Shown in pieces: positions 1 through 64,000 of a stretch of DNA of 64,000 bases (positions within the stretch are counted from its first letter, which is position 1; every line of letters begins with the position of its first letter). This stretch comes from Victivallis vadensis. GTDB taxonomy: Bacteria > Verrucomicrobiota > Kiritimatiellia > UBA8416 > CAMCYG01. The stretch spans positions 3,512 to 67,511 of the forward strand of contig CAMCYG010000002.1 in assembly GCA_945883775.1 (NCBI GenBank). The letters are read 5' to 3'. Made by a program: the position numbers and the translations under genes. The notes under the pieces are model-generated. The model made no database searches. It was not told the DNA's origin and worked only from the letters and a program-made list of their open reading frames with translations.

Positions 1-752
1 GTGTAATTGCCAGTGGATAGCTCGGTAATACCGTCTGCAACCCAGTAGCTGGGAATCAGCGGATTGGAGGCAATGTTGAGGCCAGGTATAAGCCTGGAAA
101 GACTCAATTGCATGTCATCGCCCATCTGATGTGTCATGTGCGAAGCGAGAAAAGACGATGCAATGATTGCGCTGATGCTTAGAATAATTATTATCCTGAC
201 GAGTCTTATAGAAGGAAAAAATCTGACGGTTATAATAGTAAACAGCGCTCCTATTCCACAGCAGATGATTATAAAAGGGACAGAGAAAACGAATGTCCAG
301 ATGACCATAACAAGTGAAAGCTTCTCGTGGAAAGCATATGCTCCGATGAAGGGGATGATTACAAAATAGAACGCCCACGAAGAAAGCGCGGCTGCCTCAA
401 GAAATTTATAGATGACCAGGTTTCGAATCGACATTGGCCTTGAGAGAAGATCCGTGACCTCGCGTGATCTATACAGTGTTGTGTATGTAGAGACAATGCT
501 GGATACCGCAAGCATAATCCCCATGCCCAGGAAAAAAAGGGAAAAGAGCTTAGTAATGATCAAAAGCCCCACGCCGCCTAAGCGGTCCAGAAAGCTGAAT
601 GCGTCCAGAAATACCATGAACATTCCCGCTGTGAAAGCTGACGCAAAGGCACTAATGAACACTATCTTGAAGCGGGACTGTGTGCTCAAAATACGGAAAA
701 TGTTGCGGGTATTGTGCAGGTACTTCTTCAGAAGCGCCTTAATTATCGTCAT
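1..752 (-). CDS. ABC-2 family transporter permease. The gene is partial and its C-terminal part runs off the window start.
   Basis: Reverse-strand translation from an ATG at 752..750 gives MTIIKALLKKYLHNTRNIFRILS... with several hydrophobic helices and no stop before position 1. The start ATG overlaps the TGA of the upstream ATPase gene (ATGA coupling). The plus-strand ORFs 136-369 and 412-774 are antisense shadows of this gene. Confidence 0.75.
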   Translation of the reverse strand, partial: MTIIKALLKKYLHNTRNIFRILSTQSRFKIVFISAFASAFTAGMFMVFLDAFSFLDRLGGVGLLIITKLFSLFFLGMGIMLAVSSIVSTYTTLYRSREVTDLLSRPMSIRNLVIYKFLEAAALSSWAFYFVIIPFIGAYAFHEKLSLVMVIWTFVFSVPFIIICCGIGALFTIITVRFFPSIRLVRIIIILSISAIIASSFLASHMTHQMGDDMQLSLSRLIPGLNIASNPLIPSYWVADGITELSTGNY

Positions 753-1495
753 CAGCCTCTCCCTTCTATCGTAACATCATCGGCTGTGAGTTTCAGAAAG
801 GCATCTTCAAGGTCTTTTGCATTGTCCGCCATGCCTTTTAGTTGACTGACGTTTCCTAAAGCAATCACCTTGCCATTCAGTATGATGGCAATGCGATCAG
901 CTATATCCTGCGCCAATGCCAGTATATGTGTCGTGAGGAATATAGTTGTTCCAGATCTTGCTTTTTCGCGGAGAAGGTCTTTTATGAGTCGTATGGTGTA
1001 AGGATCTAGTCCTATGAGCGGCTCATCTATGAACAATATCTTTGGTTCATGAAGTAACGTTGCCGCATATATAAGCCGTTGCTTCATTCCGTGCGAAAGA
1101 TCCTTTATGAGATGGTGCCGGATGTCCATCAGGTTGAAAGTCCTGAAAAGTTCTTCATATCTCTGCCAAATAAGATCGTGAGGGATGGCATACAGATCGC
1201 CTATGAACTCAAAGTATTCTGATGTTGTAAGTCGGTCATAAAGGAATGGCATGTCCGGAATGTAGCCCGTGATTTTTTTTGCAGCTATCGGGTCCTTGCT
1301 GATGTCAATGCCGTGCAGTTTGATAGTGCCTGAAGTGGGGCGAAGGAGTGAAGTCATCATCTTTATTGTGGTAGTTTTCCCTGCCCCATTAGGTCCAAGA
1401 AAGCAGAAAAGCTCACCAGTTGGTACCGTAAGGCTTATATTGTCGACTGCCTTGTTCTTTCCGAAATGCTTGGATATGCCTGTTAACTCGATCAT
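752..1495 (-). CDS. ABC transporter ATP-binding protein (ABC-2 exporter type)
   Basis: Walker A motif GPNGAGKTT, an LSHGMKQRL signature, and a Walker B/D-loop FIDEPLIGLDP. It overlaps both neighbouring genes by 4 nt. Confidence 0.9.
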   Translation of the reverse strand: MIELTGISKHFGKNKAVDNISLTVPTGELFCFLGPNGAGKTTTIKMMTSLLRPTSGTIKLHGIDISKDPIAAKKITGYIPDMPFLYDRLTTSEYFEFIGDLYAIPHDLIWQRYEELFRTFNLMDIRHHLIKDLSHGMKQRLIYAATLLHEPKILFIDEPLIGLDPYTIRLIKDLLREKARSGTTIFLTTHILALAQDIADRIAIILNGKVIALGNVSQLKGMADNAKDLEDAFLKLTADDVTIEGRG

Positions 1496-2385
1496 TGTTC
1501 TATTCCTTTCAGAAAGGTTTCGATAAGCGCCTGAATGGACGTTTCATTAATGGTTGTAGACAGACCTTCCCTTTGTGTAGATTGTGCCTGCTTCTGGTTG
1601 CGAATTCTCGTCCAAGCCATGGCTTTTTCCATGGTAGAACGCTCCATTAACAGACCGAAGGGGCTGGTCTGGCGCACAATATCGCCGGACTGGTCAAGCC
1701 ACGAATGGAAAAGAAGGCCAGACGCCTTTGTCGCAATCAATGTGGCATTATAGGAAATACCGTCGTATTCAATATTTTCCTTTCGCAAGGCAGTCATGAC
1801 GATTTTACTTTTTTTCATTGTGAATGGATCGAGCGAGTTCAGCGTAATGCTCTGGCCTGGCTTCAGATTTCTTGTGAGTGTTCCGCCTGATGGGGTGAAC
1901 AAAACAGAGTCAGAAGGGATCGATATCTTGAATTTACGCACTATTCCTGTGGTAATCATAGACACATCAAAGTAACCAGCGTTAGATCTAGCGCCCTTAA
2001 GCGTCACAGGCATGTCTTCGACCCTGACTGTAAAGGTAAATTCATATAGATTGTAATGAGCATCCAGCAGAAACGTCGAATCAGTTGAAACGGTTATGCC
2101 GGCTGGATTTACCTCCAGCCACAGGTACATCTGATTTTCATTTGCGTAATATCGGCAGTTGTCCTTGTCGCTGATATTCCAGACATTGCGGGTGTATCCC
2201 ACCTGAACATCGTTCATTTTTATGGCCATCCATGATTCGCGGAGAAGGAGATTCCTTGGGATCAACGACTTATAACCATCCGCAGTCCCTGAGAAATATT
2301 CGGGATAGGCTTCGTGCCTGATAAGCCATCCTACAAGACAGAGCCATGTTGCAATTAATGCTATCCTGAGGATTACAGCTTTCAC
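1492..2385 (-). CDS. hypothetical membrane-anchored protein encoded just upstream of the ABC ATPase
   Basis: 297-aa ORF with an N-terminal hydrophobic helix (ILRIALIATWLCLVGWLI). I recognise no conserved catalytic motif. Overlaps the ATPase start by 4 nt; the upstream gene ends at 2388, 3 nt away. Confidence 0.6.
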   Translation of the reverse strand: MKAVILRIALIATWLCLVGWLIRHEAYPEYFSGTADGYKSLIPRNLLLRESWMAIKMNDVQVGYTRNVWNISDKDNCRYYANENQMYLWLEVNPAGITVSTDSTFLLDAHYNLYEFTFTVRVEDMPVTLKGARSNAGYFDVSMITTGIVRKFKISIPSDSVLFTPSGGTLTRNLKPGQSITLNSLDPFTMKKSKIVMTALRKENIEYDGISYNATLIATKASGLLFHSWLDQSGDIVRQTSPFGLLMERSTMEKAMAWTRIRNQKQAQSTQREGLSTTINETSIQALIETFLKGIEQ

Positions 2386-2387
2386 GA

Positions 2388-3629
2388 TTAATTTCTAACA
2401 TATGCGGCCAGTGCCGTTTCAATTTCGCCAAGCTCTTTATTGAGTTCTATCAATTCAGGTGACTTCTGATCTTTTGTCGAACTCATCATATTCGCTTCAT
2501 CTGTTTTGTATTGCTTACTAGCAATCTCCAGTGCCCGGACAAGTGCACTTTCTTGTCCTTTTAATGCCTGAAGTTTTTCCGTAAAAGACATTCTCGCTGC
2601 GCCGACAGCCTGGTCTCTCTTTGTCTGAAGCTCCTCGGATTTCTTCATATAGTCAGCAACATCTTTTTCAGCTTTAAGAAACGCATCTTTACTTGGTATA
2701 TTTATGGCAGGCTTAGGTTTCTTGGCATCCTTTGCCGTCTGCATGGAAATCTTGTGTAGTATGCGCGATCTTCGCGAAACAAGGCTCTTAAGATTAAAGT
2801 CACTAGCCGCTAATGATCCTGAGTGAATCTCAAGGTCATTCGTCTCAAAATCAGCGAGATACTTTTGTCCGCCAGGCATTATCACATTACACTCAGTAAG
2901 CGCATTTTCTCCGGAATTGAAAGATTTATTTACTTCAACGAAGGATCCGAGAGGTATTATAATTTGTCCCTCTGTTTTGGGCTTAATAATTGCGAGGCCG
3001 GGCGTTTTTACGATGCCCCAACGACTTACTGCTTTTTCTGCAGTATAGGACGGAGAAACAAGAGCAAGGTCTTCCTGTTCTTCGCGACGACTCTCTTCCT
3101 CTTTAAGAGATAGTCTGGCAAGCATGGGATGGTTCTTATCTTTTTTCGCGAGATCCTCCTTAAACCTGGATAAAAGCGCAACATTCTTCTTGCTGACAAG
3201 GCTGGCGGCAATAAATTCGTACCCAGCGTTATTGAAATCAGGACCATAGCCGTCGTTTATATGCAAACTGTTCACTTTTGCTTCGATGAAAGACGATATG
3301 AAATTACTTTTCCTGTACATTACTGGCAGGCCTGTTGCAATTTTATCCGCAAGATTTTTTGCACTATCGTAGTCATTCATTGATAATGCAGTCTGGATCA
3401 GAAGGCCGTACATCTTTTTGAGTGCGTAGGGGTAATGAGCGGCCCAGGTTTGGTATGTTTCAATAGTTCTTATACCATTGGTAAGGTCACCCTTTGAGAA
3501 ATATATCTCAGCTTCCTTGATCTTACTGATAGTGATATTATATCTTATGAGCGGGCTCAGAAGGAGCGTCAACATTATGCCACTCAACAGGATGCAGACA
3601 CTTACAATCACAGATTTCAAATAATTCAT
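2388..3629 (-). CDS. hypothetical membrane-anchored protein with a C-terminal coiled-coil
   Basis: 413-aa ORF with an N-terminal TM helix (VIVSVCILLSGIMLTLLL) and a charged heptad-like C-terminus (KSEELQTKRDQ...ELNKELGEIETALAAY). It sits between the small membrane protein gene and the 297-aa gene with gaps of 2 nt and 3 nt. Confidence 0.6.
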   Translation of the reverse strand: MNYLKSVIVSVCILLSGIMLTLLLSPLIRYNITISKIKEAEIYFSKGDLTNGIRTIETYQTWAAHYPYALKKMYGLLIQTALSMNDYDSAKNLADKIATGLPVMYRKSNFISSFIEAKVNSLHINDGYGPDFNNAGYEFIAASLVSKKNVALLSRFKEDLAKKDKNHPMLARLSLKEEESRREEQEDLALVSPSYTAEKAVSRWGIVKTPGLAIIKPKTEGQIIIPLGSFVEVNKSFNSGENALTECNVIMPGGQKYLADFETNDLEIHSGSLAASDFNLKSLVSRRSRILHKISMQTAKDAKKPKPAINIPSKDAFLKAEKDVADYMKKSEELQTKRDQAVGAARMSFTEKLQALKGQESALVRALEIASKQYKTDEANMMSSTKDQKSPELIELNKELGEIETALAAYVRN

Positions 3630-3630
3630 A

Positions 3631-3900
3631 TCATTTATCCGGCTTAAACATTGCGATAACCGCAGTCACACCTACTAAAATGCCGAAGCTCATATAGCCT
3701 GCTACATATGAATCGCCGTGCTGCAACATCACAGACCACCCCAATTTATAACAAAACAGATAAGCGACTATAAGCCCCGTTTTTGAAAATTTGAATACAA
3801 GACATAATGTTAGTGTCGCAATCACAATGGTCAGATCCATGGCAGGGATTGTAATCGACGCATTGGACACAATGTCAATGAATTGCTGATATTTACTCAT
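3631..3900 (-). CDS. small integral membrane protein of 89 aa
   Basis: Likely start is MSKYQQFIDIV, with the ATG at 3900..3898 overlapping the TAA of the upstream gene (ATGAGTAA). The protein has two hydrophobic helices. The first 27 codons of the tracked ORF 3631-3981 overlap the upstream CDS and are probably not translated. Confidence 0.55.
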   Translation of the reverse strand: MSKYQQFIDIVSNASITIPAMDLTIVIATLTLCLVFKFSKTGLIVAYLFCYKLGWSVMLQHGDSYVAGYMSFGILVGVTAVIAMFKPDK

Positions 3901-5368
3901 TTGCTGCTCCTTTGTGACCCTTCCTGTATTGTATGAATGGGACTCCGAACTGGGTGGCGATCTTCTTGTCAGCCAATCCAATGCCAGACTTGTCGAGAAC
4001 TATGTCGACGCCGATGCCATCCAAAGAAACGGTGCTGATTGCACCGTCCTTGTCCTTAATTGCAAAAAGATCATCAATGGATCGAATCGGTTGCCCATTT
4101 ACTGCCGTAACTATCTGGTTGTTAATGTTTTGGTAACCTATGTTTATGTCATCGGGTAGAACTGTGAGTATGAATACGACTTTCTGTCCGGGTTGAGGTG
4201 GATTATCATAGGCGGTGTTGAGCAAATAATTGAGTTTGTAGATATTAGAGCTCTCGGCCCTGGAACCCATAGCCTTCAGAAATCTTCCGCTTAATTCCCT
4301 GAATATCAAACCGCCTGTCACGAGATATTCAGAATCTTCGGGGCCATCCTCTTCCGGTATGTAATATTTATTATCATCGAAACGGGAGAGGGGAACTACA
4401 ACCACAACCTCCTTCTTGTCCCTCAGCACTTTAAAGACAGCAGTATCCCCATTTTTCTTGTATCCGTTGATTATGTAGGGAAAGAACAGTCGTCCAAGCA
4501 AAGGATCGTTGTAAAATCCTAAATTGTCGATGTCATAACCGTCTATTGAAAGGATGATGTCATGCAGTAGCAGTTTGCCGTTAGCAGGAGAGAAGGGCGC
4601 AGTCCCAAGCACCATAACGCCTTTGTCGTCAGGCACTCCAAGATATTTCCTAATAGACGGATCAAGAAGAAGCTTGCCCTTCAGTCCAGACGTAGGAATT
4701 CCTTCGTATGGGGCGGTTGCATAATCATCCATAAAACGCTTGAGGCTGGGGAACCCAATGATATCTATTGATTTCTGGCCGGACCCCGAAACAATACCCA
4801 GCAATCTATCACCGATGAAAACTGGACTTCCGATTCCATTAATGCTCAAGTCTGTCTGCACCTTATAGTTAATGACAAATACAGGAATCTGACTTTGCTG
4901 GTTTGCGGACACGAGGATTATGTCGCCATCGCCTGTCTGAAGCTTGGCTGTCTCATCAAACTGCATTATCGACACCTTGTCCTTCAATCCTGCCTTGTCT
5001 GCGAATTCGACCGGCAGTAAATTGGAGATTTTTGAATTGTCCTGAGCTGTTAACAGAGCAAGATTGCAGTCTTTATCAGAAAGCTCGACTTTGGCCGGTA
5101 TTTTTACTGCGGATTGAGCCTTCCTGACCTCTATCATTTTTGCGTTATGGACCAGTGATTCGACGGTCAGTATCCTGCCGCCCTGCAATAGTATTCCGTA
5201 TCCTCTGCGACTGGAGACAGGACCTCTTTGCCATGGAATTATTGGATTAGGGTCCTGAAACGTCACCAAAACTTCTACAATCCCTGTTGATTTGTCTTCA
5301 GGGGATGCGGCTATTACCAACGCCATGCTGACAAAGAAAAGAAGGATAACGGCGGACAGATATCTCAT
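3893..5368 (-). CDS. HtrA/DegP-like S1C serine-protease paralogue that appears catalytically inactive (pseudo-protease); signal peptide present
   Basis: Signal peptide MRYLSAVILLFFVSMALVIAAS. It aligns with the adjacent active protease, but all three catalytic positions are replaced: ILTNAHVV becomes ILTVESLV (His to Ser), HDCDISII becomes KDCNLALL (Asp to Asn), and GNSGGPIF becomes GIGSPVF (Ser to Ile in my alignment). The C-terminal region is similar in length to the partner. Its start overlaps the upstream gene by ATGA. Confidence 0.7.
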   Translation of the reverse strand: MRYLSAVILLFFVSMALVIAASPEDKSTGIVEVLVTFQDPNPIIPWQRGPVSSRRGYGILLQGGRILTVESLVHNAKMIEVRKAQSAVKIPAKVELSDKDCNLALLTAQDNSKISNLLPVEFADKAGLKDKVSIMQFDETAKLQTGDGDIILVSANQQSQIPVFVINYKVQTDLSINGIGSPVFIGDRLLGIVSGSGQKSIDIIGFPSLKRFMDDYATAPYEGIPTSGLKGKLLLDPSIRKYLGVPDDKGVMVLGTAPFSPANGKLLLHDIILSIDGYDIDNLGFYNDPLLGRLFFPYIINGYKKNGDTAVFKVLRDKKEVVVVVPLSRFDDNKYYIPEEDGPEDSEYLVTGGLIFRELSGRFLKAMGSRAESSNIYKLNYLLNTAYDNPPQPGQKVVFILTVLPDDINIGYQNINNQIVTAVNGQPIRSIDDLFAIKDKDGAISTVSLDGIGVDIVLDKSGIGLADKKIATQFGVPFIQYRKGHKGAANE

Positions 5369-6873
5369 TTCTTTTCCTCCAGATTCTCTGTCTTGGTAAT
5401 CGCGTAATTCGCAAAGATATCCTTGTCAGCCTTGTTCATTGCGTCCGCATCCATGATTAGGCATTCTTCGTTATTCATAAACTTTATTTTGTGGTAACCA
5501 CTGATAGGATGAGAGAATGCCTCTTTAGCCTGCTGCAAGTTGCCAATTCTCTTGCCATTGATCTCCTCGACAACGCCGTTGACATATTCTTCGTGATATG
5601 AGTTGACCTCATGCGGGAGCCGTTTAATCATGAGCACGAATTCGTCACGTCCGGCATACAGGCTGTCACGTGCTGTAAAAATGGAAATATAAGAAAGAAT
5701 GACTTTCTTTCTGTCTCCCTGGACGCCTGTACCAAGGCTTTCCAGAATCTCCCTGTTGAGCGGTGCGAAGACCAGTCCGCCTTTTATGAAGAAACGAGGC
5801 TTCTGGTCGTACAAGTTCCTGAAAACAAAAGGATTTGATAATTTCTTAAGCGGCACTTTGAACATTTGCCGTTTCCCGTCTCTGACTACATCCAGGGTGA
5901 CGGATTGTCCTACTTGCTTTCGCTCGAAAAGTTCGGAGAACTGGACAGAATAGCCTTCAAGGTTGATGGTGCCGTCATCGTATATCTTGTAACCGTCAAT
6001 GGACAGCACTACATCTTTATCTTTTATCGCGCCGAAGGCGCTTCCGAATGGATTAACATAGCTTACGACTATACCTGTTTCGCCCTCCGGTATGCCTAGG
6101 CTTCTCTTAAGGGCCTTATTTCTGAGTTCGAGGTATTCGATTCCAAACTCGGGATATTCATTATACTCACCGTCCTCGATATCTCTCATGAAATGCTGTA
6201 TCACCGGTAGCGGTATGCCATATCCTATATTCTCGCCTCTGCTAAAGCCTTGAAAAGCAATCCCGACGACCTTACTGCCCATAAAAATGGGGCCACCGCT
6301 ATTGCCTGGATTTATGGCTGCATCGACCTGCATGACCAGATGCTCGTCAACCATGCTGTGAGAATAAACACTGTAGTCCATGCGTGAGACTACGCCCTTA
6401 GTCAAAGATATTCGATCGCCTCCCATGGGATAGCCGATGACTATCACCTCATCATTAAGCTCAGGCATTTTCTCTGCAAGTTCCAGTTCAGCGAGCCCAT
6501 CGTAAAACTCAGGAGCATCGACTTCAATGATTGAGATATCGCAGTCGTGTCCGACATACTTTCGCTTTGCGGGATAACGTTTAGGGTCTCCGTCGCGTTG
6601 CACTTCAATGAACTTGGCATTCGATACCACATGTGCGTTTGTAAGTATCCGCTTGCCTGATATCAGAAAACCTGTGCCATTGCCCTTTCCAAGATGACCG
6701 CTCTGCCATGGAAGCAAATAGTTCTCGCTCTGCACTGTCACATAAATCTTGATGACAGAGGAACGAATCTTGCCGTAGGAGGTGTCTCTTGTAAAAAACG
6801 CAGCCCCTCCCGTTGACAAAGAAAGCAAAACAAAAAGACACAGCATTAAGGTCAGCTTGGATTGCTTATTCAT
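5365..6873 (-). CDS. periplasmic trypsin-like serine protease of the S1C/HtrA-DegP family with a C-terminal PDZ-like region
   Basis: Signal peptide MNKQSKLTLMLCLFVLLSLSTGGAA. Catalytic triad motifs are present: TNAHVV (His), HDCDISII (Asp) and GNSGGPIF (Ser). About 250 aa of C-terminal region is consistent with PDZ domains. Confidence 0.85.
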   Translation of the reverse strand: MNKQSKLTLMLCLFVLLSLSTGGAAFFTRDTSYGKIRSSVIKIYVTVQSENYLLPWQSGHLGKGNGTGFLISGKRILTNAHVVSNAKFIEVQRDGDPKRYPAKRKYVGHDCDISIIEVDAPEFYDGLAELELAEKMPELNDEVIVIGYPMGGDRISLTKGVVSRMDYSVYSHSMVDEHLVMQVDAAINPGNSGGPIFMGSKVVGIAFQGFSRGENIGYGIPLPVIQHFMRDIEDGEYNEYPEFGIEYLELRNKALKRSLGIPEGETGIVVSYVNPFGSAFGAIKDKDVVLSIDGYKIYDDGTINLEGYSVQFSELFERKQVGQSVTLDVVRDGKRQMFKVPLKKLSNPFVFRNLYDQKPRFFIKGGLVFAPLNREILESLGTGVQGDRKKVILSYISIFTARDSLYAGRDEFVLMIKRLPHEVNSYHEEYVNGVVEEINGKRIGNLQQAKEAFSHPISGYHKIKFMNNEECLIMDADAMNKADKDIFANYAITKTENLEEKK

Positions 6874-6884
6874 CCGAATTATTC

Positions 6885-7406
6885 TTAGATCGGAATGCTC
6901 GCGAATATCCCGTATTCGAGATCGCCCGCTTCAAAGTCAGACAGGTCGCTAAAGGACTCGAATGGATAATATGTCATGAGCGTTGTTTCGATGCTGCCAA
7001 ATTTATGTCCGAAACCGACAAATAGCTGATAGTACATATCCGCCCAATCCGATTCGTCATCATTACTGATATAGGGTTTGAGCACACCCACGCCGCCCCT
7101 CCATATTTTATCCTTAAGTATTAGATTGGCTTGAGGAGTCAATGCATAATCCATGTTTTCCATACCTTCTTTCGAGAAGTCGAAAGCGTAATCGAGAGCA
7201 AACTGCAATGCATAAGCATCGCCGGTGTCATGGACTTCATAAGACAGTGCATATGACATGTCCCCATCACCAAAAGGCAAATCGGTGTATATTGAGCTTT
7301 CGGCATGATATCTTACTCCGACTCCCACCATGTCAATGGCTGAAGTTGCCGCGAATACCTGCATGGTTGATAGCGCAAACAAAGCTATAACTAATGTCTT
7401 TTTCAT
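6885..7406 (-). CDS. secreted protein with a signal peptide, possibly a small 8-strand outer-membrane beta-barrel
   Basis: Signal peptide MKKTLVIALFALSTMQVFAATSA. The mature protein has alternating hydrophobic/aromatic strand-like segments (VGVGVRYH, YALSYEV, YALQFALDYAF, MYYQLFVGFGH). A GGGAGG Shine-Dalgarno lies upstream of the ATG. It is the first gene of the operon. Confidence 0.55.
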   Translation of the reverse strand: MKKTLVIALFALSTMQVFAATSAIDMVGVGVRYHAESSIYTDLPFGDGDMSYALSYEVHDTGDAYALQFALDYAFDFSKEGMENMDYALTPQANLILKDKIWRGGVGVLKPYISNDDESDWADMYYQLFVGFGHKFGSIETTLMTYYPFESFSDLSDFEAGDLEYGIFASIPI

Positions 7407-7567
7407 AGACCTCCCAACTTGTTATGAGATTCAACTACTTAGGCCTATTATTAATAGTATATGCAGGTGTTGTAAAGATGAAACTGAAAACTCACATTAG
7501 ACTTGCCTTGAACGGATGAATCATGGATATTGTGCGCTTTGTTCCAACGATATAACAAGGAGTTACC

Positions 7568-7753
7568 ATGGGTAGAGATAGAGCAAGCGACATGAAGCCG
7601 ATTTCAAGACCTCGAAAATCCGGCACAGACAGAGCACGCAGAATCAAGGTCCATCGCAAAAGACTCACAGATGCAGGTTTAAATGCAGAGGTCGTGAGAA
7701 GGATGGATCATAAGCAGTTGAGAGCCAAGCTTGCAGAGCTGCGCAAAGCTTGA
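7568..7753 (+). CDS. small basic protein of 61 aa with unknown function
   Basis: A strong AAGGAG Shine-Dalgarno lies 7 nt upstream of the ATG. The protein is Arg/Lys-rich (RPRKSGTDRARRIKVHRKRL). It is transcribed divergently from the protease operon and sits immediately upstream of pabBC. Confidence 0.5.
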   Translation: MGRDRASDMKPISRPRKSGTDRARRIKVHRKRLTDAGLNAEVVRRMDHKQLRAKLAELRKA

Positions 7754-7777
7754 TCCAGTTTCCGGGTTCTCACCGAA

Positions 7778-9493
7778 ATGCCGTCAAACAGGATACTGAT
7801 AAAATCAAGTAACGGCGGTTGGCTGAGTTTTTCCGGGGCAACATCCGTACTCAGGGCGGATAGTCCAGCCCAAATTGGGGAAGTTCTTAAACAAATAGAC
7901 AAAGCCTGCAATGAAGGATTCTTCGTTGCAGGCTTTATTTCTTATGAGGCGGCGGTCGGAATAGATGACCACTATAGCAACCATACCCTCAAAACGCTAC
8001 CTTATGCCTGGGTGGGGATATATCGTCAATTTAGCGCTGTTGATGATATCTTTGCGGGGACCGCGCCGGCTGATAGACTAGATTGGCGACCCTCAATTAG
8101 CAGGTCTGATTACGACTCAGCTATATCAAGGATCAAATCCTATATAATGGCAGGCGACACCTACCAGGTGAATTATACTATAAAGTTTCTGGCTAAGTTC
8201 GCTGGCAACCCTTTCTCACTCTTCCGAAGCATGCATGACGCGCAGCCTTCCATATATTCCTCTTATATCGAAACCGATGATTTTGCCATTATTTCAGTCT
8301 CACCGGAGCTATTCTTTGAGAAAAAAGGAAATCACCTGCTAAGCAGGCCCATGAAAGGTACGGCCAAGCGAGGGCTCTATCTTGAGGCCGATAACAAGGC
8401 GATAGAGAATCTCCGTAATAGCGAGAAGAATCGAGCCGAAAACGTCATGATTGTAGATATGATAAGAAATGACCTTGGCCGGATTGCGGAGAAGGGGACT
8501 GTGCAGGTGACAAGCTCCTTTGATGTAGAACGACATCCCACTGTCCTGCAGATGACCTCAACCGTAGAGGCTGAATCCTGCGCTGGAGTTGGCGACATCA
8601 TGCGGGCGATGTTTCCGTGTTCATCCATCACAGGTGCGCCTAAAGTCAGGACGATGCAGATTATTAAAGAACTCGAGCTACAGCCAAGGGGTATCTATAC
8701 GGGCGCGATCGGCTATGTTGCGCCGGGCGGTGATGCGCGGTTCAGCGTGGCTATAAGGACTGTGAGCATTGATAAAGCCTCCGGCTCAGCTGAGTACGGA
8801 ACCGGTGGGGGCGTAGTGTGGGACTCCATTGACGAGAGCGAATATCAGGAGTGCGTGTCGAAAGCGCTGGTCCTTAACACTCCGGCTCAGGACTTTGCAC
8901 TTATAGAAACATTATTGTGGCGCAAAGACACTGGATATTTTCTACTCAAAGAGCATGCTGAACGCATGGCGAATTCATCAGTTTACTTCTCTTACCCGTT
9001 TGATGAAAAAATGTTTCACCATGTAACCTCACAGGAAATTGCAAGTTTTACCTGCGACATGCGTGTCCGCGTCATTCTAGACCGTAACGGCAGAATCACT
9101 AGCGAAAGCCGGCCGATGCCGCAGACAAGACCAATGAAGGTTGCTCTATCCGACACACCCGTACACAGCGAAAACGTTTTTCTATATCATAAAACCACTA
9201 ATCGCTCTGCCTATGCCGAGGCCCTAAAGGAAGGATATGATGATGTTCTGCTGTACAACGAACGAGGAGAACTCACGGAGTCAACTATAGCCAATATTGT
9301 CCTGGAGATTGACGGCAAGAAGCTGACTCCGTGCCGTGATTCAGGGCTCCTTAATGGTGTGTATAGACGACATCTGTTGGAAAAGAACGAGATTACCGAG
9401 GCAGTCATAAGGATTGAAGATCTCGAACGTGCCCAAAAGGTCTGGTTGATAAACTCAGTCAGAGGCTGGATTGAAGTACATATTGCAAAGTAA
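7778..9493 (+). CDS. pabBC: fusion of aminodeoxychorismate synthase component I (PabB-like chorismate-binding domain) with aminodeoxychorismate lyase (PabC, fold-type IV PLP enzyme)
   Basis: The N-terminal ~350 aa carry chorismate-utilising enzyme motifs (SPELFF, MKGTAKRG, IVDMIRNDLG, SSITGAPK, GIYTGAIGY). The C-terminal ~200 aa have class-IV aminotransferase/ADC lyase features (FALIETLLW..., LYNERGELTESTIANIVLEI..., GVYRRHLL). Confidence 0.8.
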   Translation: MPSNRILIKSSNGGWLSFSGATSVLRADSPAQIGEVLKQIDKACNEGFFVAGFISYEAAVGIDDHYSNHTLKTLPYAWVGIYRQFSAVDDIFAGTAPADRLDWRPSISRSDYDSAISRIKSYIMAGDTYQVNYTIKFLAKFAGNPFSLFRSMHDAQPSIYSSYIETDDFAIISVSPELFFEKKGNHLLSRPMKGTAKRGLYLEADNKAIENLRNSEKNRAENVMIVDMIRNDLGRIAEKGTVQVTSSFDVERHPTVLQMTSTVEAESCAGVGDIMRAMFPCSSITGAPKVRTMQIIKELELQPRGIYTGAIGYVAPGGDARFSVAIRTVSIDKASGSAEYGTGGGVVWDSIDESEYQECVSKALVLNTPAQDFALIETLLWRKDTGYFLLKEHAERMANSSVYFSYPFDEKMFHHVTSQEIASFTCDMRVRVILDRNGRITSESRPMPQTRPMKVALSDTPVHSENVFLYHKTTNRSAYAEALKEGYDDVLLYNERGELTESTIANIVLEIDGKKLTPCRDSGLLNGVYRRHLLEKNEITEAVIRIEDLERAQKVWLINSVRGWIEVHIAK

Positions 9494-9534
9494 TCTAACC
9501 TTGTTTATATTAATTTCATTAAAAGGGAGAAGTT

Positions 9535-10923
9535 ATGTTAAAATACAATAAAGGGTGGAATACATTCGATTTTGATTCTTACAGCATTCATCTGGATAAT
9601 CCCAGTGAACCCATGCTTTTTAAGGACGTTTTTCCATACGATGAGGTGCCGCGTATCGGATTCAATCATAGGCTCACACCAATGCACATGCCTGATGATA
9701 TATGGATTACTGACACCTCGTTTCGAGATGGCCAGCAGTCAATGCCGCCATATACAGTAAAACAGGTTGTTGACCTTTATAGTCTTCTTCACAGACTCGG
9801 CGGACCGAAAGGCATCATAAGACAATCCGAATTCTTCCTGTATACGAAAAAAGACCAACAGGCTATCGATAAAGTTAAATCTCTGGGTTATCATTTTCCT
9901 GAAGTGACAGGTTGGATAAGGGCACACAAGAAAGATCTTATGCTGGCCAAGGAATTGGGCATGAAAGAGACAGGCATCCTGACATCAGCCTCAGATTACC
10001 ACATCTACCTGAAGCTGAAAATGGATCGAAAGCAAGTGATTGAGGAGTACACCGCAATTGTCAAAGAAGCGCTCAATCTTGGTATTATTCCAAGATGCCA
10101 CTTTGAAGATGCCACACGGGCCGATTTCTACGGCTTTGTCGTTCCGTTTGCCCATGAACTGATGAAGATAGCGACTGATGCCAATTCTATGATCAAGATC
10201 AGGGTCTGCGATACACTTGGTTTGGGCGTGCCGTATCCTGGCGTTGCCATGCCGCGATCGGTACCAGGTCTTATTTACGGGCTTGCTTACTATGCAGGCG
10301 TACCAAGCGAGTGGATGGAATGGCACGGGCATAATGACCTGCATCTTGTGACTGCAAATGCTGTAACTGCGTGGCTTTACGGATGCAGTGCCGCGAATGG
10401 AACTATCCTCGGAATAGGAGAGCGGACTGGTAATCCATCAATAGAAGGTTTGATAATGGCTTATTTGCAACTCAGAGGGAATGATGCGCAGATAGATACA
10501 ACCGCCATAACCGAAATCGCCCAGTATTTCGAGAAAAACCTTCATTTCAATATACCATCCAACCTGCCGCTGGTAGGAAAAGATTTTAATATGACCAGGG
10601 CTGGGATTCATGCAGACGGCTTGCTCAAAAATGAGGAAATATACAACCTGTTTGACACAAAGAAAATTTTAAATAGGCCGATCGAGATTCAGATAACTGA
10701 CAAGAGCGGCGTGTCAGGCATTATACTTTGGATACATAACATGATAGGCCGTGGAGCGTCTTCGCTGTTGTCAAAGGACAACCCAGGCATCATAAAAATA
10801 AATAAGTGGATCAAGCGTCAGTATGATTTAGGACGTACTACGAGTATCAGCGATAAGGAGATGTTCAAGCTGGTCAAGCAGTATCTCAAAGATTGGATCA
10901 AGGAGAGCGGTTTTGCAATATAA
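9535..10923 (+). CDS. DRE-TIM metallolyase of the HMGL-like, 2-isopropylmalate/homocitrate/citramalate synthase family
   Basis: Motifs ITDTSFRDGQQS and HGHNDLHLVTANAVTA are typical of LeuA/NifV/CimA-type aldolases. An AAGGGAG Shine-Dalgarno is present. The specific substrate cannot be told from sequence alone. Confidence 0.7.
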   Translation: MLKYNKGWNTFDFDSYSIHLDNPSEPMLFKDVFPYDEVPRIGFNHRLTPMHMPDDIWITDTSFRDGQQSMPPYTVKQVVDLYSLLHRLGGPKGIIRQSEFFLYTKKDQQAIDKVKSLGYHFPEVTGWIRAHKKDLMLAKELGMKETGILTSASDYHIYLKLKMDRKQVIEEYTAIVKEALNLGIIPRCHFEDATRADFYGFVVPFAHELMKIATDANSMIKIRVCDTLGLGVPYPGVAMPRSVPGLIYGLAYYAGVPSEWMEWHGHNDLHLVTANAVTAWLYGCSAANGTILGIGERTGNPSIEGLIMAYLQLRGNDAQIDTTAITEIAQYFEKNLHFNIPSNLPLVGKDFNMTRAGIHADGLLKNEEIYNLFDTKKILNRPIEIQITDKSGVSGIILWIHNMIGRGASSLLSKDNPGIIKINKWIKRQYDLGRTTSISDKEMFKLVKQYLKDWIKESGFAI

Positions 10924-11458
10924 GGTGCTGACATACGGTAATAGCGAACTTCGCAAAAAGGCAGTGCCTGTCAAGAATGTTGACGATGACATCAGGCGGA
11001 TTGCCAAGGATATGGTCCGTACGATGTATGAGAATAACGGACTTGGTTTAGCGGCTGAGCAGGTAGGCAGAACTGAATCTATATTTGTCGTGGATGTAAC
11101 GCCGGTTGTAAACAGCAGCAAAGGAGCAGAAAAGATTCCCGACGGTCTTGAAATGCCAGCCGTGTTTATAAATCCTAAGATCGTTGAGACCGTAGGTGAG
11201 ATATGCGAGAAGGAAGGGTGCCTTAGTTTTCCAGAAATTTTTATTACAATAAAGAGGGCTAGCTGCATTAAGGTGTCGTTTCTCGATCTGCAGGGCAGGG
11301 AACGGTTGATTACCGCCGAAGGCATTCTTTCCAGAGCAATACAGCACGAGAATGATCATTTAAACGGTAAACTACTCTACGACCACATGTCTACTATTCA
11401 AAAGGTAGCCTTTTCTGGAAGTCTTAAGAAGCTTAAGCAACTAAGCAAGAAAACTTAG
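10913..11458 (+). CDS. def: peptide deformylase
   Basis: The three PDF motifs are present: GLAAEQVG, EGCLSFP and QHENDHLNG. Confidence 0.9.
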   Translation: MQYKVLTYGNSELRKKAVPVKNVDDDIRRIAKDMVRTMYENNGLGLAAEQVGRTESIFVVDVTPVVNSSKGAEKIPDGLEMPAVFINPKIVETVGEICEKEGCLSFPEIFITIKRASCIKVSFLDLQGRERLITAEGILSRAIQHENDHLNGKLLYDHMSTIQKVAFSGSLKKLKQLSKKT

Positions 11459-11498
11459 CCTGCTTTGCTGCGCGAGCTAATCTCTAAAGACACACCCT

Positions 11499-14126
11499 TC
11501 ACAGAAATTCGTTAATGATGCCGGAAAGGGAAGGACATTTCTTTCGATCTATACCATCAAGAATCAAACCCAGAGTTTTCACAACTTTGGGCTTCAGTCC
11601 GATTTCCATGTTTCTTGCCTGCTGGCAACAGCTCACAAGCCTGCCGGCTAACATTTCATTTACACCAGAGAGCTTGATAATTGTGTGCCTCAGCCAGTTT
11701 AGTCCATCTTCTGTCCATAACATCTTGTTGTTATTGACCATGGATGAGTACAACGGTCGAATGTAAGTAGGATGATCTGTACGAAATGTAGATCTCGATT
11801 CTTCGCGTTTTATCATTCCGAACACATCATCGCTTTTTCCTGTTCCTATGATGCTGAGATAAGACGTATAGGCGCTTAAATGGATTTTCCATGTTTCATA
11901 AGCCTCCTCCATCATCCGTTTCTTGTCAGGATGGCTTGATATGTAAATGCAGGACAAGGCTGATAGCTTGTCGGTTATATTCCAGGCTTTTCTAAAATGC
12001 GTCTCCGCCAGCTGCTGAGCTTGTGGTGTATCGGCCTCTATGATCATACGAAGAATTACCGACTTTAGCTTTCTGTTCTCTATTCCATCTTCCGGTCGTT
12101 TAGACTTCTTGTATGTATCGACGCTAAGAAACAGATCTGTAAGTTGATTCATGTGCCTATCGGCGACAGCTTGCATGAGCTTTGACCGGGCAAAGTAACG
12201 TTGTCGATATTTCGGGATCATTGAGCGGTCCAGCGACATTTCGTCAACCGAAAGCAGGTATGCCTTTATTGCCGGATTGAGATTCCGCATGGAAATGATT
12301 TTGCCATAAACATTAAGCCATTCCTCGCTAGGTGCCAGCTCAATGTTGTGGATAAGCTTAATCCGTTCCAAATCAGTAATGGACCGTAATGCCTCGACAC
12401 GGCTGAATAAATCGCTGTCATTTTCTATCTTCAGCAGCATCTGTTCTCTGGTTTCCGATCGATTCTCGAATGTGCCATAGAAGGAGTAATTCCTGTTCAT
12501 TGACATAAAAGCCGGTTTTGGACATTTACCGACTTCGACAGTCAAATGCTCCTCCTTTAATTCTATTATCCTGTCTAATTTCTTAATTTCTGCATTTTTT
12601 TCATCCATTCCGCCAATTCTTATCGGTATATGGAAACAGCCGCCTTTGCCTGTTCTCTTCTGCGTAAAATCCATCGAGATGTTTTTCTTTGCGCTGTTGT
12701 ATGTATATGAGGCCTTTACCATTGGGTATCCAATGGTGAAAAGCCATTCTTTCTTGAATTGTGAGAGGTCTCGACCACTTGCCTTCTCAAAACAGGCAAA
12801 GAACTGATCTGTATTGGCATTTGAACCATTGTATTTCTTGAAATAGGCAAGCTTGCCTTGCTTGAATGCCTTGGTTCCTATAATGCTTCTCAGCATGCCG
12901 ATAACTTCCGCGCCCTTGACATAGGTTACACCGTCAATCATCTCGTCAGGATCATTGAATCCTTCCCTCACGATCCGACCTTGTTTGCCAGCATCTTCTA
13001 CTGAAAGCGGGCCACCGATAGGAGCCCGGATACTGTCAACTTCCTTCAGTCGTGCGCTGGCTGGATTGAACTGATGCCTATGAAACTGGCGCTCTACGTC
13101 AACCGTGTAGGCCTCGTTCAGCCAAATATCAAAAGGTGTCTGCATCGTAACGTCACTGCCGCATTGGTTGTGTTCAAATTCGTGTAATATGACGCCATGC
13201 GCGTATTCCAGTCTGGAATCCGTTGTAAACTCATCTATCATTGCGGCATCGGTGACAATGGTCGTGTTTCCCACGTTTTCCATTCCGCCGAAGTTGGATT
13301 TTTCCATGCAAATTGTGCGGTAAACGTCTCTTGGGTATTCGTAGTCCTGCGTTCTGGCATGCCAAGCCATGGACTCTTTCAATATCTGCATCGGCAGTCT
13401 TGCTCCCTTACGCCGCCCCGGAGGGACAAGATACTCGAGCTGGACTTCTCGCCCCGAAGGATAAACGAATGAGTCCTTCAGACAATCCCATGTCCCGGCA
13501 CAGAACAGCGTCAGGTATGGTGCCATTGGTATGTCATTTACATAGGTAATGACTTTGCGTGAAGCATCTCCCGGCTTGAGGATTGGAATCCCTTTAGGGT
13601 TGGTATCCTTACATATATTGCCATTTGTGATGAGATGGGTATACCTTGCATCTCCCTCTAGAGTGGTCCGGAATGTACATTTAGCAGTACAGTCATCAAA
13701 GATCGGCAGAACACGCTGAAACCCCCATTGCTGTATCTGAGACATATACTGTTGAGGACAACCCGGTGGGGTAGTGTCGCGGTAAATGCCCTCCAGCATA
13801 TTTCCGGTCGGATGGCATACAACATCCGCCTTGATATAAAAGACGGTTCCGGCCCTGATCGTCCGACCAAGACTGACAACAAGCTTATTCTCCGCTTTTT
13901 CATAGTCGTATATCAGCGGAAGGCCTTTATCGGTTGTTATGGAGACAATGTCGAGCCCCCGGGCATCAAGAGTTACTTTGTTTATCGACTTGCGGGCCGT
14001 CATCTTCAGTTTTATGAAGCCTTCTACACGATCTTCGAAAAAACTGATGCGAACATCGCAATGATGTAATTTCACAGCTAAAGGCTTGAAGTCTGAGCGA
14101 TTATATTTGAAAAACTTGTTTTTCAT
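11499..14126 (-). CDS. pepN: aminopeptidase N (M1 family zinc metallopeptidase)
   Basis: A GAMEN-like motif GGMEN and a zinc-binding motif HEFEHNQCG followed by a downstream Glu are present. The 875-aa length matches PepN. Confidence 0.9.
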   Translation of the reverse strand: MKNKFFKYNRSDFKPLAVKLHHCDVRISFFEDRVEGFIKLKMTARKSINKVTLDARGLDIVSITTDKGLPLIYDYEKAENKLVVSLGRTIRAGTVFYIKADVVCHPTGNMLEGIYRDTTPPGCPQQYMSQIQQWGFQRVLPIFDDCTAKCTFRTTLEGDARYTHLITNGNICKDTNPKGIPILKPGDASRKVITYVNDIPMAPYLTLFCAGTWDCLKDSFVYPSGREVQLEYLVPPGRRKGARLPMQILKESMAWHARTQDYEYPRDVYRTICMEKSNFGGMENVGNTTIVTDAAMIDEFTTDSRLEYAHGVILHEFEHNQCGSDVTMQTPFDIWLNEAYTVDVERQFHRHQFNPASARLKEVDSIRAPIGGPLSVEDAGKQGRIVREGFNDPDEMIDGVTYVKGAEVIGMLRSIIGTKAFKQGKLAYFKKYNGSNANTDQFFACFEKASGRDLSQFKKEWLFTIGYPMVKASYTYNSAKKNISMDFTQKRTGKGGCFHIPIRIGGMDEKNAEIKKLDRIIELKEEHLTVEVGKCPKPAFMSMNRNYSFYGTFENRSETREQMLLKIENDSDLFSRVEALRSITDLERIKLIHNIELAPSEEWLNVYGKIISMRNLNPAIKAYLLSVDEMSLDRSMIPKYRQRYFARSKLMQAVADRHMNQLTDLFLSVDTYKKSKRPEDGIENRKLKSVILRMIIEADTPQAQQLAETHFRKAWNITDKLSALSCIYISSHPDKKRMMEEAYETWKIHLSAYTSYLSIIGTGKSDDVFGMIKREESRSTFRTDHPTYIRPLYSSMVNNNKMLWTEDGLNWLRHTIIKLSGVNEMLAGRLVSCCQQARNMEIGLKPKVVKTLGLILDGIDRKKCPSLSGIINEFL

Positions 14127-14209
14127 GCTTTGTTTTCACCCCGAAAGGCAACCGCGCTTGTGTTACGCGCATGCCGATAAAAGGGTTTGTGATTAATACG
14201 CCACAGCAT

Positions 14210-14761
14210 TCAGGTTCCTTTAAATATCTTCGAACGATAGAATGCAAGTTCGGTAATTGACTCCATGATGTCTTCAAGCGCGCGGTGGCATTCTTGCTTT
14301 TTTGGAGGTTCGCATTTCTTTCCATACCAGCGCCTGGCCAGCTGTTTGACCGTACTCACGTCTATGCTCTGATAGTGAAAAAAAGCATGGAGCTCAGGCA
14401 TGTATTTAACTAGGAAGCGACGGTCCTGCCCGATAGTGTTTCCGCATAAAGGTGATTTTTTGGCACGACAGTATTGGCGAAGAAACGCAAGCGTCTCTGC
14501 CTCAGCTTTCTTGGCGCTTACTCCTTCTTTGCTCATACGATCAAGCAATCCACTCGAAGTGTGGGTCTTCCAGCACCAGCTATCCATCTTGTTCAAAGCT
14601 GATTTCGTCTGCTTGATTGTCAAGCATGGTCCTTTTGCGACAACTTTAAGCCTATTATCAGTTATGACAGTGGCGATCTCCAGAAGTACATGTTGCTCCG
14701 GGTCTAAGCCAGTCATTTCACAATCGATCCAGATTAAAAGGTTGTTGTTCTTTTTTTGCAT
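14210..14761 (-). CDS. orn: oligoribonuclease (DEDDh 3'-5' exonuclease)
   Basis: LIWIDCEMTGLDP is the Exo I motif. Conserved H and D residues are present and the 183-aa length fits Orn. Confidence 0.9.
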   Translation of the reverse strand: MQKKNNNLLIWIDCEMTGLDPEQHVLLEIATVITDNRLKVVAKGPCLTIKQTKSALNKMDSWCWKTHTSSGLLDRMSKEGVSAKKAEAETLAFLRQYCRAKKSPLCGNTIGQDRRFLVKYMPELHAFFHYQSIDVSTVKQLARRWYGKKCEPPKKQECHRALEDIMESITELAFYRSKIFKGT

Positions 14762-14762
14762 T

Positions 14763-15119
14763 TTAGCCCACCGTCAGCTTGTCTTTGAATAAGAAAAACA
14801 CCGCGCCCATGATGCATAATCCAGCCCAGAGATAGTTGAGGCTGAGCTTTTCTTTCATCACCATAATAGAGAAGGGTACAAATACGAGAAGCGTGATAAC
14901 CTCCTGAAGTATTTTCAACTGGCCGACATTCATTGCCTGATATCCTATTCGGTTGGCAGGAACCTGAAGGAGATACTCGAAAAGCGCGATGCCCCAGCTT
15001 ATCAAGGCGGCGACTATCCAAGGCTTATGCGAAAGATTTCGCAGATGCCCGTACCATGCAAATGTCATAAAGACATTGCTGCATCCCAATAAAAGTGCTG
15101 TGATAACGTAAGGTTTCAT
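14763..15119 (-). CDS. small DMT-superfamily membrane protein (DUF486/COG3169-like)
   Basis: 118-aa protein with four hydrophobic helices and an EamA-like small-transporter architecture. Confidence 0.6.
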   Translation of the reverse strand: MKPYVITALLLGCSNVFMTFAWYGHLRNLSHKPWIVAALISWGIALFEYLLQVPANRIGYQAMNVGQLKILQEVITLLVFVPFSIMVMKEKLSLNYLWAGLCIMGAVFFLFKDKLTVG

Positions 15120-15121
15120 TA

Positions 15122-16126
15122 TTAAAGCGCCTTTGTTTGCAGGGAAATGTTTGAATCAATGTCATTCTTCAGAAGTTCGGACAAACACTGAACAGCTTTG
15201 CTTTGGGCGCTTATTCCGATCGGTTTATGGTCGAATTCTCTGACTCTGACTACATTGATGGTCGTACCAACTAATATTATCTCTGCTGCATTTGCGACCT
15301 GTCCGTAAGTTATGTCGGCCTGGGATATGTCACTTAGGACACCATCATTAATTAACGTATCCGCAAGTTCAATAACGCGCATCATCGTTGTTCCGCATAG
15401 GATACTGTCAAGCTTAGGGAACAAAAGACGATTGTCCGCAGTGATGATCCCAACGTTTTCTGTAGCGCCTTCTGCTAGGAACCCATTTGCATCGAATCCG
15501 ACTACAAAATCAACCTTGCCGTCTATGGCTTCTTTCTTCATAAGCACATTCGGCAGATAGTTACAGCTTTTTAATCCTGCAAAGAATGATGGCTTTACGG
15601 GTATGCGACTTTTCATGACGGTTGCGCCTTCTGGGTGTAGCTCCATGAACGCTGATTTAAGATCAGTTACTATTATATATATCTGTGATTCGGGACAGTC
15701 ATAGGGGTTGACGTCAAAACTGCCAGGCCCGCGTGATATGAGAAGACGTATAGAACAGTTTTTTTTGCCGGCGACTTTTACTGTTTCTACGATAAGATTG
15801 GATATCTCTTTCTCGCTTTTGGGCAGTTCATGGTAAAGAGCAGTGGCGGAATGCTTGAGCCGCATAAGGTGCGACTCCAGGTTGTATATGTTTCCGTTGA
15901 GGCATTTCATCGTTTCAAAAACACCATCGCCCCTGTGCACGATATGATCATCTACGGGAACAGTCATAAGGGCAGGATCTGTCACAATCCCGTCGATGAC
16001 GCTTGAATACATTGCGAGGTACTTGCTGTGGAAAGGGCGCCGAATCTTTTGGGCTATTTCCACCATGTCTTTTATGTCATATATCTTCATGGGGTGATAG
16101 AATATGCAAAGAACGGAAGAATACAA
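15122..16126 (-). CDS. fold-type IV PLP aminotransferase (branched-chain amino acid or D-amino acid aminotransferase family)
   Basis: HIVHRGDGVFETMK and downstream conserved blocks are typical of IlvE/DAAT/PabC-fold enzymes. The true start may instead be the MKIYDIK ATG at 16090. Confidence 0.8.
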   Translation of the reverse strand: MYSSVLCIFYHPMKIYDIKDMVEIAQKIRRPFHSKYLAMYSSVIDGIVTDPALMTVPVDDHIVHRGDGVFETMKCLNGNIYNLESHLMRLKHSATALYHELPKSEKEISNLIVETVKVAGKKNCSIRLLISRGPGSFDVNPYDCPESQIYIIVTDLKSAFMELHPEGATVMKSRIPVKPSFFAGLKSCNYLPNVLMKKEAIDGKVDFVVGFDANGFLAEGATENVGIITADNRLLFPKLDSILCGTTMMRVIELADTLINDGVLSDISQADITYGQVANAAEIILVGTTINVVRVREFDHKPIGISAQSKAVQCLSELLKNDIDSNISLQTKAL

Positions 16127-16175
16127 TAAACATCTTCGAGTATTGATATTTTACGCCGAATAATCCATTGTTTAG

Positions 16176-17519
16176 TTGCGTATGAATAGCATGACTAGAT
16201 TATTAATTTGGTTGGTACTGTTTCTTGTGTTGGTGCTTAACGGTTGTACTACACATCCGAAGGTTACTGCACAAGTATTTGTCAGGCCGGGGGTATTCGC
16301 GGACAAGGTCGACAAAAGGATTATACTTGATGCAGAAGGCACTGAGGCAACAAAGAATACTATTATTGAATACTTAGTCATTGGTGCCGATAGCGGACAT
16401 GGATATGAATCTCTTTTTAAAACAATGGCCAAACCGTCTGACGTCAAAGCTGCCCTGGAGTTCATAGGCATGACACCTGGTCGTGCGACTGACTACAGCA
16501 AGGCCCGGTTATGGCCCAAGGGGGAGAGAGTATCCTGCATGGTAACCTGTCCTTCCAACTCATTTTCAGAGCGAAAAATAGAGACGATGATATATAATAA
16601 CAGAGAGAAACGTGTAATGACTGCTTCTGGCTTTACATTCATAGGTTCAAGACAGATCCCGTCAAGAGAAAAACCGTCACAAACGGTGTTTGCCGCAGAT
16701 GCAAGAGAACCAAACTCGATTATATCTGATTACAATGAGCCTGATTCGATACTTGATGTTCCGAGATTTGCGCCGCAGGATCATGTATACGAAAGCATGG
16801 TCTTGAATCCGGAATTTGTCCCAGGGGAGGGCAGGCCTGTAAAGCTGATTATAGAACCTGAAAACAAAAATGGTAAACTGCGCGTGCAGGATATCCTGAT
16901 GAGAGTCGCTTTAAAGAGTCAGAAATCCACAAGTCTTGGAGATCTCAGGATTACACTGACTGACTCAAAGGGTATTAAGCTCTGCGATAATGCTGAGCTG
17001 AGCGATTCGGTAAAGATATTCCAAAAAATGGCAGAAAACGGACAAGACCCGTTTCTTGTCATTGTTTATGATGCTAACCTGCCGCTAAAGCTCATACGTG
17101 ATATTTCTTCCATACTGGCTGCATTAGAACAGGAAAATGGCATAAAGATAGATGAGCCAGCCGAGGGCACTTTATATTACAAAGCATTCATCCCGGATAA
17201 CAAATTCCGGGAAAGAAAAGACAGGCTCGCCCAGCCATGGGAGCTACATCTGATCAAGGATAATCAGCTGATAAAAGCTGAACTGATCAAACTTGAAGAG
17301 ATATGGCAGGAAGACGAATCCACCTCTCTCGTTGAAGTAAAAGAACACAAGTACAATCTGACCCAACCCTCCGTTCTTTTGTCGACGCTGAAGAATAACG
17401 GACCAGGTCTTCCTGTGATAATAGTCTATGCTTCCGAGGATGTTACCAACGGAGAGTTAATGCAGTATCTTTCCTCTGTAATAGGCGAGTACCCCACCGT
17501 ACATGTGTTTATTGAGTAA
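16176..17519 (+). CDS. probable lipoprotein of unknown function (447 aa)
   Basis: Signal peptide with a lipobox-like sequence LVLVLNGC. I recognise no catalytic motifs. Confidence 0.6.
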   Translation: MRMNSMTRLLIWLVLFLVLVLNGCTTHPKVTAQVFVRPGVFADKVDKRIILDAEGTEATKNTIIEYLVIGADSGHGYESLFKTMAKPSDVKAALEFIGMTPGRATDYSKARLWPKGERVSCMVTCPSNSFSERKIETMIYNNREKRVMTASGFTFIGSRQIPSREKPSQTVFAADAREPNSIISDYNEPDSILDVPRFAPQDHVYESMVLNPEFVPGEGRPVKLIIEPENKNGKLRVQDILMRVALKSQKSTSLGDLRITLTDSKGIKLCDNAELSDSVKIFQKMAENGQDPFLVIVYDANLPLKLIRDISSILAALEQENGIKIDEPAEGTLYYKAFIPDNKFRERKDRLAQPWELHLIKDNQLIKAELIKLEEIWQEDESTSLVEVKEHKYNLTQPSVLLSTLKNNGPGLPVIIVYASEDVTNGELMQYLSSVIGEYPTVHVFIE

Positions 17520-17668
17520 AGATGCCATTTGTCCTTGATAAATCAGCTGAGGATATCCTGGATTTGTCCAATGCCGAAGCCTCTGAGCATTAACGCTGTT
17601 TACCCTCTTGATTATTACAGGAAGGTCAGATATTCTTGCCGTCCATTTGTAAGGAGCGGAAGATAGCA

Positions 17669-18631
17669 ATGAGAATATTATCGGGTATACAGCCATCGGG
17701 TAAATTGCATATAGGCAACTATTTCGGAATGATGAGACCGGCACTTGAACTTCAAGAGAAGGGACAGGCCTTTCTGTTCATTGCCAATTACCATGCACTT
17801 ACGACCGTGACAGAACCATCAGCTCTACGGCAGGGAACGCTGGATGTCGCGCTCGATTTTCTTGCCTGCGGATTGAATCCGGAAAAGACTGTTTTCTTCC
17901 GCCAAAGCGACGTTCCCGAGGTCACTGAGCTCACATGGCTTTTATCTACTGTAACGCCAATGGGATTGCTTGAGCGCTGTCATTCCTATAAGGACAAGAT
18001 CGCTAAAGGCATAGCGCCAAGTCACGCCCTGTTCGCATATCCTGTCCTTATGGCGGCAGATATACTGGCATATCAGTCGAATCTCGTTCCGGTTGGGCGT
18101 GACCAGAAACAGCACGTGGAAGTCACGCGTGATATAGCACTGAAGTTTAACAACCAGTTCGGGCAAGTGTTCAGCATACCGGAGGTGTCGATCAGAGATA
18201 ACGTTGCGGTTGTTCCCGGAATAGACGGACAGAAGATGTCAAAGTCATACGACAACCATATCGAGATATTCGGTGATCTTAAGGAAACCAAGGCTAGGAT
18301 TATGCGAGTGGTTACAGACAGCAAAGGACTGCCTGATGTCAAGGTCCCGGAGACATGCAATGCTTTTGCGCTATACAAGCTATTCGCCACTGATGAACAG
18401 GCAAAAGCAATGGCTGACAAATACCGGGCAGGGGGGCACGGATATGGTGAAACCAAGAAGGCTTTACATCAGCTAATGACTGAATACTTCGAGCCTTTAA
18501 GAAAGAAACGCGTAGAACTTGAAAAGAATATGGACTATGTTGAATCCGTACTCAAAAAAGGGGCCGAACTGGCCAAGGCAGAAGCAGGCAGGACGCTGTT
18601 GATGGCACGGCGCGCAATGGGGCTGGGATAG
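17669..18631 (+). CDS. trpS: tryptophan--tRNA ligase
   Basis: A class I HIGH-like motif (LHIGNYFG) and a KMSKS motif are present. The 320-aa length fits TrpRS. The start was chosen at the ATG after AAGGAG; the track ORF begins 33 nt earlier. Confidence 0.9.
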   Translation: MRILSGIQPSGKLHIGNYFGMMRPALELQEKGQAFLFIANYHALTTVTEPSALRQGTLDVALDFLACGLNPEKTVFFRQSDVPEVTELTWLLSTVTPMGLLERCHSYKDKIAKGIAPSHALFAYPVLMAADILAYQSNLVPVGRDQKQHVEVTRDIALKFNNQFGQVFSIPEVSIRDNVAVVPGIDGQKMSKSYDNHIEIFGDLKETKARIMRVVTDSKGLPDVKVPETCNAFALYKLFATDEQAKAMADKYRAGGHGYGETKKALHQLMTEYFEPLRKKRVELEKNMDYVESVLKKGAELAKAEAGRTLLMARRAMGLG

Positions 18632-18672
18632 TAACTGAATTATTCATTTATAATGTAAAAATAGAAGATATT

Positions 18673-19578
18673 ATGCAACAACAAGACGATTGTAAGCTTA
18701 AGTTAGAGCTCTTCGAGGGACCACTTGACCTTCTCCTTTATCTCATTAAGAAAGAGGAAGTTGACATCTACAATATCCCGATAGAAAAGGTGACCACCCA
18801 GTATATGGAATACCTGAAGGTCATGCAGATGCTCGACCTGAACATAGCAGGAGAGTTCATTGTCATGGCCGCAACGCTGATGATGATCAAAAGCCGAATG
18901 CTGCTCCCTGTTGAGGTCCGTCCTGAGCTTGAGCAGGAAGAAGAGGACCCACGCTGGGAGCTGGTAAGGCAACTTGTCGAATATAAGAAATTCAAGGATG
19001 CGGCATCAAATCTTCAGGAAATGGAGTATTTCAATGAAAACGTCTTTCAGTTGGGTCAGGAATTAGTCATCCCAGCAGATGCTGATGCCGGCGTAGTGCT
19101 TCAGGATGTGAGCATTTTTGACCTTATCACTGCTTTCAAAGCTGCACTTTCCAAAGCAAGGCCGGACGACATACAGGACATATTCAGTGATAAATGGTCG
19201 GTTTCCGATAAGATAGATATCATAATAAGCACCATTGCGGAGAAGAAGGAAGTGCGATTTTCCTCACTGTTTCCAGAAAACGCCACAAAGCACGAAGTGA
19301 TATGCACTTTCCTTGCTCTTCTTGAATTGCTAAAGATGCGGCAGATTGATATAAAGCAGGATGCTCATTTCAGTGAGATATTGATCTGTGGTGCAAATCC
19401 GCTTGATGATATCAAAGTAGACCCTGAAATGCCACCTGAACCTGTGTTTGAGAATGCGGCGGTTGCAGCGGTCGAGGACGCTGAACCAATGGATCAGGTT
19501 ACAGAACATGTTGCAAATAAGGCAAATTCGCAATCCGATGCTAATTTGCCAAACGAAGAGGAGAACAAGAAATCGTGA
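18673..19578 (+). CDS. scpA: segregation and condensation protein A
   Basis: The N-terminal FEGPLDLLLYLIKKEEVDIYNIPI...QYMEYL block is the ScpA signature. Confidence 0.85.
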   Translation: MQQQDDCKLKLELFEGPLDLLLYLIKKEEVDIYNIPIEKVTTQYMEYLKVMQMLDLNIAGEFIVMAATLMMIKSRMLLPVEVRPELEQEEEDPRWELVRQLVEYKKFKDAASNLQEMEYFNENVFQLGQELVIPADADAGVVLQDVSIFDLITAFKAALSKARPDDIQDIFSDKWSVSDKIDIIISTIAEKKEVRFSSLFPENATKHEVICTFLALLELLKMRQIDIKQDAHFSEILICGANPLDDIKVDPEMPPEPVFENAAVAAVEDAEPMDQVTEHVANKANSQSDANLPNEEENKKS

Positions 19579-20381
19579 AGGCGGAATCATTACCAGAACT
19601 CAAGCAGTTGATCGGAGCCCTGATATTCGGGGCAAATAAAAGTGTATCTGTAGCTGAAATAAAGAAATGCGTTGACGATGTGGCAAACCAGGAGGGCGGA
19701 CAGGCCAAGATTTTTTCGGAAGCATCAGCTGCTGATATTCGCGCCGCCGTGGAGGAGCTGAGGGCTGATATACAAAAAAATAATTTCGGCTTTATTATAA
19801 ATGAAGTAGCGCATGGCTACAGATTTCACAGCGACCCAAAAGCCGGCAAATGGTTAAGGCATCTTCTGGAAATCGGACGTCCAAACAGACTATCAAGACC
19901 AGCCCTGGAGACTCTTGCGGTCATCGCATATCGGCAACCTGTCTCACGTGCAGAAATAGAGGCTATTCGCGGAGTTAATGTTGACCATATGATGAAAGTT
20001 CTACTAGAGCTTCAGTTGATAAAGATTTCAGGGAGGAGCGACTTGCCGGGCAAACCGTTTGTCTATGGGACAACCACGATATTCCTGGAACACTTTGGAC
20101 TCAAAAACATAGAGGACCTGCGCGAGCTCGAGCCTTCGCTTGTGACAGGAGCGCTTGTCTCTGCCAAGAAGCACCCGAGCAATGATCAGCCCATGCTGGA
20201 CGGAATTGCATCTGGTCCAGATGGAATAGAATCGGAAATGAAAGCACTGACTGATCCTGAATCAGAAAACAAGGAAGAAGTTATAGAGTCCGGTGATGAT
20301 ATCAGCGCAAAAGAGCAAGAAGCGAAAAAGAAGCCGACAAAAAAACGTGCAAATGCGAAAACCAATGAAGAAGACAAATAA
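19575..20381 (+). CDS. scpB: segregation and condensation protein B
   Basis: Winged-helix blocks LIGALIFGA...SVAEI and LETLAVIAYRQPVSRAEIEAIRGV are present. It overlaps scpA by 4 nt. Confidence 0.85.
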   Translation: MKAESLPELKQLIGALIFGANKSVSVAEIKKCVDDVANQEGGQAKIFSEASAADIRAAVEELRADIQKNNFGFIINEVAHGYRFHSDPKAGKWLRHLLEIGRPNRLSRPALETLAVIAYRQPVSRAEIEAIRGVNVDHMMKVLLELQLIKISGRSDLPGKPFVYGTTTIFLEHFGLKNIEDLRELEPSLVTGALVSAKKHPSNDQPMLDGIASGPDGIESEMKALTDPESENKEEVIESGDDISAKEQEAKKKPTKKRANAKTNEEDK

Positions 20382-20682
20382 AGCAATTGCAATGGCCAGT
20401 CTGACGGAATCTCGAAAGACCATCGAGCGGCTTGATGAGCAGATACTGCTATTGCTTAACAAACGCGGAATGGTAGCTTCTAGAATAGGCGAAATAAAGA
20501 AGCAGGCTGGTTTGCCTCTTGTCGATGCCAAACGCGAAACTGCGGTCATCAAGCATGCATCGGAGCGTAACACTGGCCCCTTCTGCGATAAGGCAATTGA
20601 ACGCATTTTTCGTTTAATAATGAAAGAATCTGTTTTTATACAGAAACGAAATATCAAGAACGTTGTTTCTCGCATAGGCTGA
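20365..20682 (+). CDS. chorismate mutase (monofunctional AroQ class)
   Basis: SRKTIERLDEQILLLLNKRGMVASRIGEIKK...VDAKRE is the CM_2 helical motif, and the ~100-aa size fits. Its start overlaps the scpB 3' end. The first 24 codons of the tracked ORF 20293-20682 lie inside scpB and are probably not translated. Confidence 0.75.
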   Translation: MKKTNKAIAMASLTESRKTIERLDEQILLLLNKRGMVASRIGEIKKQAGLPLVDAKRETAVIKHASERNTGPFCDKAIERIFRLIMKESVFIQKRNIKNVVSRIG

Positions 20683-20735
20683 TGCGTTTGCACGGCAAGG
20701 TGCGACTGCGCTCTATAAATCGGAAAGTAAATATT

Positions 20736-21836
20736 ATGAGCAGCTTTAGAGAGTTGGCCAATGATTGGGTCTTGAAGGCCCACATATATGAACCTGGCAG
20801 ACCGATAGAGGAGGTTGCCAGAGAGCTGAAACTTAACCCTGATAAAGTCATCAAGCTGGCTTCAAATGAGAATTCTCTGTCTCCTTCCCCAAGAGCCATT
20901 AAAGCCATGATAAAAGCAGCAGCCCAGATGCATCGATATCCTGACGGCGGCGCGTTCTATCTCAAAAAGAACCTGGCAAAGAAATTAAAGATTGATCCTT
21001 CTTGTCTGATCATCGGAAACGGAAGTAATGAGATCATTGAACTGCTTGGTCATGTATTCCTCGACGAAACATCGAACATCGTAATGGCGGAGAGGGCGTT
21101 TGTCGTCTATCGCCTGGTTGCAGAGATGTTTTCTGCGACGGTCGAGAGCATTCCTATGTTTAAGTTCACGCATGACCTTAAGTCGATGGCAACAATTATC
21201 AATGGTGACACAAAGATTGTATTTATCGGAAACCCCAACAATCCTACCGGCACAATGGTCGATGGAAAGGCAATCGATATATTCATGCAGTCTATTCCGG
21301 ACCACGTCGTGGTATGTTTCGACGAAGCTTATATTGAACTTCTCCCGGAGAATAAACAGCCTGACACTCTGAAATACGTTAAACAGGGACGCAATGTGAT
21401 CATCTTGCGGACATTTTCCAAGACGTATGGATTAGCGGGGCTCAGGGTAGGGTACGGCATTGCACCGCAGGAATGTATCGAGCTGCTAAACAAGGCCCGA
21501 CAACCTTTTAATGTTAACGCAATGGCGCTGGCTGCAGCTCAAGCTGCGCTGAATGACGATGTATTTGTCCGGCGGACAAGAAAGCTCGTTACCGATGGAC
21601 TGCACTACTTCTGTAAGTCTTTCAAGGCTATGAAGTTGGAGTATATACCTTCCGTCGCAAATTTTGTTCTTCTTAAAACTGGAAATGGAAGAGAAGTCTA
21701 TCAGAAACTTATGCAACATGGTGTTATCGTCAGGCCAATGGATCCATACGGCATGCCGGAATATATACGAGTAACGGTGGGCACAGATAAAGAAAATCGG
21801 CATTTTATCAAGGCTTTGGTCAAAGTCTTAAAGTAG
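20736..21836 (+). CDS. hisC: histidinol-phosphate/aromatic aminotransferase (HisC family class II aminotransferase)
   Basis: The KLASNENSLSP block and PLP-lysine region (SKTYGLAGLRVGY) match HisC-family enzymes. Its position in the chorismate-mutase/TyrA cluster suggests it supplies aromatic amino-acid transamination. Confidence 0.8.
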   Translation: MSSFRELANDWVLKAHIYEPGRPIEEVARELKLNPDKVIKLASNENSLSPSPRAIKAMIKAAAQMHRYPDGGAFYLKKNLAKKLKIDPSCLIIGNGSNEIIELLGHVFLDETSNIVMAERAFVVYRLVAEMFSATVESIPMFKFTHDLKSMATIINGDTKIVFIGNPNNPTGTMVDGKAIDIFMQSIPDHVVVCFDEAYIELLPENKQPDTLKYVKQGRNVIILRTFSKTYGLAGLRVGYGIAPQECIELLNKARQPFNVNAMALAAAQAALNDDVFVRRTRKLVTDGLHYFCKSFKAMKLEYIPSVANFVLLKTGNGREVYQKLMQHGVIVRPMDPYGMPEYIRVTVGTDKENRHFIKALVKVLK

Positions 21837-21868
21837 TCAAAGTCCATCAATGCATTATCGCAAAAGAA

Positions 21869-22741
21869 ATGAAGAATAAGACCATAGCAATTATCGGGTT
21901 GGGGTTAATGGGCGCTTCGCTGGGGCTAGCCATCAGGAAAGGCCGTCTGCCCTACACGGTGAATGGTTTTGCGCGGCGTTCACAGGTTCGTAAGGCTGCA
22001 CTTCAGAGAGGTGTGGTTGACCAAGTATTTTCTGACCCTGGAGAAGCAGTAAGAGACGCGGATATTGTTGTTGTATGTTTGCCAGTGTTGCTCATAAACA
22101 AGTTCATACAAAAGATCAGAAAAGACCTGAAGAAGGGTTCGATCGTCACGGATGTCGGCAGCACAAAAGTTGAAATATGCAAAGAAGCCGCAAAAACGCT
22201 CAAGGGGACTGGAGCAATTTTCATAGGGAGCCATCCGATTGCAGGCTCTGATGAGACCGGTATAGAATCGGCAACTGCAGGTCTCTACAGCGGAGCCGTA
22301 GTCGTAGTCACTGCAAAATCTGGTTCCCGTGAAGGCGCGCAGATGGCCCGACTATGGCAGTGCCTAGGTGCAAGAGTTGTTACAATGACTGCCCAGCAGC
22401 ACGACCAAGTAATCGCAAGCACAAGCCATCTGCCTCATATGGTTGCCACAATTCTGGTCGATACTGTGCTTGGATCAAATGATCACTTGATATCCATGAT
22501 GTGCGGAACGGGATTTTCAGATTCAACCCGAATCGCCGGAGGTTCCGAAGATATCTGGCATGATATAGTTAAAAGCAATAGTAAAAACATAATCAAATCG
22601 CTTAAGAAATTTGCCGGCAAGCTTACGGCCGTGATAAGGCTTATCGAGCAGCATAAGCATGGCCAACTTAAAAAACAGCTGGCAGCTATCCGTGCCAAAA
22701 GAATCAGCTGGAAGGAATTATCTGATGCAGGAAAAGCATAA
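21869..22741 (+). CDS. tyrA: prephenate (or arogenate) dehydrogenase
   Basis: An N-terminal Rossmann motif IAIIGLGLMGASLG and the conserved dehydrogenase core (HPIAGS) are present. Confidence 0.85.
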   Translation: MKNKTIAIIGLGLMGASLGLAIRKGRLPYTVNGFARRSQVRKAALQRGVVDQVFSDPGEAVRDADIVVVCLPVLLINKFIQKIRKDLKKGSIVTDVGSTKVEICKEAAKTLKGTGAIFIGSHPIAGSDETGIESATAGLYSGAVVVVTAKSGSREGAQMARLWQCLGARVVTMTAQQHDQVIASTSHLPHMVATILVDTVLGSNDHLISMMCGTGFSDSTRIAGGSEDIWHDIVKSNSKNIIKSLKKFAGKLTAVIRLIEQHKHGQLKKQLAAIRAKRISWKELSDAGKA

Positions 22742-24035
22742 TAAGACTGTAAATCCTTCCAGAACATTGTCGGGAGATATAACTGTTCCTGGCGACAAAA
22801 GTGTCTCGCACAGGTCTGTGATGCTTTCTGCAATCGCAGACGGCGACTCAATAATCAAAGGATTTCTCCAAAGCGAAGATTGCGTCAACACTCTAAAGGC
22901 CGTCGGAAAAATGGGTGTTAAGTCGCAAATCACTGGTGATGTAATAAACATAAGCGGCTGTTCCGGACAGATGCAGAAGCCTGAAAACATTCTGGATATG
23001 GGGAATTCCGGAACCGGAATGCGGCTGATGGCCGGTTTGCTTGCTACCCAGGACTTTAGCGCAGACATGACAGGTGATGCCTCACTGCGTTCACGGCCCA
23101 TGAAAAGGATTAAGGAACCTCTTGATCTTATGGGAGCCAAGGTCGAACTGATGGGCCCGAACGGCTGTGCACCTGTCAGGATAACTGGTGGCAATCTTAA
23201 AGCCATAAATTATAAACTACCCGTAGCATCTGCACAGGTAAAATCATGTGTCCTTTTCGCCGGTCTTATGGCAGATGGTAACACGGTGGTAACTGAGCCG
23301 CGGGCGACCAGAGACCACACTGAGCTATTACTTAAGGCCATGAATGCACCGATCAGCGTCAATGGATTAGAGATCAGACTGAAAGGCAGCTGCGGACGTT
23401 CGCCACACCTCAAGGCAGGAGAATGGCTGATTCCCGGTGATATATCATCAGCGGCATTCTGGATGGTAGCCGCTGCATGCCTGCCTGGTTCTGATGTTTA
23501 CATCAGAAATGTTGGGCTTAATCCACGCCGGTCTGCGATTATCGATGTACTTCTGCGAATGGGCGCTGACATCGAAGTCACGCCTTCAAATAGCAAGATG
23601 CTTTTGGAACCATGCGGCGACGTGAGAATTCGAGGAACAAGTCTGAAGGCAACTGAAGTAGAAGGTGCAGAAATCCCGAATATCATAGATGAGATCCCTA
23701 TATTGTCAGTTGCTGCGTCCTTGGCGACAGGTTCAACGGTGATACGCGACGCTGCTGAACTCAGGGTAAAAGAGTCGGACCGCATTGCGACAATGGTAAA
23801 GAACCTTTCTTCATTTGGAGTTAGCGTTGAAGAAAAAAATGATGGCATGGTGATTCATGGAGGCGCAAAGATCAGGACAGGAAAGAGCGTGGATAGTCAT
23901 GGAGATCATCGAGTTGCAATGTCCATGGCGATATTAACACTATTCGCTGATGACCTATGCGTTATAAATGATACAGCCTGTGTTGCAACATCATATCCCA
24001 CATTCTGGGATCATCTGAAAACGTTAACAAATTAA
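22725..24035 (+). CDS. aroA: 3-phosphoshikimate 1-carboxyvinyltransferase (EPSP synthase)
   Basis: PGDKSVSHRS, LGNSGTGMR and RVKESDRI motifs are present. The start was chosen at MQEKHNK; the track ORF extends 66 nt upstream into tyrA. Confidence 0.9.
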   Translation: MQEKHNKTVNPSRTLSGDITVPGDKSVSHRSVMLSAIADGDSIIKGFLQSEDCVNTLKAVGKMGVKSQITGDVINISGCSGQMQKPENILDMGNSGTGMRLMAGLLATQDFSADMTGDASLRSRPMKRIKEPLDLMGAKVELMGPNGCAPVRITGGNLKAINYKLPVASAQVKSCVLFAGLMADGNTVVTEPRATRDHTELLLKAMNAPISVNGLEIRLKGSCGRSPHLKAGEWLIPGDISSAAFWMVAAACLPGSDVYIRNVGLNPRRSAIIDVLLRMGADIEVTPSNSKMLLEPCGDVRIRGTSLKATEVEGAEIPNIIDEIPILSVAASLATGSTVIRDAAELRVKESDRIATMVKNLSSFGVSVEEKNDGMVIHGGAKIRTGKSVDSHGDHRVAMSMAILTLFADDLCVINDTACVATSYPTFWDHLKTLTN

Positions 24036-24070
24036 AGACAATCATCAGCAATCAACAAAAGCGAAGCAGC

Positions 24071-24727
24071 ATGAATAATATCATAATTGCGGTGGATGGG
24101 CCGTCTGCATCGGGTAAGTCTACGGTCTCAAAAGGATTGGCCAGAAAGCTGGGTTATAATTATGCGGACTCGGGCGCACTGTACCGCGCTATTACCTGGT
24201 ATATCCTGGACTGTCGGATAGATCCAAACAATAACGCCGCAGTCATTAAATCACTCGACGACATAAAGATGCAATTCAATGTCCTCAATGGAGTGGTGAA
24301 TTTCCTTTTAAATAACAGGTCTTTAACCAGTGAAATAAGAGCGGAGTCAATTAATAAATATGTCAGCATAGTATCCGCAGTACCAGAGGTGCGTGAACTG
24401 GTTGTCAAATGGCTAAGGTCTATGGCGGACTGCGGGAACCTTGTAATGGAGGGCAGGGACATAGGCACTGTTGTATTCCCTAATGCCTACAAAAAATTCT
24501 ACCTTGACGCGTCATCCGAAGAGCGCGCAAAGCGGCGGCATAACGAAAACGTGCCGCAATCCGAGAGCATGAGCGTAAAAGAGGTCAAAGAATCGTTATC
24601 CAACAGAGACAAGCTCGATTCTTCACGAAAAATCGCACCGCTAAGGATCGCTTCCGACGCTAAAGTTATCGATACGACAAGCATGGATATCGACCAGGTT
24701 GTCGACAAAATAGCGTCCCTTCTATAA
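24071..24727 (+). CDS. cmk: cytidylate kinase
   Basis: P-loop IAVDGPSASGKST and the motif ADSGALYRA are present. Confidence 0.9.
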   Translation: MNNIIIAVDGPSASGKSTVSKGLARKLGYNYADSGALYRAITWYILDCRIDPNNNAAVIKSLDDIKMQFNVLNGVVNFLLNNRSLTSEIRAESINKYVSIVSAVPEVRELVVKWLRSMADCGNLVMEGRDIGTVVFPNAYKKFYLDASSEERAKRRHNENVPQSESMSVKEVKESLSNRDKLDSSRKIAPLRIASDAKVIDTTSMDIDQVVDKIASLL

Positions 24728-24850
24728 AACTGATCTGTAATTTACGCTTGATTATTTTGCCAGTAAATTCAGATACGCAAAATATCGCCAATTAATGCTT
24801 GTTGTTTTGAGAATTATTGAATACTATCTCAAGTCGTTTCGAGTATTTAT

Positions 24851-25072
24851 ATGCCAAGTGATGATATAATTGAAGTAAATGGACTAGTGACCCGCGTTCT
24901 TCCGGCCACGATGTATAACGTCAAGCTGGATAACGGTCATGAGATTCTTGCGCACATTTCCGGCAAGATGAGGAAACATTTCATCAAGATCACCACTGGC
25001 GATAAAGTTACAGTCGAGATTTCCCCTTACGACCTCACGAAAGGCCGTATCACTTTCCGACACAAGGCCTAG
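24851..25072 (+). CDS. infA: translation initiation factor IF-1
   Basis: A 73-aa S1-like fold sequence ([32 protein letters not shown]) is present. Confidence 0.95.
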
Positions 25073-25097
25073 AATCAGTTCAGCTCGTTTTCTTTCA

Positions 25098-26066
25098 TCA
25101 CGCCTGTTGCTCGAATAGGGTTGTTGACAGGTAGCGCTCCCCTGAATCAGGTAGAATGACCACAATGATTTTCTTGCTAAACTCTGGCAAGTGCGACAAC
25201 CGCACTGCAGCGGCAATAGCAGCTCCGCTTGATATGCCGCATATGATGCCTTCTTCTGTGGCCATCCGCCTTGCGAAGTCAAACGCTTCTTCATTACTGA
25301 CTTTCTCAACCCTGTCTATTATCGACAAATCAAGCGTTTCTGGAATAAAGCCAGCCCCGATCCCTTGAATCATGTGAGGCGCTGGTTTTATTTCCTGCCC
25401 AGCCAGCTTCTGCGATATGACCGGGCTCCGCTCCGGTTCAACCGCAACAGACAAAACTTTCCGGCCTTTTGTATTCTTAAGAAATCTTGAAATGCCTGTA
25501 ATAGTTCCGCCCGTGCCGACTCCAGAGACAACGACATCAACTTTGCCGTCCGTATCATTCCATATCTCTGGCCCAGTGGTTTTCTCATGTATAGCAGGAT
25601 TTGACGGATTTTTGAACTGTTGTGGCATATAATAGCGCTGGGGATCCGATGCGGCGATTTCCTCGGCTTTCTTTACTGCACCTGTCATCCCTTTGGCCCC
25701 TTCTGTGAGTATAATTTTAGCTCCAAATGCATATAGCATTTTGCGTCGTTCTATGCTCATAGTGTCAGGCATGACCAAGGTCACCTTATAACCTTTTGAT
25801 GCACCTACGAAGGCAAGGGCTATACCTGTATTGCCACTGGTAGGCTCAATAATCTCCGTATTTGGAGTCAATAGGCCTTTTGACTCAGCCTCCCAGATCA
25901 TTGCGGCACCAATCCTGCACTTAATGGAGTAGGCAGGATTTCTTCCTTCGACCTTGCCAAGAACTACGGCATCTGTCAGCCCAGTAAGCTTGTTTATTCT
26001 CACTAGAGGAGTATTGCCAATGCTTAGAGAATTGTTATTATAGTATTTCACATTCAGCTCCTGCAT
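25098..26066 (-). CDS. cysK: cysteine synthase A (O-acetylserine sulfhydrylase)
   Basis: A PLP-lysine block ([10 protein letters not shown]) and the motifs [10 protein letters not shown] and [10 protein letters not shown] are present. Confidence 0.9.
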
Positions 26067-26148
26067 TTATTTATTAATTTTCTATTGACTTGAAAATCAA
26101 TATATATAACTATGTTGATTATGTCAATCATGTATTAGAGAAGATTTT

Positions 26149-26586
26149 ATGAGAATATCAACAAGAGGCAGATACGCAACTAGGGTTTTAGTCAACATGG
26201 CCATAAACTATCCCGACGGGAAACCTGCAAGAAAGCAAGAGATCTCAAAATCGGAAGCAATTTCAGAAGATTACCTTGAACAGATATTTGTGAAGCTCAA
26301 GAACTCTGGAATAGTAAACAGCAAAAGGGGAATGAAAGGTGGTTTTGCACTGGCGAAGTCAGCAGCTTCAATTACAGTCGCGGAAGTGCTTGAGGCAACA
26401 GAGGGGCCGATACGACTAGTCGATTGCGCAACGGAGAATTGTCCAAAAGCCGTTTCTTGCGTAACAAAGCGATTGTGGGATCTTGCAGGGGACAAACTGA
26501 AACAGTATTTCGACGGGGTAACAATAGCCGATCTTGCTAAGCAGGCGGGAGAAGTTCGTTCAGGTTCACTAAGTTTTGAGATTTAA
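26149..26586 (+). CDS. Rrf2-family transcriptional regulator (IscR/CymR-like)
   Basis: The N-terminal wHTH MRISTRGRYATRVLVNMA...ISKSEAISEDYLEQIFVKLKNSGIV matches Rrf2. Cys residues in the C-terminal half could form an Fe-S ligand set. It is transcribed divergently from cysK and lies upstream of metY. Confidence 0.8.
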   Translation: MRISTRGRYATRVLVNMAINYPDGKPARKQEISKSEAISEDYLEQIFVKLKNSGIVNSKRGMKGGFALAKSAASITVAEVLEATEGPIRLVDCATENCPKAVSCVTKRLWDLAGDKLKQYFDGVTIADLAKQAGEVRSGSLSFEI

Positions 26587-26607
26587 ATCAAGAAAGGAAT
26601 ACGATAA

Positions 26608-27903
<1,296 letters not shown>

Positions 27904-27918
27904 GAGCATTGATACTAC

Positions 27919-27957
27919 AAAGAGGAGCAGGTCAGCACCTGCTCCTCTTTGCTTTTA
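27919..27957 (+). terminator. Rho-independent terminator after metY
   Basis: A perfect 12-bp stem (AGAGGAGCAGGT and ACCTGCTCCTCT) with loop cagc is followed by TTGCTTTTAT. Confidence 0.7.
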
Positions 27958-28002
27958 TACTTGTAAAAGTTGTCATTACAAGCGCACAGTTACAACACGA
28001 GT

Positions 28003-28638
28003 ATGGGCACTTATAATTTAAACAAGCTAATATCCAATTCCGACCTTTTCTGCGGTTTACCGGAAGATTTGATTGCAAAGATTGCCGGGTATTGCAAAGA
28101 GCGGAAACTGCGAAAGAACGAGACGCTGTTCGTGGAGGGTACAAAGGGATACGTGATGTATCTTCTGGTGGAAGGATGCATACAGCTCTCCAAAACCAGC
28201 GAGAAAGGAGATAGTGTTGTTATTCGAACAGTGCTGCCTTCAGAGGTGTTTGCCGAAGTCATGCTTTTCGAAAGCAATTTATTCCCTGTGACCGCAGTGG
28301 CCCTTAAGCCTTCAACGGTGCTTCAGCTATCCAAGTTCGATTTATCAGGACTGATGAGCAATGAAGGTATGCGTAACAAATTTATCGCCAATCTTATCGG
28401 CAGGATAAGGTATCTCACGCAAAAACTACTTGAACAGTCATCAACCAGCGCTGAAGACCGACTGATGGTATTCCTCAAAAAGCAAGGCAGGAGCACCAGT
28501 TTAGTACAGATGAAGAAAAAAGACATCGCAGCAGAAATCGGCGCCAAGCCGGAGACTCTGTCGAGATTGCTCTTTAAATTGAGAAAAAGACGTGCAATCT
28601 CAGTAAAAGAGGGTAAGATATCGGTCATAGGGGTTTAG
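28003..28638 (+). CDS. Crp/Fnr-family transcriptional regulator
   Basis: It has a cNMP-binding beta-roll (FVEGTKGYVMYLLVEGCIQL) and a C-terminal HTH (KKDIAAEIGAKPETLSRLLFKL). The start was chosen at the first ATG; the track ORF begins at an upstream TTG. Confidence 0.8.
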   Translation: MGTYNLNKLISNSDLFCGLPEDLIAKIAGYCKERKLRKNETLFVEGTKGYVMYLLVEGCIQLSKTSEKGDSVVIRTVLPSEVFAEVMLFESNLFPVTAVALKPSTVLQLSKFDLSGLMSNEGMRNKFIANLIGRIRYLTQKLLEQSSTSAEDRLMVFLKKQGRSTSLVQMKKKDIAAEIGAKPETLSRLLFKLRKRRAISVKEGKISVIGV

Positions 28639-28644
28639 TTTACT

Positions 28645-29019
28645 ATGTATGAATTGACAGAAAAACAGTGGACGGATCTTAGTAAAAGAATAGCACGCTC
28701 CAAATTCAGATCGAAGTTCAAGATGTCAGATGAGGAAGCCACTTACGCAAGAAGCCGTGGCAAGGAGATACTCATCAAACATGCATATGACTTTCTGATC
28801 AAGCGCCTTGCACCAGCCCAGCCGCAAAATGAAGGCAGACAAACGCCAGTGAAAGGACATCCTGTATTCATAGCCCAACACGCAACCGGCACATGCTGCA
28901 GAGCGTGCCTTGAGAAATGGCACAAGATAAAGCAGGGGGTAAAGCTTAAGAAATCAGAAATTGATTACGTTGTAGGCGTTGTTATAAAATGGATCACTGA
29001 TAAAGCACCTCTGACTTGA
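28645..29019 (+). CDS. DUF4186-family protein
   Basis: The conserved HATGTCCRACLEKWH block matches my recollection of DUF4186. Function is unknown. Confidence 0.6.
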   Translation: MYELTEKQWTDLSKRIARSKFRSKFKMSDEEATYARSRGKEILIKHAYDFLIKRLAPAQPQNEGRQTPVKGHPVFIAQHATGTCCRACLEKWHKIKQGVKLKKSEIDYVVGVVIKWITDKAPLT

Positions 29020-29216
29020 GTTGAGCTTTCTGACTACTAGCGTTTTTGCCTAATTCTTCACTATTTATTCAGGAACTTACCCGCAGCACTACATGCAGCG
29101 CTTTGGGCAAGCATGCGATACAGGCCGGCTCTTCTGCAAAAAATGCTGATAATGGATGGCAATACGTTCCTCCCAAAACAAACCAGCGAATCTGGATGCT
29201 AAAATCAATCTACTTT

Positions 29217-29245
29217 TTGACCGGTAAAATGCAGTTGCATTTAAT
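29217..29245 (+). promoter_or_regulatory. putative sigma70-type promoter of the rib operon leader
   Basis: A TTGACC element, a 17-nt spacer and TTTAAT sit about 25 nt upstream of the riboswitch P1 helix. Confidence 0.4.
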
Positions 29246-29269
29246 TTGGGCTATCGGCTATATTAATCA

Positions 29270-29398
29270 CGTCTTCAGGAACGGGTGAGCAGAAATTGCA
29301 AATCCCGACCGGCGGTAAAGCCCGCGACTCCCTGAGTAACCAGGGACTGATTCCGGTGGAATTCCGGGGCCGACAGTAAAGTCTGGATGGAAGAAGGC
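29270..29398 (+). ncRNA. FMN riboswitch aptamer (RFN element)
   Basis: Conserved RFN blocks are present: AAATCCCGACCGGCGGTAAAGCCCGCGAC, GGTGGAATTCCGG, GCCGACAGTAAAGTCTGGATGGAAGAAGG. The P1 strands are TCTTC and GAAGA. It sits directly upstream of ribBA. Confidence 0.9.
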
Positions 29399-29418
29399 AT
29401 TGTCTGGCTTGTACTTAT

Positions 29419-29452
29419 AAGCCCGGGAACCTTTTTCCCGGGCTTTTTCTTT
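29419..29452 (+). terminator. riboswitch expression-platform terminator (attenuator)
   Basis: A GCCCGGGA/TCCCGGGC hairpin is followed by TTTTTCTTT, 22 nt before the ribBA start. Confidence 0.75.
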
Positions 29453-29474
29453 GAACAAAATCAGGAGCTGGAGT

Positions 29475-30668
29475 ATGTTTGATAAAATTGAAGATGTCAT
29501 TTCTGCCTATAAAAAAGGCCAGATTATCGTTGTCACCGATGACGAAAATCGTGAGAACGAAGGCGATCTGATAATTGCCGCAGAGAAAGCCACTCCCAAG
29601 GCGCTCAATTTCATGATCACACACGGCAAGGGACTTGTTTGCGTAGCAATGACTTCTGAACAGCTCCAGAAACTAAACATATCAAGAATGAAGCCGAAGA
29701 ATGACGGAGATCCCTTCAAGACTGCTTTCATGGAATCTGTCGACGCGGCACACGGCATCTCCACAGGTATAAGCGCTTATGACAGAGCGAAGACCGTTCA
29801 TGCTCTCATCAACCCCAAAGGCAAGGCCAGTGACGTTGTCGCACCAGGACATCTTTTTCCGCTTGAGGCGGTACAGGGTGGGGTATTGAAGAGGGCTGGT
29901 CACACAGAGGCAGCAGTGGATCTTGCCAAGCTCGCTAAACTCAGCCCGGCAGGAGTAATTTGCGAGATAATTAAGCCTGACGGTATGATGGCCAGGCTCA
30001 CTGAACTTCGGAAATTTGCCACCAGACATGGACTAAAAATGGCAAGCATTGCAGACCTTATAGCATTTAGACGAAAGACAGAAAAACATATTAGGCTTGT
30101 CGAAAGTGCAGACCTGCCCACCAGCCACGGAATGTTCAAATTGCACCTTTATACTTCTGATCTCGATAACAAAGAACATATCGCGCTAGTGAAAGGGTCT
30201 ATTAAACAAACTGACCCTATATTGGTACGGGTGCATAGCGAGTGCTTTACTGGTGACGTATTAGGTTCCTTACGCTGCGATTGCGGGTGCCAACTTACTC
30301 AGGCCTTAAAGATGATTGCTTCCCAGAAGAGCGGGATATTGCTGTATATGAGACAAGAGGGCAGGGGGATTGGCCTCACAAACAAGATACATGCATATGC
30401 GCTGCAGGATAAGGGAATGGATACGGTTGAAGCCAATGTGAAGCTTGGATTTGCGCCAGATTTGAGGGAGTATGGTGTCGGAGCCCAGATACTCTACGAT
30501 TTGGGCGTCAGAAAGATCAGGCTAATGACTAATAATCCAAGAAAGATCGTCGGACTTGAAGGATACGGTATGAAAATAGTGCGCAGACTGCCAATAGTAT
30601 GCACGCCCACTAAGCATAATCAGCATTACTTAGAAACAAAGAAACAAAAAATGGGGCATTTGCTGTAA
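29475..30668 (+). CDS. ribBA: bifunctional 3,4-dihydroxy-2-butanone-4-phosphate synthase / GTP cyclohydrolase II
   Basis: RibB motifs ([21 protein letters not shown]) and RibA motifs ([18 protein letters not shown]) are present. An AGGAG Shine-Dalgarno lies 7 nt before the ATG at 29475; the track ORF starts at an upstream TTG. Confidence 0.9.
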
Positions 30669-30738
30669 TGCTAAGGCAGTATAAAGTTGCAGGTCAAAGT
30701 TGTTCGGATTTGATTATAATTAAGAAAAGGAGGAAAAG

Positions 30739-31209
30739 ATGAATGTTAAAGAAATCGCGGGAAACCTGAACGCAGAAGGAATGAAGATGTGCATAGTCGT
30801 CAGCCGATTCAATGATTTTCTGACAAAGGAATTGCTGTCAGGCGCAATCGACTGCATCATCAGGCACGGTGGCAATGAAAAAAACATCACAGTTATATGG
30901 GTCCCTGGCGCTAATGAACTGCCTATGGCTGCGCTCAAGGCGGCACAGTCAAAGACATTCAATGCTATTATCGGGATAGGCGCAGTAGTACAGGGCGCAA
31001 CCCCGCATGCCGACCTCATCAATGCCCAGGTGTCAAGATCGCTTGCTAAAATATCGATGGACAGCAACATACCTGTTGTAAACGGCGTTGTAACGGCCAA
31101 TACCATTGAGCAGGCAATTGAGCGGTCCGGCACTAAGGCCGGTAACAAGGGGTGGAATGCTGCAATGTCAGCCATAGAGATGTCTGACCTCTACAGGCAA
31201 CTGAAATAA
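30739..31209 (+). CDS. ribH: 6,7-dimethyl-8-ribityllumazine synthase
   Basis: The conserved lumazine synthase core (CIVVSRFNDFLT...GANELP...GAVVQGAT) is present, with a strong AAAGGAGG Shine-Dalgarno. Confidence 0.9.
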   Translation: MNVKEIAGNLNAEGMKMCIVVSRFNDFLTKELLSGAIDCIIRHGGNEKNITVIWVPGANELPMAALKAAQSKTFNAIIGIGAVVQGATPHADLINAQVSRSLAKISMDSNIPVVNGVVTANTIEQAIERSGTKAGNKGWNAAMSAIEMSDLYRQLK

Positions 31210-31221
31210 AGGGCTTAGCAC

Positions 31222-31668
31222 ATGGGAACTAGACGAGAATCGAGAGAATGGGTCGTACAAATACTCTTCAACATTGACGTCAATCCAGGCGAACTGGATG
31301 TGATATTCAAACACTTCTGGGCTGAGCGGCAGGCAGAGCCATCTTCGAGGCAGTTCACAGAATCAACAGTTCGGGGAGTCGTTGAGAAAAAGTCTGAAAT
31401 TGATGAGATAATAAAAAAGTATGCGAAGCACTGGGACATCAAGAGAATGGGCATCATCGAGCGAAATACGATGAGAATGGCCATCTACGAAATGAGTTAC
31501 GTCAAGGAAGTGCCTCCCGTGGTTTCGATCAATGAAGCCATAGATATCGCAAAGTACTTTAGCAATACCGAAGCTGGAAGATTCGTAAATGGGATCCTTG
31601 ACCGTTTCAGGAAAGATCTGACCCGACCGGCGCGTAAGGCAGATCCGGCAAAGACTGCAGGTCAATAA
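31222..31668 (+). CDS. nusB: transcription antitermination factor NusB
   Basis: The NusB helical fold blocks (RESREWVVQILF, ERNTMRMAIYEM, AIDIAKYF) are present. Confidence 0.85.
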   Translation: MGTRRESREWVVQILFNIDVNPGELDVIFKHFWAERQAEPSSRQFTESTVRGVVEKKSEIDEIIKKYAKHWDIKRMGIIERNTMRMAIYEMSYVKEVPPVVSINEAIDIAKYFSNTEAGRFVNGILDRFRKDLTRPARKADPAKTAGQ

Positions 31669-31747
31669 GATACTAGATCATAGTGCCGGAACACAAAACA
31701 CTAGTATTTTGTGTTATTTGAGTTTGACAAACAATCCGAACTGGCTA

Positions 31748-32869
31748 ATGAAAAAAAGACTGAAATCGTCTTCTGATCTAAAATTCATGATGATGGCGTT
31801 GCGACTTGCCAGGAAAGGGGAGGGCTGCACACGTCCTAATCCTCCGGTAGGCGCCGTCATCACAAAGCACGGCAGAATCGCGGGCTCAGGTTATCATAAA
31901 TGCGCCGGCGGACCTCACGCAGAAATTCATGCACTCCAGCGGGCCGGCAGTGCAGCCAGAGGAGGAACATTATACGTTACGCTGGAGCCATGCAGTACGT
32001 GGGGCAAGACCGGTCCGTGTACCGATGCTATAATCGACAGCGGGATAAAGATGGTTCACGTAGCAACGCTGGATCCGAACCCCAGACATGCCGGCAAAGG
32101 CATCAAGATGTTAAGAGCAGCCGGAATCATCGTTAATATAGGACTCTGCGAGGACAAGGCGCTTGAGCTAATCAACGCTTTTGGAAAGTGGATCATAAAT
32201 AAAACGCCGCATCTCACACTCAAACTGGCAACATCAATCGATGGGAAAATTGCCGATTTGCATGGGCAGTCAAAATGGATCACCGGCCCGTCATCAAGAG
32301 GCATCGTCAACCGGCTCAGAATAAAAGCAGATGCTGTTATGGTCGGTATCGAAACAATCCTCAAGGATAATCCAACTCTTTTGCCAAAAGGGCGGCACAG
32401 CTCCAGCCCGTTCAGAATAATTGTAGACTCATCAGGTAGAATTCCGACGGGGGTAAAAGTGCTTTCCGATGGCAGACAGAAACGGACGTTTGTAGCGACG
32501 ACCAGACAGTGCAGCCGAAATAATTTGGATCGGATACAGCGAACAGGTGCAAAAGTCATCATCGTCCCTGGCGACAGCAGAAGAGTGTCATTGCCCAGAC
32601 TGATGCGTATTCTAGGTAAGCTTGGTGTTCTCCATGTGATTTGTGAAGGCGGCGGAGAAATAGCAGCCTCACTGATAAACAGCAAACTCGTGGATGATTT
32701 TTATTTCTTTATGGCGCCGATCATCATCGGAGGAGTCTGCTCACGGTCAGCGGTAGCGGGCAGGGGGTGGACATTGCATAATGCACCTAGACTTGTTTTT
32801 GACACACTGAGAAAGACAGGCAATGACATACTTATCCATGCGAAACCATATAATAAGGAGGCTAAGTGA
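31748..32869 (+). CDS. ribD: bifunctional riboflavin biosynthesis deaminase/reductase (diaminohydroxyphosphoribosylaminopyrimidine deaminase / 5-amino-6-(5-phosphoribosylamino)uracil reductase)
   Basis: A CMP/dCMP deaminase zinc motif (HAEIHAL...PCSTWGKTGPC) and a RibD C-terminal reductase domain are present. The start was chosen at MKKRLK; the tracked ORF begins 39 nt earlier. Confidence 0.85.
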   Translation: MKKRLKSSSDLKFMMMALRLARKGEGCTRPNPPVGAVITKHGRIAGSGYHKCAGGPHAEIHALQRAGSAARGGTLYVTLEPCSTWGKTGPCTDAIIDSGIKMVHVATLDPNPRHAGKGIKMLRAAGIIVNIGLCEDKALELINAFGKWIINKTPHLTLKLATSIDGKIADLHGQSKWITGPSSRGIVNRLRIKADAVMVGIETILKDNPTLLPKGRHSSSPFRIIVDSSGRIPTGVKVLSDGRQKRTFVATTRQCSRNNLDRIQRTGAKVIIVPGDSRRVSLPRLMRILGKLGVLHVICEGGGEIAASLINSKLVDDFYFFMAPIIIGGVCSRSAVAGRGWTLHNAPRLVFDTLRKTGNDILIHAKPYNKEAK

Positions 32870-33495
32870 TGTTTACCGGTCTTATAGAAAAAACTGGCAG
32901 ATTAGCAAGACTAGTGCCTCGCGGTAACGGGTATACTCTCGAAATCGAGCACGAACCGTGGCAGGATTCTCTATCCAGAGGGGAAAGCATTAGTGTTAAC
33001 GGTGTATGTCTCACACTAACAGAGTCCAGCGGCAGTCTGAGTCAATTCGATGTGCTTGCGGAAACCATTGCAAAGACCTCGCTAAACAGAAAACGTTCCG
33101 GCTCTATCATGAACCTTGAGCGGGCACTGCGAGCCAGCGACAGAATGGGCGGGCATATAGTGACAGGTCATATTGACGGCATCGGAACGCTAAAGGATAT
33201 ACAAAAGACAGGCTCTGACCATATCATCACCATAAGCTGTGATGAGCAGATAATGGACGGGATCGTGAAGAAAGGGTCAATCGCATTAGACGGTATTAGC
33301 CTGACCATTACGGAAGCAACATCCAGCACTTTCAGCGTCCACATCATCCCGACTACATGGGAGTCAACAAGCTTTTCGAAATCACAGACAGGCGACCAGG
33401 TCAACGTTGAGACAGATCTTATCGGCAAATATGTAAAAAAGTACTGTGTTAAGCCTCGAGAAGAGGCCACACGATTCAATCCCGCACTGTTGTAA
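32866..33495 (+). CDS. ribE: riboflavin synthase alpha subunit
   Basis: MFTGLIEKTGRL and the duplicated lumazine-binding repeats (GESISVNGVCLT and GSIALDGISLT) are present. Confidence 0.9.
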   Translation: MMFTGLIEKTGRLARLVPRGNGYTLEIEHEPWQDSLSRGESISVNGVCLTLTESSGSLSQFDVLAETIAKTSLNRKRSGSIMNLERALRASDRMGGHIVTGHIDGIGTLKDIQKTGSDHIITISCDEQIMDGIVKKGSIALDGISLTITEATSSTFSVHIIPTTWESTSFSKSQTGDQVNVETDLIGKYVKKYCVKPREEATRFNPALL

Positions 33496-33570
33496 TGTGT
33501 CATTCAGCGGCCTGAAATCAGCCGTATGATTGTCAGGTAAATTTCAATCTTTATCCTCTTTCGATAATAA

Positions 33571-33598
33571 ATTGACACCAGCACATGTGTGGTATAGT
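33571..33598 (+). promoter_or_regulatory. putative sigma70-type promoter for the zinc-ribbon gene and rnpB
   Basis: TTGACA, a 16-nt spacer and TATAGT lie about 60 nt upstream of the ATG at 33656. Confidence 0.35.
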
Positions 33599-33655
33599 TT
33601 ATTCGGGTTTTCTGGTCTCATCTTTTATCAAGAAAGAAGGTATGACACTTTGAGC

Positions 33656-34354
33656 ATGGTAGACAATGTATTAGCACTTCAGGAAATCGACCTCAGAATT
33701 CGCCAATTGCAGCAAGAGATTACCGACATACCTGCACGCAAGAAGCGCGAGGAAGATAGGTTGGCGACACATAAGCAAGCGGTTGAACTCGCCGACAAGA
33801 ACCTCAAACTCAAGATGGCAGAGATAAAGAAACAGGAACTTGACGTCGACGCCTGCAACCAGAACATAGCAAAATTGCGCACTCAGCAAATGTCATTGAA
33901 GACAAACAAGGAATTTAAAGCCATTGAGGATGAAGTAACTGCTATACGAAGGAAAATTTCCGGGCTTGAGGAGCAGGAGCTGGTCATCATGGAAGACGTC
34001 GAAAACAAGAGGAAATCTTTACAGACGGCACAGGCTGAATTACAAAAAGAAGCTGATCTTGTGAAGAATGACATGCAGGTCTACGAAGACCGCCTGACCG
34101 CTGTACAGAAGCAGATTGCTGATGAAGTAGCAATTCGTGAGCTAGCCGCGAAGTCCGTTGAAGCAGGATGGCTTAGTGTATACAACCGGATATTTAAAGC
34201 AAAAGATAAGGCCTTGGTGCCAGTCGAGCCTATGGAAGAAGGCAGATCGGGCTGCGGCGGATGTCATTTTCAGTTATCACCGGCTACTGTACACGATGCC
34301 AAAAGACATATTAATATGGTATCTTGCGATTATTGTGGAAGATTGCTATATTAA
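33656..34354 (+). CDS. zinc-ribbon/coiled-coil protein (COG1579-like, C4 zinc ribbon at the C-terminus)
   Basis: A long coiled-coil segment is followed by CGGCHFQL...VSCDYCGRLLY. The start was chosen at the internal ATG 33656. The N-terminal 42 codons of the tracked ORF are low-complexity and overlap the promoter region. Confidence 0.65.
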   Translation: MVDNVLALQEIDLRIRQLQQEITDIPARKKREEDRLATHKQAVELADKNLKLKMAEIKKQELDVDACNQNIAKLRTQQMSLKTNKEFKAIEDEVTAIRRKISGLEEQELVIMEDVENKRKSLQTAQAELQKEADLVKNDMQVYEDRLTAVQKQIADEVAIRELAAKSVEAGWLSVYNRIFKAKDKALVPVEPMEEGRSGCGGCHFQLSPATVHDAKRHINMVSCDYCGRLLY

Positions 34355-34355
34355 C

Positions 34356-34746
34356 AGTGTGATATTTATCGGTGGAGGGATTGGTCGCTCCGGCTTGCCG
34401 GAGAGGAAAGTCCGGACTCCACAGGGCAGGATGTCCCCGGTTGACCGGGGAGGCTTTCTGGCAATCGGAAAGTACGGATAGTGCCACAGAAAACAGACCG
34501 CCCCGAGAGCAATCGAAGGGTAAGGGTGAAAAGGTGGTGTAAGAGACCACCGGGTCATCAGTGATGATGGTCGCAAGGCAAACCCCTCCGGAGCAAGATC
34601 GAATAGGAAACTTGAGGTGGCCCGCCTCTGGCAGATACGTTAAATCGTGCTGTCGAAGTTTCGGGTAGATCGCAATAGATAAATGACCGACACAGTAAAA
34701 TGTGAACAGAATCCGGCTTATGGTCTCTGCTGATAAATATCACATC
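34356..34746 (+). ncRNA. rnpB: RNase P RNA (bacterial type A)
   Basis: Universally conserved blocks are present: GGAAAGTCCGGACTCCACAGGGCA (P4 5' strand), AGGGTGAAAAGGTGGTGTAAGAGACCACC (P10.1/P11), and ACAGAATCCGGCTTA (P4 3' strand). The 13-bp P1 helix is formed by TGTGATATTTATC (34358-34370) and GATAAATATCACA (34732-34744). The element starts 2 nt after the stop of the upstream gene. Confidence 0.9.
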
Positions 34747-34749
34747 CTT

Positions 34750-35646
34750 TTGAAATACGGCCCGGTATCCGCACTCGCTATAGCTCTGTCACTTACAGGT
34801 ATTATTTTATGGGAGTACGGCCTTATAGGCAGAACATGTCAGGATAATGGATTCTGGCCGGATACAGCCCAAGGAGCCAAGGCGATTACAGTCAAATCAC
34901 AGGACTGGGACAATGCTGTCAAACCTGCTTCACAAAATAGCCAATTGGCAAAACAAGACACTATTGCAGCGGCACCAGTAGTCACTAGATATAGACTTGC
35001 TGGCACATTCTTTGCTTTGGACGAGGCTGGTACAAATGAGATTAGGAAGGCCATCCTGGACGATTCCGCAGCCTCAAATCAACTTATCGTGACCGAAAGC
35101 CAGTCAATTGATGACATAGTCATAAGTAGGGTTTTTAAAGACCATATAATCATCCTGCGAGGACAACAAAAGGAGGAGCTCTGGCTAACGTTTAATCTGA
35201 ATCCTTCAACAGCCAAGAATCCTATTTTGTCCAGTCAATCTGCAGAAACTGCTAAAAACGGGACCAACGCACTATCAAGATTTGGGGAGAAAATGATAGG
35301 GGAGAACCGCTGGATTTTTGACAGAAAGCTCGTCCTGGACTATTACAATGAGTTACGCGACAACCCAGATAGACTTGTCGCAGTTTTTGACTCATTGAAG
35401 CCCATATATGGAGATGGGAACAAGATTACCGGGTACCGCGTGGGAATCGAAGGAGAAGCCGAATTCTTCAAGGCAGTAGGCTTTAAGGAAGGTGACGTTG
35501 TTAGATCAGTTAACTCACTGCCGATGACCAATAGACGCCGAGCAGAGTATTTCATAAGTGAATTTGTCAAGGACAGGGCCAATGCTTTTGTCATCGCTGT
35601 CGAACGAGACGGCCGTAAGGATAAGCTAATATATCAAGTTAGGTAG
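34750..35646 (+). CDS. hypothetical membrane-anchored protein with a C-terminal PDZ/GspC-like segment
   Basis: The reading frame is open from 34702, but the ATGs at 34702 and 34720 lie inside the rnpB 3' end. The first start candidate after rnpB is a TTG at 34750 (LKYGPVSALAIALSLTGIILW is then a TM helix). The C-terminal part (YRVGIEGEAEFFKAVGFKEGDVVRSVNSL) resembles PDZ-like domains of secretion-system GspC/PilP-type proteins. The start is uncertain. Confidence 0.55.
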   Translation: MKYGPVSALAIALSLTGIILWEYGLIGRTCQDNGFWPDTAQGAKAITVKSQDWDNAVKPASQNSQLAKQDTIAAAPVVTRYRLAGTFFALDEAGTNEIRKAILDDSAASNQLIVTESQSIDDIVISRVFKDHIIILRGQQKEELWLTFNLNPSTAKNPILSSQSAETAKNGTNALSRFGEKMIGENRWIFDRKLVLDYYNELRDNPDRLVAVFDSLKPIYGDGNKITGYRVGIEGEAEFFKAVGFKEGDVVRSVNSLPMTNRRRAEYFISEFVKDRANAFVIAVERDGRKDKLIYQVR

Positions 35647-35802
35647 CAGTAGTTATCATTGTGGCAAACACCCTGGAAATCCCGCCAAAACCCTAGATGT
35701 TGTGGCATCCACCATACAGGAGTAGACATAAGATATATTATGCGACGTTGTGGCAATATAGCCTTCTGCGTACGTATATCAATGATTTGAACAATTCTAA
35801 GG

Positions 35803-36906
35803 TTACTCCATCAATCCCCAGCGCTCGGTAAATGGCCAGTAGACTATTGCGCCGCTGCCTACCAGATTCTCACGCGGGACGGCTCCCCAGTATCTGCTAT
35901 CGCGACTGTTCCCCGTATTATCACCCAGGGCAAAATACTGCTCAGGCCCTAACTTAAAGCTATCTTCTGCAGTTCTGATATATGCCGAAGGATCGTTCCA
36001 TGCCGGCTGATAACCGCCGTATAAACCCTCACATGCAGCTATTCTTGCTATCGACTTGGGCTCGGTCACAGGTACACCGTCTATGAGCAATTTTGGCGAC
36101 TTTATTGACAGTGTTTCGTTTGGCATTCCCGCCATACGTTTAATGTAATAAATACCCGCAGGCAGGCCATTTATGCCAGTGGTCTGAAAAACCATCACAT
36201 CGCCACGTTTCGGCGCCCTGAAAAACCACTTAAACTTATTTACAAATACATGATCGCCGGCAGAGACGATTCCCGACCACAAGAGATCTCCTTTTGCCAG
36301 ATAATCGCCCCAGTTATTTGTTATGACCGCATCCTTGGGTACATAATACTTCCTGCCAGACACTTCATATATTTTGTCAGCCGGATGGTCCATGCCACCG
36401 TCTCTGCACACTGCTAAATGACCGGATTCCTTAATTCTAACCTCGCGGTACCAATTACCGGTTGCCAGCCATTTAAATACCTTTAACGGCAGAATATCCA
36501 GAATGCCAGGTTTGGCATAAGCAGCACTACTATGTATCCCATAAAGCGACGGCTGCATGGATCCTGTCGGAATCTTAAACGGCTGGAAGAAAAAAGCTCT
36601 GAATGCCATTGCCACAGCTATGGCAACGATTATAATCTCAAAATTCTCCTTGAATGAAGATCCCAGATCGGGAGCCAATTCCCCAGATAAAGTTCCCAGT
36701 TTATCTGCCAGATTGATTATGCTTTCAGGCGTCCCCTTTTTCACCGCAGACACCAAGGCCGCTTCGGCTGAGGTGAGCGAAAGCAGGTCAGATTCCGTCA
36801 GTATATCCTCGCGCATATTGCGGACATGCCTGGCGTGAAACAAAATATGCTTCGCATGGCTTCTCGCATTCCTTGTTTTCAAGTATGACCACATAAATAT
36901 ACGCAC
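35803..36906 (-). CDS. lepB: signal peptidase I
   Basis: The catalytic Ser motif PTGSMQPSL and the conserved box GDNTGNSRDSRYWG are present. A TM helix precedes the catalytic domain. It lies downstream of lepA, which is the conserved lepA-lepB arrangement. Confidence 0.85.
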   Translation of the reverse strand: MRIFMWSYLKTRNARSHAKHILFHARHVRNMREDILTESDLLSLTSAEAALVSAVKKGTPESIINLADKLGTLSGELAPDLGSSFKENFEIIIVAIAVAMAFRAFFFQPFKIPTGSMQPSLYGIHSSAAYAKPGILDILPLKVFKWLATGNWYREVRIKESGHLAVCRDGGMDHPADKIYEVSGRKYYVPKDAVITNNWGDYLAKGDLLWSGIVSAGDHVFVNKFKWFFRAPKRGDVMVFQTTGINGLPAGIYYIKRMAGMPNETLSIKSPKLLIDGVPVTEPKSIARIAACEGLYGGYQPAWNDPSAYIRTAEDSFKLGPEQYFALGDNTGNSRDSRYWGAVPRENLVGSGAIVYWPFTERWGLME

Positions 36907-36919
36907 CCTGCCCTTTCTT

Positions 36920-38740
36920 CTAATCAGATGAATCCGACTTAAGGACAGCTACGAATGCTTTTTGAGGAACATTTACGCTCCCGAACTGTTTCATCCGTTT
37001 TTTGCCTTCTTTCTGCTTCTCGAGAACCTTCTTCTTCCTTGTGATATCACCGCCATAAAGTTTAGCCGTGACATCCTTTCTAAATGACTTGATGGTTTCT
37101 CGCGCTATTATGGTCTTGTTGATGGCCGCCTGTACAGGAATTTGGAACATATGCGCGGGAATACAATCTTTGAGGATCTTGCATATCTGTCGGCCCTTGT
37201 AAACAGCCTTATCCTCATGAACAAGGACGGAAAATGCGTCGATAACTTCGCTATTCAGCAGAATATCCAGCTTAATGATATTGCTGCGTTTATAGCCCGA
37301 ATACTCATAGTCCATTGACGCATATCCACGACTCACGCTTTTGAGCATGTCATGAAAATCAGTAAGGATCTCATTCAGCGGCATAGTGCTGGTAAGCATT
37401 ACCCGCTTGGTGTCAATCGAATCTGTCTTTGTCACCTCGCCCCGCCTGTCCATGATCATTTTCATTATGTCGCCAATATGCTCATTAAGGCATATTATGA
37501 AACTAGTTATCAGTGGCTCTTCTATATAGTCGATTCTACCCATGTCGGGCAGATTAACAGGATTGTCGATCTCCAAGGTCGTACCATCCTTTAAATATAC
37601 TTTATATATAACTGACGGATGGGTGCCTATTATATCAATATCGAATTCCCTGTGCAGACGTTCCTGCACGATCTCCATGTGCAGCAGCCCGAGGAATCCG
37701 CACCTAAACCCAAAACCCAAAGCCACTGACGACTCAGGGTGATGAGTGAAAGCACTGTCATTCAAGCACAGCTTCTCTATACTGTGCACGAACTTCTCAT
37801 ATTCGGCAGTGTTAACTGGATAAAGCCCGCTAAACACCATGGGCTTGACCTCCTTGAAACCATGCAGCGGTTTTTCGGCTCTGTTATTAACACATGTTAT
37901 GGTATCGCCAATAAGTATCTCTTTGGGCTCTTTTATGGTTGCAACCAGATAACCCACCTGTCCAGGATAAAGTGCGTCGACCGGCTTTTGCTTAGGACAA
38001 AATATCCCCACCTCTTTGAGTTCTGACTTGGTCCCCTTCTGCATCAGAATGATTTTGTCACCTGCCTTCAATATGCCATCCACCACCCTCACAAATGAAA
38101 CAGCTCCGCGATATTCGTCATATACCGAATCGAATACCAGTGCCCGAACAGGCGCATCCACCGCGCTTTCTTTGGGCGGCGGAATCCTCTTTATGACAGA
38201 CTCCAAAAGATCTTGTACGCCTAAACCAGATTTGGCACTGACAAGAATCCCGTTCTCCATGCTTATCGCCAGTATGTCTTCAATCTGCTTCTTCACTGCA
38301 TCTATGTCGACATTGGGAAGATCAACCTTATTGATGACAGGTATTATCTCAAGTCCGCGGTCGGCCGCGAGGTATACATTGGCCACGGTCTGTGCCTCGA
38401 CACCCTGCCCTGCATCAACGACAAGTACCGCGCCCTCACAGGCCGCCATACTCCTTGAGACCTCGTACGTGAAATCGACATGGCCCGGGGTGTCGATGAG
38501 ATTCAACTGATAGTTTTCACCATCTCTGGCGGTATAATACATGGTCACTGGATGGCATTTGATCGTTATTCCTCTTTCCCGCTCAAGATCCATTGCATCG
38601 AGGACTTGCGCCTTCATCTGTCGCTCTTCTATCGTGTTTGTCAACTGCAGGAATCTGTCTGCAAGGGTCGACTTACCATGGTCGACATGAGCGATGATGC
38701 AGAAATTACGTATATTCTTAATAGGGACACTGCTTATCAT
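36920..38740 (-). CDS. lepA: elongation factor 4 (translational GTPase LepA)
   Basis: GTPase motifs IIAHVDHGKSTL, DTPGH and NKVD are present. The 606-aa length and EF-G-like C-terminus fit LepA. Confidence 0.95.
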   Translation of the reverse strand: MISSVPIKNIRNFCIIAHVDHGKSTLADRFLQLTNTIEERQMKAQVLDAMDLERERGITIKCHPVTMYYTARDGENYQLNLIDTPGHVDFTYEVSRSMAACEGAVLVVDAGQGVEAQTVANVYLAADRGLEIIPVINKVDLPNVDIDAVKKQIEDILAISMENGILVSAKSGLGVQDLLESVIKRIPPPKESAVDAPVRALVFDSVYDEYRGAVSFVRVVDGILKAGDKIILMQKGTKSELKEVGIFCPKQKPVDALYPGQVGYLVATIKEPKEILIGDTITCVNNRAEKPLHGFKEVKPMVFSGLYPVNTAEYEKFVHSIEKLCLNDSAFTHHPESSVALGFGFRCGFLGLLHMEIVQERLHREFDIDIIGTHPSVIYKVYLKDGTTLEIDNPVNLPDMGRIDYIEEPLITSFIICLNEHIGDIMKMIMDRRGEVTKTDSIDTKRVMLTSTMPLNEILTDFHDMLKSVSRGYASMDYEYSGYKRSNIIKLDILLNSEVIDAFSVLVHEDKAVYKGRQICKILKDCIPAHMFQIPVQAAINKTIIARETIKSFRKDVTAKLYGGDITRKKKVLEKQKEGKKRMKQFGSVNVPQKAFVAVLKSDSSD

Positions 38741-39411
38741 ATAATCAACGCTCTTTCACATTTTTCTCTCATAAGAGAGATGTCGTTTCGCATATCAGCG
38801 GCTCTGTACAGAGACGAACCGGCTACAAAACAGTTCACGCCATTCTTTGCGCAAACCTCGCAGGTGTTAAGGTCAATCCCACCGTCCACCATAATATCCA
38901 GATCCGCCAAATTCATCTCATTTGCCTTATTGCGGACTGCTCGCATACTCGGCACCACTGTTTCAATGAATTTCTGACCGCCATATCCAGGAAACACTGT
39001 CATACAAAGGATAATCCCCACCTTATCCAGCACGGGAAATAATCTGGCAGGATCCGTATCCGGATTCATGGTGATACCGGGCCTGACTCCCAGTTGCCTG
39101 ATGCTCTCCAAAGTTGCAGTCACATCGCATTCGGATTCTATATGGATCAATATCGTATCCGAACCGGCCTTAGCGAATCTGTCGATATATTTATCCGGCC
39201 TGCTCAGCATCAGATGGACATTCAGAGGGATACGCACGGCTTTCCTAGCCATGCTGACAACATCCGCACCGAAGCTGATATTTGGTACAAAATGCCCATC
39301 CATGATATCCAGATGCAGTTCATCAGCACCGGACACCTCAGCTTTTTTTGACTCTGATTCAAGCCGTCCAAAATCAGCAGCAAGCAAAGAAGGCAATATC
39401 TTGATTTTCAT
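38737..39411 (-). CDS. rpe: ribulose-phosphate 3-epimerase
   Basis: PSLLAADF...LHLDIMDGHFVPNISFG and later MTVFPGYGGQKF are present. Confidence 0.9.
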   Translation of the reverse strand: MKIKILPSLLAADFGRLESESKKAEVSGADELHLDIMDGHFVPNISFGADVVSMARKAVRIPLNVHLMLSRPDKYIDRFAKAGSDTILIHIESECDVTATLESIRQLGVRPGITMNPDTDPARLFPVLDKVGIILCMTVFPGYGGQKFIETVVPSMRAVRNKANEMNLADLDIMVDGGIDLNTCEVCAKNGVNCFVAGSSLYRAADMRNDISLMREKCERALII

Positions 39412-39429
39412 GCGCGTGGATTATACAGA

Positions 39430-40167
39430 TTAGTACTTTACATGCCAGAGAAAAAGCCCTTTTGCTGGTGCTGTAGGCACCCTGGCAGTCCTTATTTGAG
39501 AATTAAGGACTTCGGTCGCTGTTTCCGGCTTTACCGCTCCCTCCCCCACCCTGATCAGGAAGCCCGCCAGACTCCTCACCATCTTGTAGAGAAAGCCATT
39601 ACTGGATGCACTTATAGTGATCTCCTGCCCCCTCCGAGTAACCTTAAGCATACCCAGAGAACGTACCGTGCTTTCGACCTCTCTGTTAGGATTTGCCGTA
39701 AAAGCGCTGAAATCATGCCTGCCGATCAGCTGTCGGGCAGCTTTCTTCATAGCTGCAACATCCAAGGGTTGCCTGATGAGTGTTCTGTACCGGTACAAAA
39801 AAGGAGTGACCTGATCTCCATTCCATATGAAATATCTGTACTCCTTGCTTTTTGCTGACTTCCTGGCATGAAAAGCCTGAGATACTTTGCTTATGGAGAT
39901 TATTCGGATATCCGGATTGATAATACAGTTTACCGCCCGCAACAGTGCTTTGGGCAGCATTTGCGTCTCAATATCAAAATGAGCAATCTGTGCAACAGCA
40001 TGCACTCCATTGTCGGTTCTGCCGCTGCCGTGTATTTTGACGACTTGGCCTGTAATCTTCTTTATGGCGTTTTCTATCACCTGCTGAATAGTCACCCGGT
40101 CGGGCTGAACCTGCCAACCGGAATAATCAGTACCATCATAGGATATCTTTATCTTATACCTCTGCAT
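39430..40167 (-). CDS. truA: tRNA pseudouridine(38-40) synthase
   Basis: ISYDGTDYSGWQ and the catalytic Asp region GSGRTDNGVHA are present. Confidence 0.9.
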   Translation of the reverse strand: MQRYKIKISYDGTDYSGWQVQPDRVTIQQVIENAIKKITGQVVKIHGSGRTDNGVHAVAQIAHFDIETQMLPKALLRAVNCIINPDIRIISISKVSQAFHARKSAKSKEYRYFIWNGDQVTPFLYRYRTLIRQPLDVAAMKKAARQLIGRHDFSAFTANPNREVESTVRSLGMLKVTRRGQEITISASSNGFLYKMVRSLAGFLIRVGEGAVKPETATEVLNSQIRTARVPTAPAKGLFLWHVKY

Positions 40168-40170
40168 AAA

Positions 40171-40590
40171 TCACCGTGCTTCGGTTCTGGATTCGAGATA
40201 ATCCTGCAGGAGTATTTGTGCGGAGATCTTATCGCGAATGCTCTTTCTTTTGCTTCGACTGAGGTCACCGTCAAGCATCGATTTTTCCGCCATAACAGTC
40301 GTGAGCCGTTCGTCCCAAGTTTCGACTTTCTTTCCTGTCGCTGCTGCCACTTTTGCGACAAAATCCATAACACGGTCTACCATCTCTCCTGAGGACCCAT
40401 CCATATTGATCGGCAGACCGACAACTATCATATCGACAGATTCCTGGACTACTGTTTCAGCTATCTCCAGGATGGCTTTCTTATGCGAGACGACATTGAT
40501 GACCTTCAAAGGAACAGCCATATTCTGAAAAGGAATGCTAACTGCCAACCCAATGCGTTTTTCGCCGTAATCTACTCCAAGTATGCGCAT
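40171..40590 (-). CDS. ruvX: Holliday-junction resolvase-like protein RuvX/YqgF
   Basis: MRILGVDYGEKRIGLAVS is the RNase H-like YqgF N-terminal motif. The 139-aa length fits. Confidence 0.9.
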   Translation of the reverse strand: MRILGVDYGEKRIGLAVSIPFQNMAVPLKVINVVSHKKAILEIAETVVQESVDMIVVGLPINMDGSSGEMVDRVMDFVAKVAAATGKKVETWDERLTTVMAEKSMLDGDLSRSKRKSIRDKISAQILLQDYLESRTEAR

Positions 40591-40594
40591 ATTC

Positions 40595-41677
40595 TTATAA
40601 AAGATGACTGTAGGTTTTCTTGGCTGTAAGCAGTTCGACCATCTTCTTTACATCCTGCGCCCTACTCTTTGCACAAATCAGCGTGACATCCTCAGCCTGG
40701 ACGACAACCATATCATTAACTCCTATAAGGGCAGTAAGTCTTTCGTTCGACATAACGACATTATTCGAACTCTCGATCTGTTCGCAATAGCCCACCAAGG
40801 TATTCCTGCATCCGTCTGGTGCAAAATGCTCTTCAAGCGCCGGCCATGAACCCAGATCGCTCCATTTGAAGACACCCTTGGCTACTATTATGTCAGGCGA
40901 CTTCTCCATGATTGCATAGTCCACTGATATCTTCTGAATTTTGGAATATTCCTTTGCGAGCTGTGCTCCGAACCCAAAAGTATCAACATACTTTGCCAGC
41001 CGCTCCGTCATTTTCAAAAGCTTCGGCTGATATGCCTTAAGCGCCTTTTCGAACGCGGATACTGACCAGATAAACATGCCGGAGTTCCAGTAATAGTCCC
41101 CCGACTTAACATACTTACGCGCGGTTGCTTCATCAGGTTTCTCAACAAACCTTTCAGCATGTTTGAACAGGACACCGGACGCACTCTTGAACTTATTACC
41201 CGCCTTTATATATCCGAATCCCGTGCTGGGAAAAGAAGGATTGATGCCTATGGTGACTATCGAATCCGAACCGTCTGCGATCCGGCCTCCTTCTCTAAGC
41301 GTCGCCTGAAAGATATCGAGATCCCCGATGACGTGGTCAGCCGTCAATATATATACGACACCTTTGGGGTCACGAGCCTTTACTATGGTCATCGCAAGCG
41401 CACACGCTGCGGCGGTATCACGACCAACAGGTTCCCCGATGATGTTTTTCCTGGGAAGCGACGGCACCGCTTTCTGCGTACTCTCGATAAACTCAGAATT
41501 CGTAATGATGATTGTGCGCTCAGGCGGAATCAGCCCCTTCAGCCTTTCGACAGAGGAGGATAACAAGGTCTTGCCTCCAGCTATGGCAAGCACCTGCTTA
41601 GGGCGTTTGGATGTGCTCAACGGCCAAAAACGTGTCCCTTTTCCACCGGCCAGTATGACGGCATATACATTATTCAT
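40595..41677 (-). CDS. manC: mannose-1-phosphate guanylyltransferase (NDP-sugar pyrophosphorylase)
   Basis: The nucleotidyltransferase motif AVILAGGKGTRFWPLS is present, and the 360-aa length is typical of GMP. Confidence 0.8.
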   Translation of the reverse strand: MNNVYAVILAGGKGTRFWPLSTSKRPKQVLAIAGGKTLLSSSVERLKGLIPPERTIIITNSEFIESTQKAVPSLPRKNIIGEPVGRDTAAACALAMTIVKARDPKGVVYILTADHVIGDLDIFQATLREGGRIADGSDSIVTIGINPSFPSTGFGYIKAGNKFKSASGVLFKHAERFVEKPDEATARKYVKSGDYYWNSGMFIWSVSAFEKALKAYQPKLLKMTERLAKYVDTFGFGAQLAKEYSKIQKISVDYAIMEKSPDIIVAKGVFKWSDLGSWPALEEHFAPDGCRNTLVGYCEQIESSNNVVMSNERLTALIGVNDMVVVQAEDVTLICAKSRAQDVKKMVELLTAKKTYSHLL

Positions 41678-41709
41678 TTATATAATTCCTTTCTAGCATG
41701 CTGATCAGA

Positions 41710-42465
41710 TTAGCTATTAAGATTGAATATACGCACCAGTCCAAGCAAGGTCAAGTTGGTGTTTATAACGTAAGGGATATTGATCCTCGAAAGAGCAAGC
41801 TTTGCATATCCCCCGGTCGCCACGAGATGCACATCGCCACGAAGGGAAGAAACGATATGCCCGGTTATTGACTGCACCATCCCTGCGTAACCAATGCGAG
41901 TGCCGATACGCATGGCGTCCTCGGTACTTCTGCCGTAAGCTTTTATTGAGCCTTCTATTGCAACCCTGGGCAATAGCGCAGTACGTTCATAAAGATAATC
42001 CATCATCAAAGGCAAGCCCGGAGCAATGACGCCGCCACAGTAGGCACCCTTCTTGTTAATCACGTCAAATGTAAGTGCGGTACCGAAATCAGCTATTACT
42101 GCAGGCGTGCCATATAGAGCGACTGCGGCTGAAGCGTTGACAAGCCTGTCGGCTCCGATAGTAGCCGGCTTCGGATAATCAATGGCTACGCCAAGGTTCA
42201 TCTTATATGTCACAACCATGGTCTTGACGCCTGATATACGGCGTATAGCAGAAGTCCACAACGCATTCTTCGCCGGCACAACTGAAGAAAGTATCGCCCC
42301 TTGCACAGGAAGTCCCTTCGTCAGCGATCTGATGGCCCCGCATATCTTAGGTAGAGAAGATGACGCTGTCAGGATACTTCCCTTCCGAGTCACCTCATTG
42401 CCAGTGGCAATTCCCATCGTTACGCTTGTGTTGCCTATATCTACTAATAAAATGGTTTTTTTCAT
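41710..42465 (-). CDS. coaX: type III pantothenate kinase
   Basis: The ASKHA-fold N-terminus LLVDIGNTSVTMG is present and the ~250-aa length is typical. Confidence 0.85.
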   Translation of the reverse strand: MKKTILLVDIGNTSVTMGIATGNEVTRKGSILTASSSLPKICGAIRSLTKGLPVQGAILSSVVPAKNALWTSAIRRISGVKTMVVTYKMNLGVAIDYPKPATIGADRLVNASAAVALYGTPAVIADFGTALTFDVINKKGAYCGGVIAPGLPLMMDYLYERTALLPRVAIEGSIKAYGRSTEDAMRIGTRIGYAGMVQSITGHIVSSLRGDVHLVATGGYAKLALSRINIPYVINTNLTLLGLVRIFNLNS

Positions 42466-43223
42466 TCCGGCTCACCAATAGTGTTTAATGCAGCTATTGC
42501 CGCATTCCGTTCCGCCTCCTGCTTGCTTTTTCCCCGCCCCTGTGCAGATACTGTTCCAGCGGTAACCTCTATCACAAACATCCGCGAATGCGATGGACCG
42601 GCAGAATCTATCACCCGATAAACAGGGGACATCTTGAATACCCTCTGACTATGCTCCTGCAATTTTCCTTTTGGATTATGTGCAGCCAGCTGCTCGTCGA
42701 TGCCGGCAATCTGCTGCTGCATCAACCGGATCAGAAGATTAGCGACCGGCTTCATACCGCCATCCACATAAACAGCCCCTATCACTGATTCAAATACATC
42801 CGCAAGAGTTGACGTCCTTGTCCTGCCATTCGACTTCTCTTCGCCCTTGCCGATGTAAAGCCATTTGCCAAGCTCCAGTTCATTGGCAAATACCGCAAGT
42901 GCCCTGCCACTGGTAAGCATACTCCTGTATGAGGTCAGAGTCCCTTCATCACAAGACCTGTATTTATTATAGATCATCGTCGAAACAGCCATTGATATGA
43001 CCGCATCACCCAGGAACTCCAACCTCTGGTTGTCGACCTTGACACCCTTGCTCTCATAGCGAAAGGATGGATGCGTTATTGCTTCTATCAAGAGCTCCTT
43101 ATTCCCGAAAGAATGCCCCAATTCCCTTTCCAAACAGGAAAGATCCCTGCCATCCCCCTCGCCTCCATTGATCATTTCCGAACATTTATCCTTGATCCTC
43201 TTTATCAGTTTTCTCATCTTCAT
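42462..43223 (-). CDS. rnc: ribonuclease III
   Basis: The RNase III signature ERLEFLGDAV and a C-terminal dsRBD are present. Confidence 0.9.
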   Translation of the reverse strand: MKMRKLIKRIKDKCSEMINGGEGDGRDLSCLERELGHSFGNKELLIEAITHPSFRYESKGVKVDNQRLEFLGDAVISMAVSTMIYNKYRSCDEGTLTSYRSMLTSGRALAVFANELELGKWLYIGKGEEKSNGRTRTSTLADVFESVIGAVYVDGGMKPVANLLIRLMQQQIAGIDEQLAAHNPKGKLQEHSQRVFKMSPVYRVIDSAGPSHSRMFVIEVTAGTVSAQGRGKSKQEAERNAAIAALNTIGEPE

Positions 43224-44110
43224 GCCCTCGGATGGAATTTTTCATGGATTGAGCGTAAGCGGCCCTGGTCTACATGCGTGTATATCTGCGTCGTAGAGAT
43301 ATCTGCATGCCCCAGCATTTCCTGTATGACACGCAGTGGAGCGTCGTTTGCCAGAAGATGGCTCGCAAATGAATGCCTGAGTGTATGAGGTGAGACATCC
43401 TTCGCGATGCCGGCTCGCTTTGCGTAATGTTTGATCAGCTTCCAAATGCCTTTCCGGGATATGCCCTTCTTCCTGTATGTCAGAAAGACATGTCGCATCG
43501 ACGGATCCTGAGAGAATTGCGGTCGCGCTTCCGAAATATAAACCTGTAACTGCTCTTTTGCTTTCCCGCCGAACGGGACTACCCTAACCTTGCTACCCTT
43601 TCCCGTACATCTCAGATAATTGCTATCCATGTGCAGATCGTCAATCTTTAGTCCAGACAACTCGGACACACGTAAGCCCGACGCATACATAAGCTCTATT
43701 ATCGCCCGGTCTCTGATACTGATCTTATCATTGCCAGCTGGCGCCGATATCAAGCGCTCTACTTCTTTAACCGACAGCGTTGACGGCAGGACTTTCCATA
43801 ATTTAGGCGAATCCATTGTTTCGGTGACATTCCGAGACAGCAGACCTTCCTGTACCAGATATTTGAACAGTACCTTGATTGACACGAATTGCCGCGAAAT
43901 AGAATTGGCATTCATCCCCGCATCTTTCTGATGCATTATGAAATCAAGTATATGCTTCCTGGTGATATTGTTCGCCGAACTGATTTTTCTGGACAAGAGA
44001 AAATCCGAGAAACAGATAAGGTCCGACTTATAGGCTGACATCGTATTAGGGCTCAGCCCTCTCTCAAGGGCAAGATAGTCAATGAACTGGTCGATAAGAG
44101 CGTTCATCAA
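43220..44110 (-). CDS. xerD: site-specific tyrosine recombinase XerD/XerC
   Basis: An N-terminal SAM-like domain and catalytic residues R...HxxR...Y (HTLRHSFASHLL, TTQIYTH) are present. The 296-aa length fits XerD. Confidence 0.85.
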   Translation of the reverse strand: MMNALIDQFIDYLALERGLSPNTMSAYKSDLICFSDFLLSRKISSANNITRKHILDFIMHQKDAGMNANSISRQFVSIKVLFKYLVQEGLLSRNVTETMDSPKLWKVLPSTLSVKEVERLISAPAGNDKISIRDRAIIELMYASGLRVSELSGLKIDDLHMDSNYLRCTGKGSKVRVVPFGGKAKEQLQVYISEARPQFSQDPSMRHVFLTYRKKGISRKGIWKLIKHYAKRAGIAKDVSPHTLRHSFASHLLANDAPLRVIQEMLGHADISTTQIYTHVDQGRLRSIHEKFHPRA

Positions 44111-44572
44111 TCAGTTGTTCGTAGCAGGAGCCGGAACCGGTATTATAGGCACAAGCTCACTCGGCTGTACCTGCTTAGTAGGCACGGCAGGAATGACCGT
44201 TCCCTTCAAACCACATCTAGGATCAAGCTTAGCCGCCGCTTCTTTATTGCCGGGAATGCCATTAGCATCAAAACCCATATCGGCTACGAGAAAATCAAGG
44301 TTTTTTCTGGCCATTATGAGGCTTTCATACCTGAGGGTGACAGTCCTTGCAGTCATATCGACATTAAGTATCTTCACTGGGTCAAACTCAGACTCCTGTG
44401 ATTGTGACTGTTGTCTGTAAGCACTCAGCAGCCGAGTGGTAATGAGTTGGGCGCAGACCTCGTTACTCATCTCAGGTATATGTATCACATGCTCCTTGAA
44501 ATCATGGCGTCTGCATCCTGATACAGAGAACATAGCGCAGGCTAAAGCGACAATTATCATAAAATATTTCAT
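44111..44572 (-). CDS. probable lipoprotein of unknown function (153 aa)
   Basis: The signal peptide carries a lipobox-like VSGC. I recognise no other motifs. Confidence 0.55.
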   Translation of the reverse strand: MKYFMIIVALACAMFSVSGCRRHDFKEHVIHIPEMSNEVCAQLITTRLLSAYRQQSQSQESEFDPVKILNVDMTARTVTLRYESLIMARKNLDFLVADMGFDANGIPGNKEAAAKLDPRCGLKGTVIPAVPTKQVQPSELVPIIPVPAPATNN

Positions 44573-44598
44573 GATGCAGAATGTACAATATACGGCTT

Positions 44599-45282
44599 TT
44601 ATTGTACAGGAATATTGGGTTTATCCTGCGGATCTTCAACGATCATCTTCGCCAATTCAGCTTCTATCAGCTTTACCACCTTATCCTCCCGTGGTCCTGT
44701 CCGGCTTCCGAATCGTCCGACGATATTACCTTCAGCTGAAATAATGAATTTATTGAAGTTCCAACTTATTTTTCCGCTATGTTCAGAGTTGGAAGTCTTG
44801 GACGTCAAATATTTATACAGCGGATCCTGGTCGTCGCCAGATACTGATATCTTCGAGAACATCGGAAATGTAACATTATAGTTTAGAGTGCAGAAACGTT
44901 TTATGTCTGAATTTGAGCCAGGCTCCTGAAAAAGAAAATTATTGGCTGGAAAGCCCAATACCACAAAATTTCTGTCCTTATAGTCCTGATACAATTTCTC
45001 CAGATCCGCATACTGCCCCGTAAATCCGCATTTACTGGCAACATTGACAATCATAATGACTTTCCCTGCGTACTCAGCCAGAGAGACATCCTTACCGTCA
45101 ATGTCTTTGACGGTAAATGCAAATATGCCCTTGGCAGGCTGTGATACTTTCGGCATAGCATTAGTATCCGCAGCTGTTAAGGTATTCGTGGCATTGGAAG
45201 CATCAGTGTCAGTTGAATTAGACACAACCTGATTAATTGAAACGGCGTTAAGGACGGTCGGAGTATCATTTGTTGAATTCAT
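44599..45282 (-). CDS. glutathione peroxidase family protein with an N/S/T-rich N-terminal extension; start possibly at 45156
   Basis: The GPx core is present (FTVKDIDGKDVSLAEYAGKVIMIVNVASKCGFT, then WNFNKF). The first ~42 codons (MNSTNDTPTVLNAVSINQVVSNSTDTDASNATNT...) are low-complexity and lack an obvious signal peptide. The internal ATG at 45156 would give a canonical-length Gpx. Confidence 0.8.
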   Translation of the reverse strand: MNSTNDTPTVLNAVSINQVVSNSTDTDASNATNTLTAADTNAMPKVSQPAKGIFAFTVKDIDGKDVSLAEYAGKVIMIVNVASKCGFTGQYADLEKLYQDYKDRNFVVLGFPANNFLFQEPGSNSDIKRFCTLNYNVTFPMFSKISVSGDDQDPLYKYLTSKTSNSEHSGKISWNFNKFIISAEGNIVGRFGSRTGPREDKVVKLIEAELAKMIVEDPQDKPNIPVQ

Positions 45283-45410
45283 AGTTACATATTACCAGCG
45301 TTTTTCTTGATCGCAAGAAAGCTTTTGCTCCCCTATTTTTGCACAGGCTGAAACATTGAGCGACAATATCGAATGATGAGGCGATCTGAACCTTAAACGC
45401 ATATATTCTT

Positions 45411-45478
45411 ACTGTAGGAGCCGCAACCCTTTGCGGCGATCGAGAAGAATCGCCGATGCGGGGATCGGCTCCTACAAG
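45411..45478. repeat. structured ~62-nt palindromic repeat (REP/BIME-like), copy 1
   Basis: gtaggagccgcaaccctttgcggcgatcgagaagaatcgccgatgcggggatcggctcctac has a 10-bp outer stem and a nested GGCGAT/ATCGCC stem. A second copy at 54915-54976 differs by compensatory changes. Confidence 0.75.
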
Positions 45479-45495
45479 GGAAAAAGCAGCTTATC

Positions 45496-45585
45496 TTGTA
45501 GGGGCGTTGCTTTTACCATGTCGCATGATGTGGCGTGGGCGCTCGTCTTTCTCCCTCAGCATGCTGGCGTTGATCAACAACGCCA
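45496..45585. repeat. degenerate repeat related to the palindromic element (element A)
   Basis: It contains tgtaggggcgttgct...ggcgtgggcgctcg...ggcgttgatcaacaacgcc. A similar arrangement occurs at 46526-46605. It shares the tgtagg(a/g)gc head with the palindromic repeat. Confidence 0.45.
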
Positions 45586-45624
45586 CTTTGCTGAGTAAGA
45601 AAACGGCATGAGCGACACCTTCGC

Positions 45625-45652
45625 TTACACAAAAGTCTAGTTGTCTAGACTT
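45625..45652 (-). terminator. putative Rho-independent terminator of the 45739-46425 gene
   Basis: A perfect 8-bp hairpin AAGTCTAG/CTAGACTT with loop ttgt is followed on the minus strand by TTTTGTGT. Confidence 0.4.
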
Positions 45653-45738
45653 ATTGGGCTAAACATTGATCATCAGGCACTTACAACGTGAATCTTTGGA
45701 CCTGAAACCCGAAGTTTTGGGAAATAATTGGAATGCGA

Positions 45739-46425
45739 TTACGCGGTCATCTCCCTATCTGCGAATACCGACTTCAACGCCGCAACAGCCTTCTCGTTAT
45801 TCAGCAGACCTATTGCCCCATCAAGGTACTTGATCACTTCGGCGGGGATCCCTGAAATAGCAGAACACTGCTTGCGAACTGACACCAGCCGTAACGCCAT
45901 ATTCTTCATCAACTCACCGGCAGTCTTTGAACTTTTGCTCACCTTCGCAACCTCACTGCTCTTCAGTTCACCTGTCAGTGCTTTACTCTGTAGTTCTTCC
46001 AGTTTCTTCCGTTTCTGCGGCGAAACATTCTTCTCGGCAAGTTCACGCTCAATGGTTATCAATCCAGCAACATCATACAGATCAGGAATGAACCCCTTCG
46101 GCTTTGGCTGGAGCCATTCCGGATGGTTCTTAGTCACCCAGTCATACACCTGGATATATCTATATAAAGATGCCCTGCCCAACTGCAGACGCTTCTCTGC
46201 ATAATCCTCGATGTCGGGATGACCAAGCGAAACGAACATCTTCTTCTCGCGCACCTGCGATAGAAGTTTACCAACACGCAAATATGACAGCTGGGCATTC
46301 TTGAGCGTCCCTTTCAAAAGCCAGGTGACCTGCAATGCTTCCTGTACCTCAATTTGTTTCGCTGACTTTTTTACTGTTTTAGATTTATTTGCAGTCTTTT
46401 TAACCGACGTTGTCTTCGCACTCAT
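45739..46425 (-). CDS. hypothetical protein with a Lys-rich N-terminus and no recognisable domain (228 aa)
   Basis: Start chosen at the internal ATG 46425, preceded by a strong AAGGAG Shine-Dalgarno (spacing 5). The tracked ORF extends to 46632, but that extension is Arg/Gly-rich junk lying over repeat element B. The N-terminus MSAKTTSVKKTANKSKTVKKSAK is histone-H1-like and basic. Confidence 0.6.
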   Translation of the reverse strand: MSAKTTSVKKTANKSKTVKKSAKQIEVQEALQVTWLLKGTLKNAQLSYLRVGKLLSQVREKKMFVSLGHPDIEDYAEKRLQLGRASLYRYIQVYDWVTKNHPEWLQPKPKGFIPDLYDVAGLITIERELAEKNVSPQKRKKLEELQSKALTGELKSSEVAKVSKSSKTAGELMKNMALRLVSVRKQCSAISGIPAEVIKYLDGAIGLLNNEKAVAALKSVFADREMTA

Positions 46426-46525
46426 GCAGTCTCCTTGTGGGATTGATTCATTAACCGATCTTATATAATGCGCCCCATTCTTAGCATTCCTTCCGCCAAT
46501 TACGGAATTGCTTCCTGGAAGTTTC

Positions 46526-46605
46526 CCGTAGGGGCGCTGCTCGCCGGCGCCTGCCTTCGCGAAAGAGCTACGGCGTGGCGTGTCCCGCGTTCGATGATCA
46601 ACGTC
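46526..46605. repeat. degenerate repeat related to the palindromic element (element B)
   Basis: It contains cgtaggggcgctgctcgccggcgcc...ggcgtggcgtgtcccg...cgttcgatgatcaacg, which resembles element A at 45496-45585. It lies in the leader region of the 45739-46425 gene. Confidence 0.4.
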
Positions 46606-46682
46606 TTTAAGATATTCCTGAATTCCGCTCATGCTCCCTTTCCAGACCCAATTTAATCAGGGTTATATCAGCAATATGAGCA

Positions 46683-46711
46683 GGATAGAAGCGTAATTTA
46701 TTGTTTACAAC
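46683..46711 (+). promoter_or_regulatory. putative sigma70-type promoter of ilvD
   Basis: TTTACA, a 17-nt spacer and TATCAT lie about 55 nt upstream of the ilvD ATG. Confidence 0.4.
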
Positions 46712-46766
46712 CAACTGCCGCAACCGTATCATTTCCAGCGAATTAGATATAAATGGAGAAAATCAC

Positions 46767-48434
46767 ATGAGAAGCGATCAGATAAAAAAAGGTTGGGAAA
46801 GAGCACCGCATAGGAGTCTATTAAGGGCTACAGGGATCAAGGCCTCCGACTTTGGCAAGCCGTTCATTGCCATATGTAACTCGTTTACCCAGTCCGTTCC
46901 TGGCCATGTACACTTGGATCAGGTTTCCAAATTCATCAAAAAGTGTGTCTACAAATATGGTGGAGTGCCGATAGAATTTAACACCATTGGCATATGCGAT
47001 GGAATCGCCATGGGACACATGGGCATGAAATATTCCCTGCCCAGCCGTGAAATCATCGCCGATAGTGTCGAGTCCATGGTAAATGCTCATTGTTTCGACG
47101 CCATGATTTGTATACCTAATTGCGACAAGATCGTCCCTGGCATGCTGATGGGCGCATTGCGATGCAATATCCCTACTATCATGGCTAGCGGCGGCCCCAT
47201 GAAGGCGGGTAGGCTCCCCAATGGGAAGAGCGTTGACCTGATCAGCGTCTTTGAAGGAGTTGCTGCACACAAAAAGGGAAGCATGACAGACAAGGAACTG
47301 GAAACTGTAGAGGAGTCCGCATGCCCCAGTTGTGGTTCATGCTCAGGCATGTTTACCGCTAATTCCATGAACTGCCTATGCGAGGCGCTGGGAATAGCCC
47401 TGCCCGGAAACGGAACAATACTGGCCATATCCCCAGATCGGAAGAAACTTTACAGACGGGCAGCAAAACGGATAGTCGAGATGGCGCTGGAAGGCGGCCC
47501 CCTGCCCCGTGATATCGTGACAATTGAATCCATCGATAATGCATTCGCGACCGATATGGGTATGGGCGGCAGCTCAAATACCGTATTGCACGCGCTTGCG
47601 ATCGCCCATGAGGCCGGCGTCAAGTATGACCTCCGGCGAATAAATGAGATATCCAACAAATGCCCCAACATCTGCAAAGTATCTCCGTCCTCCCAGTATC
47701 ATATAGAGGATGTCGAAAATGCAGGCGGTGTAAGCGCGATAATCAATGAGTTGACCAAGATCAAAGGATTGATAAACCGCAATTGCATCACTGTGACTGG
47801 TAAAAGCATAGGCAAGAACGTAAAGAAAGCAGTCGTAAAAGACTCCGCCGTAATCCGGAACATAGCGAACCCTTACACTCAGGATGGCGGATTGACGATA
47901 CTGTGGGGCAACCTTGCCGAGAACGGTGCAGTCGTGAAGAAAGCAGGCGTCTCCCCTAATATGCTGAAGTTCCGAGGCAAGGCTGTGATCTTTGAAACCC
48001 AGGAAGAGGCCTGCCAGGGAATACTCGAAGACAAGGTAAAGGCTGGAGATGTAGTTGTCATACGTTATGAAGGGCCTAAGGGGGGGCCAGGGATGCAGGA
48101 AATGCTTGCTCCGACATCATACATAATGGGCAGAGGCCTTGGGGAAAGCGTCGCACTTATAACAGATGGCAGATTCTCGGGTGGCACACGCGGGGCCTGC
48201 ATCGGACATGTCTCACCTGAGGCCGCAGAAGGCGGCATGATCGCACTGCTCAAGAATGGGGATATGATTAGCATCGATATTCCCGCACGAAAACTCGAAG
48301 CCGAGATAAGCAAAGAAGAGGCTGATCGCAGACGTGCAGAGTTGAAACCTTTTGTTGCGAAGATAAACAGCGGTTACCTCAAACGTTATGCCGACCATGT
48401 CCAGAATGCCGGAACCGGCGCCATAATGATCTGA
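46767..48434 (+). CDS. ilvD: dihydroxy-acid dehydratase
   Basis: The ILVD/EDD signature [11 protein letters not shown], the Fe-S cysteine motif CDKIVPG and SGGPMKAG are present. The start was chosen at [10 protein letters not shown] after GGAG; the tracked ORF starts 66 nt upstream. Confidence 0.9.
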
Positions 48435-48441
48435 TATAAAC

Positions 48442-49686
48442 GTGAGCACTGTATCCTTTAAGACCATCGGCTGCAGGCTCAATCAGGCTGAGACCGCAAT
48501 GCTTTCAGGTCAGCTGGCCGCCCACGGCATGGATATAGTCCCATGGGGCGAAAAGGCCGATGCAATTGTCATCCACACATGTGCTGTCACAACCAACGCG
48601 GAGCGAAACTGCCTGCGGCTGGCAAGATCCGCAAAGCGCGATTTCCCTGATGCAAAAATCGTGCTGGCAGGTTGCGCTGTGCAAGTTGACAGGGAGCGAG
48701 TCAGAAAAGAATCCGGCGCTGACATTTTGCTCGATCAGACACAAAAGTTCGAGCTTCCGAATGCCCTTGCAAAGGCTGGGTTAACCGGCAGATCCACATC
48801 TTTGCCATCAGAAACGCATCAATACAGTACAAAAACACGGGCATCAATCAAGGTTCAGGATGGATGTGAATTCGGATGCTCCTACTGCATCGTACCACGC
48901 GCCCGTGGCAAATCGGTTTCGCGCGATCACAAAGAGATCATCAACGAGATCTCCCATCAGGCGCTGAGCGGAATTAAGGAGGTCGTTCTTACAGGTGCCA
49001 ACATCGGGACATATAACGATGACGGAATTAACCTGCCAAGCCTGGTCAAGATGATCGAGAATATTGACGGCATCTACAGGATACGGATAAGTTCCATAGA
49101 GCCCACGACAGCAGAAGAGGACATCGTTAGATTAATGGCAGGATCGACAAAACTGTGCAGGTACCTGCACCTACCCATACAGAGCGGAGACGACAGCATT
49201 CTGAAACTCATGAGGCGGCGACATAGCATTTCAGGTATTGCCGCTTTTATCAAGAAAGCGAAGGATGCTATACCGACGCTTGGTATTGGCACGGATATCA
49301 TAGTGGGATTCCCAGGCGAGACGGATGCGATGTTTGCAAATACCATGGCGTTTCTCGAATCGCTTCCCTTCAGCAATATTCATGCATTCTCATACAGTAA
49401 GCGGCCAGAAACTGATGCCGCCAGAATGCCAGATCAGATACATCCCGATATTACTAGACAACGTGTTAATGCAATTAATCGCCTTAAAGATTTGAAGAAA
49501 AACGACTTCGCCTTATCATTCTTCGGCAAAACTGTCGAAGTTCTCGTGGAACGCGTTAATAAGAAAGGAATTGGAACGGGTTGGACATCGGAATATATCG
49601 AGGCATCAGTAAAGAGTGCAGAAAGAAAATCCATTATCTCCTTTGTACCTTCTTCAATAGCAGACGGTTGCATTAGCATGCCCTGA
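48442..49686 (+). CDS. mtaB: radical-SAM tRNA methylthiotransferase of the MiaB/RimO family, MtaB-like
   Basis: An N-terminal MTTase domain (FKTIGCRLNQAE) and the radical-SAM cysteine motif CEFGCSYCIVP are present. The 414-aa length fits MtaB-type enzymes. Confidence 0.8.
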   Translation: MSTVSFKTIGCRLNQAETAMLSGQLAAHGMDIVPWGEKADAIVIHTCAVTTNAERNCLRLARSAKRDFPDAKIVLAGCAVQVDRERVRKESGADILLDQTQKFELPNALAKAGLTGRSTSLPSETHQYSTKTRASIKVQDGCEFGCSYCIVPRARGKSVSRDHKEIINEISHQALSGIKEVVLTGANIGTYNDDGINLPSLVKMIENIDGIYRIRISSIEPTTAEEDIVRLMAGSTKLCRYLHLPIQSGDDSILKLMRRRHSISGIAAFIKKAKDAIPTLGIGTDIIVGFPGETDAMFANTMAFLESLPFSNIHAFSYSKRPETDAARMPDQIHPDITRQRVNAINRLKDLKKNDFALSFFGKTVEVLVERVNKKGIGTGWTSEYIEASVKSAERKSIISFVPSSIADGCISMP

Positions 49687-49758
49687 AAAATACAGCAAAA
49701 ACACTATTGATTTTTCTAAATCTCTGTCCTACAATAACTAACACTAAAGGAATTAATT

Positions 49759-51462
49759 ATGTTTTGGAGCAAGACTCTTATACCGACGTTGCGAGATGAT
49801 CCTGGAGAAGCAGAGATACCAAGTCACAAGTTAATGCTGAGGGCTGGATTGTTAAGAAAGCTCTCCAGTGGTCTTTACACATTTCTACCTCTTGGTTTCA
49901 AGGCTCTCAAGAAGGTAGAGCTGATCGTTCGTGAGGAAATGGATAAAGCTGGTGCAATGGAAGTGCTTATGCCGGCACTACAGCCCAGAGAGATATGGGA
50001 AACCTCCGATCGATACAAGACCATGGGCGCCTCAATGTTCAGACTAAAGGACCGACAGCAGCGCGATATGGTGTTGGGGCCCACGCATGAAGAAGTAATA
50101 ACGGAACTAGTCTCTCATGAGCTTAATTCTTATAAACAGCTCCCGAAGACTTTCTATCAGATCCAGACAAAGTTCAGGGACGAAATACGGCCTAGATTCG
50201 GACTGATGAGAGCCAAAGAATTCATCATGAAGGACGCTTACAGCTTTGACATCGACATTAATGCAGCGGATGCAAGTTATAAGGCCATGTACGATGCTTA
50301 TGTCAGGATATTTGAGCGATGTGGCCTGAGGACTAAGGTAGTTGAAGCAGATACCGGCGCCATAGGTGGAAAGTGGTCGCATGAGTTCATGGTTCTAGCC
50401 GATACTGGCGAAGATGGGATTGTTGAGTGCACAAAATGCGAATATGCCGCAAATCTGGAAAGAGCTGAACGAGCGATTCCATCCCCAATCTACTTCCCTG
50501 ATTCAGAAAAGGCAATAGAAGAGGTTGCAACACCGGGAATGAAGATTGTTGATGAAGTGAGCGGATTTTTCAAATGTGACCCCAAGCGTATAATAAAGAC
50601 TATTATTTACTTAATCGACGGCAATCCTGCAGCAGTATGCGTGTCCAGCGATAGAGACATCAACGAGCACAAGCTGGCAAGAATACTCGAAGCTCAGACC
50701 GTAGTGCTGGCAGATGCCGGAACCATTCTCAAATCTACATCGGCCGAAGTTGGTTACGCCGGACCGGTAGGCCTAAAAATCCCAGTTTATGCAGATCTGG
50801 GACTCAGGGACTGCAAAGGCATGATTTCTGGCGCGAACAAGAACGATACACATCTTATCAACGTCTGCGCTGGGCGTGATTTCCAACCTGCTCAATTTAT
50901 CGACATCGGCACGGTCAAGGAGAACGACCTCTGTCCGCGCTGCAGTGAGCAACTAAGGGAAAAGCGAGGCATAGAGGTCGGCCATGTGTTCAAACTAGGC
51001 ACCAAATACAGCGAGAAGTTTAACGCCATATACCTTGATGCACAGGGACAGAAAAACACAATAGTCATGGGTTGCTATGGAATCGGGGTAACCAGGACAC
51101 TACAATCCATTATAGAACAGTCGTTCGACGAGAATGGCATAATATGGCCTTTATCTGTAGCGCCATACCAAGTTGTCATCGATGTCCTTGATCCAAAGGT
51201 CGAGAAATGCATGTCGGTGGGGCTATCCCTGATGAACGATCTCGAGAAAAAAGGTATTGATGTCATTCTGGACGATAGGGATGAGAGGCCAGGGGTAAAG
51301 TTCAAGGACGCTGATTTGGTAGGATTTCCCATAAGGGTTGTAGTGGGAGCACGGAACATTGACGCAGGCAAGATCGAGATTAAGCTACGCAAAGAGAAGA
51401 AGGCTGATTTGGTCGATGTCGTCAATGCCGTAGAAACGATATACAACATCTGCAAAACATAA
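49759..51462 (+). CDS. proS: proline--tRNA ligase (bacterial type with editing domain)
   Basis: Class II aaRS motifs and the ProRS N-terminus (LIPTLRDDPGEAEIPSHKLMLRAG) are present. The 567-aa length implies an inserted editing domain. Confidence 0.9.
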   Translation: MFWSKTLIPTLRDDPGEAEIPSHKLMLRAGLLRKLSSGLYTFLPLGFKALKKVELIVREEMDKAGAMEVLMPALQPREIWETSDRYKTMGASMFRLKDRQQRDMVLGPTHEEVITELVSHELNSYKQLPKTFYQIQTKFRDEIRPRFGLMRAKEFIMKDAYSFDIDINAADASYKAMYDAYVRIFERCGLRTKVVEADTGAIGGKWSHEFMVLADTGEDGIVECTKCEYAANLERAERAIPSPIYFPDSEKAIEEVATPGMKIVDEVSGFFKCDPKRIIKTIIYLIDGNPAAVCVSSDRDINEHKLARILEAQTVVLADAGTILKSTSAEVGYAGPVGLKIPVYADLGLRDCKGMISGANKNDTHLINVCAGRDFQPAQFIDIGTVKENDLCPRCSEQLREKRGIEVGHVFKLGTKYSEKFNAIYLDAQGQKNTIVMGCYGIGVTRTLQSIIEQSFDENGIIWPLSVAPYQVVIDVLDPKVEKCMSVGLSLMNDLEKKGIDVILDDRDERPGVKFKDADLVGFPIRVVVGARNIDAGKIEIKLRKEKKADLVDVVNAVETIYNICKT

Positions 51463-51479
51463 GATAAAAGGAGGTTGTC

Positions 51480-51761
51480 ATGACAAAGCGGGATCTGGTA
51501 GTGAGAATATCGAATGAGACCGGTTTGGTCCAGCAGGACGTGTATGCAATCATACAGAAAACTCTGGATTATATCACGGAAGCTATGGTCAAGGGTGAGA
51601 ACGTTGAATTCAGGGATTTCGGTGTGTTTGAGATATGCACCAGAAAGCCCAGGATTGGACGCAACCCGAACAAGCCTGAAAACACGGTCACTATACCGGA
51701 ACGAAAAGTTGTAAAGTTCAAAGCAGGCAAGAAGATGAAGGCCGCTGTACTGGTCAGCTGA
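51480..51761 (+). CDS. HU/IHF-family nucleoid DNA-binding protein
   Basis: The 93-aa protein has the beta-arm motif GRNPNKPENTVTIPERKVVKFKAGK, and AAAGGAGG lies upstream of the ATG. Confidence 0.85.
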   Translation: MTKRDLVVRISNETGLVQQDVYAIIQKTLDYITEAMVKGENVEFRDFGVFEICTRKPRIGRNPNKPENTVTIPERKVVKFKAGKKMKAAVLVS

Positions 51762-51776
51762 TAGCAAGCAAGACAG

Positions 51777-53039
51777 ATGAGTTCAGATTTAACACTTGCG
51801 CCCCCTCGGGGTATGAGGGATTTCTATCCCGAGGATATGGCTATACGTAACCATATCTTCCAGGTTTGGCATAATTCAGCCCGCCTTCACGGATTTCTAA
51901 ACTACGACTCCTGCGTTGTAGAAAACCTGTCCCTCCTTAAAAGAAAAGCCGGTGAAGAAATCACCGAGCAGATATACAGTTTCATTGATAAGAGCAATCG
52001 CGAGCTTGCACTGCGCCCTGAGATGACACCTACTCTGGCCCGGATGCTTATTGCCAGACAGAACTCAATGCAATTCCCGGCAAAATGGTACACAATCGCA
52101 CAGTGCTTCAGGTACGAGCGCATGTCGAAAGGCCGGAAACGGGAGCATTTCCAATGGAACCTCGATATTGCAGGCGAACCGTCGACCTCCGCTGAAGCAG
52201 AAATAATAGCTGCCGCGATTACAGCAATGAGAGCTCTAGGCCTCACGGCCGGCGATATAAAAGTAAGAATTAATAGTCGCGCTTTGATGGCCGAGCTCCT
52301 TATCAAGCATGGAATACAGCAGGAACATACCGCATCCGTCTTCATGGCTATAGACAAGTACGGGAAAATTCCTGAGCCAGAGATTGTTAAGATGCTGACA
52401 GCGGCATGTCTTTCTGAAGAAGGCATCAAGGCAGTTTTTGAGATCATGAAGATCAATAGCATTGACGCCGCTAAGTCTGCAGCCGGTGATGAATCACCTG
52501 CCATGCGGGCTATTATTGAAATATGGGGAGCCATAAGCACATACGGACTAACTGATTTCATTGAATTCGATATGTCAGTCGTCCGGGGCCTTGGTTACTA
52601 CACAGGGATTGTCTTTGAATGTTACGACATCAAGAAAGAGCACCGCGCCATCTTTGGCGGGGGCCGCTACGACAACCTGATATCCGATTTAGGCGGCAAT
52701 AAGATCCCATGCGTCGGCATGGGGTTTGGTGATGTCGTTATAGCTGAGTTACTTGCAGAAAAGGGACTGTTACCGACAGGTTCAGCCCCTGCTCTTGTGG
52801 CTGTCGGATGCATGGACAAGCCTTCCATGTCTTTGGCGATCGAGATCGCGGTCATGTTCAGGAATAATGGGGAATCCGTTGATCTGGCACTGGCACCTGA
52901 AAAACCCAAGAATTTCTTCTCGCGTTGCAGTTCTGCCGGCTTCGATCGGGCTGTCTATATCGGACCCGATGATGTCAAATCCCGTAAGATCAGAATCAAA
53001 GACCTCAAGACGCGACAGGAGACGGAGCTGTCTCTGTAG
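51777..53039 (+). CDS. hisS: histidine--tRNA ligase
   Basis: [12 protein letters not shown], class II motif 2 ([16 protein letters not shown]) and motif 3 (GGGRYDNL) are present. Confidence 0.9.
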
Positions 53040-54825
53040 GCAATATCTTCGGTTTTTCTGGAAGATTGATCTTGATGTGAAGTTCTCGCAGTTGCTTCAA
53101 CGTAACGTCGCCAGGAGCACCCATAAGAAGATCCTGTGCCTTCTGGTTCATTGGGAAAGCAATTACTTCCCTAATATTATCCACATTTGCCAATAGCATT
53201 ACTATTCTGTCGATGCCAGGGGCAATGCCACCGTGTGGCGGCGCACCCAGCTTAAAAGCGTTGATAAGCGCCGGGAACTTCCCGTCTACATCTTCCTGCT
53301 TATACCCGGCAAGATCAAATGCCTTGTACATGATTTCGGGCTTATGATTTCTGATTGCCCCGCTGCCGACCTCGCATCCATTACAGACAACATCATACTG
53401 AAAAGCCTTGATATCAACCGGATTCATCGTATTCAACGCCTCAATACCGCCCTGCGGCATTGAAAACGGATTATGAGAGAATATGACAGTCTGTGATTCC
53501 TCATCAAATTCGTACATCGGGAAGTCGACTATCCAGCAGAACCGATAGACATCTTTCTCGAGAATGTCCAGATCACGGCCCAGCTTTATACGTATATCGC
53601 CTGATACTCTATTCACCAGTTTGACGTTGTCGCACAGCAGGAACACCACATCCCCATCCTGTAAAGCGCATTGAGCGGCTATGCTAGCAAGCTCGTCCTT
53701 GGAAAGAAACTTGGCTATAGGGCCCTTTACCTCGCCATTCTCCCAAACAAGATAAGCCAAACCCTTGGCACCTAAAGAAATCGCATACTCAACCAGTTTA
53801 TCAAAGAAACTACGGGACTTGGACGCAATCTGTCTGACCGGAATTGCTCTTACCACGGCCCCCTTCTCCACCAGCGATTTAAAAGCCTTGAAGCCGGACG
53901 TACGGAATATTTCCGTAGCATCAGACATGATTATCGGGTTGCGCAAATCTGGCTTATCAGAGCCGTACATCAGCATTGAATCTGAATACTTAATCCGCTT
54001 GAATGGTATTCCATCAACCTTCCAAGAGCCGAATTTTGTAAATATCTGATGCAAAACAGATTCAACCACCTTAAAAATGTCATCTGGTTCGACAAACGAC
54101 ATCTCGATATCAAGCTGACTGTGCTCACCCGGCGACCTGTCCGCCCTCGCATCTTCATCCCGGAAACAGGATGCAATTTGGAAATATTTATCGAATCCGG
54201 CTAGCATGAGTAATTGCTTAAACTGCTGGGGTGATTGCGGAAGAGCATAGAACTTGCCGGGGTGTACCCTGCTCGGCACAAGATAATCACGTGCACCCTC
54301 TGGTGAACTACTGGTTAATATAGGCGTCTGGAACTCATTAAAGCCGTTCTGATCTATCATTATCTTCCTGATTTCCGAGATCACACGGGTACGCAACATG
54401 ATGTTGCTATGCAATTTCTCTCTACGCAGATCGAGGAACCTGTATTTCAAGCGCAACTCCTCAGAAGTATCATCATCGCCGGATACTTGGAATGGTATTT
54501 GTTCAGCCACACTATCAAAAATGATTTCCTGGGCCACAATCTCTATCTCACCGGTCTTGACTTCAGGGTTTATTGTGTCAGGGGTCCTGACTTCCACCAT
54601 ACCCGTAACGGTTATTACGGATTCAAGCTTAAGTTTTTGGCATTCCTCGAAATAGGATTGATCGGGGCGTATGACAATCTGCGTCATGCCGTAATGATCA
54701 CGCAGATCAAAGAAAAGAAGACTGCCGTGATCCCGTTTCCTGAAGACCCAGCCGGATAGTTTCACCAGTTTGCCAGCGTCAGCCGTGCGTAATTCGTCGC
54801 AGTTATGTGTTCTGTATTTATGCAT
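53005..54825 (-). CDS. aspS: aspartate--tRNA ligase
   Basis: An N-terminal OB-fold anticodon-binding domain ([19 protein letters not shown]), class II motifs and the C-terminal [14 protein letters not shown]...VIAFP block are present. Its 3' end overlaps the convergent hisS by 35 nt. Confidence 0.9.
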
Positions 54826-54910
54826 AAGAAATTGAGAAAATAGCAGGAATTGGGGAAATGTAAATAAGAAATGAACATATGGAGAGTACGAACTTCATTA
54901 GATTTATTCC

Positions 54911-54980
54911 GACTGTAGGAGTCGCAACCCTTTGCGACGATCGTGAATAATCGTCGATCTGGGGATCGACTCCTACAATA
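54911..54980. repeat. structured ~62-nt palindromic repeat (REP/BIME-like), copy 2
   Basis: gtaggagtcgcaaccctttgcgacgatcgtgaataatcgtcgatctggggatcgactcctac lies in the aspS upstream intergenic region. It matches copy 1 with six substitutions that preserve both stems. Confidence 0.75.
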
Positions 54981-55026
54981 CAGAGGACATAATCACTACA
55001 CACCATAATCCATCATATACGATTAT

Positions 55027-55980
55027 TCAGGGCGTTATGGTAACTTTAGCACCTAACGGAAGTATATCGAACACCTCTTCAACATCGGCATTATGCATTC
55101 TTATACAGCCGGCACTGTCTGCTGTTCCTATTGAGGCGTCGTTCCATGTGCCATGAATCCCATAGCCTTTAACTGACGGGGTGCTGCCAGTAGCCTTTAT
55201 GCTCATCCATCTGGTTCCAAGTATGTTCTCTTTATCACCAAACGGCAGCATCTTGTCACCTCTCCACCAAGGTGGCTCAACTATCTTATCATTGACGGCA
55301 AATGTACCTTCAGGAGTCTTTCCCATCTTGCCGGTACAGACCCTGTAGCGCTTGCAAAACAAGCCGTTTATATATAACACCATATCGTTGGCAGATTTAC
55401 TGCAGACCAGACTGAATACTGCTTTTGTCAAAACCAGAGTATCGCCAGCATGCAGAACCTTTGCCTCAGAAAAACCATTTGCTCTGCGAATAAGATTTAC
55501 TGTAGTGCCATGACTTTTGGCAATCTTTTCCAGACTGTCGCCCGGCCTCACAGAATATGACATCTTCTCAGAGGTCATAATTGGCGAAAATAGTACGGCT
55601 ATCGAGAGCTTTCCCATTTCGAATTCAGCCATTTCAACAATTCGGGAATCATTGGTAGCCGTTATTATGGAGCGATATTTCTGAAAAGCCTCTTCATGTT
55701 TATTGGCAGTTTCAAGATCCTTGGCCTCTTTCAATATAGCCAAGCCTGCTGTCTGTGCTGTTAGATTTGATGAAGAATTATCAACTGTGACCGGCACACT
55801 GTTGGTTAACGCCTGCGCAGGCGGCTCGCCCTGAGTCGAAGGCACATCACGCCGATCGCGTATGATCCTGTATGCTTGATAAGATCCAGCACAGACCAGG
55901 ATAACGATTAAAAGCAATACCCAAGGCTTCCTGCTGGGGGATTTAAAATCATCCTGAGACACGGGATTATCAAGAAACAT
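55027..55980 (-). CDS. L,D-transpeptidase (YkuD domain) with a LysM peptidoglycan-binding domain
   Basis: A LysM domain (YSVRPGDSLEKIAKSHGTTVNLIRRANG) and YkuD catalytic motifs (HGT...SAGCIRM) are present. The N-terminus has a TM/signal anchor. Confidence 0.85.
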   Translation of the reverse strand: MFLDNPVSQDDFKSPSRKPWVLLLIVILVCAGSYQAYRIIRDRRDVPSTQGEPPAQALTNSVPVTVDNSSSNLTAQTAGLAILKEAKDLETANKHEEAFQKYRSIITATNDSRIVEMAEFEMGKLSIAVLFSPIMTSEKMSYSVRPGDSLEKIAKSHGTTVNLIRRANGFSEAKVLHAGDTLVLTKAVFSLVCSKSANDMVLYINGLFCKRYRVCTGKMGKTPEGTFAVNDKIVEPPWWRGDKMLPFGDKENILGTRWMSIKATGSTPSVKGYGIHGTWNDASIGTADSAGCIRMHNADVEEVFDILPLGAKVTITP

Positions 55981-56006
55981 CAGAATCGCCTCTTATCATC
56001 AGCCTA

Positions 56007-56999
56007 TCAATTAGCCGCAGTATTTGTAGCATTTGTAGATGCTGGAGCATAAGGATTAATAGTTATCTGAATGTCATCAGCTGCGATGGCATTAATGTCA
56101 CCATTACTGGTCCCATTATGATGCATATAAGTGCCTTGCATAGTCCGGTTCGCAAGCAATCCGGAAGCAGATACAACGGTATCTGCATTTGCTGGAACTT
56201 CTGGCGCAATATAGTCACCCTGGAAGGTACCTAACAACTGATTTCCATCTGCATCGACAGCAGTGAACTGGGCAATAATATATCCTGAAGTCATACCGGT
56301 TGTTTCACCGCCTGTATTCGCAACAGAGCCCAATTCGCCACTGTATTCAACTCCGTTATTGTCTCTTATATAAAGCTTATTACCCTGCTGGGAAACAAAG
56401 AACGAAAATATCGATTGGTCGGACACCTGGTTGTTAGGAACTGAGGAAGATGACGAACCACTGGAGCTTGATGACGAGGAAGAGGCATTTGTTGTGCTCC
56501 ATGAATATGTTGCCATGACAGCCCGCCCAGCGACCGGGGGAAGCTCAAACAATACCGAAATCGCACCTGAAATATAGTTAATAGTTCCGCTACCCGACCT
56601 AGAACTTGTAAGAACCCCTGCACCGTTATCACGTAACTGCTCAACTCCATCAGTCACAGAAACGGAGCTTGGAAGGATCGGTCTCGTCGTAAGCGTACCA
56701 GAAAATGACCTGTTATTTCCGCCACCTACAACACTGCCGACTTGTTCCGTACTTGTTCCAGTCGTGCCAGATACACTTGATGAACTTCCGCCTGAACTTC
56801 CGTTTGTAGAGGTAGAAGACGTTGTCGCCCAGCCAGAAACCACTAGACTGCCTGCCGCCTGCTTATACATGCCACTGAAATTGACCCAGCTTGAGCTATC
56901 ATCCCAAGAGTCATCGCTTCCGGAGGTTGACCACTCACATCCAGGAAATATGCTTAACGCCAACACAACTGCTGCAAAACAATTAATATATCGTGTCAT
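56007..56999 (-). CDS. secreted Ser/Thr/Gly-rich protein, possibly a lipoprotein, encoded immediately downstream of the giant surface protein gene
   Basis: It has a signal peptide with a Cys at position 21 (ALSIFPGCEW) and long S/T/G low-complexity tracts. There is a 44-nt gap to the giant gene's stop. Confidence 0.6.
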   Translation of the reverse strand: MTRYINCFAAVVLALSIFPGCEWSTSGSDDSWDDSSSWVNFSGMYKQAAGSLVVSGWATTSSTSTNGSSGGSSSSVSGTTGTSTEQVGSVVGGGNNRSFSGTLTTRPILPSSVSVTDGVEQLRDNGAGVLTSSRSGSGTINYISGAISVLFELPPVAGRAVMATYSWSTTNASSSSSSSSGSSSSSVPNNQVSDQSIFSFFVSQQGNKLYIRDNNGVEYSGELGSVANTGGETTGMTSGYIIAQFTAVDADGNQLLGTFQGDYIAPEVPANADTVVSASGLLANRTMQGTYMHHNGTSNGDINAIAADDIQITINPYAPASTNATNTAAN

Positions 57000-57043
57000 T
57001 ATTATTCTCCAAGTATTAAAGATGTGTGAGGTTAGCAGGTAAC

Positions 57044-60000
57044 CTACTGATTGGCAATACCATATGTTATTCGATAATAGACTGTTGAAGGTGGTGCTGG
57101 CGCGATATTTACGTCATCCACTACCGCTGCATTACCACCATTCACTCCGTCACTTGTATATTGGTCAATTGGAACCCAAGTGATAAGATCCGAACTGGTC
57201 TCGACTGTGAAACGTATTGGCACCGCGCCAAGATTGGAATAAGTCATCCAGTTGACATTGATATTCCCGCTACCGTCAATTGTAAGCCCGGATATAGCAA
57301 TCTGGCTGACAGGCCCAGCAACATTCGGATTACTTCCCGCAGCAATCTCTGCAAGATCATTTGCACCACCAATTGAAATATCACCATCAGTGTCGACTGA
57401 ATTATATGATGTCCCAAAAGCATACTCCACATAATTCAGTATTCCATCGCCATCCGTGTCTGCAGAACCCGATGTCGCCAACGAACCAGCATAATTCTGA
57501 TATTCCCACCCATCAGGCACGTTGTCATTATCAGTATCACGATCGCTTATCACTATGTTTACACCGGTCACGCTCTCGGTGGTCAATAAATTCACCACCC
57601 TGAGCGAGTACTCAATGGCATACTCATACCTGATTCCCTCTGAAACATCACGAGCAACACCTAAAGGCTCCCATGGATCGGCAATGCTATTCCCGTTCAC
57701 ATCGATAAAAGCCTGCACATAATATATATCATGCTGAAGGCCATTGATAGTATAAGCACCAGCGGTGCTGAGTTTCTTCATGCCATCCACACCCGTGCGC
57801 AGATCAGGTTTGTTATAGGCCATAACATATATATTACCAGTTGCTTTTCCGAAATATGAAACTGTGCCAGACAAAGCTGGCGCGCCCACATACTGCTGAG
57901 GTGGATTAGTAATCGCCAGCGAGAAACTGCCATATCCCGACCAGCTGCCATAGGAAGCGTTATTATGCGGCCTTATACGCCACTGATAATTTCCATTGGT
58001 AAACGAACCGCCACTTCCAAACAATCCATATGTTGTAGTCGCGTCAACAGGCATAGACTGCTTGAATAAACCTGTCTGGAATCTGTAGGGCGCCGCAAAC
58101 ATTTTTGTGTAATTGACTCCGTTGGCTGAAGTGATCTCTATCTCATATCTCGGCTCGTTTGTGGCGCTGGACCATTCAAATATGTGTTTCTGGGATGTAA
58201 TCATATCGCCATTGATCGGACGGACAAGTACCGGGGTCCCAGAAGAAGACATCGGGACAAAGAAGCGATCCTTCTGCAGCATAGTTCCGTTCTCATAATC
58301 AAATATCTGCCACTCGTAACTGCCCTGAGGAAGACCATAATAATAGTTATTGCCGTCCAAATATGTGGCAGTCTGATAGTCCGGCTTAAAGAAGTAGTTC
58401 CTATCCCTTAGCGTCTTCTGCAATATCACAGGACTGTTGTCAATATCCAATCTGGTCAAACGCACAAACACGTTTGTAGGCGTGGCTGAAGCATTGACCC
58501 AAGTAAATGCTTTGAACCATGGTATAGCGGACTCTTCTGTCAGATAATAATTCAAGTTGGCAGTATCCCCATATACACAGTCCAAATCAGCCACGAAATA
58601 CGGGTCTCCCGGTTCATACGTATCTGCTGTCGAATCCCAGTTGGCATCGGAGGTGTTTTCTTCCACACCTTCTTTCAGATACGAAAGGAAATAAGTCTTA
58701 TTGTTCTCATCCGGCCAGGCCGAAGCTGTTATATGCCATGCCCTTGCTCTGGCATCATTCGTACTAGTGCCTACATCACGCAGATTATCATCATATGTCG
58801 AGACGCTGAATGTGTTGACCCAGAGAGAACCATTGAGATTCCCTTCATAATAGGCGCTCCCATTAATCATATTCTCAGGATAGTCAGCGACTGTTGGATT
58901 CCCTCCGTTCAAATATTCCCGCAGATTATCTGACCCGTCGTTATCAGGGTCCTCATTAGCATCATATCTCAATCTGCTCAAGATAGGTGCAAACTGAGCT
59001 TCCCACCAGTCAGGCATACCGTCCCCATCGTCGAACTTTGCGCCATAGGGCACGCCGGAATTACCGTAACTGTCAAAATAGTCATTCTTGCCGTCTCCGT
59101 CAGTATCAGCGCGCATCGGATCCAGATATATCCCCCCGAACGAGTCGACAAATGCCATATACTCATACAGATTGACCAAGCCGTCCTTATCAGGATCGCC
59201 CCAGGCACCGTTGCTGCCGGTTGCATCATTCGCATCGAGTCCGGCCGCAATTTCCCAATCATCCGGCAGGCCATCACCGTCAGTATCAAACGGTTCAGTT
59301 CCCTTCCCTAGATTATCCCACAACTCAATATCTTCATCCGCTACAGCCTGCCGCAACGGAAGCAAATCATCCATCACCGCTGCGGTATACCGCGAATATA
59401 TCAAATCGATCAGATCATAAGCAAAGGGATGGTCTTCGTACCCGGATTGAATAGAAGTTCTATAGGTTAATCCGTACGGATTACTGGCATTCGGGAACTC
59501 GTTTGTTATGTTAATATTAGCAGTGACTCTATTTGTCGTTGTCACCCCATTGGTTCCGGTAGTGGTGGTTGTCGTCGTTATTGTCCCGATAGGAACAACC
59601 CACGGCCAATTTATGGACAGCGAGTCAAGCACAGGATTTGTCAGCGGCATATGCGATGCGGTGTTATCTATCCATGGAACATAGTTATAATCATTATAAA
59701 CAGTCGACCGGTCCGGAGCCGTTCTCCAGAACTCATTACCGGCATAACTGCCGTCATTCGGCCTACCGCTGACAAGATTGAAGCCATCCGGTGAGACCGA
59801 CGAGTGGTCCGGATCAGGCAGATCATCGAAAGAATAATGGTACAACAGCATCGGAGCATAATTATCCAGAATATCACCCTGCGCATTGAGCGTAACGATA
59901 TCCGTACGTTTCATGCGCCTCATCATATTATCCTGAATGATCTGTGCACTGACAATGCCATCCCAGATACGTACCTCATCTATCCATCCTTTAAAGAACG

Positions 60001-63000
60001 AACTTAAACCCGGATTCCCAAGTGCTGGCCCGGCATTAGGGCCTGTCCAAACGTTAGCGCCGTTTATCATGCCCATCGGGCTCGAATCAGCTGCGCCCAC
60101 CACAATCGGTCCGCGCATCACATATCCAAAATTTGCCTGATTCGTAGTGATCATCTGCCCACCACCGACCCAACCATTGCAGGGGATTTCGGCTGATGGC
60201 GTCGACTGCTGAAGCTCACCATTGATGTAAAGCTCCAGTCTCTTTGTCAAACCATTATAGGAAGCAGCCAGATGCACCCACGCATTGGGAGCCAATACCC
60301 CACCTACAGCCCGTGCATTGACATTCAGCGTGTCAAAACCGGCTCCTGTGTATTCTGTGAACGGCACACCTGTCGCGTCTATACCAAGCCTGAAATTGTA
60401 ACGCAGACTTGTAGGCCAGCCCATCGGATTCCCGTTTTCGACCAGCAAAGGACGTTCCACTATTATCTGATCCGCACCTGAAACAGGATTTTCAGGCCTG
60501 ACCCATGCCTCAACCATCCAGTTTCTCAACACATCCTGCTCCGAAGGGAAATACGCCGCGACGGTCCTGGCCGCAGCATTGCCGTTAAGATATAGCGCCC
60601 TTCTCTTTAGCGGGAGCTCCGCGTCAAGCGGATCTGTATAGCCCGGGCTTGCCGAATCAGTTATTTCCGCCCGGTCTGCAATATTGTCATTATCAGTATC
60701 ATACCCCTCATTGACCTCAAAATCGAACATATAACTTGGCGCAAACCCATACGCCAAGTCCACATCATCCCAGTACCACGGTAAAGTCCCAGTCGAGTAA
60801 TACAGATTCACAAAGCTCTGCTGGTAACTGGTATCGGTCACCCATATCGGCGTCGGATCGGTATGGTATCTCTGCGGATTTATCGAACCCGGCTGTAATG
60901 ACTCGTCTATATTGGGCAAGCCATCCTGATCTGAATCACTGAACTGATGCCCTATAACGGCCGGTGCCAGTCTGACGTCGAACGTAGGCCAATCGCTAAA
61001 GGAGAATGGCACATTAAGGCCCCAACCCACGATCCAAACCCCTTTATAGATATCATACCCGCCAAGTATAGGATTCAGGCAATGGAACACCTCATAATAG
61101 TCGTCCATGTTGTCCATATCTGAGTCGTCATTGACCGGTGCCGAGCCAGCGAATTCCTCTAAAGGATAGTGAAAATCAGGAAGATCAGCGAGAAGAGCAG
61201 GTGTTGTCATGGCAAAAACATAAGGAATCGTACCCAATGACGCCTGCCAGAGATCCGCATCACCATAATAATGCCAATCCCACTCATAGGGGGTACCAGT
61301 CGCGGAATTGATAGGATCATATCCGAAAAGCCCCAATCCCGCCGCCCATGAGCCATACTGCCATGACGGCACAAAACATGTCAGATATTCCTGATAATTC
61401 TGAAGTCCATCCTGATCGTAATCATATCGCAAGGGAGCTTTTTGAAAATAGTTACTATTTGTGTAGTTCCCATTTGCAAACAAATTTGTACCCGAGTCAT
61501 CAAAAGTCCCATCCATACCGTTACGACCGGAAGCGCTGTTGAGATTTGTCGTCGCTGTATTCTGGTAGACAAACTCCCAATTATCAGGTATGTGGTCGCC
61601 GTCTGTGTCAACGCTAGTGGGATTCAACCCACCGCCCTCATAACAATGCATCGCGCGCGCGCCGCCGGGATAAATCTGTGAAAATTCTGCGCCATCCATG
61701 ACCTGGTCCCCATCAGTGTCGAGATTATATGGATCTGTCGGAAAGTGTTTATTCAACCAGGTTTCATATTCGGTTGGAATGCTGTTTGTAACAGGAACCC
61801 AAGCAGTGCCATCAAAGATCGAATTTGTTGACTCACTCATGTAAGCATTAAAGAACTCACCAGCGTTATCAAGCCCGTCCCCGTCCACGTCAGAGCCACC
61901 AGGCCCTACATATAACTCCCAGCCGTCAAACGCTCCATCGCCGTCAGTATCCGGATTACGAGGATGAGTGAGGTTAAGAAATTCGTCTAAAGTCGTATAG
62001 TCTCTCGTGTTCTCATTGTGTGTCGGCGTAAGACTCCACATATACTCCCAAGGCTCATAAGTTGCATTTGCAACTGCGGTCCTGGGATCAAAACCATACG
62101 CGACATACACAGCATTATGCTCATTACCAATACCGTCATCAGCCATAAAGTCTCTATCGGGATTCGACGCAGCGTCTGCGGTTGGCGGGGTTGTTACTAG
62201 TAGCCACGGATCGAAACCGAAGCTGATCTCCCACTCATCGGGCAAACCGTCAGCATCTATATCTACGTAATTCGGATTAGATGTCGCACCTCGCTGGGCA
62301 CGTACGCTTACACTATACTCATCCAAATTAACATAAGGCAGAGGTGGGGTTCCAGCCTGAGCAGTAATATCATCATAGTAAAAGTCGCCATCAGGATTAC
62401 CATTCGGTCCATTGTCTATATCTACATCGCCATCATCCAATGGCGAAGGATGAGCACCCGCAGCCAAACCTGCCATTTGCGATGCGATCTCAAAGCTATG
62501 CTCCCAACCATCCGGCATTCCATCAATATCAGTGTCAGCAAGCAACGGATCTGTTGTCCCAAATGTCCCGGCTGCATAAGGCGGGATATTAGTTCCAACA
62601 AGTATTCTCTGATATTCCTCAAGATTAGTGAAGGGAGTGACCGTTTTTCCGCTGAATGTAACATTCTCAGCCAAGGCCAGATAGTCGAAATCGCCGTCCG
62701 GATTGCCCGTCGCGCCCATATCGCCCTTGTTGTCGAGCGGGTCAAGAGTGTAGGTGATCTCCCATTCATCAGGCATCCCGTCCCCATCGGTATCAGGATC
62801 ATTGGGATCAGTTGAAAGCAACATGATTACCAGGAACTGTCCCAAAGGAATATTTTCTACGCCGGCATTTTCGACAAACTGCTGATATTCCCTTAAATTA
62901 GTGAAGTTGCCGACAGTAAAACCTGTTAATTTATCAAACAACAGATCGCCGTCCGGGTTTCCAGAAGCGCCATCAACTCCCGCCGCGCTAGTTGGATTCA

Positions 63001-64000
63001 GCCCGAAATACGCTTCCCAGCCGTCGTACATTCCATCGGCATCGGTATCAGGATCATTCGGTCTCGTTGACGGTTGTCCATTATAACCATTGAACTCCTG
63101 CCTATTCGTCAATCCGTCCTCGTCAGGATCTATTCCGGCATCAGCTACATCTTTTGGATCAAGCAAATTATCGATTTCATACCCATCGTCCATTCCGTCA
63201 CCGTCGGTATCAGTGTTCTGCGGATTAGTTGCATCTGTATCCAAACCGATGCCATCTGGACGCTGACCATCCTTCCCCAAATACTCAAGGAAGTTGGACA
63301 GCCCATCAACATCAGCATCAGTAAATTGTCCATGCAGCCCAGCGCTCGTTGCTGGGGAAAGCCCATATAAAGCCTCCCACGCATCATTCATTTGATCACC
63401 ATCTGTATCGTAAGCTTTGGGATTTGTCTGCGTGAACCTGTTCGTAGAATAAATACCGCCAGTATTGCCGTTCAGCGGGCCAAGAAACTCTTCAATGTTG
63501 GAAAGGCCGTCAGCATCTGCATCTCCGGCTGCGCCATCCTGTCCATCCGCACTCAAGGGATTCAAACCGTATTTAACTTCAAAGTCATCCCGCATTCCAT
63601 CATCATCGGTGTCAGATTTCTGCGGATCAGTTGCGTCCGACGTGCCGATACCATTTCCGATCGGAACGGCGGTATCACGACCCCTATACTCCTGCATATT
63701 GGTCAGGTTATCAGCGTCGACATTACCCGTTTGTCCGTCGTTCCCGGTGGAAACCATAGGATTAAGCCCATAATTCGCCTCCCAGCCGTCATTCATTCCA
63801 TCGCCGTCCGAATCGGGATTGTCGCGATCCGTACGCAAGAAATTCGCAACAAGATTGATTCCAGATGGGTTTCCGTTAATTGGACCATTCCATTCCTGAA
63901 GATTTGTTAGTCCGTCGCCATCTGAATCTAACGCACCATCAGCTCCGGGATAAGGACCGGTTGTATCAATAAAGTTGGCAGTAACATTAATCTGATTACC
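57044..64000 (-). CDS. giant secreted/surface protein (>2,300 aa; N-terminus beyond the window) with ~20 thrombospondin-type-3-like calcium-binding repeats and a LamG/concanavalin-A-like domain
   Basis: A single open frame runs from 57044 to the window end. The frame continues upstream of the TTG the track used at 63838 (…DSDGDGLTNLQEWNGPINGNP… reads through with no stop). DxDxDG[ML]xDxWE motifs recur, each followed by G-x-[DN]-P spacers and [LF][ST]N[LF]xE[YF] motifs. A LamG-like jelly-roll block is present (ALYLNGNAAARTVAAYFPS...NWMVEAWVRPE...WVHLAASYNGLTKRLELYINGEL). The C-terminal ~450 aa are beta-rich and Ig/FN3-like. Confidence 0.85.
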   Translation of the reverse strand, partial: GNQINVTANFIDTTGPYPGADGALDSDGDGLTNLQEWNGPINGNPSGINLVANFLRTDRDNPDSDGDGMNDGWEANYGLNPMVSTGNDGQTGNVDADNLTNMQEYRGRDTAVPIGNGIGTSDATDPQKSDTDDDGMRDDFEVKYGLNPLSADGQDGAAGDADADGLSNIEEFLGPLNGNTGGIYSTNRFTQTNPKAYDTDGDQMNDAWEALYGLSPATSAGLHGQFTDADVDGLSNFLEYLGKDGQRPDGIGLDTDATNPQNTDTDGDGMDDGYEIDNLLDPKDVADAGIDPDEDGLTNRQEFNGYNGQPSTRPNDPDTDADGMYDGWEAYFGLNPTSAAGVDGASGNPDGDLLFDKLTGFTVGNFTNLREYQQFVENAGVENIPLGQFLVIMLLSTDPNDPDTDGDGMPDEWEITYTLDPLDNKGDMGATGNPDGDFDYLALAENVTFSGKTVTPFTNLEEYQRILVGTNIPPYAAGTFGTTDPLLADTDIDGMPDGWEHSFEIASQMAGLAAGAHPSPLDDGDVDIDNGPNGNPDGDFYYDDITAQAGTPPLPYVNLDEYSVSVRAQRGATSNPNYVDIDADGLPDEWEISFGFDPWLLVTTPPTADAASNPDRDFMADDGIGNEHNAVYVAYGFDPRTAVANATYEPWEYMWSLTPTHNENTRDYTTLDEFLNLTHPRNPDTDGDGAFDGWELYVGPGGSDVDGDGLDNAGEFFNAYMSESTNSIFDGTAWVPVTNSIPTEYETWLNKHFPTDPYNLDTDGDQVMDGAEFSQIYPGGARAMHCYEGGGLNPTSVDTDGDHIPDNWEFVYQNTATTNLNSASGRNGMDGTFDDSGTNLFANGNYTNSNYFQKAPLRYDYDQDGLQNYQEYLTCFVPSWQYGSWAAGLGLFGYDPINSATGTPYEWDWHYYGDADLWQASLGTIPYVFAMTTPALLADLPDFHYPLEEFAGSAPVNDDSDMDNMDDYYEVFHCLNPILGGYDIYKGVWIVGWGLNVPFSFSDWPTFDVRLAPAVIGHQFSDSDQDGLPNIDESLQPGSINPQRYHTDPTPIWVTDTSYQQSFVNLYYSTGTLPWYWDDVDLAYGFAPSYMFDFEVNEGYDTDNDNIADRAEITDSASPGYTDPLDAELPLKRRALYLNGNAAARTVAAYFPSEQDVLRNWMVEAWVRPENPVSGADQIIVERPLLVENGNPMGWPTSLRYNFRLGIDATGVPFTEYTGAGFDTLNVNARAVGGVLAPNAWVHLAASYNGLTKRLELYINGELQQSTPSAEIPCNGWVGGGQMITTNQANFGYVMRGPIVVGAADSSPMGMINGANVWTGPNAGPALGNPGLSSFFKGWIDEVRIWDGIVSAQIIQDNMMRRMKRTDIVTLNAQGDILDNYAPMLLYHYSFDDLPDPDHSSVSPDGFNLVSGRPNDGSYAGNEFWRTAPDRSTVYNDYNYVPWIDNTASHMPLTNPVLDSLSINWPWVVPIGTITTTTTTTGTNGVTTTNRVTANINITNEFPNASNPYGLTYRTSIQSGYEDHPFAYDLIDLIYSRYTAAVMDDLLPLRQAVADEDIELWDNLGKGTEPFDTDGDGLPDDWEIAAGLDANDATGSNGAWGDPDKDGLVNLYEYMAFVDSFGGIYLDPMRADTDGDGKNDYFDSYGNSGVPYGAKFDDGDGMPDWWEAQFAPILSRLRYDANEDPDNDGSDNLREYLNGGNPTVADYPENMINGSAYYEGNLNGSLWVNTFSVSTYDDNLRDVGTSTNDARARAWHITASAWPDENNKTYFLSYLKEGVEENTSDANWDSTADTYEPGDPYFVADLDCVYGDTANLNYYLTEESAIPWFKAFTWVNASATPTNVFVRLTRLDIDNSPVILQKTLRDRNYFFKPDYQTATYLDGNNYYYGLPQGSYEWQIFDYENGTMLQKDRFFVPMSSSGTPVLVRPINGDMITSQKHIFEWSSATNEPRYEIEITSANGVNYTKMFAAPYRFQTGLFKQSMPVDATTTYGLFGSGGSFTNGNYQWRIRPHNNASYGSWSGYGSFSLAITNPPQQYVGAPALSGTVSYFGKATGNIYVMAYNKPDLRTGVDGMKKLSTAGAYTINGLQHDIYYVQAFIDVNGNSIADPWEPLGVARDVSEGIRYEYAIEYSLRVVNLLTTESVTGVNIVISDRDTDNDNVPDGWEYQNYAGSLATSGSADTDGDGILNYVEYAFGTSYNSVDTDGDISIGGANDLAEIAAGSNPNVAGPVSQIAISGLTIDGSGNINVNWMTYSNLGAVPIRFTVETSSDLITWVPIDQYTSDGVNGGNAAVVDDVNIAPAPPSTVYYRITYGIANQ

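Follow-up and report, generated by a model that had tools for sequence, protein, structure and literature searches.

Positions 1-7406 on the minus strand of the window (the whole 64,000-nt stretch of DNA that was analyzed) contain a real, tightly packed operon of eight genes, g1 to g8, from an uncultured PVC-group bacterium (Kiritimatiellia/Lentisphaerae-type). The operon is a composite. Module A consists of g6-g7-g8 and module B of g1-g5, and each of the two also occurs apart from the other. Our best explanation, which we hold tentatively, is an ATP-driven module that would extract or export a hydrophobic polypeptide and then cleave it.

Layout and flanks of the operon

Every gap or overlap between neighboring genes is at most 11 nt, so the eight minus-strand genes are packed as tightly as the original prediction had claimed. 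Gaps separate g1 from g2 (11 nt), g4 from g5 (1 nt) and g5 from g6 (2 nt). The g2/g3 and g6/g7 junctions are ATGA overlaps, g3 and g4 share 8 nt (ATGAGTAA), and g7 and g8 overlap by 1 nt in TGATG. Hence, of the four ATGA-type overlaps that had been announced, three are of this type and the fourth is the 1-nt overlap. The same prediction had deduced a fixed stoichiometry from translational coupling. Coupling supports co-expression, but it does not establish stoichiometry. The gene content, with an active and a fully inactivated HtrA protease and an ABC pair, is as claimed.

The operon probably has a ninth member besides g1-g8. On the source contig, a gene for a PAS hybrid histidine kinase follows 68 nt after g8, and this interval contains no terminator-like site. 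The kinase is cytoplasmic, without a membrane or periplasmic sensor domain. It comes after the operon in 11 of 20 full loci vs 1 of 29 loci with only the ABC genes. The genomic setting is a housekeeping chromosomal region, and there are no bacteriocin or immunity genes near the operon.

Two separable modules in a conserved order

The order g2-g3-(g4)-g5-g6-g7-g8 recurs in 28 fetched loci, which reduce to 22 distinct loci at 95% permease identity. The median pairwise permease identity of these 22 joined loci is 51%. The order is kept despite this divergence, with identities of about 51% for g8, about 35% for g3 and about 20% for g5. An arrangement that recurs in 22 distinct, divergent loci is more than ORFs lined up by chance. 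In a tree of g3 the linked loci form one large clade, and the linkage of A and B probably arose once. The 22 loci are therefore not independent events.

Wherever g5 and g6 are both present (30 loci), they adjoin closely, with a median overlap of 4 nt and a gap of 85 nt at most. Directly upstream of g7-g8, a g6 homologue is present in 64 of 80 permease-anchored loci, where g6 and g7 overlap by a median of 4 nt. The three genes g6-g7-g8 are the constant core.

The operon had been presented as a single system, a view that the separability of its modules contradicts. Among 32 protease-anchored loci, 22 have the protease pair without the ABC module; only 10 of the 32 with enough flank have it. Likewise, the ABC trio occurs without the proteases in 29 of 46 permease-anchored loci. 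Where the protease pair or the trio stands alone, its neighbors vary. Three loci carry g1-g5 without the ABC module, one of them also with the kinase.

Module B: an active and an inactive protease

The gene g2 (5365..6873, minus strand, 502 aa) encodes a predicted periplasmic HtrA serine protease of the Deg2/Deg9 type. It has matches in Pfam and NCBIfam; in Pfam these are Trypsin_2 (E = 1.9e-24), PDZ_2 (E = 1.3e-7) and PDZ_3 (E = 2.3e-21). In PDB it aligns over its full length with Deg2/Deg9 (E = 7e-77 to 1e-73). The His-Asp-Ser triad (H81, D112, S192) is intact and conserved in 17 of 17 orthologues checked. Judged by its sequence, g2 belongs to the HtrA/DegP family (S1C), subtype Deg2/Deg9.

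The next gene, g3 (3893..5368, minus strand, 491 aa), encodes a full-length paralogue of g2 with a signal peptide and a dead active site. The two are 27% identical over the full length. PDZ_3 is kept, the PDZ_2 match falls slightly under the curated cut-off, and the best solved relatives are again Deg2/Deg9 (E = 2e-37). In g2 numbering, H81 is changed to S, D112 to N and S192 to I, which bears out the claim of a paralogue with all three catalytic residues replaced. All 17 permease-anchored orthologues of g3 lack both His and Ser. So do the g3 copies of the distant pairs L146, L155 and L156; that of a further distant pair, L158, has lost Ser alone. These replacements argue that g3 is not an active HtrA member. 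It is predicted to be an HtrA homologue in fold that is catalytically inactive.

The g2/g3 pair is the core of module B, and g1, g4 and g5 are additions of the window's lineage. By analogy with DEG7, g2 and g3 probably form a mixed cage. Their Trypsin_2 + PDZ_2 + PDZ_3 architecture is common to plant Deg2/Deg9 and to DEG7/Nma111 (MEROPS S1C). As in g2/g3, each DEG7 unit has one active and one degenerate protease moiety, and the DEG7 trimer forms via the degenerate protease domain (PMC3194040). However, DEG7 is a single fused eukaryotic polypeptide, whereas g2 and g3 are separate, translationally coupled bacterial genes, each with a signal peptide. The pair thus differs from tandem HtrA proteases of the DEG7/Nma111 type, which are single polypeptides, and the likeness is functional only.

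Module B: the barrel and the membrane proteins

The first gene, g1 (6885..7406, minus strand, 173 aa), encodes a Sec signal peptide and a predicted 8-stranded outer-membrane beta-barrel of the OmpA-TM/OprF-N type. It has the signal peptide, the 8 antiparallel membrane-length strands and the beta-signal (here C-terminal and aromatic) that characterize small outer-membrane beta-barrels (OmpA-TM/OprF-N/OmpX). The earlier description as a small secreted beta-barrel-like protein agrees with the Sec signal and the barrel, but the barrel is predicted to reside in the outer membrane and not to be soluble. No other gene is linked so loosely: the median g1-g2 gap across loci is 176 nt, and of the 22 full loci with upstream room, 16 have g1 and 6 lack it. 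An outer-membrane barrel with the loosest linkage is more likely a component than an exported substrate.

Hydropathy analysis predicts two transmembrane helices in g4 (3631..3900, minus strand, 89 aa from ATG), a membrane protein that a profile search found between g3 and g5 in 24 loci. Its neighbor g5 (2388..3629, minus strand, 413 aa) has one N-terminal membrane helix and a TPR-like region. In an alignment of 17 orthologues, the C-terminus of g5 is conserved and helical with an NPHAxxY motif, and the middle is variable and beta-rich; TPR_14/TPR_19 matches occur in 8 of the 17. A coiled coil is probable. The positive-inside rule gives no clear topology for g5, which may face the cytoplasm. 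Both g4 and g5 were detected solely beside the protease pair, and most of the sampled loci that have them also have the ABC module. In profile searches of Pfam and NCBIfam, g4, g5 and g6 had no curated-family match, in line with the earlier statement that they lack a recognized family.

Module A: the ATPase and the permease

The ABC ATPase g7 (752..1495, minus strand, 247 aa) is of the DrrA/ABCA (ABC-2) type. It matches ABC_tran with E = 6e-28 and the drrA subfamily with E = 1.7e-69, the latter below the equivalog cut-off. Walker A (GPNGAGKTT), the ABC signature (LSHGMKQR), Walker B (ILFIDEP) and the H-loop (TTH) are legible in the translation. The closest solved ATPase domains are those of ABCA3, ABCA1, ABCA7 and ABCA4 (E = 1e-64 to 1e-57), and NosF is among the solved relatives.

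The window contains the N-terminal 250 of 555 codons of the permease gene g8 (1..752, minus strand), and the remainder lies past its edge. The full gene is found on the source contig (L001 11634-13301) and is annotated PF16949. The 250 in-window residues match PF16949 (ABC_tran_2) with E = 9.5e-39 and 134 bits, against a cut-off of 25.7. Pfam annotates this family as a putative ABC component, and our sources call g8 an ABC-2 permease. Hydropathy gives about 11-12 membrane helices and only short loops. The 541 homologues of g8 come mostly from Kiritimatiellae and Lentisphaerae metagenome-assembled genomes (MAGs). By sequence, g8 has no solved relative in PDB. In the literature searched, PF16949 has no studied member, and its sole mention concerns another subject.

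The DrrA/ABCA-type ATPase is common to g7 and the ABC-2 or type V exporters (DrrAB, ABCA lipid exporters, LanFEG, Wzm-Wzt, NosFY). Unlike the studied members of this group, g8 is a single 555-aa chain with ~12 helices, and an accessory protein of the g6 kind is undescribed there.

Module A: the beta-spiral partner

The original prediction had seen no recognizable domains in g6 (1492..2385, minus strand, 297 aa, GTG start). We instead find an N-terminal membrane helix (N-in) and a predicted periplasmic EipB/PA1994-like beta-spiral domain, to which most relatives add a transglutaminase-like peptidase domain. Judging by the charge bias of g6, the beta-spiral lies in the periplasm, where the signal peptides of g2 and g3 would take these proteins as well. 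The domain is predicted to be a curved sheet like that of LolA, and its closest solved bacterial match is Brucella EipB (LolA-like). The fold agrees with that of the EipB/DUF1849 beta-spirals, although DUF1849 itself matches neither g6 nor 38 homologues at E up to 1, and a profile search of g6 against PDB sequences gave no match. Brucella EipB (DUF1849) and Pseudomonas PA1994 (DUF1089) are LolA/LolB-like periplasmic beta-spirals that share this fold. Envelope integrity depends on EipB, a periplasmic LolA/LolB-like beta-spiral that interacts genetically with a TPR protein, and there are hints of a lipoprotein link (bioRxiv 10.1101/551135). Unlike EipB, a soluble protein that stands alone, g6 has a membrane anchor, shares its operon with an ABC transporter and in most relatives carries the fused transglutaminase-like domain.

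The window's g6 is a short form without this domain. In the fetched loci, all 37 of 37 long-form g6 proteins have it, with conserved GDCNEHTYL, FYYHAWP and EMDPT motifs and an intact Cys-His-Asp. Hence the ABC partner normally comes with a peptidase-type active site of its own. Loci with a linked Deg pair have the short g6 more often than the others (13 of 17 vs 7 of 29; Fisher p = 8e-4, with phylogeny ignored), and the permease tree shows several losses of the transglutaminase-like domain. The pattern of a peptidase swap has exceptions on both sides: the Deg pair coexists with the transglutaminase-like domain in four loci (five with L066, whose upstream flank is limited), and seven loci have neither.

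Comparison with named systems

No curated family or searchable literature describes this gene order, which agrees with the first impression that no established system has such a composition. A match to GldG/DUF4340 together with an already annotated, common gene order had been named beforehand as the outcome that would speak against a new system, and neither was found. None of the operon proteins matches GldF, GldG (ABC_transp_aux) or DUF4340. For ABC_transp_aux and DUF4340 this extends to searches of g4, g5 and g6 at E up to 0.1-1, of 38 g6 homologues and of 17 g5 orthologues. What likeness there is to GldAFG lies in g7, which matches GldA with E = 9e-57, below the family cut-off, and in the general plan of an ABC-2 system equipped with large extracytoplasmic accessory proteins.

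The families of Lol, Lpt, Mla and MacAB (FtsX/MacB, LptF/G, MlaE/MlaD, HlyD) have no match among the eight proteins. LolCDE-LolA and LptB2FGC are still useful as working analogues, in which an inner-membrane ABC engine works with a beta-rich periplasmic acceptor on hydrophobic cargo. The acceptor of Lpt is LptC, tethered via one N-terminal helix like g6.

In PCAT transporters (C39 domain) and in the Lap system, an ABC exporter functions together with a papain-fold cysteine peptidase, which in Lap is the transglutaminase-like protease LapG. The transglutaminase-like domain that most relatives of g6 carry resembles this arrangement. The PCAT peptidase, however, is cytoplasmic and fused to the permease, and LapG is a soluble PF06035 protein that serves a type I secretion system. 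Neither peptidase family has a match in the operon, and the window's g6 has no peptidase domain. Models of anti-phage defence matched only the trypsin domain and the ABC-ATPase domain; the other six proteins had no match.

A tentative mechanism of extraction and cleavage

In our preferred reading, g1-g8 of this Kiritimatiellia/Lentisphaerae-type (PVC) bacterium would be transcribed together and act in the envelope. ATP hydrolysis by g7 would drive g8 to pull a hydrophobic polypeptide from the inner membrane or to export it. Candidate substrates would be lipoproteins, membrane-embedded peptides and mislocalized envelope proteins. The beta-spiral of g6 would take the substrate, and the attached peptidase would cut it. 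In most lineages this peptidase would be the transglutaminase-like Cys-His-Asp domain fused to g6. In the window's lineage it would be the g2/g3 Deg complex, kept nearby by g4 and g5, and g1 would perhaps bridge this complex to the outer membrane. The PAS hybrid kinase downstream would probably regulate the module or report on it. Two points limit this mechanism. The extracytoplasmic loops of g8 are short, and hand-over would need the g6 helix. Furthermore, HtrA proteases may not need a dedicated partner.

A bolder version, which we regard as improbable, is an undescribed trans-envelope machine of PVC bacteria. Here a PF16949 exporter would feed a tethered EipB/LolA-like beta-spiral. Lipidated or membrane-embedded proteins would be released or destroyed by a dedicated peptidase, in most lineages a fused transglutaminase-like domain and in the window's lineage a heteromeric cage of active and dead Deg subunits, scaffolded by a TPR protein and tied to an outer-membrane barrel.

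If the modules cooperate, they would couple cytoplasmic ATP to periplasmic proteolysis in a new way, beside peptidase-containing ABC transporters and FtsEX-controlled hydrolases. They would also offer a handle on the PF16949 permeases (hundreds of members, none studied), on the biochemical role of the EipB/PA1994 beta-spiral in envelope integrity, and on obligate active/dead HtrA pairs in bacteria, a separate-gene mirror of eukaryotic DEG7/Nma111. If the extract-and-cleave machine is true, it would be a new class of peptidase-coupled ABC exporter and give a first function to the EipB-like fold and to bacterial split DEG7-like protease pairs. The hosts, Kiritimatiellia/Lentisphaerae-type bacteria, are abundant and degrade polysaccharides; experimental studies of their envelope biology are not known to us.

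Alternative explanations

The most serious alternative, which we nonetheless think unlikely, is that the operon carries two functionally independent modules on one transcript, adjacent through shared envelope-stress regulation and not as a joint machine. In that case g1-g5 would be a general periplasmic quality-control protease/chaperone, and g6-g7-g8 would export a small hydrophobic molecule or lipid. HtrA proteases are generalists, the modules stand apart in most loci sampled from either side, each with variable neighbors, and their linkage apparently has a single origin. Yet the close g5-to-g6 junction has persisted through deep divergence, the loss of the transglutaminase-like domain from g6 correlates with linkage of the Deg pair, and g4 and g5 keep to the protease pair, mostly with the ABC module, in the sampled loci. 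Mechanotransmission without transport would instead make the ABC complex a switch like FtsEX-PcsB/RipC/EnvC or NosDFY, powered by ATP hydrolysis and acting on a periplasmic hydrolase by way of the membrane helix of g6. The hydrolase would be the fused transglutaminase-like domain, or the Deg pair here. FtsEX controls CHAP and NlpC/P60 hydrolases, a parallel to the papain-fold Cys-His-Asp domain fused to the ABC partner in most relatives. The helical, coiled-coil-like region of g5 resembles FtsEX partners, and NosF, a relative of g7, is the ATPase of a non-transporting ABC-2 complex. We find this doubtful, because g8 is not of the FtsX/MacB type and has no large periplasmic domain, the ATPase domains closest to g7 belong to genuine ABCA-type lipid exporters, and the fold of g6 is a ligand-carrier-like beta-spiral and not a coiled-coil lever.

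Two further proposals concern the substrate. Known peptide-resistance loci combine a protease, an ABC pump and a sensor kinase, as the operon does, and the operon might resist membrane-active peptides in the manner of LanFEG/LanI or Nsr: the pump would clear the membrane of foreign hydrophobic or cationic peptides, the periplasmic proteases would degrade them and the kinase would sense the attack. The preference of the kinase for full loci fits, and g7 matches the lantibiotic-protection ABC ATPase subfamily (E = 2.9e-50). This match is generic for ABC-2 ATPase domains, however, and drrA, GldA and RbbA score higher. With a kinase that lacks a membrane or periplasmic sensor domain, defence and immunity family matches limited to generic domains, and a housekeeping neighborhood free of bacteriocin and immunity genes, we consider peptide resistance highly improbable. 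The last proposal comes from the original prediction, in which g1 was the possible cargo, exported by the ABC system and processed by the proteases. It is the first gene, has a signal peptide and occurs in few other contexts. Outer-membrane barrels travel by Sec and BAM, though, and g1 is such a barrel by a high-confidence prediction (integral, 8-stranded, with a beta-signal). Considering also its distance from g2 and its absence from more than a quarter of the full loci with upstream room, a role as cargo is barely credible.

Promoter-like sites in the region are in total not above shuffle expectation. One of them, a consensus match only (TTTACA, 18 nt, AATAAT; 10 of 12 matches), lies ~40 nt upstream of the g1 start at 7447..7476 on the minus strand (L001 4910-4939; the window coordinate is 12386 minus the L001 coordinate).

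Eight genes in tight succession

The original prediction had placed eight minus-strand genes at 1-7406, and re-reading of the open reading frames and junctions shows that they are real. In transcription order they are g1 (6885-7406, 173 aa), g2 (5365-6873, 502 aa), g3 (3893-5368, 491 aa), g4 (3631-3900, 89 aa), g5 (2388-3629, 413 aa), g6 (1492-2385, 297 aa, GTG start), g7 (752-1495, 247 aa) and g8, which starts at 752, continues past the window edge and has 555 aa when complete on the source contig (ENA ERZ27280308, 83.8 kb; locus L001), where the operon lies on the plus strand. The junctions from g1 to g8 are, in order, an 11-nt gap, ATGA, ATGAGTAA, a 1-nt gap, a 2-nt gap, ATGA and TGATG. Overlapping junctions are present as claimed, but the count of four ATGA-type overlaps becomes three of that type plus one overlap of 1 nt. 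Shine-Dalgarno-like purine runs stand 5' of g1, g3, g4, g7 and g8.

On the source contig g8 is followed after 68 nt by g9, a membrane-less PAS / HATPase / receiver hybrid kinase, and no terminator-like site was found in this interval. The best promoter-like match lies at 7447-7476, about 40 nt upstream of g1; promoter-like matches occur no more often here than in shuffled sequence. A search of 1-10000 for riboswitches or other leader RNAs gave no Rfam match at E up to 1.

A protease and its inactive partner

The product of g2 is an HtrA protease of the Deg2/Deg9 type (Trypsin_2, PDZ_2 and PDZ_3 domains), and its best solved relatives are plant Deg2/Deg9 (E 7e-77). The next gene, g3, encodes a full-length paralogue (27% identity to g2) whose best solved relative is Deg9 (E 2e-37). 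Both proteins carry a signal-like hydrophobic segment at the N-terminus. Where g2 has the triad H/D/S, g3 has S/N/I, which confirms the predicted combination of an active HtrA-like protease with a paralogue in which all three catalytic residues are replaced. The first 17 orthologous loci examined agree: H-D-S is intact in g2, His and Ser are both missing from g3, and the residues in their place vary among loci. Three distant pairs (L146, L155 and L156) likewise combine an intact g2 with a g3 devoid of His and Ser. In a further distant pair (L158, 8430-11422) the second gene still has His and Asp, and only the catalytic Ser has been replaced (by Asn); this looks like an intermediate stage in the degeneration of the dead paralogue.

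The degenerate protease domain of DEG7 mediates trimerisation (PMC3194040). By analogy, g3 probably supplies oligomerisation or substrate-binding surfaces. Unlike in DEG7, the active and the degenerate protease are encoded by separate genes here, a split DEG7-like pair.

The two genes that follow encode putative membrane anchors. g4, with its two hydrophobic helices, was found in 24 loci. g5 has a single N-terminal helix and a conserved helical C-terminus bearing an NPHAxxY motif, while its beta-rich middle is variable and absent from some orthologues; TPR_14/TPR_19 matched in 8/17 orthologues, and the charge bias is ambiguous as to membrane side. None of g1, g4, g5 and g6 matches a curated family.

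The ABC unit

The ATPase g7 is of the DrrA/ABC-2 type, and among solved structures the ATPase domains of ABCA lipid exporters come closest to it (E 1e-64 to 1e-57). The permease g8 belongs to Pfam PF16949; hydropathy indicates about 11-12 membrane helices joined by short loops only. No solved relative of g8 was found, nor any literature describing PF16949.

Searching with g6 by word index returned one or two proteins only, whereas an exhaustive profile search returned 413 representative sequences. These homologues fall into two length classes, about 280-300 aa and about 500 aa, and in both the first 260 residues make up the g6-like region. In the long forms a Transglut_core domain follows (E 1e-18 to 1e-23); its Cys, His and Asp motifs (GDCNEHTYL, FYYHAWP and EMDPT) are kept in 37/37 aligned long forms. 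No second copy and no separate gene for a transglutaminase domain was found elsewhere in the 64-kb window.

Nearly all g6 homologues have a basic N-tail and an acidic segment past the membrane helix, and this charge bias places the EipB/PA1994-like beta-spiral in the periplasm. The ciliary protein CATIP is among the fold likenesses; YmcC, LmcA, VioE and LolA/LolB score lower. Profile matches to DUF3108/DUF6134 are sub-threshold and confined to a minority of homologues. EipB itself is a periplasmic 14-stranded beta-spiral that has been compared with LolA/LolB. Envelope integrity depends on it, it shows synthetic lethality with a TPR protein of the periplasm, and the evidence connecting it to lipoproteins is indirect (bioRxiv 10.1101/551135).

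Two modules joined in one operon

We fetched 80 loci out of 569 permease matches, all from metagenome-assembled genomes at the species level, which were labelled Kiritimatiellia, Victivallales, Lentisphaerae, Verrucomicrobiota or PVC with a few exceptions. Another 80 loci, from metagenomes, were anchored on the dead protease. In the permease-anchored set g6-g7-g8 stays together as a constant unit, with a g6 homologue immediately upstream in 64/80 loci; the others are mostly contig truncations. Where at least 6.5 kb of upstream sequence is available, 17 loci carry g2-g3-(g4)-g5 and 29 do not. From the protease side, g2 is almost always directly upstream of g3 (median overlap of 4 nt over 79 junctions). 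Among the 32 protease-anchored loci with 6.5 kb or more of downstream sequence, ten have g6 and g8 and 13 have g5; three have g1-g5 without the ABC unit, one of them with the kinase directly next. Because loci of either set often carry one part without the other, the operon is a composite: the g2-g3 cassette is widespread on its own, g6-g7-g8 is an independent ABC unit, and g1, g4, g5 and g9 have accreted.

The predicted association of the protease pair with ABC-2 genes nevertheless recurs, as the joined composite is found in 28 fetched loci (22 distinct at 95% permease identity). Median permease identity among them is 51%, and identity is about 35% for g3 and about 20% for g5. The g5-g6 junction that joins the modules spans at most 85 nt in 30/30 cases, with a median 4-nt overlap. 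A tree of g3 groups the linked loci in a single large clade, within which a few g1-g5-only loci are nested; this suggests that the modules were joined once, in an ancient event, with occasional loss. The kinase follows 11/20 full loci versus 1/29 ABC-only loci (Fisher p = 5e-5, uncorrected for phylogeny).

Short g6 forms, lacking the transglutaminase-like domain, occur in 13/17 protease-linked versus 7/29 unlinked loci (p = 8e-4, uncorrected for phylogeny), and the domain has been lost several times on the permease tree. A clean exchange of this domain for the protease pair is rejected as a rule, since both occur together in four loci and both are missing from seven; the relation holds as an enrichment only.

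Genes upstream of the protease-less ABC units are variable (HAD-like, divergent PAS sensors, unrelated genes), and a conserved fourth partner was rejected. Five ABC-only loci (L031, L047, L052, L058 and L080) encode a PAS-domain sensor divergently, on the opposite strand immediately upstream of g6, so the ABC unit also tends to adjoin PAS sensors; these differ from the kinase g9 downstream of the window operon. Close permease homologues lie on five contigs binned as Desulfobacteraceae/Desulfobacterales or Omnitrophota (L036, L047, L052, L073 and L077), which could reflect mis-binning or horizontal transfer of g6-g7-g8.

Stand-alone protease pairs share no partner that we could find across clades. 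The most distant ones (L156, L157, L160 and also L159; 28% identity to g3) have a conserved 903-aa gene upstream. A 1386-aa gene lies downstream on the opposite strand in L157 and L160 and is cut by the contig end in L156. These two genes may form an alternative set of partners for the protease pair.

Comparison with known systems

Family searches bear out that the composition is unlike Lol, Mla, Lpt or GldAFG. The GldG/DUF4340 accessory families, on which the prediction could have failed, gave no match, and neither did the Lol, Lpt, Mla, MacAB, HlyD and PCAT/C39 families. PADLOC returned generic domain matches only, and a defence system was rejected. Literature searches (PF16949, DUF3108, DUF6134, transglutaminase with ABC-2 and Kiritimatiella) found no description of the locus in the library covered. 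Although no named system fits, the locus is not categorically new because all components fall in known superfamilies (HtrA, ABC-2-type ATPase, small outer-membrane barrels, TPR, EipB-like fold). The locus is a solid and conserved lead from a little-studied phylum, and its attractions are the split DEG7-like pair, an ABC partner with an EipB-like fold and a peptidase that is either built in or swapped.

Possible functions

One locus encodes a periplasmic protease and its obligate dead partner together with an outer-membrane barrel, membrane anchors and an ABC exporter whose partner is a carrier-like beta-spiral in the periplasm, and translational coupling of these genes persists across deep divergence. 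To explain this, we tentatively propose an ATP-driven module that extracts and cleaves. g7/g8 would pull a hydrophobic polypeptide from the inner membrane, possibly a lipoprotein, a peptide embedded in the membrane or an envelope protein that has been mislocalised. The beta-spiral of g6 would take it over, and a peptidase would then cut it: the g6-fused domain in most lineages, and here the g2/g3 complex held by g4/g5. This is the simplest unifying model because the ABC partner mostly has an intact papain-fold Cys-His-Asp domain that tends to be absent beside the protease pair.

Somewhat less probable is that independent modules merely share a transcript; each occurs alone in many loci, and where they meet the joining junction is invariably tight. 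A dedicated trans-envelope exporter coupled to a peptidase is unlikely, and we give no better chance to a mechanotransmission switch like FtsEX or NosDFY that would act on a periplasmic hydrolase. Resistance to membrane-active peptides is more doubtful still. The original prediction saw a possible substrate in the secreted protein at the head of the operon. However, g1 is predicted to be an integral outer-membrane barrel, and no other gene of the operon is so loosely attached, which makes it a highly improbable cargo.

Genomic surroundings

The remaining window is ordinary chromosome (LepA, AspRS, ProRS, IlvD, a PabB-PabC fusion). Beyond the left edge of the window, directly 3' of g9 (L001 14914-17979), lie a gene of the NamZ family and one that fuses NTP_transferase to APH; we take them to resemble the exo-muramidase NamZ and the peptidoglycan-recycling enzymes AmgK/MurU. 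Divergent from the operon, at 7568-7753 (plus strand), is a 61-aa, very basic (Arg/Lys-rich) open reading frame that is annotated as a gene on the source contig and has no Pfam match. The 571-aa protein at 7778-9493 (plus strand) fuses a chorismate-binding, PabB-like part to a PabC-like class IV aminotransferase and is probably a bifunctional aminodeoxychorismate synthase/lyase. At 57044-63838 (minus strand), a 2264-aa open reading frame with Laminin_G_3 and a bacterial TSP3 repeat as its only recognised domains probably encodes a giant surface or secreted protein.

Follow-up and report, generated by a model that had tools for sequence, protein, structure and literature searches.

An active Deg2/Deg9-type HtrA protease and its co-inherited paralogue without catalytic residues: a candidate partner subunit in bacteria

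Introduction

HtrA/Deg proteases are central to protein quality control in the envelope and in organelles, and the way they are regulated through oligomer switching serves as a model. The window analyzed here, a stretch of 64,000 nucleotides from Victivallis vadensis, encodes two HtrA-like proteins in tandem, an intact upstream copy (act) and a downstream copy (psi) without catalytic residues. The locus raises the question of why a dead copy is kept directly behind a live one. An earlier note on this DNA had proposed a retained pseudo-enzyme rather than a decaying pseudogene. We found no published description of the psi family; proteins of this type currently bear the annotation "hypothetical protein" or "PDZ domain" and could be wrongly labeled as proteases by automated pipelines, which a corrected annotation would prevent.

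Organization of the gene pair

Both genes are on the minus strand, where the earlier note had placed them, as two separate ORFs in different frames.

5365..6873, minus strand: act, active Deg2/Deg9-type HtrA protease, 502 aa (ORF, Pfam, PDB relatives)
3893..5368, minus strand: psi, degenerate full-length Deg2/Deg9-type paralogue without catalytic residues, 491 aa (ORF)
5365..5368, minus strand: ATGA overlap, with the psi start codon on the act stop codon (sequence read)
5306..5368, minus strand: predicted Sec signal peptide of psi, residues 1 to ~21, MRYLSAVILLFFVSMALVIAA (hydropathy 3.09, model)

The two genes overlap by 4 bp, as the note had stated, because the junction reads ...AAG AAA TGA for act and ATG AGA... 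for psi. The asserted paralogy along the length was borne out by BLASTP (27% identity over ~443 residues, E = 3e-39), which is far beyond chance, and the quoted motifs were all found, namely TNAHVV, DCDISII and GNSGGP in act and LTVESLV, DCNLALL and INGIGSPV in psi. At each N-terminus, charged residues precede a hydrophobic segment of signal-peptide type (maximum 10-residue Kyte-Doolittle hydropathy of 2.97 in act and 3.09 in psi), which agrees with the claim that psi has its own, predicted, signal peptide. In the psi model, the N-terminus forms a helix (residues 4-18) and then a low-confidence linker (14-26). Both proteins are predicted to be exported to the periplasm.

The domain order of act is a predicted signal peptide, a trypsin-fold protease domain, PDZ1 and PDZ2 (Pfam PDZ_3). 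The Pfam matches were Trypsin_2 (1.9e-24; Trypsin matched too), PDZ_3 (PF17815, 2.3e-21) and PDZ_2 (1.3e-7), and its best relatives in the PDB were Deg2 and Deg9 (E 7e-77 to 1e-73). The catalytic residues of act are encoded as follows.

6631..6633, minus strand: catalytic His81 codon in TNAHVV (His in 62/62 complete upstream orthologues)
6538..6540, minus strand: catalytic Asp112 codon in DCDISII (Asp in every upstream orthologue covering the column)
6298..6300, minus strand: catalytic Ser192 codon in GNSGGP, the L1/oxyanion loop (Ser in all upstream orthologues)

The residues G-N-S-G-G were 98-100% conserved within the active family. With the His81/Asp112/Ser192 triad, the GNSGGP motif, the two-barrel trypsin fold and the PDZ domains, act has the features of an S1C endopeptidase; psi shares the two-barrel fold and the PDZ domains but lacks the triad and GNSGGP.

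Loss of the catalytic machinery in psi

The positions concerned in psi are the following.

4718..5287, minus strand: degenerate trypsin-fold domain, residues ~28-217 (Deg9 alignment; two β-barrels in the model)
5156..5158, minus strand: Ser71 codon, former catalytic His position (alignment)
5063..5065, minus strand: Asn102 codon, former catalytic Asp position in the NLALL motif (alignment)
4832..4834, minus strand: Ile179 codon, former nucleophile Ser position (alignment)

An alignment of 128 sequences confirmed the loss of all three triad residues in the downstream copy, with His81 replaced by Ser71, Asp112 by Asn102 and Ser192 by Ile179. Alignment to HtrA structures showed psi and Deg2/Deg9 to be in register over the full length of psi (HMMER against Deg9, E 2e-37 over residues 28-437; Foldseek TM 0.82-0.87), and a search for relocated catalytic residues across 178 family members revealed none intact elsewhere. 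The former His column of the psi family contained D, E, S, Q, N or A, with His in only ~6%, and the former Asp column contained Asn (74%), Gly (12%) or Asp (11%; n = 178). Two or more triad residues were retained in only 5 of 178 de-duplicated psi sequences and the full triad in none of the family members.

The loss extends beyond the triad. The oxyanion-hole motif G-N-S-G-G-P of act is N-G-I-G-S-P in psi (GNSGG to NGIGS), and the column frequencies of this oxyanion/L1 motif dropped to 17-58% in the psi family. Conservation of the S1/L1/L2 loops and the oxyanion-hole glycines has gone, and the mean column conservation of the catalytic C-terminal barrel was 0.37 in psi vs 0.74 in act, while the difference was smaller for PDZ1 (0.47 vs 0.59) and PDZ2 (0.44 vs 0.53). 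The Trypsin models of Pfam missed the psi protease domain, and only the PDZ domains were matched. Thus, neither the triad nor the oxyanion hole survives in psi, and the activation and substrate loops of its protease domain are gone as well. The best explanation of these sequence changes is that psi is a pseudoprotease unable to cleave peptide bonds.

Retained fold, PDZ domains and cage-lock residues

The AlphaFold2 model of psi (pLDDT 86.1) superposed on the protomer of the Deg2 hexamer (4fln) with a TM score of 0.82-0.87 and an rmsd of ~3 Å over ~471 columns, and the TM score was only ~0.45 against DegP/DegQ (Foldseek). The elements kept outside of the catalytic site are listed below.

5231..5236, minus strand: Pro45-Trp46 of loop LA, equivalent to Trp-134 of Deg2 (99% in psi, 100% in act)
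4379..4711, minus strand: PDZ1, residues ~220-330 (Pfam PDZ/PDZ_2)
3938..4357, minus strand: PDZ2 (Pfam PDZ_3), residues ~338-477 (PF17815, 6.1e-21)
4310..4327, minus strand: Tyr348-Leu-Val-Thr-Gly352-Gly353, internal PDZ2 ligand strand and β-turn (conservation)

In PDZ1, the binding-loop motif Y-x-G-x-P-x-x-G was kept (Y221 89%, G223 90%, G228 90%), with the loop glycines at ~90% in both families alike. The second PDZ domain was of the Deg2/Deg9 type, since PF17815 matched both proteins and the PDZ2 sheet of the psi model was followed by extra C-terminal helices (431-441 and 460-474). In the locked Deg2 hexamer, loop LA is docked to PDZ2 by Trp-134, which stacks on Tyr-440 of the internal ligand strand; this strand is followed by a sharp turn at Ala-444-Gly-445 (PMC3481350). 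The psi counterparts of the strand and turn were conserved as Tyr/Phe (98%), Gly352 (93%) and Gly353 (99%), with similar values in act, so that the equivalents of W134, Y440 and A444-G445 stood at 93-100% in both families, as judged from sequence and from the overall superposition of the model. Psi therefore retains all three domains of the fold, the binding loop of PDZ1 and the Deg2 cage-lock residues (loop-LA Trp, ligand Tyr and Gly-Gly turn). Because the docking of loop LA onto PDZ2 is intramolecular in Deg2, this retention demonstrates a Deg2-like protomer and not a hetero-complex.

Psi has also acquired invariant residues of its own, mostly in the PDZ domains. Around 70 columns of the psi family were conserved at ≥70%, including D98, D281, Y286, G292, E358, W371, G411 and Y412, which are absent from the active family. 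Of these, E358, W371, G411 and Y412 belong to PDZ2, and D281 (89%), Y286 (83%) and G292 (97%) belong to a psi-specific PDZ1 hairpin, I-D-N-L-G-F-Y-x-D-P-x-x-G-R. At the column of the Deg2 interface residue Asn-332, act sequences had Asn (95%) and psi sequences mostly Asp (78%), a systematic difference that hints at heterotypic contacts between act and psi.

Conservation, origin and selection of the pair

Among the 66 loci of the genome scan, 62 held both genes besides the window locus; they came from Kiritimatiellia, Lentisphaerae, Verrucomicrobia-type MAGs and one member of Leptospiraceae. In all loci whose sequence reached far enough upstream, the gene immediately preceding psi was of the active type and in the same orientation, and the residues H-D-S were present in 62/62 complete upstream copies, while the full triad was present in 0 of ~66 downstream copies. 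The inactive copy was full length wherever the sequence sufficed (62 loci), and no truncated or frameshifted psi was found away from contig ends in more than 60 genomes. The genes overlapped by 4 bp in 37/62 orthologous loci and by 1 bp in 5 more. The pair was the only universally conserved neighborhood across deeply divergent clades.

The degenerate copies formed a single clade, split from the active ones with a bootstrap of 100/100 (NJ tree, 174 and 40 sequences). An exhaustive profile search gave 1470 matches at E ≤ 1e-30; of the 150 best cluster representatives (50% identity), ~140 were degenerate, and the family thus spans at least ~140 such clusters. The pair arose once, long ago, and was inherited as a unit. 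The identity matrices of act and psi correlated at r = 0.986, a value expected from shared phylogeny alone.

The dN/dS values (NG86) of psi ranged from 0.07 to 0.27 with a median of 0.18 (0.179), near the median of 0.12 (0.119) of act, as calculated from 169 locus pairs that are phylogenetically non-independent. Psi is therefore under purifying selection, as a separately encoded inactive paralogue in the manner of ClpR. The structure alignment, the orthologous loci and the dN/dS values all supported the pseudo-enzyme view of the earlier note. Given selection on the pairing in ~60 related genomes, the dead copy is no gene in decay and is best read as a functional partner without enzymatic activity.

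Comparison with known systems

By sequence and by structure, act and psi are most closely related to Deg2 and Deg9 (4fln, 5il9), which share their three-domain architecture with its unusual second PDZ domain (PDZ_3), as well as, in Deg2, the hexamer-locking loop-LA Trp, the PDZ2 ligand Tyr and the Gly turn. Deg2 and Deg9, however, are eukaryotic, reside in organelles or the nucleus and form active homo-oligomers, whereas act and psi are bacterial, predicted to be periplasmic, and form an obligatory gene pair with one member devoid of catalytic residues. The Deg2 cage is hexameric and that of Deg9 octameric; the psi model is that of a monomer.

In DEG7 and yeast Nma111 (Ynm3), an active HtrA unit is followed by a degenerate one in the same order, each with two PDZ domains. 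This layout resulted from a whole-gene duplication, and the degenerate domain of DEG7 mediates trimerization (PMC3194040). Up to four PDZ domains and both protease domains are in one polypeptide in these proteins, while act and psi are two ORFs. No fused protein of ~1000 aa was present among the best 150 family representatives, which were single-unit with one matched stretch each, the full-length ones of ~480-590 aa. No DEG7/Nma111 chain appeared among the PDB matches of the psi profile, and only remote matches (P0019, P0020) contained the DEG7-type PDZ_1 (PF12812). The pair looks like a parallel invention of the DEG7 architecture rather than its ancestor, and as a bacterial form without fusion it provides a point of comparison for the possible evolution of DEG7/Nma111. 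Loss of the stop codon at the 4-bp overlap would create the DEG7 architecture.

The concept of a degenerate-triad HtrA protein working with an active one is shared with MamO/MamE (and MamE1/MamE2) of magnetotactic bacteria, for which a selective pressure to pair active with inactive proteases has been concluded (PMC4794232). Since such pairing is already documented for magnetosome proteins, psi extends a known principle and establishes no new one. MamO/MamE come from another HtrA clade and occur only on magnetosome islands. The hosts of the psi family are PVC-type bacteria that are not magnetotactic; the family itself is of much greater age and size, and its members retain both PDZ domains as well as the cage elements of Deg2. 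The NCBIfam MamE model gave 60.6 bits for act against a cutoff of 800 and nothing for psi, and the neighbors of the pair in the window included no magnetosome genes.

Separately encoded dead paralogues also serve as structural subunits of self-compartmentalizing proteases in the case of ClpR, part of the ClpP core of cyanobacteria and plastids, and the inactive β subunits of the eukaryotic 20S proteasome (PMC3194040). These have unrelated folds and are ATP-dependent, and their incorporation is experimentally established, whereas for psi it is inferred only. Deg5 and Deg8 of the thylakoid lumen have a trimer-plus-trimer arrangement; both keep their catalytic triads and belong to the Deg1-type subgroup, not the Deg2/9 type. 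They are paralogous HtrA proteins working as a hetero-hexamer complex (PMC3640471).

Proposed role of psi

We favor, with a probability of roughly 0.55, the view that psi is a selected obligate companion of act and its periplasmic partner, probably within a Deg2-like cage. A hetero-oligomeric cage, suggested in the earlier note, would fit the retained cage-locking residues and the translational coupling. The overlapping stop and start codons would give roughly 1:1 synthesis of act and psi, after which both would be exported to the periplasm and assemble into one cage. By analogy with Deg2 and with the Deg5 and Deg8 trimers, its most likely form would have a trimer of inactive psi on top of an active trimer. 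Mixed trimers would be less likely because psi has lost the L3/LD relay loops, through which neighboring protomers activate each other. In the cage, psi may bind substrates by its PDZ domains, act as a gate, or regulate access to only three active sites, resembling the role of ClpR for ClpP and of the degenerate domain for Deg7.

The full picture for PVC-type bacteria, in which an obligate two-gene HtrA has its active trimer capped by a dead, PDZ-bearing trimer to make a Deg2-like sealed cage, is tentative and falls somewhat short of an even chance. To our knowledge, HtrA proteases have so far been described as homo-oligomers or hetero-oligomers of active subunits. If true, the capped cage would correspond, among HtrA proteases, to ClpP/ClpR and would parallel in bacteria, with free-standing subunits, the fused architecture of DEG7/Nma111. 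The dead subunit of the cage would control the entry of substrates and halve the number of active sites. The psi family is large, old and so far unannotated, and a live partner always accompanies the dead copy. It therefore offers a natural setting in which to ask how a cage protease benefits from non-catalytic subunits, a question also raised by ClpR, proteasome β subunits and the degenerate domain of DEG7.

Psi might instead be an independent periplasmic chaperone or holdase that forms its own homo-oligomeric Deg2-like cage without binding the active enzyme, its co-expression with the protease being due to a common role of the two in protein quality control of the envelope. HtrA chaperone activity persists without the catalytic serine, as established for DegP, and psi retains every element of the Deg2-like protomer and cage together with the PDZ1 binding loop. 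A dual protease-chaperone activity has been reported for Deg2 (PMC3481350). The retained cage-lock residues are equally serviceable for a psi homo-oligomer. A free-standing chaperone, however, needs no fixed link to one particular protease gene, while the pair is the only universal neighborhood and usually has overlapping stop and start codons; the Asn/Asp difference at the Asn-332 column also speaks against this view as a hint, not proof. We regard it as unlikely.

Also doubtful, and ranked next, is a transient regulator or adaptor in trans that activates or inhibits act or delivers substrates to it, or a protein with a new ligand-binding function. MamO, which promotes MamE-dependent proteolysis (PMC4794232), provides the model, and the psi-only invariants cluster in the PDZ domains and in the hairpin beside the PDZ1 peptide groove, as such a function would suggest. 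On the other hand, the 1:1 translational coupling and the complete retention of the cage architecture are more in line with a stoichiometric subunit than with a regulator present in catalytic amounts, and the surface di-histidine metal site involved in MamO function has no equivalent in psi, with no conserved His in its protease domain (maximum 24%).

It is very improbable that psi is still an enzyme with non-canonical catalytic residues. Approximately one fifth of the family keep Ser at the nucleophile column (in E-N-S or D-N-S triads), and the 98%-invariant D98 lies four residues before the former catalytic Asp, but in psi of the window the nucleophile position is taken by Ile, and the protease domain of the family has no conserved Ser, His, Cys or Lys (maximum Ser 51%, n = 178). 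In addition, the oxyanion-hole glycines and S1/L1/L2 loops are unconserved, and the Trypsin models miss the domain. A decaying duplicate, which the somewhat faster evolution of psi could suggest (mean pairwise identity 0.39 vs 0.49 for act; omega higher in 156/169 comparisons), is refuted by its full length without frameshifts in more than 60 genomes, an omega of ~0.18, a monophyletic and ancient family, the ~70 conserved columns and a confident predicted fold.

Neighboring genes

The genes next to the pair are accessory.

6885..7406, minus strand: up173, small secreted protein, 173 aa, 11 nt ahead of act (ORF)
3631..3900, minus strand: small membrane protein gene, 89 aa from the ATG at 3900 (sequence read)
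2388-3629, minus strand: membrane/coiled-coil protein, 413 aa (ORF)
1492-2385, minus strand: membrane-anchored protein, 297 aa (ORF)
752-1495, minus strand: ABC-2-type ATPase (ORF; DrrA/GldA-type model matches)
1..755, minus strand: ABC_tran_2 (PF16949) permease, N-terminal ~250 residues, the gene running past the window edge (translation)

Up173 had no match in Pfam or NCBIfam, and it is conserved in only a subset of loci, with homologues upstream of the pair in ~15 loci by phmmer and 10 in stricter BLAST clustering. The first 8 nt of the small membrane protein gene are shared with the end of psi, and homologues of this protein (88-119 aa) were downstream of psi in ~10 loci. The genes at 752..3629 belong to the same tightly packed run as the pair, and this module followed the pair in only ~12 loci. 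A full-length orthologue of the permease (L001:8424-10100) matched PF16949 at 2.2e-101.

Gene pair and its relation to Deg2/Deg9 proteases

The two genes were encoded on the minus strand of the window as follows:

5365..6873, minus strand: act, the active upstream protease, an ORF of 502 aa adjoining psi head to tail
3893..5368, minus strand: psi, its degenerate downstream paralogue, an ORF of 491 aa

At their junction (AAG AAA TGA with ATG AGA), the act stop and the psi start share ATGA in the window sequence, and the 64-kb window contained no further Deg-like ORF. In a pairwise protein comparison, act and psi aligned with E = 3e-39 and 27% identity across ~443 residues, and they are clear paralogues. 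The motifs TNAHVV, DCDISII, and GNSGGP of act were replaced in the same alignment columns of psi by LTVESLV, DCNLALL, and INGIGSPV, with the triad residues His81, Asp112, and Ser192 of act corresponding to Ser71, Asn102, and Ile179 of psi in the family alignment. Pfam matched Trypsin_2, Trypsin, PDZ_2, and PDZ_3 in act and PDZ domains only in psi, for which NCBIfam returned only the Do-family model at 35 bits, below threshold. Both N-termini resembled Sec signal peptides in hydropathy and are predicted as such. The tandem pair, motifs, triad loss, signal peptides, and ATGA overlap, which an earlier note had read from the DNA, were borne out in all details by the ORFs, alignment, Pfam, and hydropathy.

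Act matched the Deg2/Deg9 chains at E values of 7e-77 to 1e-73 and other HtrA-family chains, including DegP/DegQ, at ~1e-21 or weaker. Psi reached the Deg2/Deg9 chains at 2e-37 to 2e-29 as a single sequence in HMMER, and its family profile reached them at 3e-71 to 4e-68. Judged from these sequence comparisons, the nearest kin of both proteins is the plant Deg2/Deg9 subgroup and not DegP, DegQ, or DegS. Psi was modelled with AlphaFold2 from an 18-sequence alignment (mean pLDDT 86.1, pTM 0.79), and the model was superimposed on the protomer of the Deg2 hexamer with TM 0.82-0.87 and rmsd 2.8-3.5 Å over ~471 columns, on Deg9 with TM 0.78-0.84, and on full-length DegP/DegQ with TM of only ~0.45. 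By its superposition on the Deg2 protomer, psi is modelled with all three domains, protease, PDZ1, and PDZ2, arranged as in Deg2.

Conservation of the pair

The initial database search gave a dozen psi homologues with 36-42% identity, and the triad was absent in all of them. A genome scan, using one genome per species and the family alignment as query, returned 66 loci. About 44 of these, at 33-39% identity, belonged to MAGs labelled Kiritimatiellia, Lentisphaerae/Victivallales, 'Verrucomicrobiota', or PVC; about 21, at 24-26%, to Verrucomicrobiales, Limisphaerales, and Pedosphaera-type MAGs, some with implausible labels (Klebsiella, Akkermansia); and one to a Leptospiraceae MAG. In all loci with sufficient upstream DNA, the psi-type gene was immediately preceded, on its own strand, by an act-type gene, and both genes were present in 62 loci. 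When the triad columns were read, His-Asp-Ser was found in 62/62 complete upstream copies and the full triad in none of the ~66 downstream copies. The two genes overlapped by 4 bp in 37 of the 62 loci and by 1 bp in five, and most others lay within ~14 nt of each other. No truncated or frameshifted psi was seen away from contig ends in the scanned loci.

When 1.84 billion cluster representatives were searched exhaustively with HMMER, 1470 matched at E<=1e-30. Since only five of the best 150 of these matches carried His-Asp-Ser, all near the bottom of the ranking, the psi family comprises at least ~140 clusters at 50% identity among the best 150. The full-length family members in this set were single-unit proteins of ~480-590 aa. 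Family members are annotated at source as 'hypothetical protein' or 'PDZ domain'.

Several irregular records were encountered. The act-type gene was split into two ORFs beside an intact psi partner in two MAGs (L009:16-1563 and L046:9004-10564), which could reflect misassembly, a frameshift error, or genuine disappearance of the active copy. Loci from MAGs labelled Klebsiella sp./K. pneumoniae or Akkermansia muciniphila were nearly identical in type to Pedosphaera/Limisphaerales loci; the mislabelled-looking loci were L050, L051, L054, L058, and L065-L067, as well as L043, L062, and L064, some of them labelled Proteobacteria or Gemmatimonadales, and the odd labels look like taxonomy-label or binning errors in public records. 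One homologue of 659 aa (P0010), on a 4-kb contig, had a ~170-aa N-terminal extension with TrkA_C/CitMHS transporter Pfam matches, which probably arose because the gene call ran on from the gene upstream, and not by a true fusion.

Selection and origin

The dN/dS ratios were calculated by the Nei-Gojobori method for 169 pairs of closely related loci, which are not phylogenetically independent of one another; the median for psi was 0.179, with values from 0.066 to 0.268, and that for act was 0.119, with values from 0.037 to 0.209. Purifying selection on psi is clear and only slightly relaxed relative to act. After de-duplication at 80% identity, 214 sequences were placed in a neighbour-joining tree, in which 174 degenerate sequences split from 40 active ones with a bootstrap of 100/100. 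This split rules out repeated independent triad losses in this family and indicates a single ancient duplication with loss of activity. The identity between act and psi inside each locus was 20.5-26% throughout. The pairwise-identity matrices of the two proteins across loci correlated with r = 0.986, which is consistent with strict co-inheritance, although shared phylogeny predicts the same.

The earlier note had regarded psi as a retained pseudo-enzyme rather than a decaying pseudogene and had pointed to orthologous loci and dN/dS as checks. Its view was upheld by the intact ORFs beside the active copy in the loci with both genes, by the dN/dS values, and by the monophyly of the family, which together rule out decay.

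Residues lost, kept, and gained in psi

Conservation was compared residue by residue between 178 psi and 42 act sequences. All three triad residues were gone in psi. The most constant change by a wide margin was that of Asp to Asn, found in 74% of members. Roughly one in five members had Ser at the nucleophile column, without His and Asp; examples were E-N-S, D-N-S, and A-N-S, as in the representatives P0013, P0015-P0018, P0057, and P0069. The Verrucomicrobiales-type clade had an invariant E-N-W together with its own motifs LTTAEELSD, DYHANLAVL, and MQxVGWAEPL. The G-N-S-G-G oxyanion loop and nearly all other columns with ≥90% conservation in the act protease domain were decayed, including the segments G-Y-P-x-G-G, T-x-G-x-V-S-R, and A-F-Q, which, from their counterparts in other HtrAs, we take to be the LD, L3, and L2 loops.

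Mean column conservation in the act and psi families
Region; act; psi
Protease N-barrel; 0.67; 0.46
Protease C-barrel (catalytic); 0.74; 0.37
PDZ1; 0.59; 0.47
PDZ2; 0.53; 0.44

In the protease domain of the 178 psi sequences, no Ser, His, or Cys was conserved, the maximum being 51% for Ser and 24% for His. Because of this, and because the modelled fold is in register with Deg2/9, catalytic residues displaced elsewhere in psi, a possibility raised in the earlier note, were ruled out. Psi is not an active S1C peptidase, since it lacks both the triad and the oxyanion hole.

The two families share three conserved features. Loop LA retains its P-W (99-100%); ahead of PDZ2, a strand with Tyr/Phe (98%) leads into a Gly-Gly turn (93-100%); and PDZ1 begins with a Y-x-G...G loop (~90%). 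In the Deg2 crystal structure, PDZ2 has an internal ligand strand that ends in the Ala-444/Gly-445 turn and whose Tyr-440 forms a stack with Trp-134 from loop LA; this stacking fixes the protease domain to PDZ2, giving the rigid protomer of a sealed hexamer (PMC3481350). In the alignment, the residues retained by psi are exactly those that lock the Deg2 protomer. With its architecture and these cage-lock residues, psi falls within the Deg2/Deg9-type structural subgroup.

Other positions were invariant or characteristic in psi only. D98 (98%; codon at window 5075-5077, minus strand) precedes the former catalytic Asp column by four residues; at the D98 position itself, the active family has Ala or Gly. 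D281, Y286, and G292 are located in an extra β-hairpin beside the PDZ1 peptide groove, with the motif I-D-N-L-G-F-Y-x-D-P-x-x-G-R, and E358, W371, G411, and Y412 in PDZ2. The column matching Deg2 Asn-332, which belongs to the PDZ1 consensus contacting PDZ2 of the opposite trimer (PMC3481350), contained Asn in 95% of act and Asp in 78% of psi sequences.

Proposed role of psi

Our results showed that psi is an ancient Deg2-type protein, maintained by selection and devoid of catalytic function, whose gene always accompanies that of an active paralogue and is usually translationally coupled to it. In the reading that we favour, with a probability of about 0.55, act and psi would both be exported in amounts of ~1:1 and would act together in a hetero-oligomeric Deg2-like cage, in which psi may use its PDZ domains for substrate capture, gating, or regulation. 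In the established allostery of HtrA proteases, protomers are activated by their neighbours through loops, and the paralogues Deg5 and Deg8 assemble trimer on trimer. Since psi has lost these activating loops and in view of the Deg5/Deg8 assembly, separate trimers of psi and of act, the former stacked on the latter, would be likelier than mixed trimers.

The complex of act with psi is one that we infer, and this leaves some room for psi as an independent homo-oligomeric chaperone, an alternative we consider rather improbable. Slightly less probable still is that psi, like MamO, serves as a transient activator or adaptor, for which the MamO precedent and the invariant residues specific to psi would speak. 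Cryptic catalysis is very improbable given the missing Trypsin match in Pfam, the decayed oxyanion loop, and the lack of a conserved Ser, His, or Cys in the protease domain. Least credible is a decaying pseudogene, which the intact ORFs, dN/dS, and neighbour-joining split refute.

The pair of act and psi has parallels in known systems. DEG7 combines an active and a degenerate unit, which arose by whole-gene duplication, and its degenerate domain mediates oligomerization; in 2011, its authors stated that an inactive Deg domain on a separate gene was not yet described (PMC3194040). Act and psi together resemble DEG7/Nma111 in having one active and one degenerate unit but are two genes and not one polypeptide; no fused DEG7-like relative occurred among the best 150 of the 1470 psi-family matches, and psi, being unfused, is not a DEG7/Nma111 protein. 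In ClpR with ClpP, a cage protease likewise has a dead subunit with a gene of its own. Among bacterial HtrA proteins, MamO/MamE and the MamE1/E2 duplicates are also active/inactive pairs, from which Hershey et al. inferred selection for pairing active with inactive HtrA (PMC4794232). Psi is not a MamO, since its family lacks a conserved His and differs in clade and gene context.

No description of the psi family was found in a literature search, which was not exhaustive. We rate psi as a new, large, and old pseudoprotease family and an instance of an established principle. The pairing principle is already known, and the hetero-complex that we infer is the key mechanistic step; the pair offers an unusually clean bioinformatic case and an experimentally accessible system.

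Gene neighbourhood

The pair lies in an apparent eight-gene operon at window 1-7406 on the minus strand, as suggested by genes that overlap or nearly abut:

6885-7406, minus strand: up173, a small secreted protein (predicted), 11-nt gap to act
5365-6873 to 3893-5368, minus strand: act to psi junction, 4-nt overlap
3893-5368 to 3631-3900, minus strand: junction of psi with the small membrane protein gene, 8-nt overlap
3631-3900, minus strand: small membrane protein, 89 aa, 1-nt gap to p413
2388-3629, minus strand: p413, membrane/coiled-coil protein, 413 aa, weak TPR signal in orthologues, 2-nt gap to p297
1492-2385, minus strand: p297, membrane-anchored protein, 297 aa, weak sub-threshold DUF3108 matches in orthologues, 4-nt overlap with the ATPase gene
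752-1495, minus strand: ABC-2-type ATPase, overlapping the permease gene
1-755, minus strand: PF16949 'ABC_tran_2' permease, continuing beyond the window edge

Pfam and NCBIfam gave no match above threshold for up173, the small membrane protein, p413, or p297, and a promoter/terminator scan gave no enrichment over shuffles. Homologues of up173 were found by phmmer upstream of the pair in ~15 loci. The module from the small membrane protein to the permease occurred in ~12 loci of the window's subclade (e.g. L001, L003, L004, L024, L041, and L048) and was absent from other clades. Because of this restriction to one subclade, and because only act and psi were universal in neighbour clustering, the ABC-exporter module was ruled out as a core component; act and psi alone form the unit, and the module is a lineage-specific association.

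On the opposite flank of the operon (7778-14126), the genes look like ordinary housekeeping genes, as judged by reading translations and not by family search:

7778-9493, plus strand: aminodeoxychorismate synthase/lyase-like fusion
9535-10923, plus strand: isopropylmalate/homocitrate-synthase-like gene
10913-11458, plus strand: peptide deformylase-like gene
11499-14126, minus strand: aminopeptidase N-like gene

Two housekeeping RNA elements unrelated to the pair were also present on the plus strand, an FMN riboswitch at 29267-29402 (89 bits) and a bacterial class A RNase P RNA at 34369-34737 (221 bits).

Follow-up and report, generated by a model that had tools for sequence, protein, structure and literature searches.

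The locus which we discuss here raises a simple question: why is a palindromic element of 62 nt found twice in it, with differences between the two copies which leave the stems intact? The elements belong to the window, by which we mean the whole stretch of 64,000 nt which was analysed. A sequence-only reading had placed them at positions 45414-45475 (copy 1) and 54915-54976 (copy 2); these coordinates are borne out, in both cases on the + strand. The same reading had compared them with REP/BIME-type or small MITE-like elements and had proposed that they are under selection for structure, in RNA or in cruciform DNA. We find that the two copies are very likely REPINs: BIME-like dimers of GTAG-class REPs with their heads outward (HH dimers), which would come from a RAYT-associated family of PVC bacteria.

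Each copy consists of two inverted REP units of 27 nt, with the GTAG heads outward and 8 nt between them. All the arms have the same plan when they are read on their own strand: GTAGGA, a stem, a C-rich loop, the returning stem and GAT. The GTAGGA head is present in the four units of the window (4/4), with a stem of 6-7 bp and a loop of 4-6 nt. In copy 1 the left unit is GTAGGA-GCCGCAA-CCCT-TTGCGGC-GAT (45414-45440, + strand) and the right unit is GTAGGA-GCCGAT-CCCCGC-ATCGGC-GAT (45449-45475, - strand); they are separated by the spacer CGAGAAGA (45441-45448). In copy 2 the left unit is GTAGGA-GTCGCAA-CCCT-TTGCGAC-GAT (54915-54941, + strand) and the right unit GTAGGA-GTCGATC-CCCA-GATCGAC-GAT (54950-54976, - strand), on the two sides of the spacer CGTGAATA (54942-54949). 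With R1, the covariance model described below, the left and right units score 46.0 bits (E 3e-7) and 39.3 bits (E 6e-6) in copy 1, and 43.7 and 40.6 bits in copy 2. The second stem pair is C:G in both arms of copy 1 and T:A in both arms of copy 2: GTCG...CGAC has replaced GCCG...CGGC in the two arms. The outermost 10 nt of each copy are perfect inverted repeats.

Six differences between the copies had been counted; there are actually eight in the 62 positions, at element positions 8, 23, 30, 34, 40, 45, 46 and 55. Only four of them are paired (8, 23, 40 and 55, with changes C>T, G>A, C>T and G>A); of the others, 30 and 34 belong to the apical 8-nt spacer and 45 and 46 to the right-arm loop. 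The paired changes which had been quoted are real: gagCcg/cgGctc becomes gagTcg/cgActc in the outer stem and gGcgat/atcgCc becomes gAcgat/atcgTc in the inner stem. The pairings are intact in both copies, with no stem pair broken. Furthermore, the changed positions are complementary in two different folds: as two local hairpins (8:23 and 40:55) and as the long hairpin of the doublet, which has 20 pairs (8:55 and 23:40). When eight substitutions were placed at random in a Monte Carlo simulation, 0.45% of the trials gave two or more compensated pairs in the long fold, and 0.005% gave them in both folds at once. The paired substitutions are hence a real, non-random pattern. Each strand of each copy folds with an energy of -35 to -41 kcal/mol, with z values from -6.6 to -7.8 when compared with shuffled sequences.

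A 22-nt probe taken from the element has two matches in the window, which are the two copies, and none is expected from 100 shuffles. The similarity between the copies extends 13 nt to the 5' side of the palindrome; further out the flanks are unrelated. This A+T-rich flank is ATATATTCTTACT in copy 1 (45401-45413, + strand) and ATTTATTCCGACT in copy 2 (54902-54914, + strand), identical in 10 of the 13 positions. It may belong to the element, as an extension on one side only, or reflect a preference for A+T-rich insertion sites. The sequence ...ATTT also precedes HH dimers in three of the loci described below (L130, L147 and L148).

The window lies on an ENA metagenome contig of 83.8 kb (ERZ27280308 k141_255051), with a G+C content of about 46%. 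Its AspS protein has at most 71% identity with any other entry in the protein collection, and the named relatives (about 70% identity) come from Kiritimatiellae and Lentisphaerae MAGs. Judging from these relatives and from one named RAYT, which belongs to a Lentisphaerae MAG, the host appears to be an uncultured Lentisphaerae/Kiritimatiellae-like bacterium. Both copies are intergenic, as had been noticed, and they lie between genes on the - strand. Copy 1 precedes the first ATG of a glutathione-peroxidase (gpx) ORF (44599-45282, -) by 132 nt and lies 264 nt 3' of the stop of an ORF of 297 aa (45739-46632, -). It had been described as lying after the gpx-like gene; as this gene is on the - strand, the element is on its 5' side in the sense of transcription. 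Copy 2 is indeed upstream of aspS (53005-54825, -), 90 nt 5' of it; on the other side, the 3' end of a LysM/YkuD L,D-transpeptidase gene (55027-55980, -) lies 51 nt away.

In about 76 kb of the source contig there are four REP units, i.e. the two doublets, both intergenic. No further copy was detected in these 76 kb, L122 and L123 included, either with a fuzzy regular expression or with R1 with filters off; in the window itself R1, also with filters off, detects no units besides the four known ones. A tblastn search for a RAYT gene in the window and in about 12 kb of further contig (L122, L123) gave no match, either with the RAYT of locus L135, which we will discuss below, or with the sequence of E. 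coli YafM.

The family is found in other contigs. A first pattern, GTAGGAGNCGN{6,14}CGNCGATCG, was too degenerate in the genome_contigs scan: it gave 120 single chance matches, mostly in high-G+C genomes, none of them related by blastn. The scan of viral contigs gave one chance match within a coding region with 66% G+C, and blastn of the 78-nt element against the plasmid collection gave no match. The JGI metagenome contigs were scanned with a tighter pattern, which matches either arm, and 30 loci were found. There are 14 matches on nine contigs of assembly Ga0154562 and seven matches in Ga0209417. This assembly comes from a relative of the window organism, with a ProRS which is 66% identical to that of the window. 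The left unit of copy 1, GTAGGAGCCGCAACCCTTTGCGGCGAT, is found with exact 27/27 identity in seven loci (L127, L129, L135, L137, L142, L153 and L154), and the T:A left unit of copy 2 appears as an exact 27-mer four times in Ga0154562_101 (L138, L151). Both variants of the left arm recur exactly in Ga0154562: C:G and T:A therefore coexist in that genome.

In the relatives the units are found as singlets, as dimers with the heads inward (TT) and as dimers with the heads outward (HH). HH dimers of 61-73 nt, homologous to the element of the window, are present in L130, L147, L148, L155, L159 and L166. Their two arms are identical in L159, differ only in the loop in the window and in L147, and have unrelated stems in L166. 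From these comparisons it follows that what is conserved is the single-REP hairpin together with the GTAGGA head, which is unpaired; this conservation does not extend to the long hairpin of 62 nt, as is apparent from the unrelated stems in the two arms of L166.

We collected by hand 23 distinct units of 27 nt, from which the covariance model R1 was built. All of them (23/23) share the head GTAGGAG and the tail CGA, six of their seven stem pairs have double-sided changes, and 96.9% of the cells are paired, in comparison with 73% in shuffled units and 20-53% with slid partners. R1 finds 62 units in 282 kb of related loci; in its alignment 95.7% of the cells are paired vs 69% in shuffles, again with double-sided changes at six of the seven stem pairs. 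For both sets, none of 500 shuffles reaches the observed pairing score. These pairing values should be read taking into account that the scan pattern fixed stem pairs 3 and 4 and partly imposed complementarity at pairs 5 and 6, and that the aligned units were also chosen for having a hairpin. The bias of the scan pattern does not touch the units beside RAYT genes or the second arms of dimers, and it is in these that the stems vary most widely: GCCCGAC, GCCCTGC, GCCCGGC, GCGGCAA and GCGCCA. Building a covariance model from all copies had been proposed as a check by the sequence-only reading: across 33 distinct units the stems do covary, with double-sided changes at six of the seven pairs. The same reading would have been refuted by the existence of these two copies alone or by additional copies without covariation; for the family this does not hold, since related genomes contain more copies, which covary. 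The compensatory changes in the window may be considered, by analogy, as an instance of the tolerance of a hairpin-reading TnpA-REP for complementary changes in the stem.

The association with RAYT genes is found in the relatives. In a contig of 1.2 kb (L135) three pattern matches surround an ORF (197-715) which scores 87.9 bits on the NCBIfam model NF047646 'REP-associated tyrosine transposase' (an equivalog with a cut-off of 80). Its only PDB match is 4ER8, the TnpA-REP of E. coli (E 1.7e-5). It has the HUH motif (DHWHAL) and the tyrosine motif YIxxNPV, and it lies just below the gathering score of Pfam Y1_Tnp (21.2 vs 23 bits). This RAYT has REPs on both sides; the one immediately downstream is the exact 27-mer of the left arm in the window. 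Protein searches gave about 50 close relatives, and 956 at E <=1e-15. At JGI several relatives are named 'REP element-mobilizing transposase RayT', and one belongs, according to NCBI, to a Lentisphaerae MAG.

The loci of five RAYT relatives (P0123, P0126, P0127, P0146 and P0148, the last one in the Lentisphaerae MAG GCA_016182435.1) were found through the protein alone, independently of the DNA pattern. GTAGGAG-hairpin-GAT units flank all of them (5/5), as HH dimers in most cases. In the 13-kb Lentisphaerae locus L166 the seven matches of the covariance model (7/7) abut the RAYT gene. A RAYT gene flanked by the same REPs, i.e. a REPtron, is thus present in L135, L155-L162, L163 and L166, and absent in the window. 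The orthologues P0123, P0126 and P0127 share the same slot (L155-L162), between xseA and ymdB (the latter downstream of rny, the gene for RNase Y); the RAYTs of L135, L163 and L166 are located outside this slot. The shared slot fits a domesticated RAYT gene which is vertically inherited, and it agrees with the description of RAYTs as single-copy and housekeeping-like (PMC8266576).

The family unit is (T)GTAGGA, a 7-bp stem with a C-rich loop of 3-6 nt and GAT. REP units are non-autonomous DNA elements, whose hairpin and 5' GTAG would be bound as single-stranded DNA, in a strand-specific way, by a RAYT (TnpA-REP, an HUH/Y1 enzyme). In the case of TnpA-REP this behaviour has been described: it binds the folded single-stranded REP strand-specifically, and the determinants are GTAG and the hairpin (PMC8266576). 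The RAYT gene is normally present once in a genome, with the same REPs on either side of it. The protein would cleave at a nearby pyrimidine-T dinucleotide beside the hairpin and then rejoin the ends. The cleavage dinucleotide of the E. coli TnpA-REP is CT (PMC8266576); CT is found directly 5' of the GTAG of the left arm in both copies of the window, and in 45 of 59 units the base before GTAG is T, which is circumstantial evidence. Units or doublets would be copied in this way into intergenic DNA without target-site duplication. REP transposition by RAYTs has never been demonstrated in vivo, model organisms included (PMC8266576). Because the protein would read the hairpin, the positions of the stem would be free to change as long as they stay complementary, and sub-families with alternative complementary residues in the stem would therefore arise. 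To judge from their sequences, the C:G and T:A copies of the window are probably two such sub-family variants. A RAYT would exist, or would have existed, in the window organism and have mobilised both of them; the copies could be relics. Any effect on the flanking transcripts would be secondary: the hairpins may play a part where the upstream transcripts end, at their 3' side, which is not required in order to read the elements as REPs.

HH dimers of GTAG-class REPs were described by Di Nocera et al. 2013 (PMC3733652); they are also named REPINs (Bertels & Rainey 2011, as cited in PMC3733652). The GTAG class is defined by a palindrome of 20-50 nt with a conserved unpaired tetranucleotide on its 5' side, which is what we find in the four units of the window (4/4). 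The window doublets also have the features of an HH dimer: inverted REPs with a short spacer, which form one long hairpin. They share with the published REPs the unpaired 5' GTAG head and a short loop (the published stems have 6-9 bp), and with the published dimers the inverted units with GTAG outside, the arms which differ in the loop and the alternative complementary residues in the stem. They also lie between genes transcribed in the same direction. The published GTAG families likewise have sub-families with complementary stems, HH and TT homo- and heterodimers, and sites between unidirectional genes (PMC3733652). When (T)GTAGGAG-N-hairpin-CGAT is set beside the 24 published GTAG consensus families, the comparison is one of descriptions only. 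There are also differences: the spacer has 8 nt, whereas most published dimers have 20-100 nt, and the host is an uncultured Lentisphaerae/Kiritimatiellae-like bacterium with 46% G+C. In the PVC superphylum such REPs have already been reported in Opitutus terrae and Rhodopirellula baltica (PMC3733652). The BIMEs of E. coli are also comparable.

The loci of the relatives resemble REPtrons (E. coli TnpA-REP, 4ER8; Corneloup et al. 2021, PMC8266576) by an HUH/Y1 protein of about 166-172 aa with REPs on both sides, and by REPs which are short perfect palindromes with GTAG, like the 'group 3' REPs. They differ from the E. coli REPtron by a RAYT which is only 27% identical to E. coli TnpA-REP, and the window itself, unlike a REPtron, has no RAYT. 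A further likeness is found with the ends of IS200/IS605 and the palindrome-associated elements derived from them, which have sub-terminal single-stranded hairpins recognised by an HUH/Y1 enzyme, a guide-like tetranucleotide 5' of the hairpin and no target-site duplication. In contrast with IS200/IS605, there is no transposase between the hairpins of our elements, the units are of 27 nt, symmetric and dispersed in trans, and the proteins match a RAYT-specific model, not merely the generic Y1_Tnp.

The same doublets could instead be mainly structured RNAs acting in cis (a stabiliser of 3' ends, a hairpin for Rho-independent or Rho-dependent termination or for attenuation) or a small RNA, with selection on the long hairpin; the repeat family in DNA would then be incidental. 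We consider this improbable. Both copies do lie between genes of the same direction, 51 and 264 nt past the upstream stop codon, with hairpins which are very stable on both strands, and the four paired changes (4/4) preserve the long hairpin too. It is also true that REPs elsewhere have been reported to stabilise mRNA and to affect termination (PMC3733652, PMC8266576), and an RNA function would be compatible with a REP origin, as an exaptation. However, the long hairpin is not the conserved unit: the arms of the relatives' doublets may have unrelated stems, and many members of the family are singlets or TT dimers, which are unable to form it. Recognition of single-stranded DNA by a protein accounts for the strict conservation of the GTAGGA head and the GAT tail, which are unpaired; an RNA helix does not account for it. 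There is no U-tract after the full hairpin on either strand of either copy, and Rfam 15 gives no match over the elements, either at the gathering score in the whole window or at E <=1 in the two intergenic regions. The sequence-only reading was thus right in that the stems are kept; since the conserved unit is the hairpin of a single REP, a function at the RNA level is unnecessary to explain the compensation.

Two other readings concern the origin of the copies. A classical MITE would be an internally deleted IS with terminal inverted repeats, mobilised by a DDE transposase, and the elements have something of it: they are small, palindromic, intergenic and repeated, and their outer 10 nt are perfect inverted repeats. 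The MITE-like alternative had been left open together with REP/BIME, but no target-site duplication is present at either copy (the flanks are ...CTTACT/element/AAGGGA... in copy 1 and ...CCGACT/element/AATACA... in copy 2), the ends bear GTAG/CTAC, the signature of REPs, and the units, which are also found as singlets, flank genes for HUH/Y1 proteins (RAYT), not for DDE transposases. A MITE is for these reasons very improbable. That we face a single local duplication, or a chance palindrome without any family, is hardly credible. Only two copies are found in about 76 kb of the source contig, as such an event would have it, but their flanks are unrelated beyond 13 nt, no match is expected by chance, the pattern of substitutions is non-random (P about 5e-5), and exact arms recur in many unrelated contigs and also beside RAYT genes. 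The REP/BIME half of the earlier comparison stands, with its stems under selection: the arms are GTAG-headed hairpins, the REP unit flanks RAYT genes elsewhere and the stems covary in 33 units.

Within the REP reading one feature deserves a comment. The same variant is present in both arms of each copy of the window, which selection at the level of the REP does not explain by itself; there are two copies only. The four segments at element positions 7-10, 21-24, 38-41 and 53-56 are all GCCG/CGGC and may pair either 1:4 and 2:3 or 1:2 and 3:4. The same change from GCCG to GTCG distinguishes the copies in all four segments (4/4). Selection could act on both conformations of the REPIN, which would turn the doublet into a unit at the level of the replicator. 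Alternatively a directed process, for example deamination at methylated GCCG followed by hairpin-templated correction, could give a concerted switching of sub-families. An identical REP unit (27/27) is common to genomes with 46% and 56-63% G+C, which would mean either an unusually ancient and tightly co-evolving REP-RAYT partnership in the PVC bacteria or its horizontal spread. That the doublet is a four-segment switch of either kind, in a partnership with such a history, appears unlikely to us.

Paired base changes are typical of the REP/REPIN class, and the elements are ordinary members of a known group of junk-like bacterial repeats. A conspicuous structured repeat is explained as REP/REPIN DNA rather than as a new RNA, which is mainly of value for annotation; the compensatory substitutions are therefore not evidence for a novel riboregulator. 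A documented REP-RAYT family is added for a poorly sampled lineage, the Lentisphaerae/Kiritimatiellae-like PVC bacteria. Its hallmarks are the head (T)GTAGGAG, a variable stem of 7 bp and the GAT tail, with some RAYT orthologues between ymdB and xseA. The model R1 may be used for masking or counting these elements in related MAGs, and the family could serve for the population genetics of REPINs outside Proteobacteria.

Some REP units are part of larger structures. In L125, L126, L131, L140 and L150 (Ga0154562 / Ga0209417), as well as in L138 and L151, longer composite repeats have the unit at their 5' end. One type runs on into ...GTTTTCCAATNNTTGGAAAA; another runs on into the perfect palindrome ATGATCACACTTTGCAAAGTGTGATCAT, which is found four times on one contig. 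In three other loci a heads-inward REP dimer is adjoined by ...ATATGTGTATAAGAGACAG... (L137 ~5430-5490, L142 ~7177-7240 and L153 ~1760-1817), a sequence which is seen on several contigs of two assemblies. It is 18/19 identical to the Tn5 mosaic end / Nextera adapter, and could be either a natural IS end or an artefact of assembly derived from the adapter.

Two candidate structures were tried for the elements and rejected. As intrinsic terminators they lack the U-tract: there is one marginal match in the inner arm of copy 1, within the expectation from shuffles, and none in copy 2. A tRNA-like cloverleaf, formed by the outer stem and the local hairpins, was dropped because each of its local hairpins is just one of the REP units.

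The window has other features of its own. The only Rfam matches at gathering level in it are a class A RNase P RNA (34369-34737, +, 221 bits) and an FMN riboswitch (29267-29402, +, 89 bits). At 1.3 kb from copy 1 there is a gene for a XerC/D-type tyrosine recombinase (43220-44110, -), with Phage_integrase and SAM-like N-terminal domains and no sign of a link to the element. The convergent genes hisS (51777-53039, +) and aspS overlap by 35 nt at their 3' ends (53005-53039). A giant ORF of 2613 aa (57044-64000, -) runs past the end of the window (L123 2115-9956) without Pfam matches; numerous diverged repeats, each of about 160-260 nt (repeat families D1-D4), lie inside it, and upstream of it come first an ORF of 147 aa, then another of over 2151 aa. 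Near the RAYT of the Lentisphaerae MAG locus L166 there is a protein of 2702 aa, of the Laminin_G_3/TSP3 type.

Follow-up and report, generated by a model that had tools for sequence, protein, structure and literature searches.

The window analysed here, a stretch of 64,000 nucleotides, ends within a minus-strand gene for a giant modular protein, which is followed downstream by two further minus-strand genes, one for a Ser/Thr/Gly-rich putative lipoprotein and one for a membrane-anchored L,D-transpeptidase with LysM and YkuD domains (Table 1). Both downstream genes had been named in the original prediction, as a secreted S/T/G-rich protein and a LysM-bearing LD-transpeptidase, and both are present. 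The lipoprotein gene starts 44 nt past the stop codon of the giant gene, the transpeptidase gene starts 26 nt past that of the lipoprotein gene, and no terminator-like site was found on the minus strand between the three genes. Exact look-ups of two other proteins of the window gave no match, probably owing to differently called start codons. Genes of the window identified via PDB homologs are those for LepA, signal peptidase I, mannose-1-P guanylyltransferase and XerD; no dedicated secretion-system genes were found among the annotated genes of the window.

Table 1. Features of the giant gene and of the two genes downstream of it (window positions; residue numbers refer to the complete giant protein).
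Feature	Position	Strand	Remarks
Giant gene, in-window part	57044..64000	-	residues 296-2613 of 2,613 aa plus stop codon; open frame
Predicted calcium-loop array, regular part	62966..63928	-	aa 320-640; five alternating A/B loop pairs; from motif map
Predicted calcium-loop array, irregular continuation with inserts	61157..62965	-	aa 641-1243; includes NPDGDF-type degenerate loops; aligned to homologs
Pre-LamG conserved block	60620..61156	-	aa 1244-1422; invariant columns across 24-41 homologs; no Pfam match; AF2 pLDDT low
LamG / concanavalin-A-like jelly roll	59807..60619	-	aa ~1423-1693; Laminin_G_3; AF2 pLDDT mostly 80-97
Post-LamG conserved block	59306..59806	-	aa 1694-1860; Thr-rich stretch present; no Pfam match
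Second predicted calcium-loop cluster	58886..59305	-	aa 1861-2000; 4-5 loops; TSP3_bac 23.4 bits, just below cutoff
~4 tandem Ig/FN3-like beta-sandwiches	57539..58528	-	aa 2120-2449; AF2 pLDDT 75-92
Third predicted calcium-loop cluster	57299..57538	-	aa 2450-2529; opens with family-conserved DRDTDNDxxPDxWE; TSP3_bac 23.9 bits
C-terminal beta-sandwich, ~80 aa	57047..57298	-	'FYRV' type, ends ...YYRITYGIANQ; AF2 pLDDT 80-91
Ser/Thr/Gly-rich putative lipoprotein, 330 aa	56007..56999	-	starts 44 nt past the giant's stop codon
Membrane-anchored LysM + YkuD L,D-transpeptidase	55027..55980	-	starts 26 nt past the lipoprotein's stop codon

The minus-strand translation of the in-window part comprises 2,318 codons, is free of stop codons until the TAA at 57044-57046 and runs off the window edge at 64000, just as the predicted single open reading frame of about 7 kb continuing past the window end. 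Hereby, a TTG at 63838 is merely the first start codon inside the window and not the true start of the gene. The complete gene, coding for 2,613 amino acids, is found on contig k141_255051 (L001) of the ENA assembly ERZ27280308 at positions 2115-9956, which differs from the window at 5 of the 6,957 nt compared (99.9% identical). The window is without residues 1-295 of the giant only, that is, the start codon, the signal peptide and three InlB-B repeats, all located beyond 64000. It was to this outlying sequence that the original prediction had looked for the N-terminus and its export signals, and the missing 295 residues indeed bring an ordinary, cleavable Sec signal peptide of the signal peptidase I type, with cleavage between MCKVIKFYLLAILLAILFVSTANA and A. 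Thus, the export of the giant across the inner membrane is not mysterious. The signal peptide is the sole hydrophobic segment of the protein, whose mature form has a mass of 282 kDa. The giant is very acidic (pI 4.05, 10.1% Asp) and contains 6 Cys in 2,613 residues, none of them inside the predicted calcium loops.

An upstream frameshift or stop, which would have made the gene a pseudogene, does not occur, as the frame is open throughout on k141_255051. The related possibility of an assembly artefact, i.e. a collapsed or chimeric repeat region, comes to mind because repeat-rich genes are prone to misassembly and because the gene leaves the window; it can be dismissed for practical purposes, since the uninterrupted frame of 2,613 codons is identical in two assemblies (ENA and NCBI) apart from the few differences given above, the protein is collinear with its homologs across core and tail, and the repeats are diverged in both DNA and protein instead of being identical. 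Judged from its sequence, the locus holds an intact gene for a secreted, very acidic, predicted calcium-binding modular protein of an uncultured Kiritimatiellia-like PVC bacterium.

Domain architecture of the giant protein

From the N-terminus onwards the giant consists of the signal peptide, three InlB-B repeats, a calcium-loop array, a LamG core, a second loop cluster, about four beta-sandwiches, a third loop cluster and a C-terminal beta-sandwich. The N-terminal repeats are recognised by the Pfam model Flg_new_2 (PF18998, divergent InlB B-repeat) with 36.2 bits against a cutoff of 23.6 in two stretches when aa 24-312 are scanned; this segment lies outside the window and was read from k141_255051. 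All domain types of the protein are already known. A Pfam scan revealed no catalytic module, with no M10, C1, S8, VWA, PKD, beta-helix or second LamG match, and a sequence search of the PDB chains with the whole giant and with the loop array returned no match even at E<=10, so no solved relative is detectable by sequence.

The acidic calcium-binding loops of thrombospondin type 3 that had been predicted are borne out by a motif map, a shuffle control and a profile match. The pattern [DN]x[DN]x[DN]xxx[DNSGA]xx[EDS] matches the giant 30 times, whereby the matches at aa 2080 and 2395 in the C-terminal part are probably due to chance, and about 26-28 credible DxDxDGxx[D/N]xxE loops can be counted. 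DxDxDG itself occurs 21 times compared to 0.25 expected (1,000 shuffles, maximum 3). The Pfam model TSP3_bac (PF18884) reaches 44.2 bits on aa 315-700 scanned alone (gathering cutoff 25) and 42-75 bits in homologs, while it stays below the cutoff, at 21-24 bits, when the whole giant is scanned. Two loop types can be told apart. Type A, DxDxDG[ML]xDxWE followed by YGLNP, corresponds to the DxDxDG[ML]xD[GED]WE module of the original prediction; the module is real, although it is present in about 15 rather than about 20 copies. The element [LF][ST]N[LF]xE[YF], which had been taken for a spacer, is itself a second, type B loop (DxDxDGLxNxxE[YF]), of which there are 11. The two types alternate regularly in the first five pairs only (aa 320-640).

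The predicted LamG/ConA-like domain is supported by the Pfam model Laminin_G_3 (PF13385; 47.8 bits, cutoff 27.6) and by a confident AF2 jelly roll, which in Foldseek retrieves the LG domain of PAPP-A, pentraxins, neurexin LNS and CBM40 at E-values of 1e-8 to 1e-6. The domain is embedded in a larger conserved core. The block preceding it carries the family motifs DxDxDxMDDYYExFHxLNP, YHTDPxPxWxTDxSY, FExNEGxDTDND and RRALYLxG, the block following it FDDLPDPDH, YVPWIxN, FPNxSNPY and DLLPLRxAxADEDI. Together, these flanks account for about 350 of the roughly 600 conserved core residues and are without a Pfam model, and AF2 confidence is low across them. All AF2 models were built from alignments of 24-25 rows, in which the fragment ends are smeared in the global alignment, so that in every model the initial 56-115 residues cannot be relied upon.

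The C-terminal beta-sandwich domains that had been anticipated are present in the AF2 models with pLDDT values of 75-92. In Foldseek the tandem resembles FN3 arrays, alpha-2-macroglobulin MG domains and the adhesin extender domains 6xi3 and SiiE, with 2yn5 and 2yn3 also among the fold matches; its last member (YFGK...YYVQAFID.NGN) is weakly DUF2141-like. The end motif of the FYRV-type domain that closes the protein was found by a strict pattern in 55 of 120 matches, and a search of 22 such C-terminal domains against Pfam and NCBIfam yielded nothing beyond sub-threshold DUF3999 and F5/8-type noise. A profile built from the 22 C-termini retrieved 29,484 cluster representatives, with up to 37 tandem copies in the top matches. 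The idea that the FYRV-type domain serves specifically for sorting was therefore rejected, the domain being a widespread repeat that is often but not always terminal.

Substrates of the T2SS have a Sec or Tat signal and depend on the T2SS; they carry no sequence tag. A Sec signal is present in the giant. In agreement with the original prediction, motif and profile scans found no LPXTG or PEP-CTERM motif in the giant and no C-terminal hydrophobic segment, and no Por_Secre_tail, TIGR04183 or type B CTD of the T9SS in the whole protein or in the 22 C-terminal domains at E<=1. The RTX nonapeptide motif GGxGxD does not occur anywhere in the giant. As none of the signals searched for outer-membrane secretion or anchoring was recognised, the giant could simply be released from the cell.

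Gene neighbourhood and protein family

The transpeptidase matches the Pfam models YkuD (74.9 bits) and LysM (45.9 bits) and has the catalytic motif SAGCIRM. The lipoprotein shows no match in Pfam or NCBIfam, and 23 full-length loci were found in PVC MAGs. Based on their sequences, with 33-41% identity and an invariant GCEW, the downstream lipoproteins form a true ortholog set. Their lipobox ([LVI][ASTVI][GAS]C) has the canonical form VAGC or VTGC in the orthologs; the copy in the window is an atypical FPGC with GCEW retained. The proposed partnership of the two proteins rests on a conserved arrangement, since in 17 of about 21 informative genomes the gene immediately preceding that of the lipoprotein encodes a homologous giant. 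In the remaining four it stands beside YkuD and AspRS genes without an adjacent giant; the linkage between giant and lipoprotein is thus strong, but not obligate, and in function the lipoprotein may go with the transpeptidase and not with the giant. In 10 of the retrieved loci LysM-YkuD comes after the lipoprotein, often together with AspRS. The syntenic order is an NHL giant, a small coiled-coil protein, the LamG giant, the lipoprotein and then LysM-YkuD and AspRS, and it is maintained between genomes whose AspRS are only 64-68% identical. Upstream giants at homologous loci combine Peptidase_M4 or Peptidase_S8 with NHL repeats.

The giant has 651 homologs at E<=1e-10. Among the best 119 of these, 64-82 cover the conserved core with 33-52% identity, and at least 65 cluster representatives are giants with the conserved core. 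The core-sharing family consists of proteins of 2,500-4,500 residues from PVC metagenome genomes, many of which carry an M10, C1 or S8 protease or a VWA domain; a beta-helix module is also found. In three mapped homologs the protease follows the LamG core and precedes the beta-sandwich tail. The giant itself has all core motifs (DDYYExFHGLNP, YHTDPxPxW, RRALYLxG, FFxGWIDEVRIW, FDxLPDPDH, YVPWIxN and DLLPLxxAxAD) and is 33-52% identical to 41 homologs over the core. We delimited this uncurated Kiritimatiellia-type LamG/TSP3 giant family in the present analysis, and its members bear generic names at NCBI ('LamG-like jellyroll fold domain-containing protein', 'VWA domain-containing protein', 'C1 family peptidase'). 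A literature search for such a family in Kiritimatiellota or Pontiella gave nothing relevant, only general papers on TSP3 and CglD and on giant PVC proteins. The original prediction of an uncharacterised family therefore stands only in part: the family is experimentally unstudied, but it is already recognised in databases, where the domain combination is recorded, and the giant matches the existing Pfam models TSP3_bac, Laminin_G_3 and Flg_new_2.

Proposed function and alternatives

With moderate confidence, we read the giant from its sequence as a calcium-stiffened, non-catalytic binding scaffold located at the surface or outside of the cell. Following Sec export, the approximately 26-28 acidic loops would bind Ca2+ outside the cytoplasm, and the bound Ca2+ would turn the chain into a rigid, elongated stalk. 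Its ligand-binding ends, probably for glycans, could then be the LamG module and the Ig-like repeats of the N-terminus, with the beta-sandwich tail as spacer and attachment end. The giant would have the NHL-repeat giant encoded at the same locus as its partner. The conserved lipoprotein would be the best candidate for an anchor in the outer membrane, and LysM-YkuD may tie the lipoprotein or the local envelope to peptidoglycan. That the giant acts as an adhesin is likewise something we infer from these features.

An unlikely alternative takes the giant for the released substrate-capture part of an extracellular degradative or predatory complex formed with the NHL giant; secreted into the medium, it would bind glycoproteins or polysaccharides that are to be broken down instead of being a cell-bound adhesin. 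Such an interpretation has been given to giant PVC proteins that are secreted and carry TSP3 and carbohydrate-binding modules (PMC12057145). The protease-bearing NHL giants upstream at homologous loci, the M10, C1, S8, VWA or beta-helix modules of family members and the lack of a recognised anchoring signal in the giant are compatible with such a role; the giant itself however has no catalytic domain, its own NHL neighbour is known without the N-terminal 1,650 residues, and a cell-bound assembly would better explain why the genes for a lipoprotein and a peptidoglycan enzyme are its conserved neighbours.

Somewhat less probable still is a structural role as an envelope or S-layer-like protein, held by the lipoprotein and covering the outer membrane with a lattice or coat that depends on Ca2+. 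The S-layer-like assembly suggested originally found no specific support: the core-genome setting among housekeeping genes, the synteny kept despite the divergence of AspRS and the acidic, loop-rich composition would suit it, yet scans of the giant revealed neither an SLH nor any other S-layer anchoring domain, and family members differ greatly in size and in the enzyme modules inserted into them, unlike lattice-forming proteins.

Extending the binding-scaffold reading, the NHL giant, the small secreted coiled-coil protein, the LamG giant, the GCEW lipoprotein and LysM-YkuD might make up one conserved cassette, an undescribed surface apparatus of Kiritimatiellia-type PVC bacteria, in which calcium-stiffened scaffolds present swappable protease and binding modules and are kept on the cell by a new way of anchoring, whereby the FYRV domain docks on the lipoprotein and the transpeptidase provides the tie to peptidoglycan. 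We consider this extended proposal speculative and rather doubtful.

Kiritimatiellia and related bacteria play an important part in the anaerobic breakdown of complex glycans, and to our knowledge their cell surface is almost unexplored. If the proposed role holds, the family, with its fixed scaffold, its swappable modules and the conserved lipoprotein and transpeptidase alongside, would be a main way to present binding and hydrolytic modules extracellularly. It also points to an annotation gap, as neither the LamG flanks (~350 residues) nor the highly abundant FYRV-type domain has a curated model. The giant provides no direct handle on a long-standing question.

Comparison with known systems

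Giant RTX adhesins such as SiiE and LapA/MpIBP are likewise large and calcium-dependent, with tandem Ig-like extender domains that the tandem of the acidic, loop-bearing giant matches by fold (6xi3, 2yn5). As substrates of the T1SS they have C-terminal RTX repeats and no Sec signal, whereas the giant has a cleavable N-terminal Sec signal peptide and no RTX motif, and no T1SS ABC, MFP or TolC genes were found among the neighbouring genes examined; an identity as an RTX-type adhesin using type I secretion is refuted at the level of the defining motifs and must be regarded as very improbable.

The best structural match of the LamG module is the N-terminal LG domain of PAPP-A (pappalysin; 8d8o_B, E 9e-9), and some relatives of the giant also join LamG to a metzincin (M10). 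The match however extends over about 240 aligned columns at 15-17% identity, the giant is without a protease, and the structural models provide no evidence for common descent beyond the shared fold. The signature domain of thrombospondins and COMP consists of a 'wire' of type-3 repeats and a lectin-like C-terminal jelly roll, and in the giant, too, acidic DxDxDGxxDxxD/E loops adjoin a concanavalin-like beta-sandwich. The loops of the giant, however, are without the disulfide pairs of true TSP3 repeats, and a thrombospondin signature domain was rejected as an identity, with no PDB sequence match and no thrombospondin C-terminal domain in the Foldseek top 50.

By analogy, the closest tested bacterial case for the role of calcium is CglD of Myxococcus xanthus, a surface protein that likewise has a run of thrombospondin-type-3-like DxDxDG loops, and in which the COMP-like DxDxDG region goes with a Ca2+-dependent function (bioRxiv 10.1101/2023.10.19.562135). 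The CglD model NF033765 is also the best NCBIfam match to the loop array, with 78 bits in six stretches against a cutoff of 400. The 1,130-residue lipoprotein CglD belongs to the Glt gliding machine and combines a VWA/MIDAS domain with EGF-like modules rich in Cys. The giant, in contrast, starts with a type I signal peptide, lacks a VWA domain, contains no more than 6 Cys and has LamG as its core. Equivalence to CglD was rejected accordingly, the score covering the repeat region only and both the VWA domain and the lipoprotein signal being absent.

Very long secreted proteins with TSP3, LamG and NHL modules (PF18884, PF13385, PF01436) occur in Omnitrophota and other PVC-related lineages (bioRxiv 10.64898/2026.06.07.730766; PMC12057145). 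They either form scaffolds of tandem repeats that can reach tens of thousands of residues or bear dockerins, in contrast to the giant with its 2.6 kaa, its single LamG and FYRV domains and its fixed, family-conserved order. Many relatives within the family are 500-2,000 residues longer owing to extra LamG copies or M10, C1, S8, VWA, PKD or beta-helix modules which the giant does not have, and its best non-self identity is only 34-43% overall. The domain order of the giant, including the FYRV-type C-terminus, recurs in relatives such as P0003, P0005, P0009, P0013, P0016 and P0028 from Kiritimatiellia and Verrucomicrobiota MAGs, and Kiritimatiellia and Verrucomicrobiota relatives have the same neighbours as here, with an NHL giant upstream and the lipoprotein downstream.

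Reading frame and completeness of the LamG giant gene

Translation of the minus strand from 64000 to 57044 yields 2,318 codons of the LamG giant, a secreted LamG/TSP3 protein, with the first stop (TAA) at 57044-57046 and a frame that stays open to the window edge at position 64000. ORF calling places the gene at 57044..63838 (2,264 aa), using a TTG that is the earliest start codon within the window. An exact look-up of the 330-aa protein encoded downstream retrieved L001, an 83.8-kb ENA metagenome contig (ERZ27280308 k141_255051) that matches the window at 99.9% identity, with 5 differing nucleotides across the 6,957 nt of the giant gene and another 5 across the 11,037 nt that follow it. Since the whole gene on L001 encodes 2,613 aa, only residues 1-295 are absent from the window; residue numbers given here refer to the full protein, and subtracting 295 converts them to window residues. 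An NCBI copy of equal length shares its 90% cluster. The N-terminus starts with MCKVIKFYLL, its signal ends in STANA directly before ANY, and it is an ordinary Sec signal peptide, the sole hydrophobic segment in a scan of the full protein. The original prediction of an incomplete ORF running past the window end is thus borne out, with the N-terminal 295 residues recovered from L001. The uninterrupted 2,613-aa gene with its Sec signal peptide argues against a pseudogene, and an artefact is effectively excluded.

Domain architecture

The overall description in the original prediction, a giant surface protein of TSP3-like calcium-binding repeats with a LamG domain, proved essentially correct. The domains are listed below together with other features of the window.

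Features of the LamG giant (aa, full-length numbering) and of the window (nucleotide positions)
Feature	Position	Strand	Details
InlB-B-type repeats	aa 24-312		three, ~95 aa each, ends F..W.G...F; Pfam Flg_new_2 36.2 bits vs cutoff 23.6
Main acidic-loop array	aa 320-1410		12-residue loops DxDxDGxx[D/N]xxE
Shorter acidic-loop clusters, two	aa 1861-2000 and 2450-2529		same loops
Laminin_G_3 domain	aa 1454-1566		Pfam 47.8 bits
Beta-sandwich domains, about four	aa 2138-2447		AF2
Separate C-terminal beta-sandwich	aa 2531-2610; 57047-57298	-	AF2
PDZ_3-domain proteins, two adjacent	3893-6873	-	
FMN riboswitch	29267-29402	+	89 bits; just 5' of ORF 29451..30668
RNase P RNA, bacterial class A	34369-34737	+	221 bits
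LepA (EF4), then signal peptidase I homolog	35803-38740	-	
Class II aminoacyl-tRNA synthetases, three adjoining	49759-54825	+, +, -	ProRS (+), HisRS (+), AspRS (-)

In a motif map of the full protein the acidic-loop pattern matches 30 times, the matches at aa 2080 and 2395 in the C-terminal part probably arising by chance; at the sequence level, about 26-28 loops can be established as credible thrombospondin type-3-like acidic loops. DxDxDG occurs 21 times, compared to 0.25 expected from shuffles. About 15 loops (type A) carry Asp at position 9 followed by [WYF]E and mostly by YGLNP, and 11 (type B) carry Asn at position 9 with E and then [YF]; from aa 320 to 640 they form five regularly alternating pairs, and beyond that the order is irregular. 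Pfam TSP3_bac reaches 44.2 bits (cutoff 25) on the loop array scanned alone and falls just under the cutoff when the entire protein is scored. The mature protein has a pI of 4.05, 10.1% Asp and six Cys.

The AF2 model of aa 1244-1860 (24 homologs, pTM 0.72) predicts with confidence (pLDDT mostly 80-97) a jelly roll that spans roughly aa 1430-1685 and has low-confidence flanks. Foldseek matches it in the PDB to the PAPP-A LG domain, pentraxins, neurotoxin Hc-N, neurexin LNS and CBM40 (E 1e-8 to 1e-6 over ~240 columns), and the fold is thus a generic lectin-type one. Both flanks (aa 1244-1422 and 1694-1860) rank among the best-conserved family regions in homolog alignments, with the motifs DDYYExFHGLNP, YHTDPxPxWxTDxSY, FExNEGFDTDND, RRALYLxG, FDxLPDPDH, YVPWIxN, FPNTxNPY and DLLPLxxAxADxD, and a Pfam scan of the two returned no model.

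The beta-sandwich domains proposed for the C-terminus are confirmed by AF2 modelling of aa 2000-2613 (pLDDT 75-92 starting at aa 2120) and by Foldseek matches of the tail to FN3 arrays, MG domains of alpha-2-macroglobulin and extender domains of adhesins (such as 6xi3 and SiiE); TM-scores are low, as would be expected of domains strung together flexibly. Most relatives end in ...[FY][FY]R[VIL]xxx, and the last domain (~70 aa) follows the pattern ...W..G..Y.VQ.S.DL..W...RFYRV. A profile of 22 family ends, searched against 1.84 billion cluster representatives (E<=1e-3), matched 29,484, many as tandem arrays with up to 37 copies in the best matches, which rules out a family-private tag; 72 of the top 150 matches also terminate with the end motif. 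With no model in Pfam or NCBIfam, the domain is an abundant uncurated beta-sandwich repeat, often last in its protein; its abundance and placement are compatible with an attachment role and do not demonstrate a sorting signal.

Family and gene neighbourhood

A search of 5.8 billion proteins returned 651 relatives at E<=1e-10. The top ones are 2,500-4,500 aa long with PF13385 and PF18884, many adding PF18998, and often contain M10, C1, S8, VWA, PKD or beta-helix domains. BLAST covers the core in 64-82 and the tail in 48-91 of the best 119 homologs, at 33-52% identity in the core. In the three homologs mapped, the protease domain lies mid-protein, after the LamG core. Domain scans of the LamG giant, as full protein and in segments, found no protease or catalytic insert, and by sequence it is a near-minimal, non-catalytic form of the family scaffold. 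A literature search found no paper characterising the family. The suggestion of a new family holds only in part: it is experimentally unstudied, but databases already contain many members, to which NCBI gives generic names such as 'LamG-like jellyroll fold domain-containing protein [Kiritimatiellia bacterium]', 'VWA domain-containing protein [Spartobacteria bacterium]' and 'C1 family peptidase [Verrucomicrobiota bacterium]'.

The giant gene is followed downstream, after 44 nt and in the same orientation, by that of the 330-aa Ser/Thr/Gly-rich putative lipoprotein, which occupies 56007-56999 on the minus strand; a membrane-anchored LysM+YkuD L,D-transpeptidase comes 26 nt beyond it, and AspRS 201 nt further. 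No terminator-like site was found on that strand separating the giant, lipoprotein and transpeptidase genes. On the upstream side, beyond window position 64000 (L001:1-1961), the giant is directly preceded by a secreted coiled-coil protein of 147 aa, and before this comes a second giant, called at 2,151 aa, which combines NHL repeats and TSP3-type loops with a C-terminal beta-sandwich resembling that of the LamG giant. Three homolog loci keep the order NHL giant, small protein, LamG giant, ~320-aa protein, the last being called at 208 aa in one of them, cut short where the contig ends. These ~320-aa proteins are orthologs of the lipoprotein (33-41% identity, invariant GCEW after the signal peptide); the lipobox is canonical in two and FPGC in the window copy.

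A lipoprotein-seeded genome scan gave 23 full-length loci, all in MAGs labelled Kiritimatiellia, Verrucomicrobiota, Victivallales, Lentisphaerales, PVC group, Spartobacteria or 'bacterium'/'uncultured bacterium'. A LamG giant ends just 5' of the lipoprotein in 17 of ~21 informative loci; in L006, L012, L014 and L024 the sequence covered upstream contains none, and L006 and L012 keep the order lipoprotein, LysM-YkuD, AspRS. A YkuD gene follows the lipoprotein in 10 loci. By gene order, the lipoprotein is a conserved neighbour of the giant, its linkage to transpeptidase and AspRS being at least as stable. We consider the conserved cassette and the LamG-flank blocks lacking a Pfam model to merit follow-up. 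The central domain of the lipoprotein (residues ~80-170; ...FSGxL...INYxTGAxSVxF...) is also present elsewhere (loci L028-L043): Patescibacteria/Saccharibacteria MAGs have it in proteins of 630-660 aa, and an Acidobacteria MAG in a C25-peptidase protein of 1,374 aa, there with a weak DUF2460 match.

Nothing else exceeds 71% identity to the AspRS of the window, for which the best matches bearing a name come from Kiritimatiellae and 'Lentisphaerae RIFOXY' MAGs; AspRS of the syntenic loci are 64-68% identical, except L024 (44%). As automatically called, the HisRS and AspRS frames overlap tail to tail by ~35 nt. The examined remainder of the window is housekeeping (aminoacyl-tRNA synthetases, aromatic amino-acid genes, ScpAB, LepA, signal peptidase I, XerD, RNase P RNA, FMN riboswitch), and none of its annotated genes belongs to a dedicated secretion system. 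ORF 34702..35646 overlaps the RNase P RNA 3' end, so its start is probably further downstream. The signal peptidase I homolog is unusually long (367 aa), with solved LepB structures matching its C-terminal part only. The second PDZ_3 protein adds a trypsin-like HtrA/DegP-type protease domain; the first has the PDZ_3 match only.

Predicted role and relation to known systems

Sequence and model analyses establish that the LamG giant has a predicted Sec signal, a jelly roll of lectin type and Ig-like modules at either end, that it belongs to a modular family and that its gene neighbourhood is conserved. Its most likely role, in which we place moderate confidence, is that of a cell-associated, non-catalytic binding scaffold. 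By analogy to TSP3/COMP-type loops and to CglD, a Myxococcus xanthus surface lipoprotein (Ca2+ dependence: bioRxiv 10.1101/2023.10.19.562135), the loops would bind Ca2+ after leaving the cytoplasm and make the chain rigid. Binding ends could be provided by the LamG and InlB-B modules, with the tail serving as a spacer and for attachment, and synteny suggests possible anchoring via the lipoprotein and a possible role for the transpeptidase. The NHL giant carries an M4 or S8 protease in two of the three homolog loci, and a LamG giant released to capture substrate for protease-bearing giants is conceivable; next to the anchoring suggested by synteny, we regard this as unlikely. An S-layer-like coat, which the original prediction set beside an adhesin, seems less probable still. 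An RTX/T1SS adhesin is effectively excluded by the Sec signal peptide and the lack of any RTX motif.

A motif scan found no RTX, LPXTG or PEP-CTERM motif and the T9SS CTD models match neither the protein nor its C-terminal domains, in agreement with the original prediction on LPXTG, PEP-CTERM and T9SS; a T9SS, PEP-CTERM or LPXTG substrate is thereby ruled out. By the sequence, fold and Cys-content tests run, the LamG giant is not a thrombospondin homolog. NCBIfam matches are confined to CglD (NF033765) and MtsD, lie in the repeat region only and stay far below threshold; with 78 bits against the 400 required and no VWA domain, the LamG giant is not a CglD equivalog. At the domain level it belongs to Pfam TSP3_bac, Laminin_G_3 and Flg_new_2, and as a whole protein it groups, judged by homology, with an uncurated PVC family. 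Its predicted working mode is like that of other large calcium-dependent modular surface proteins.
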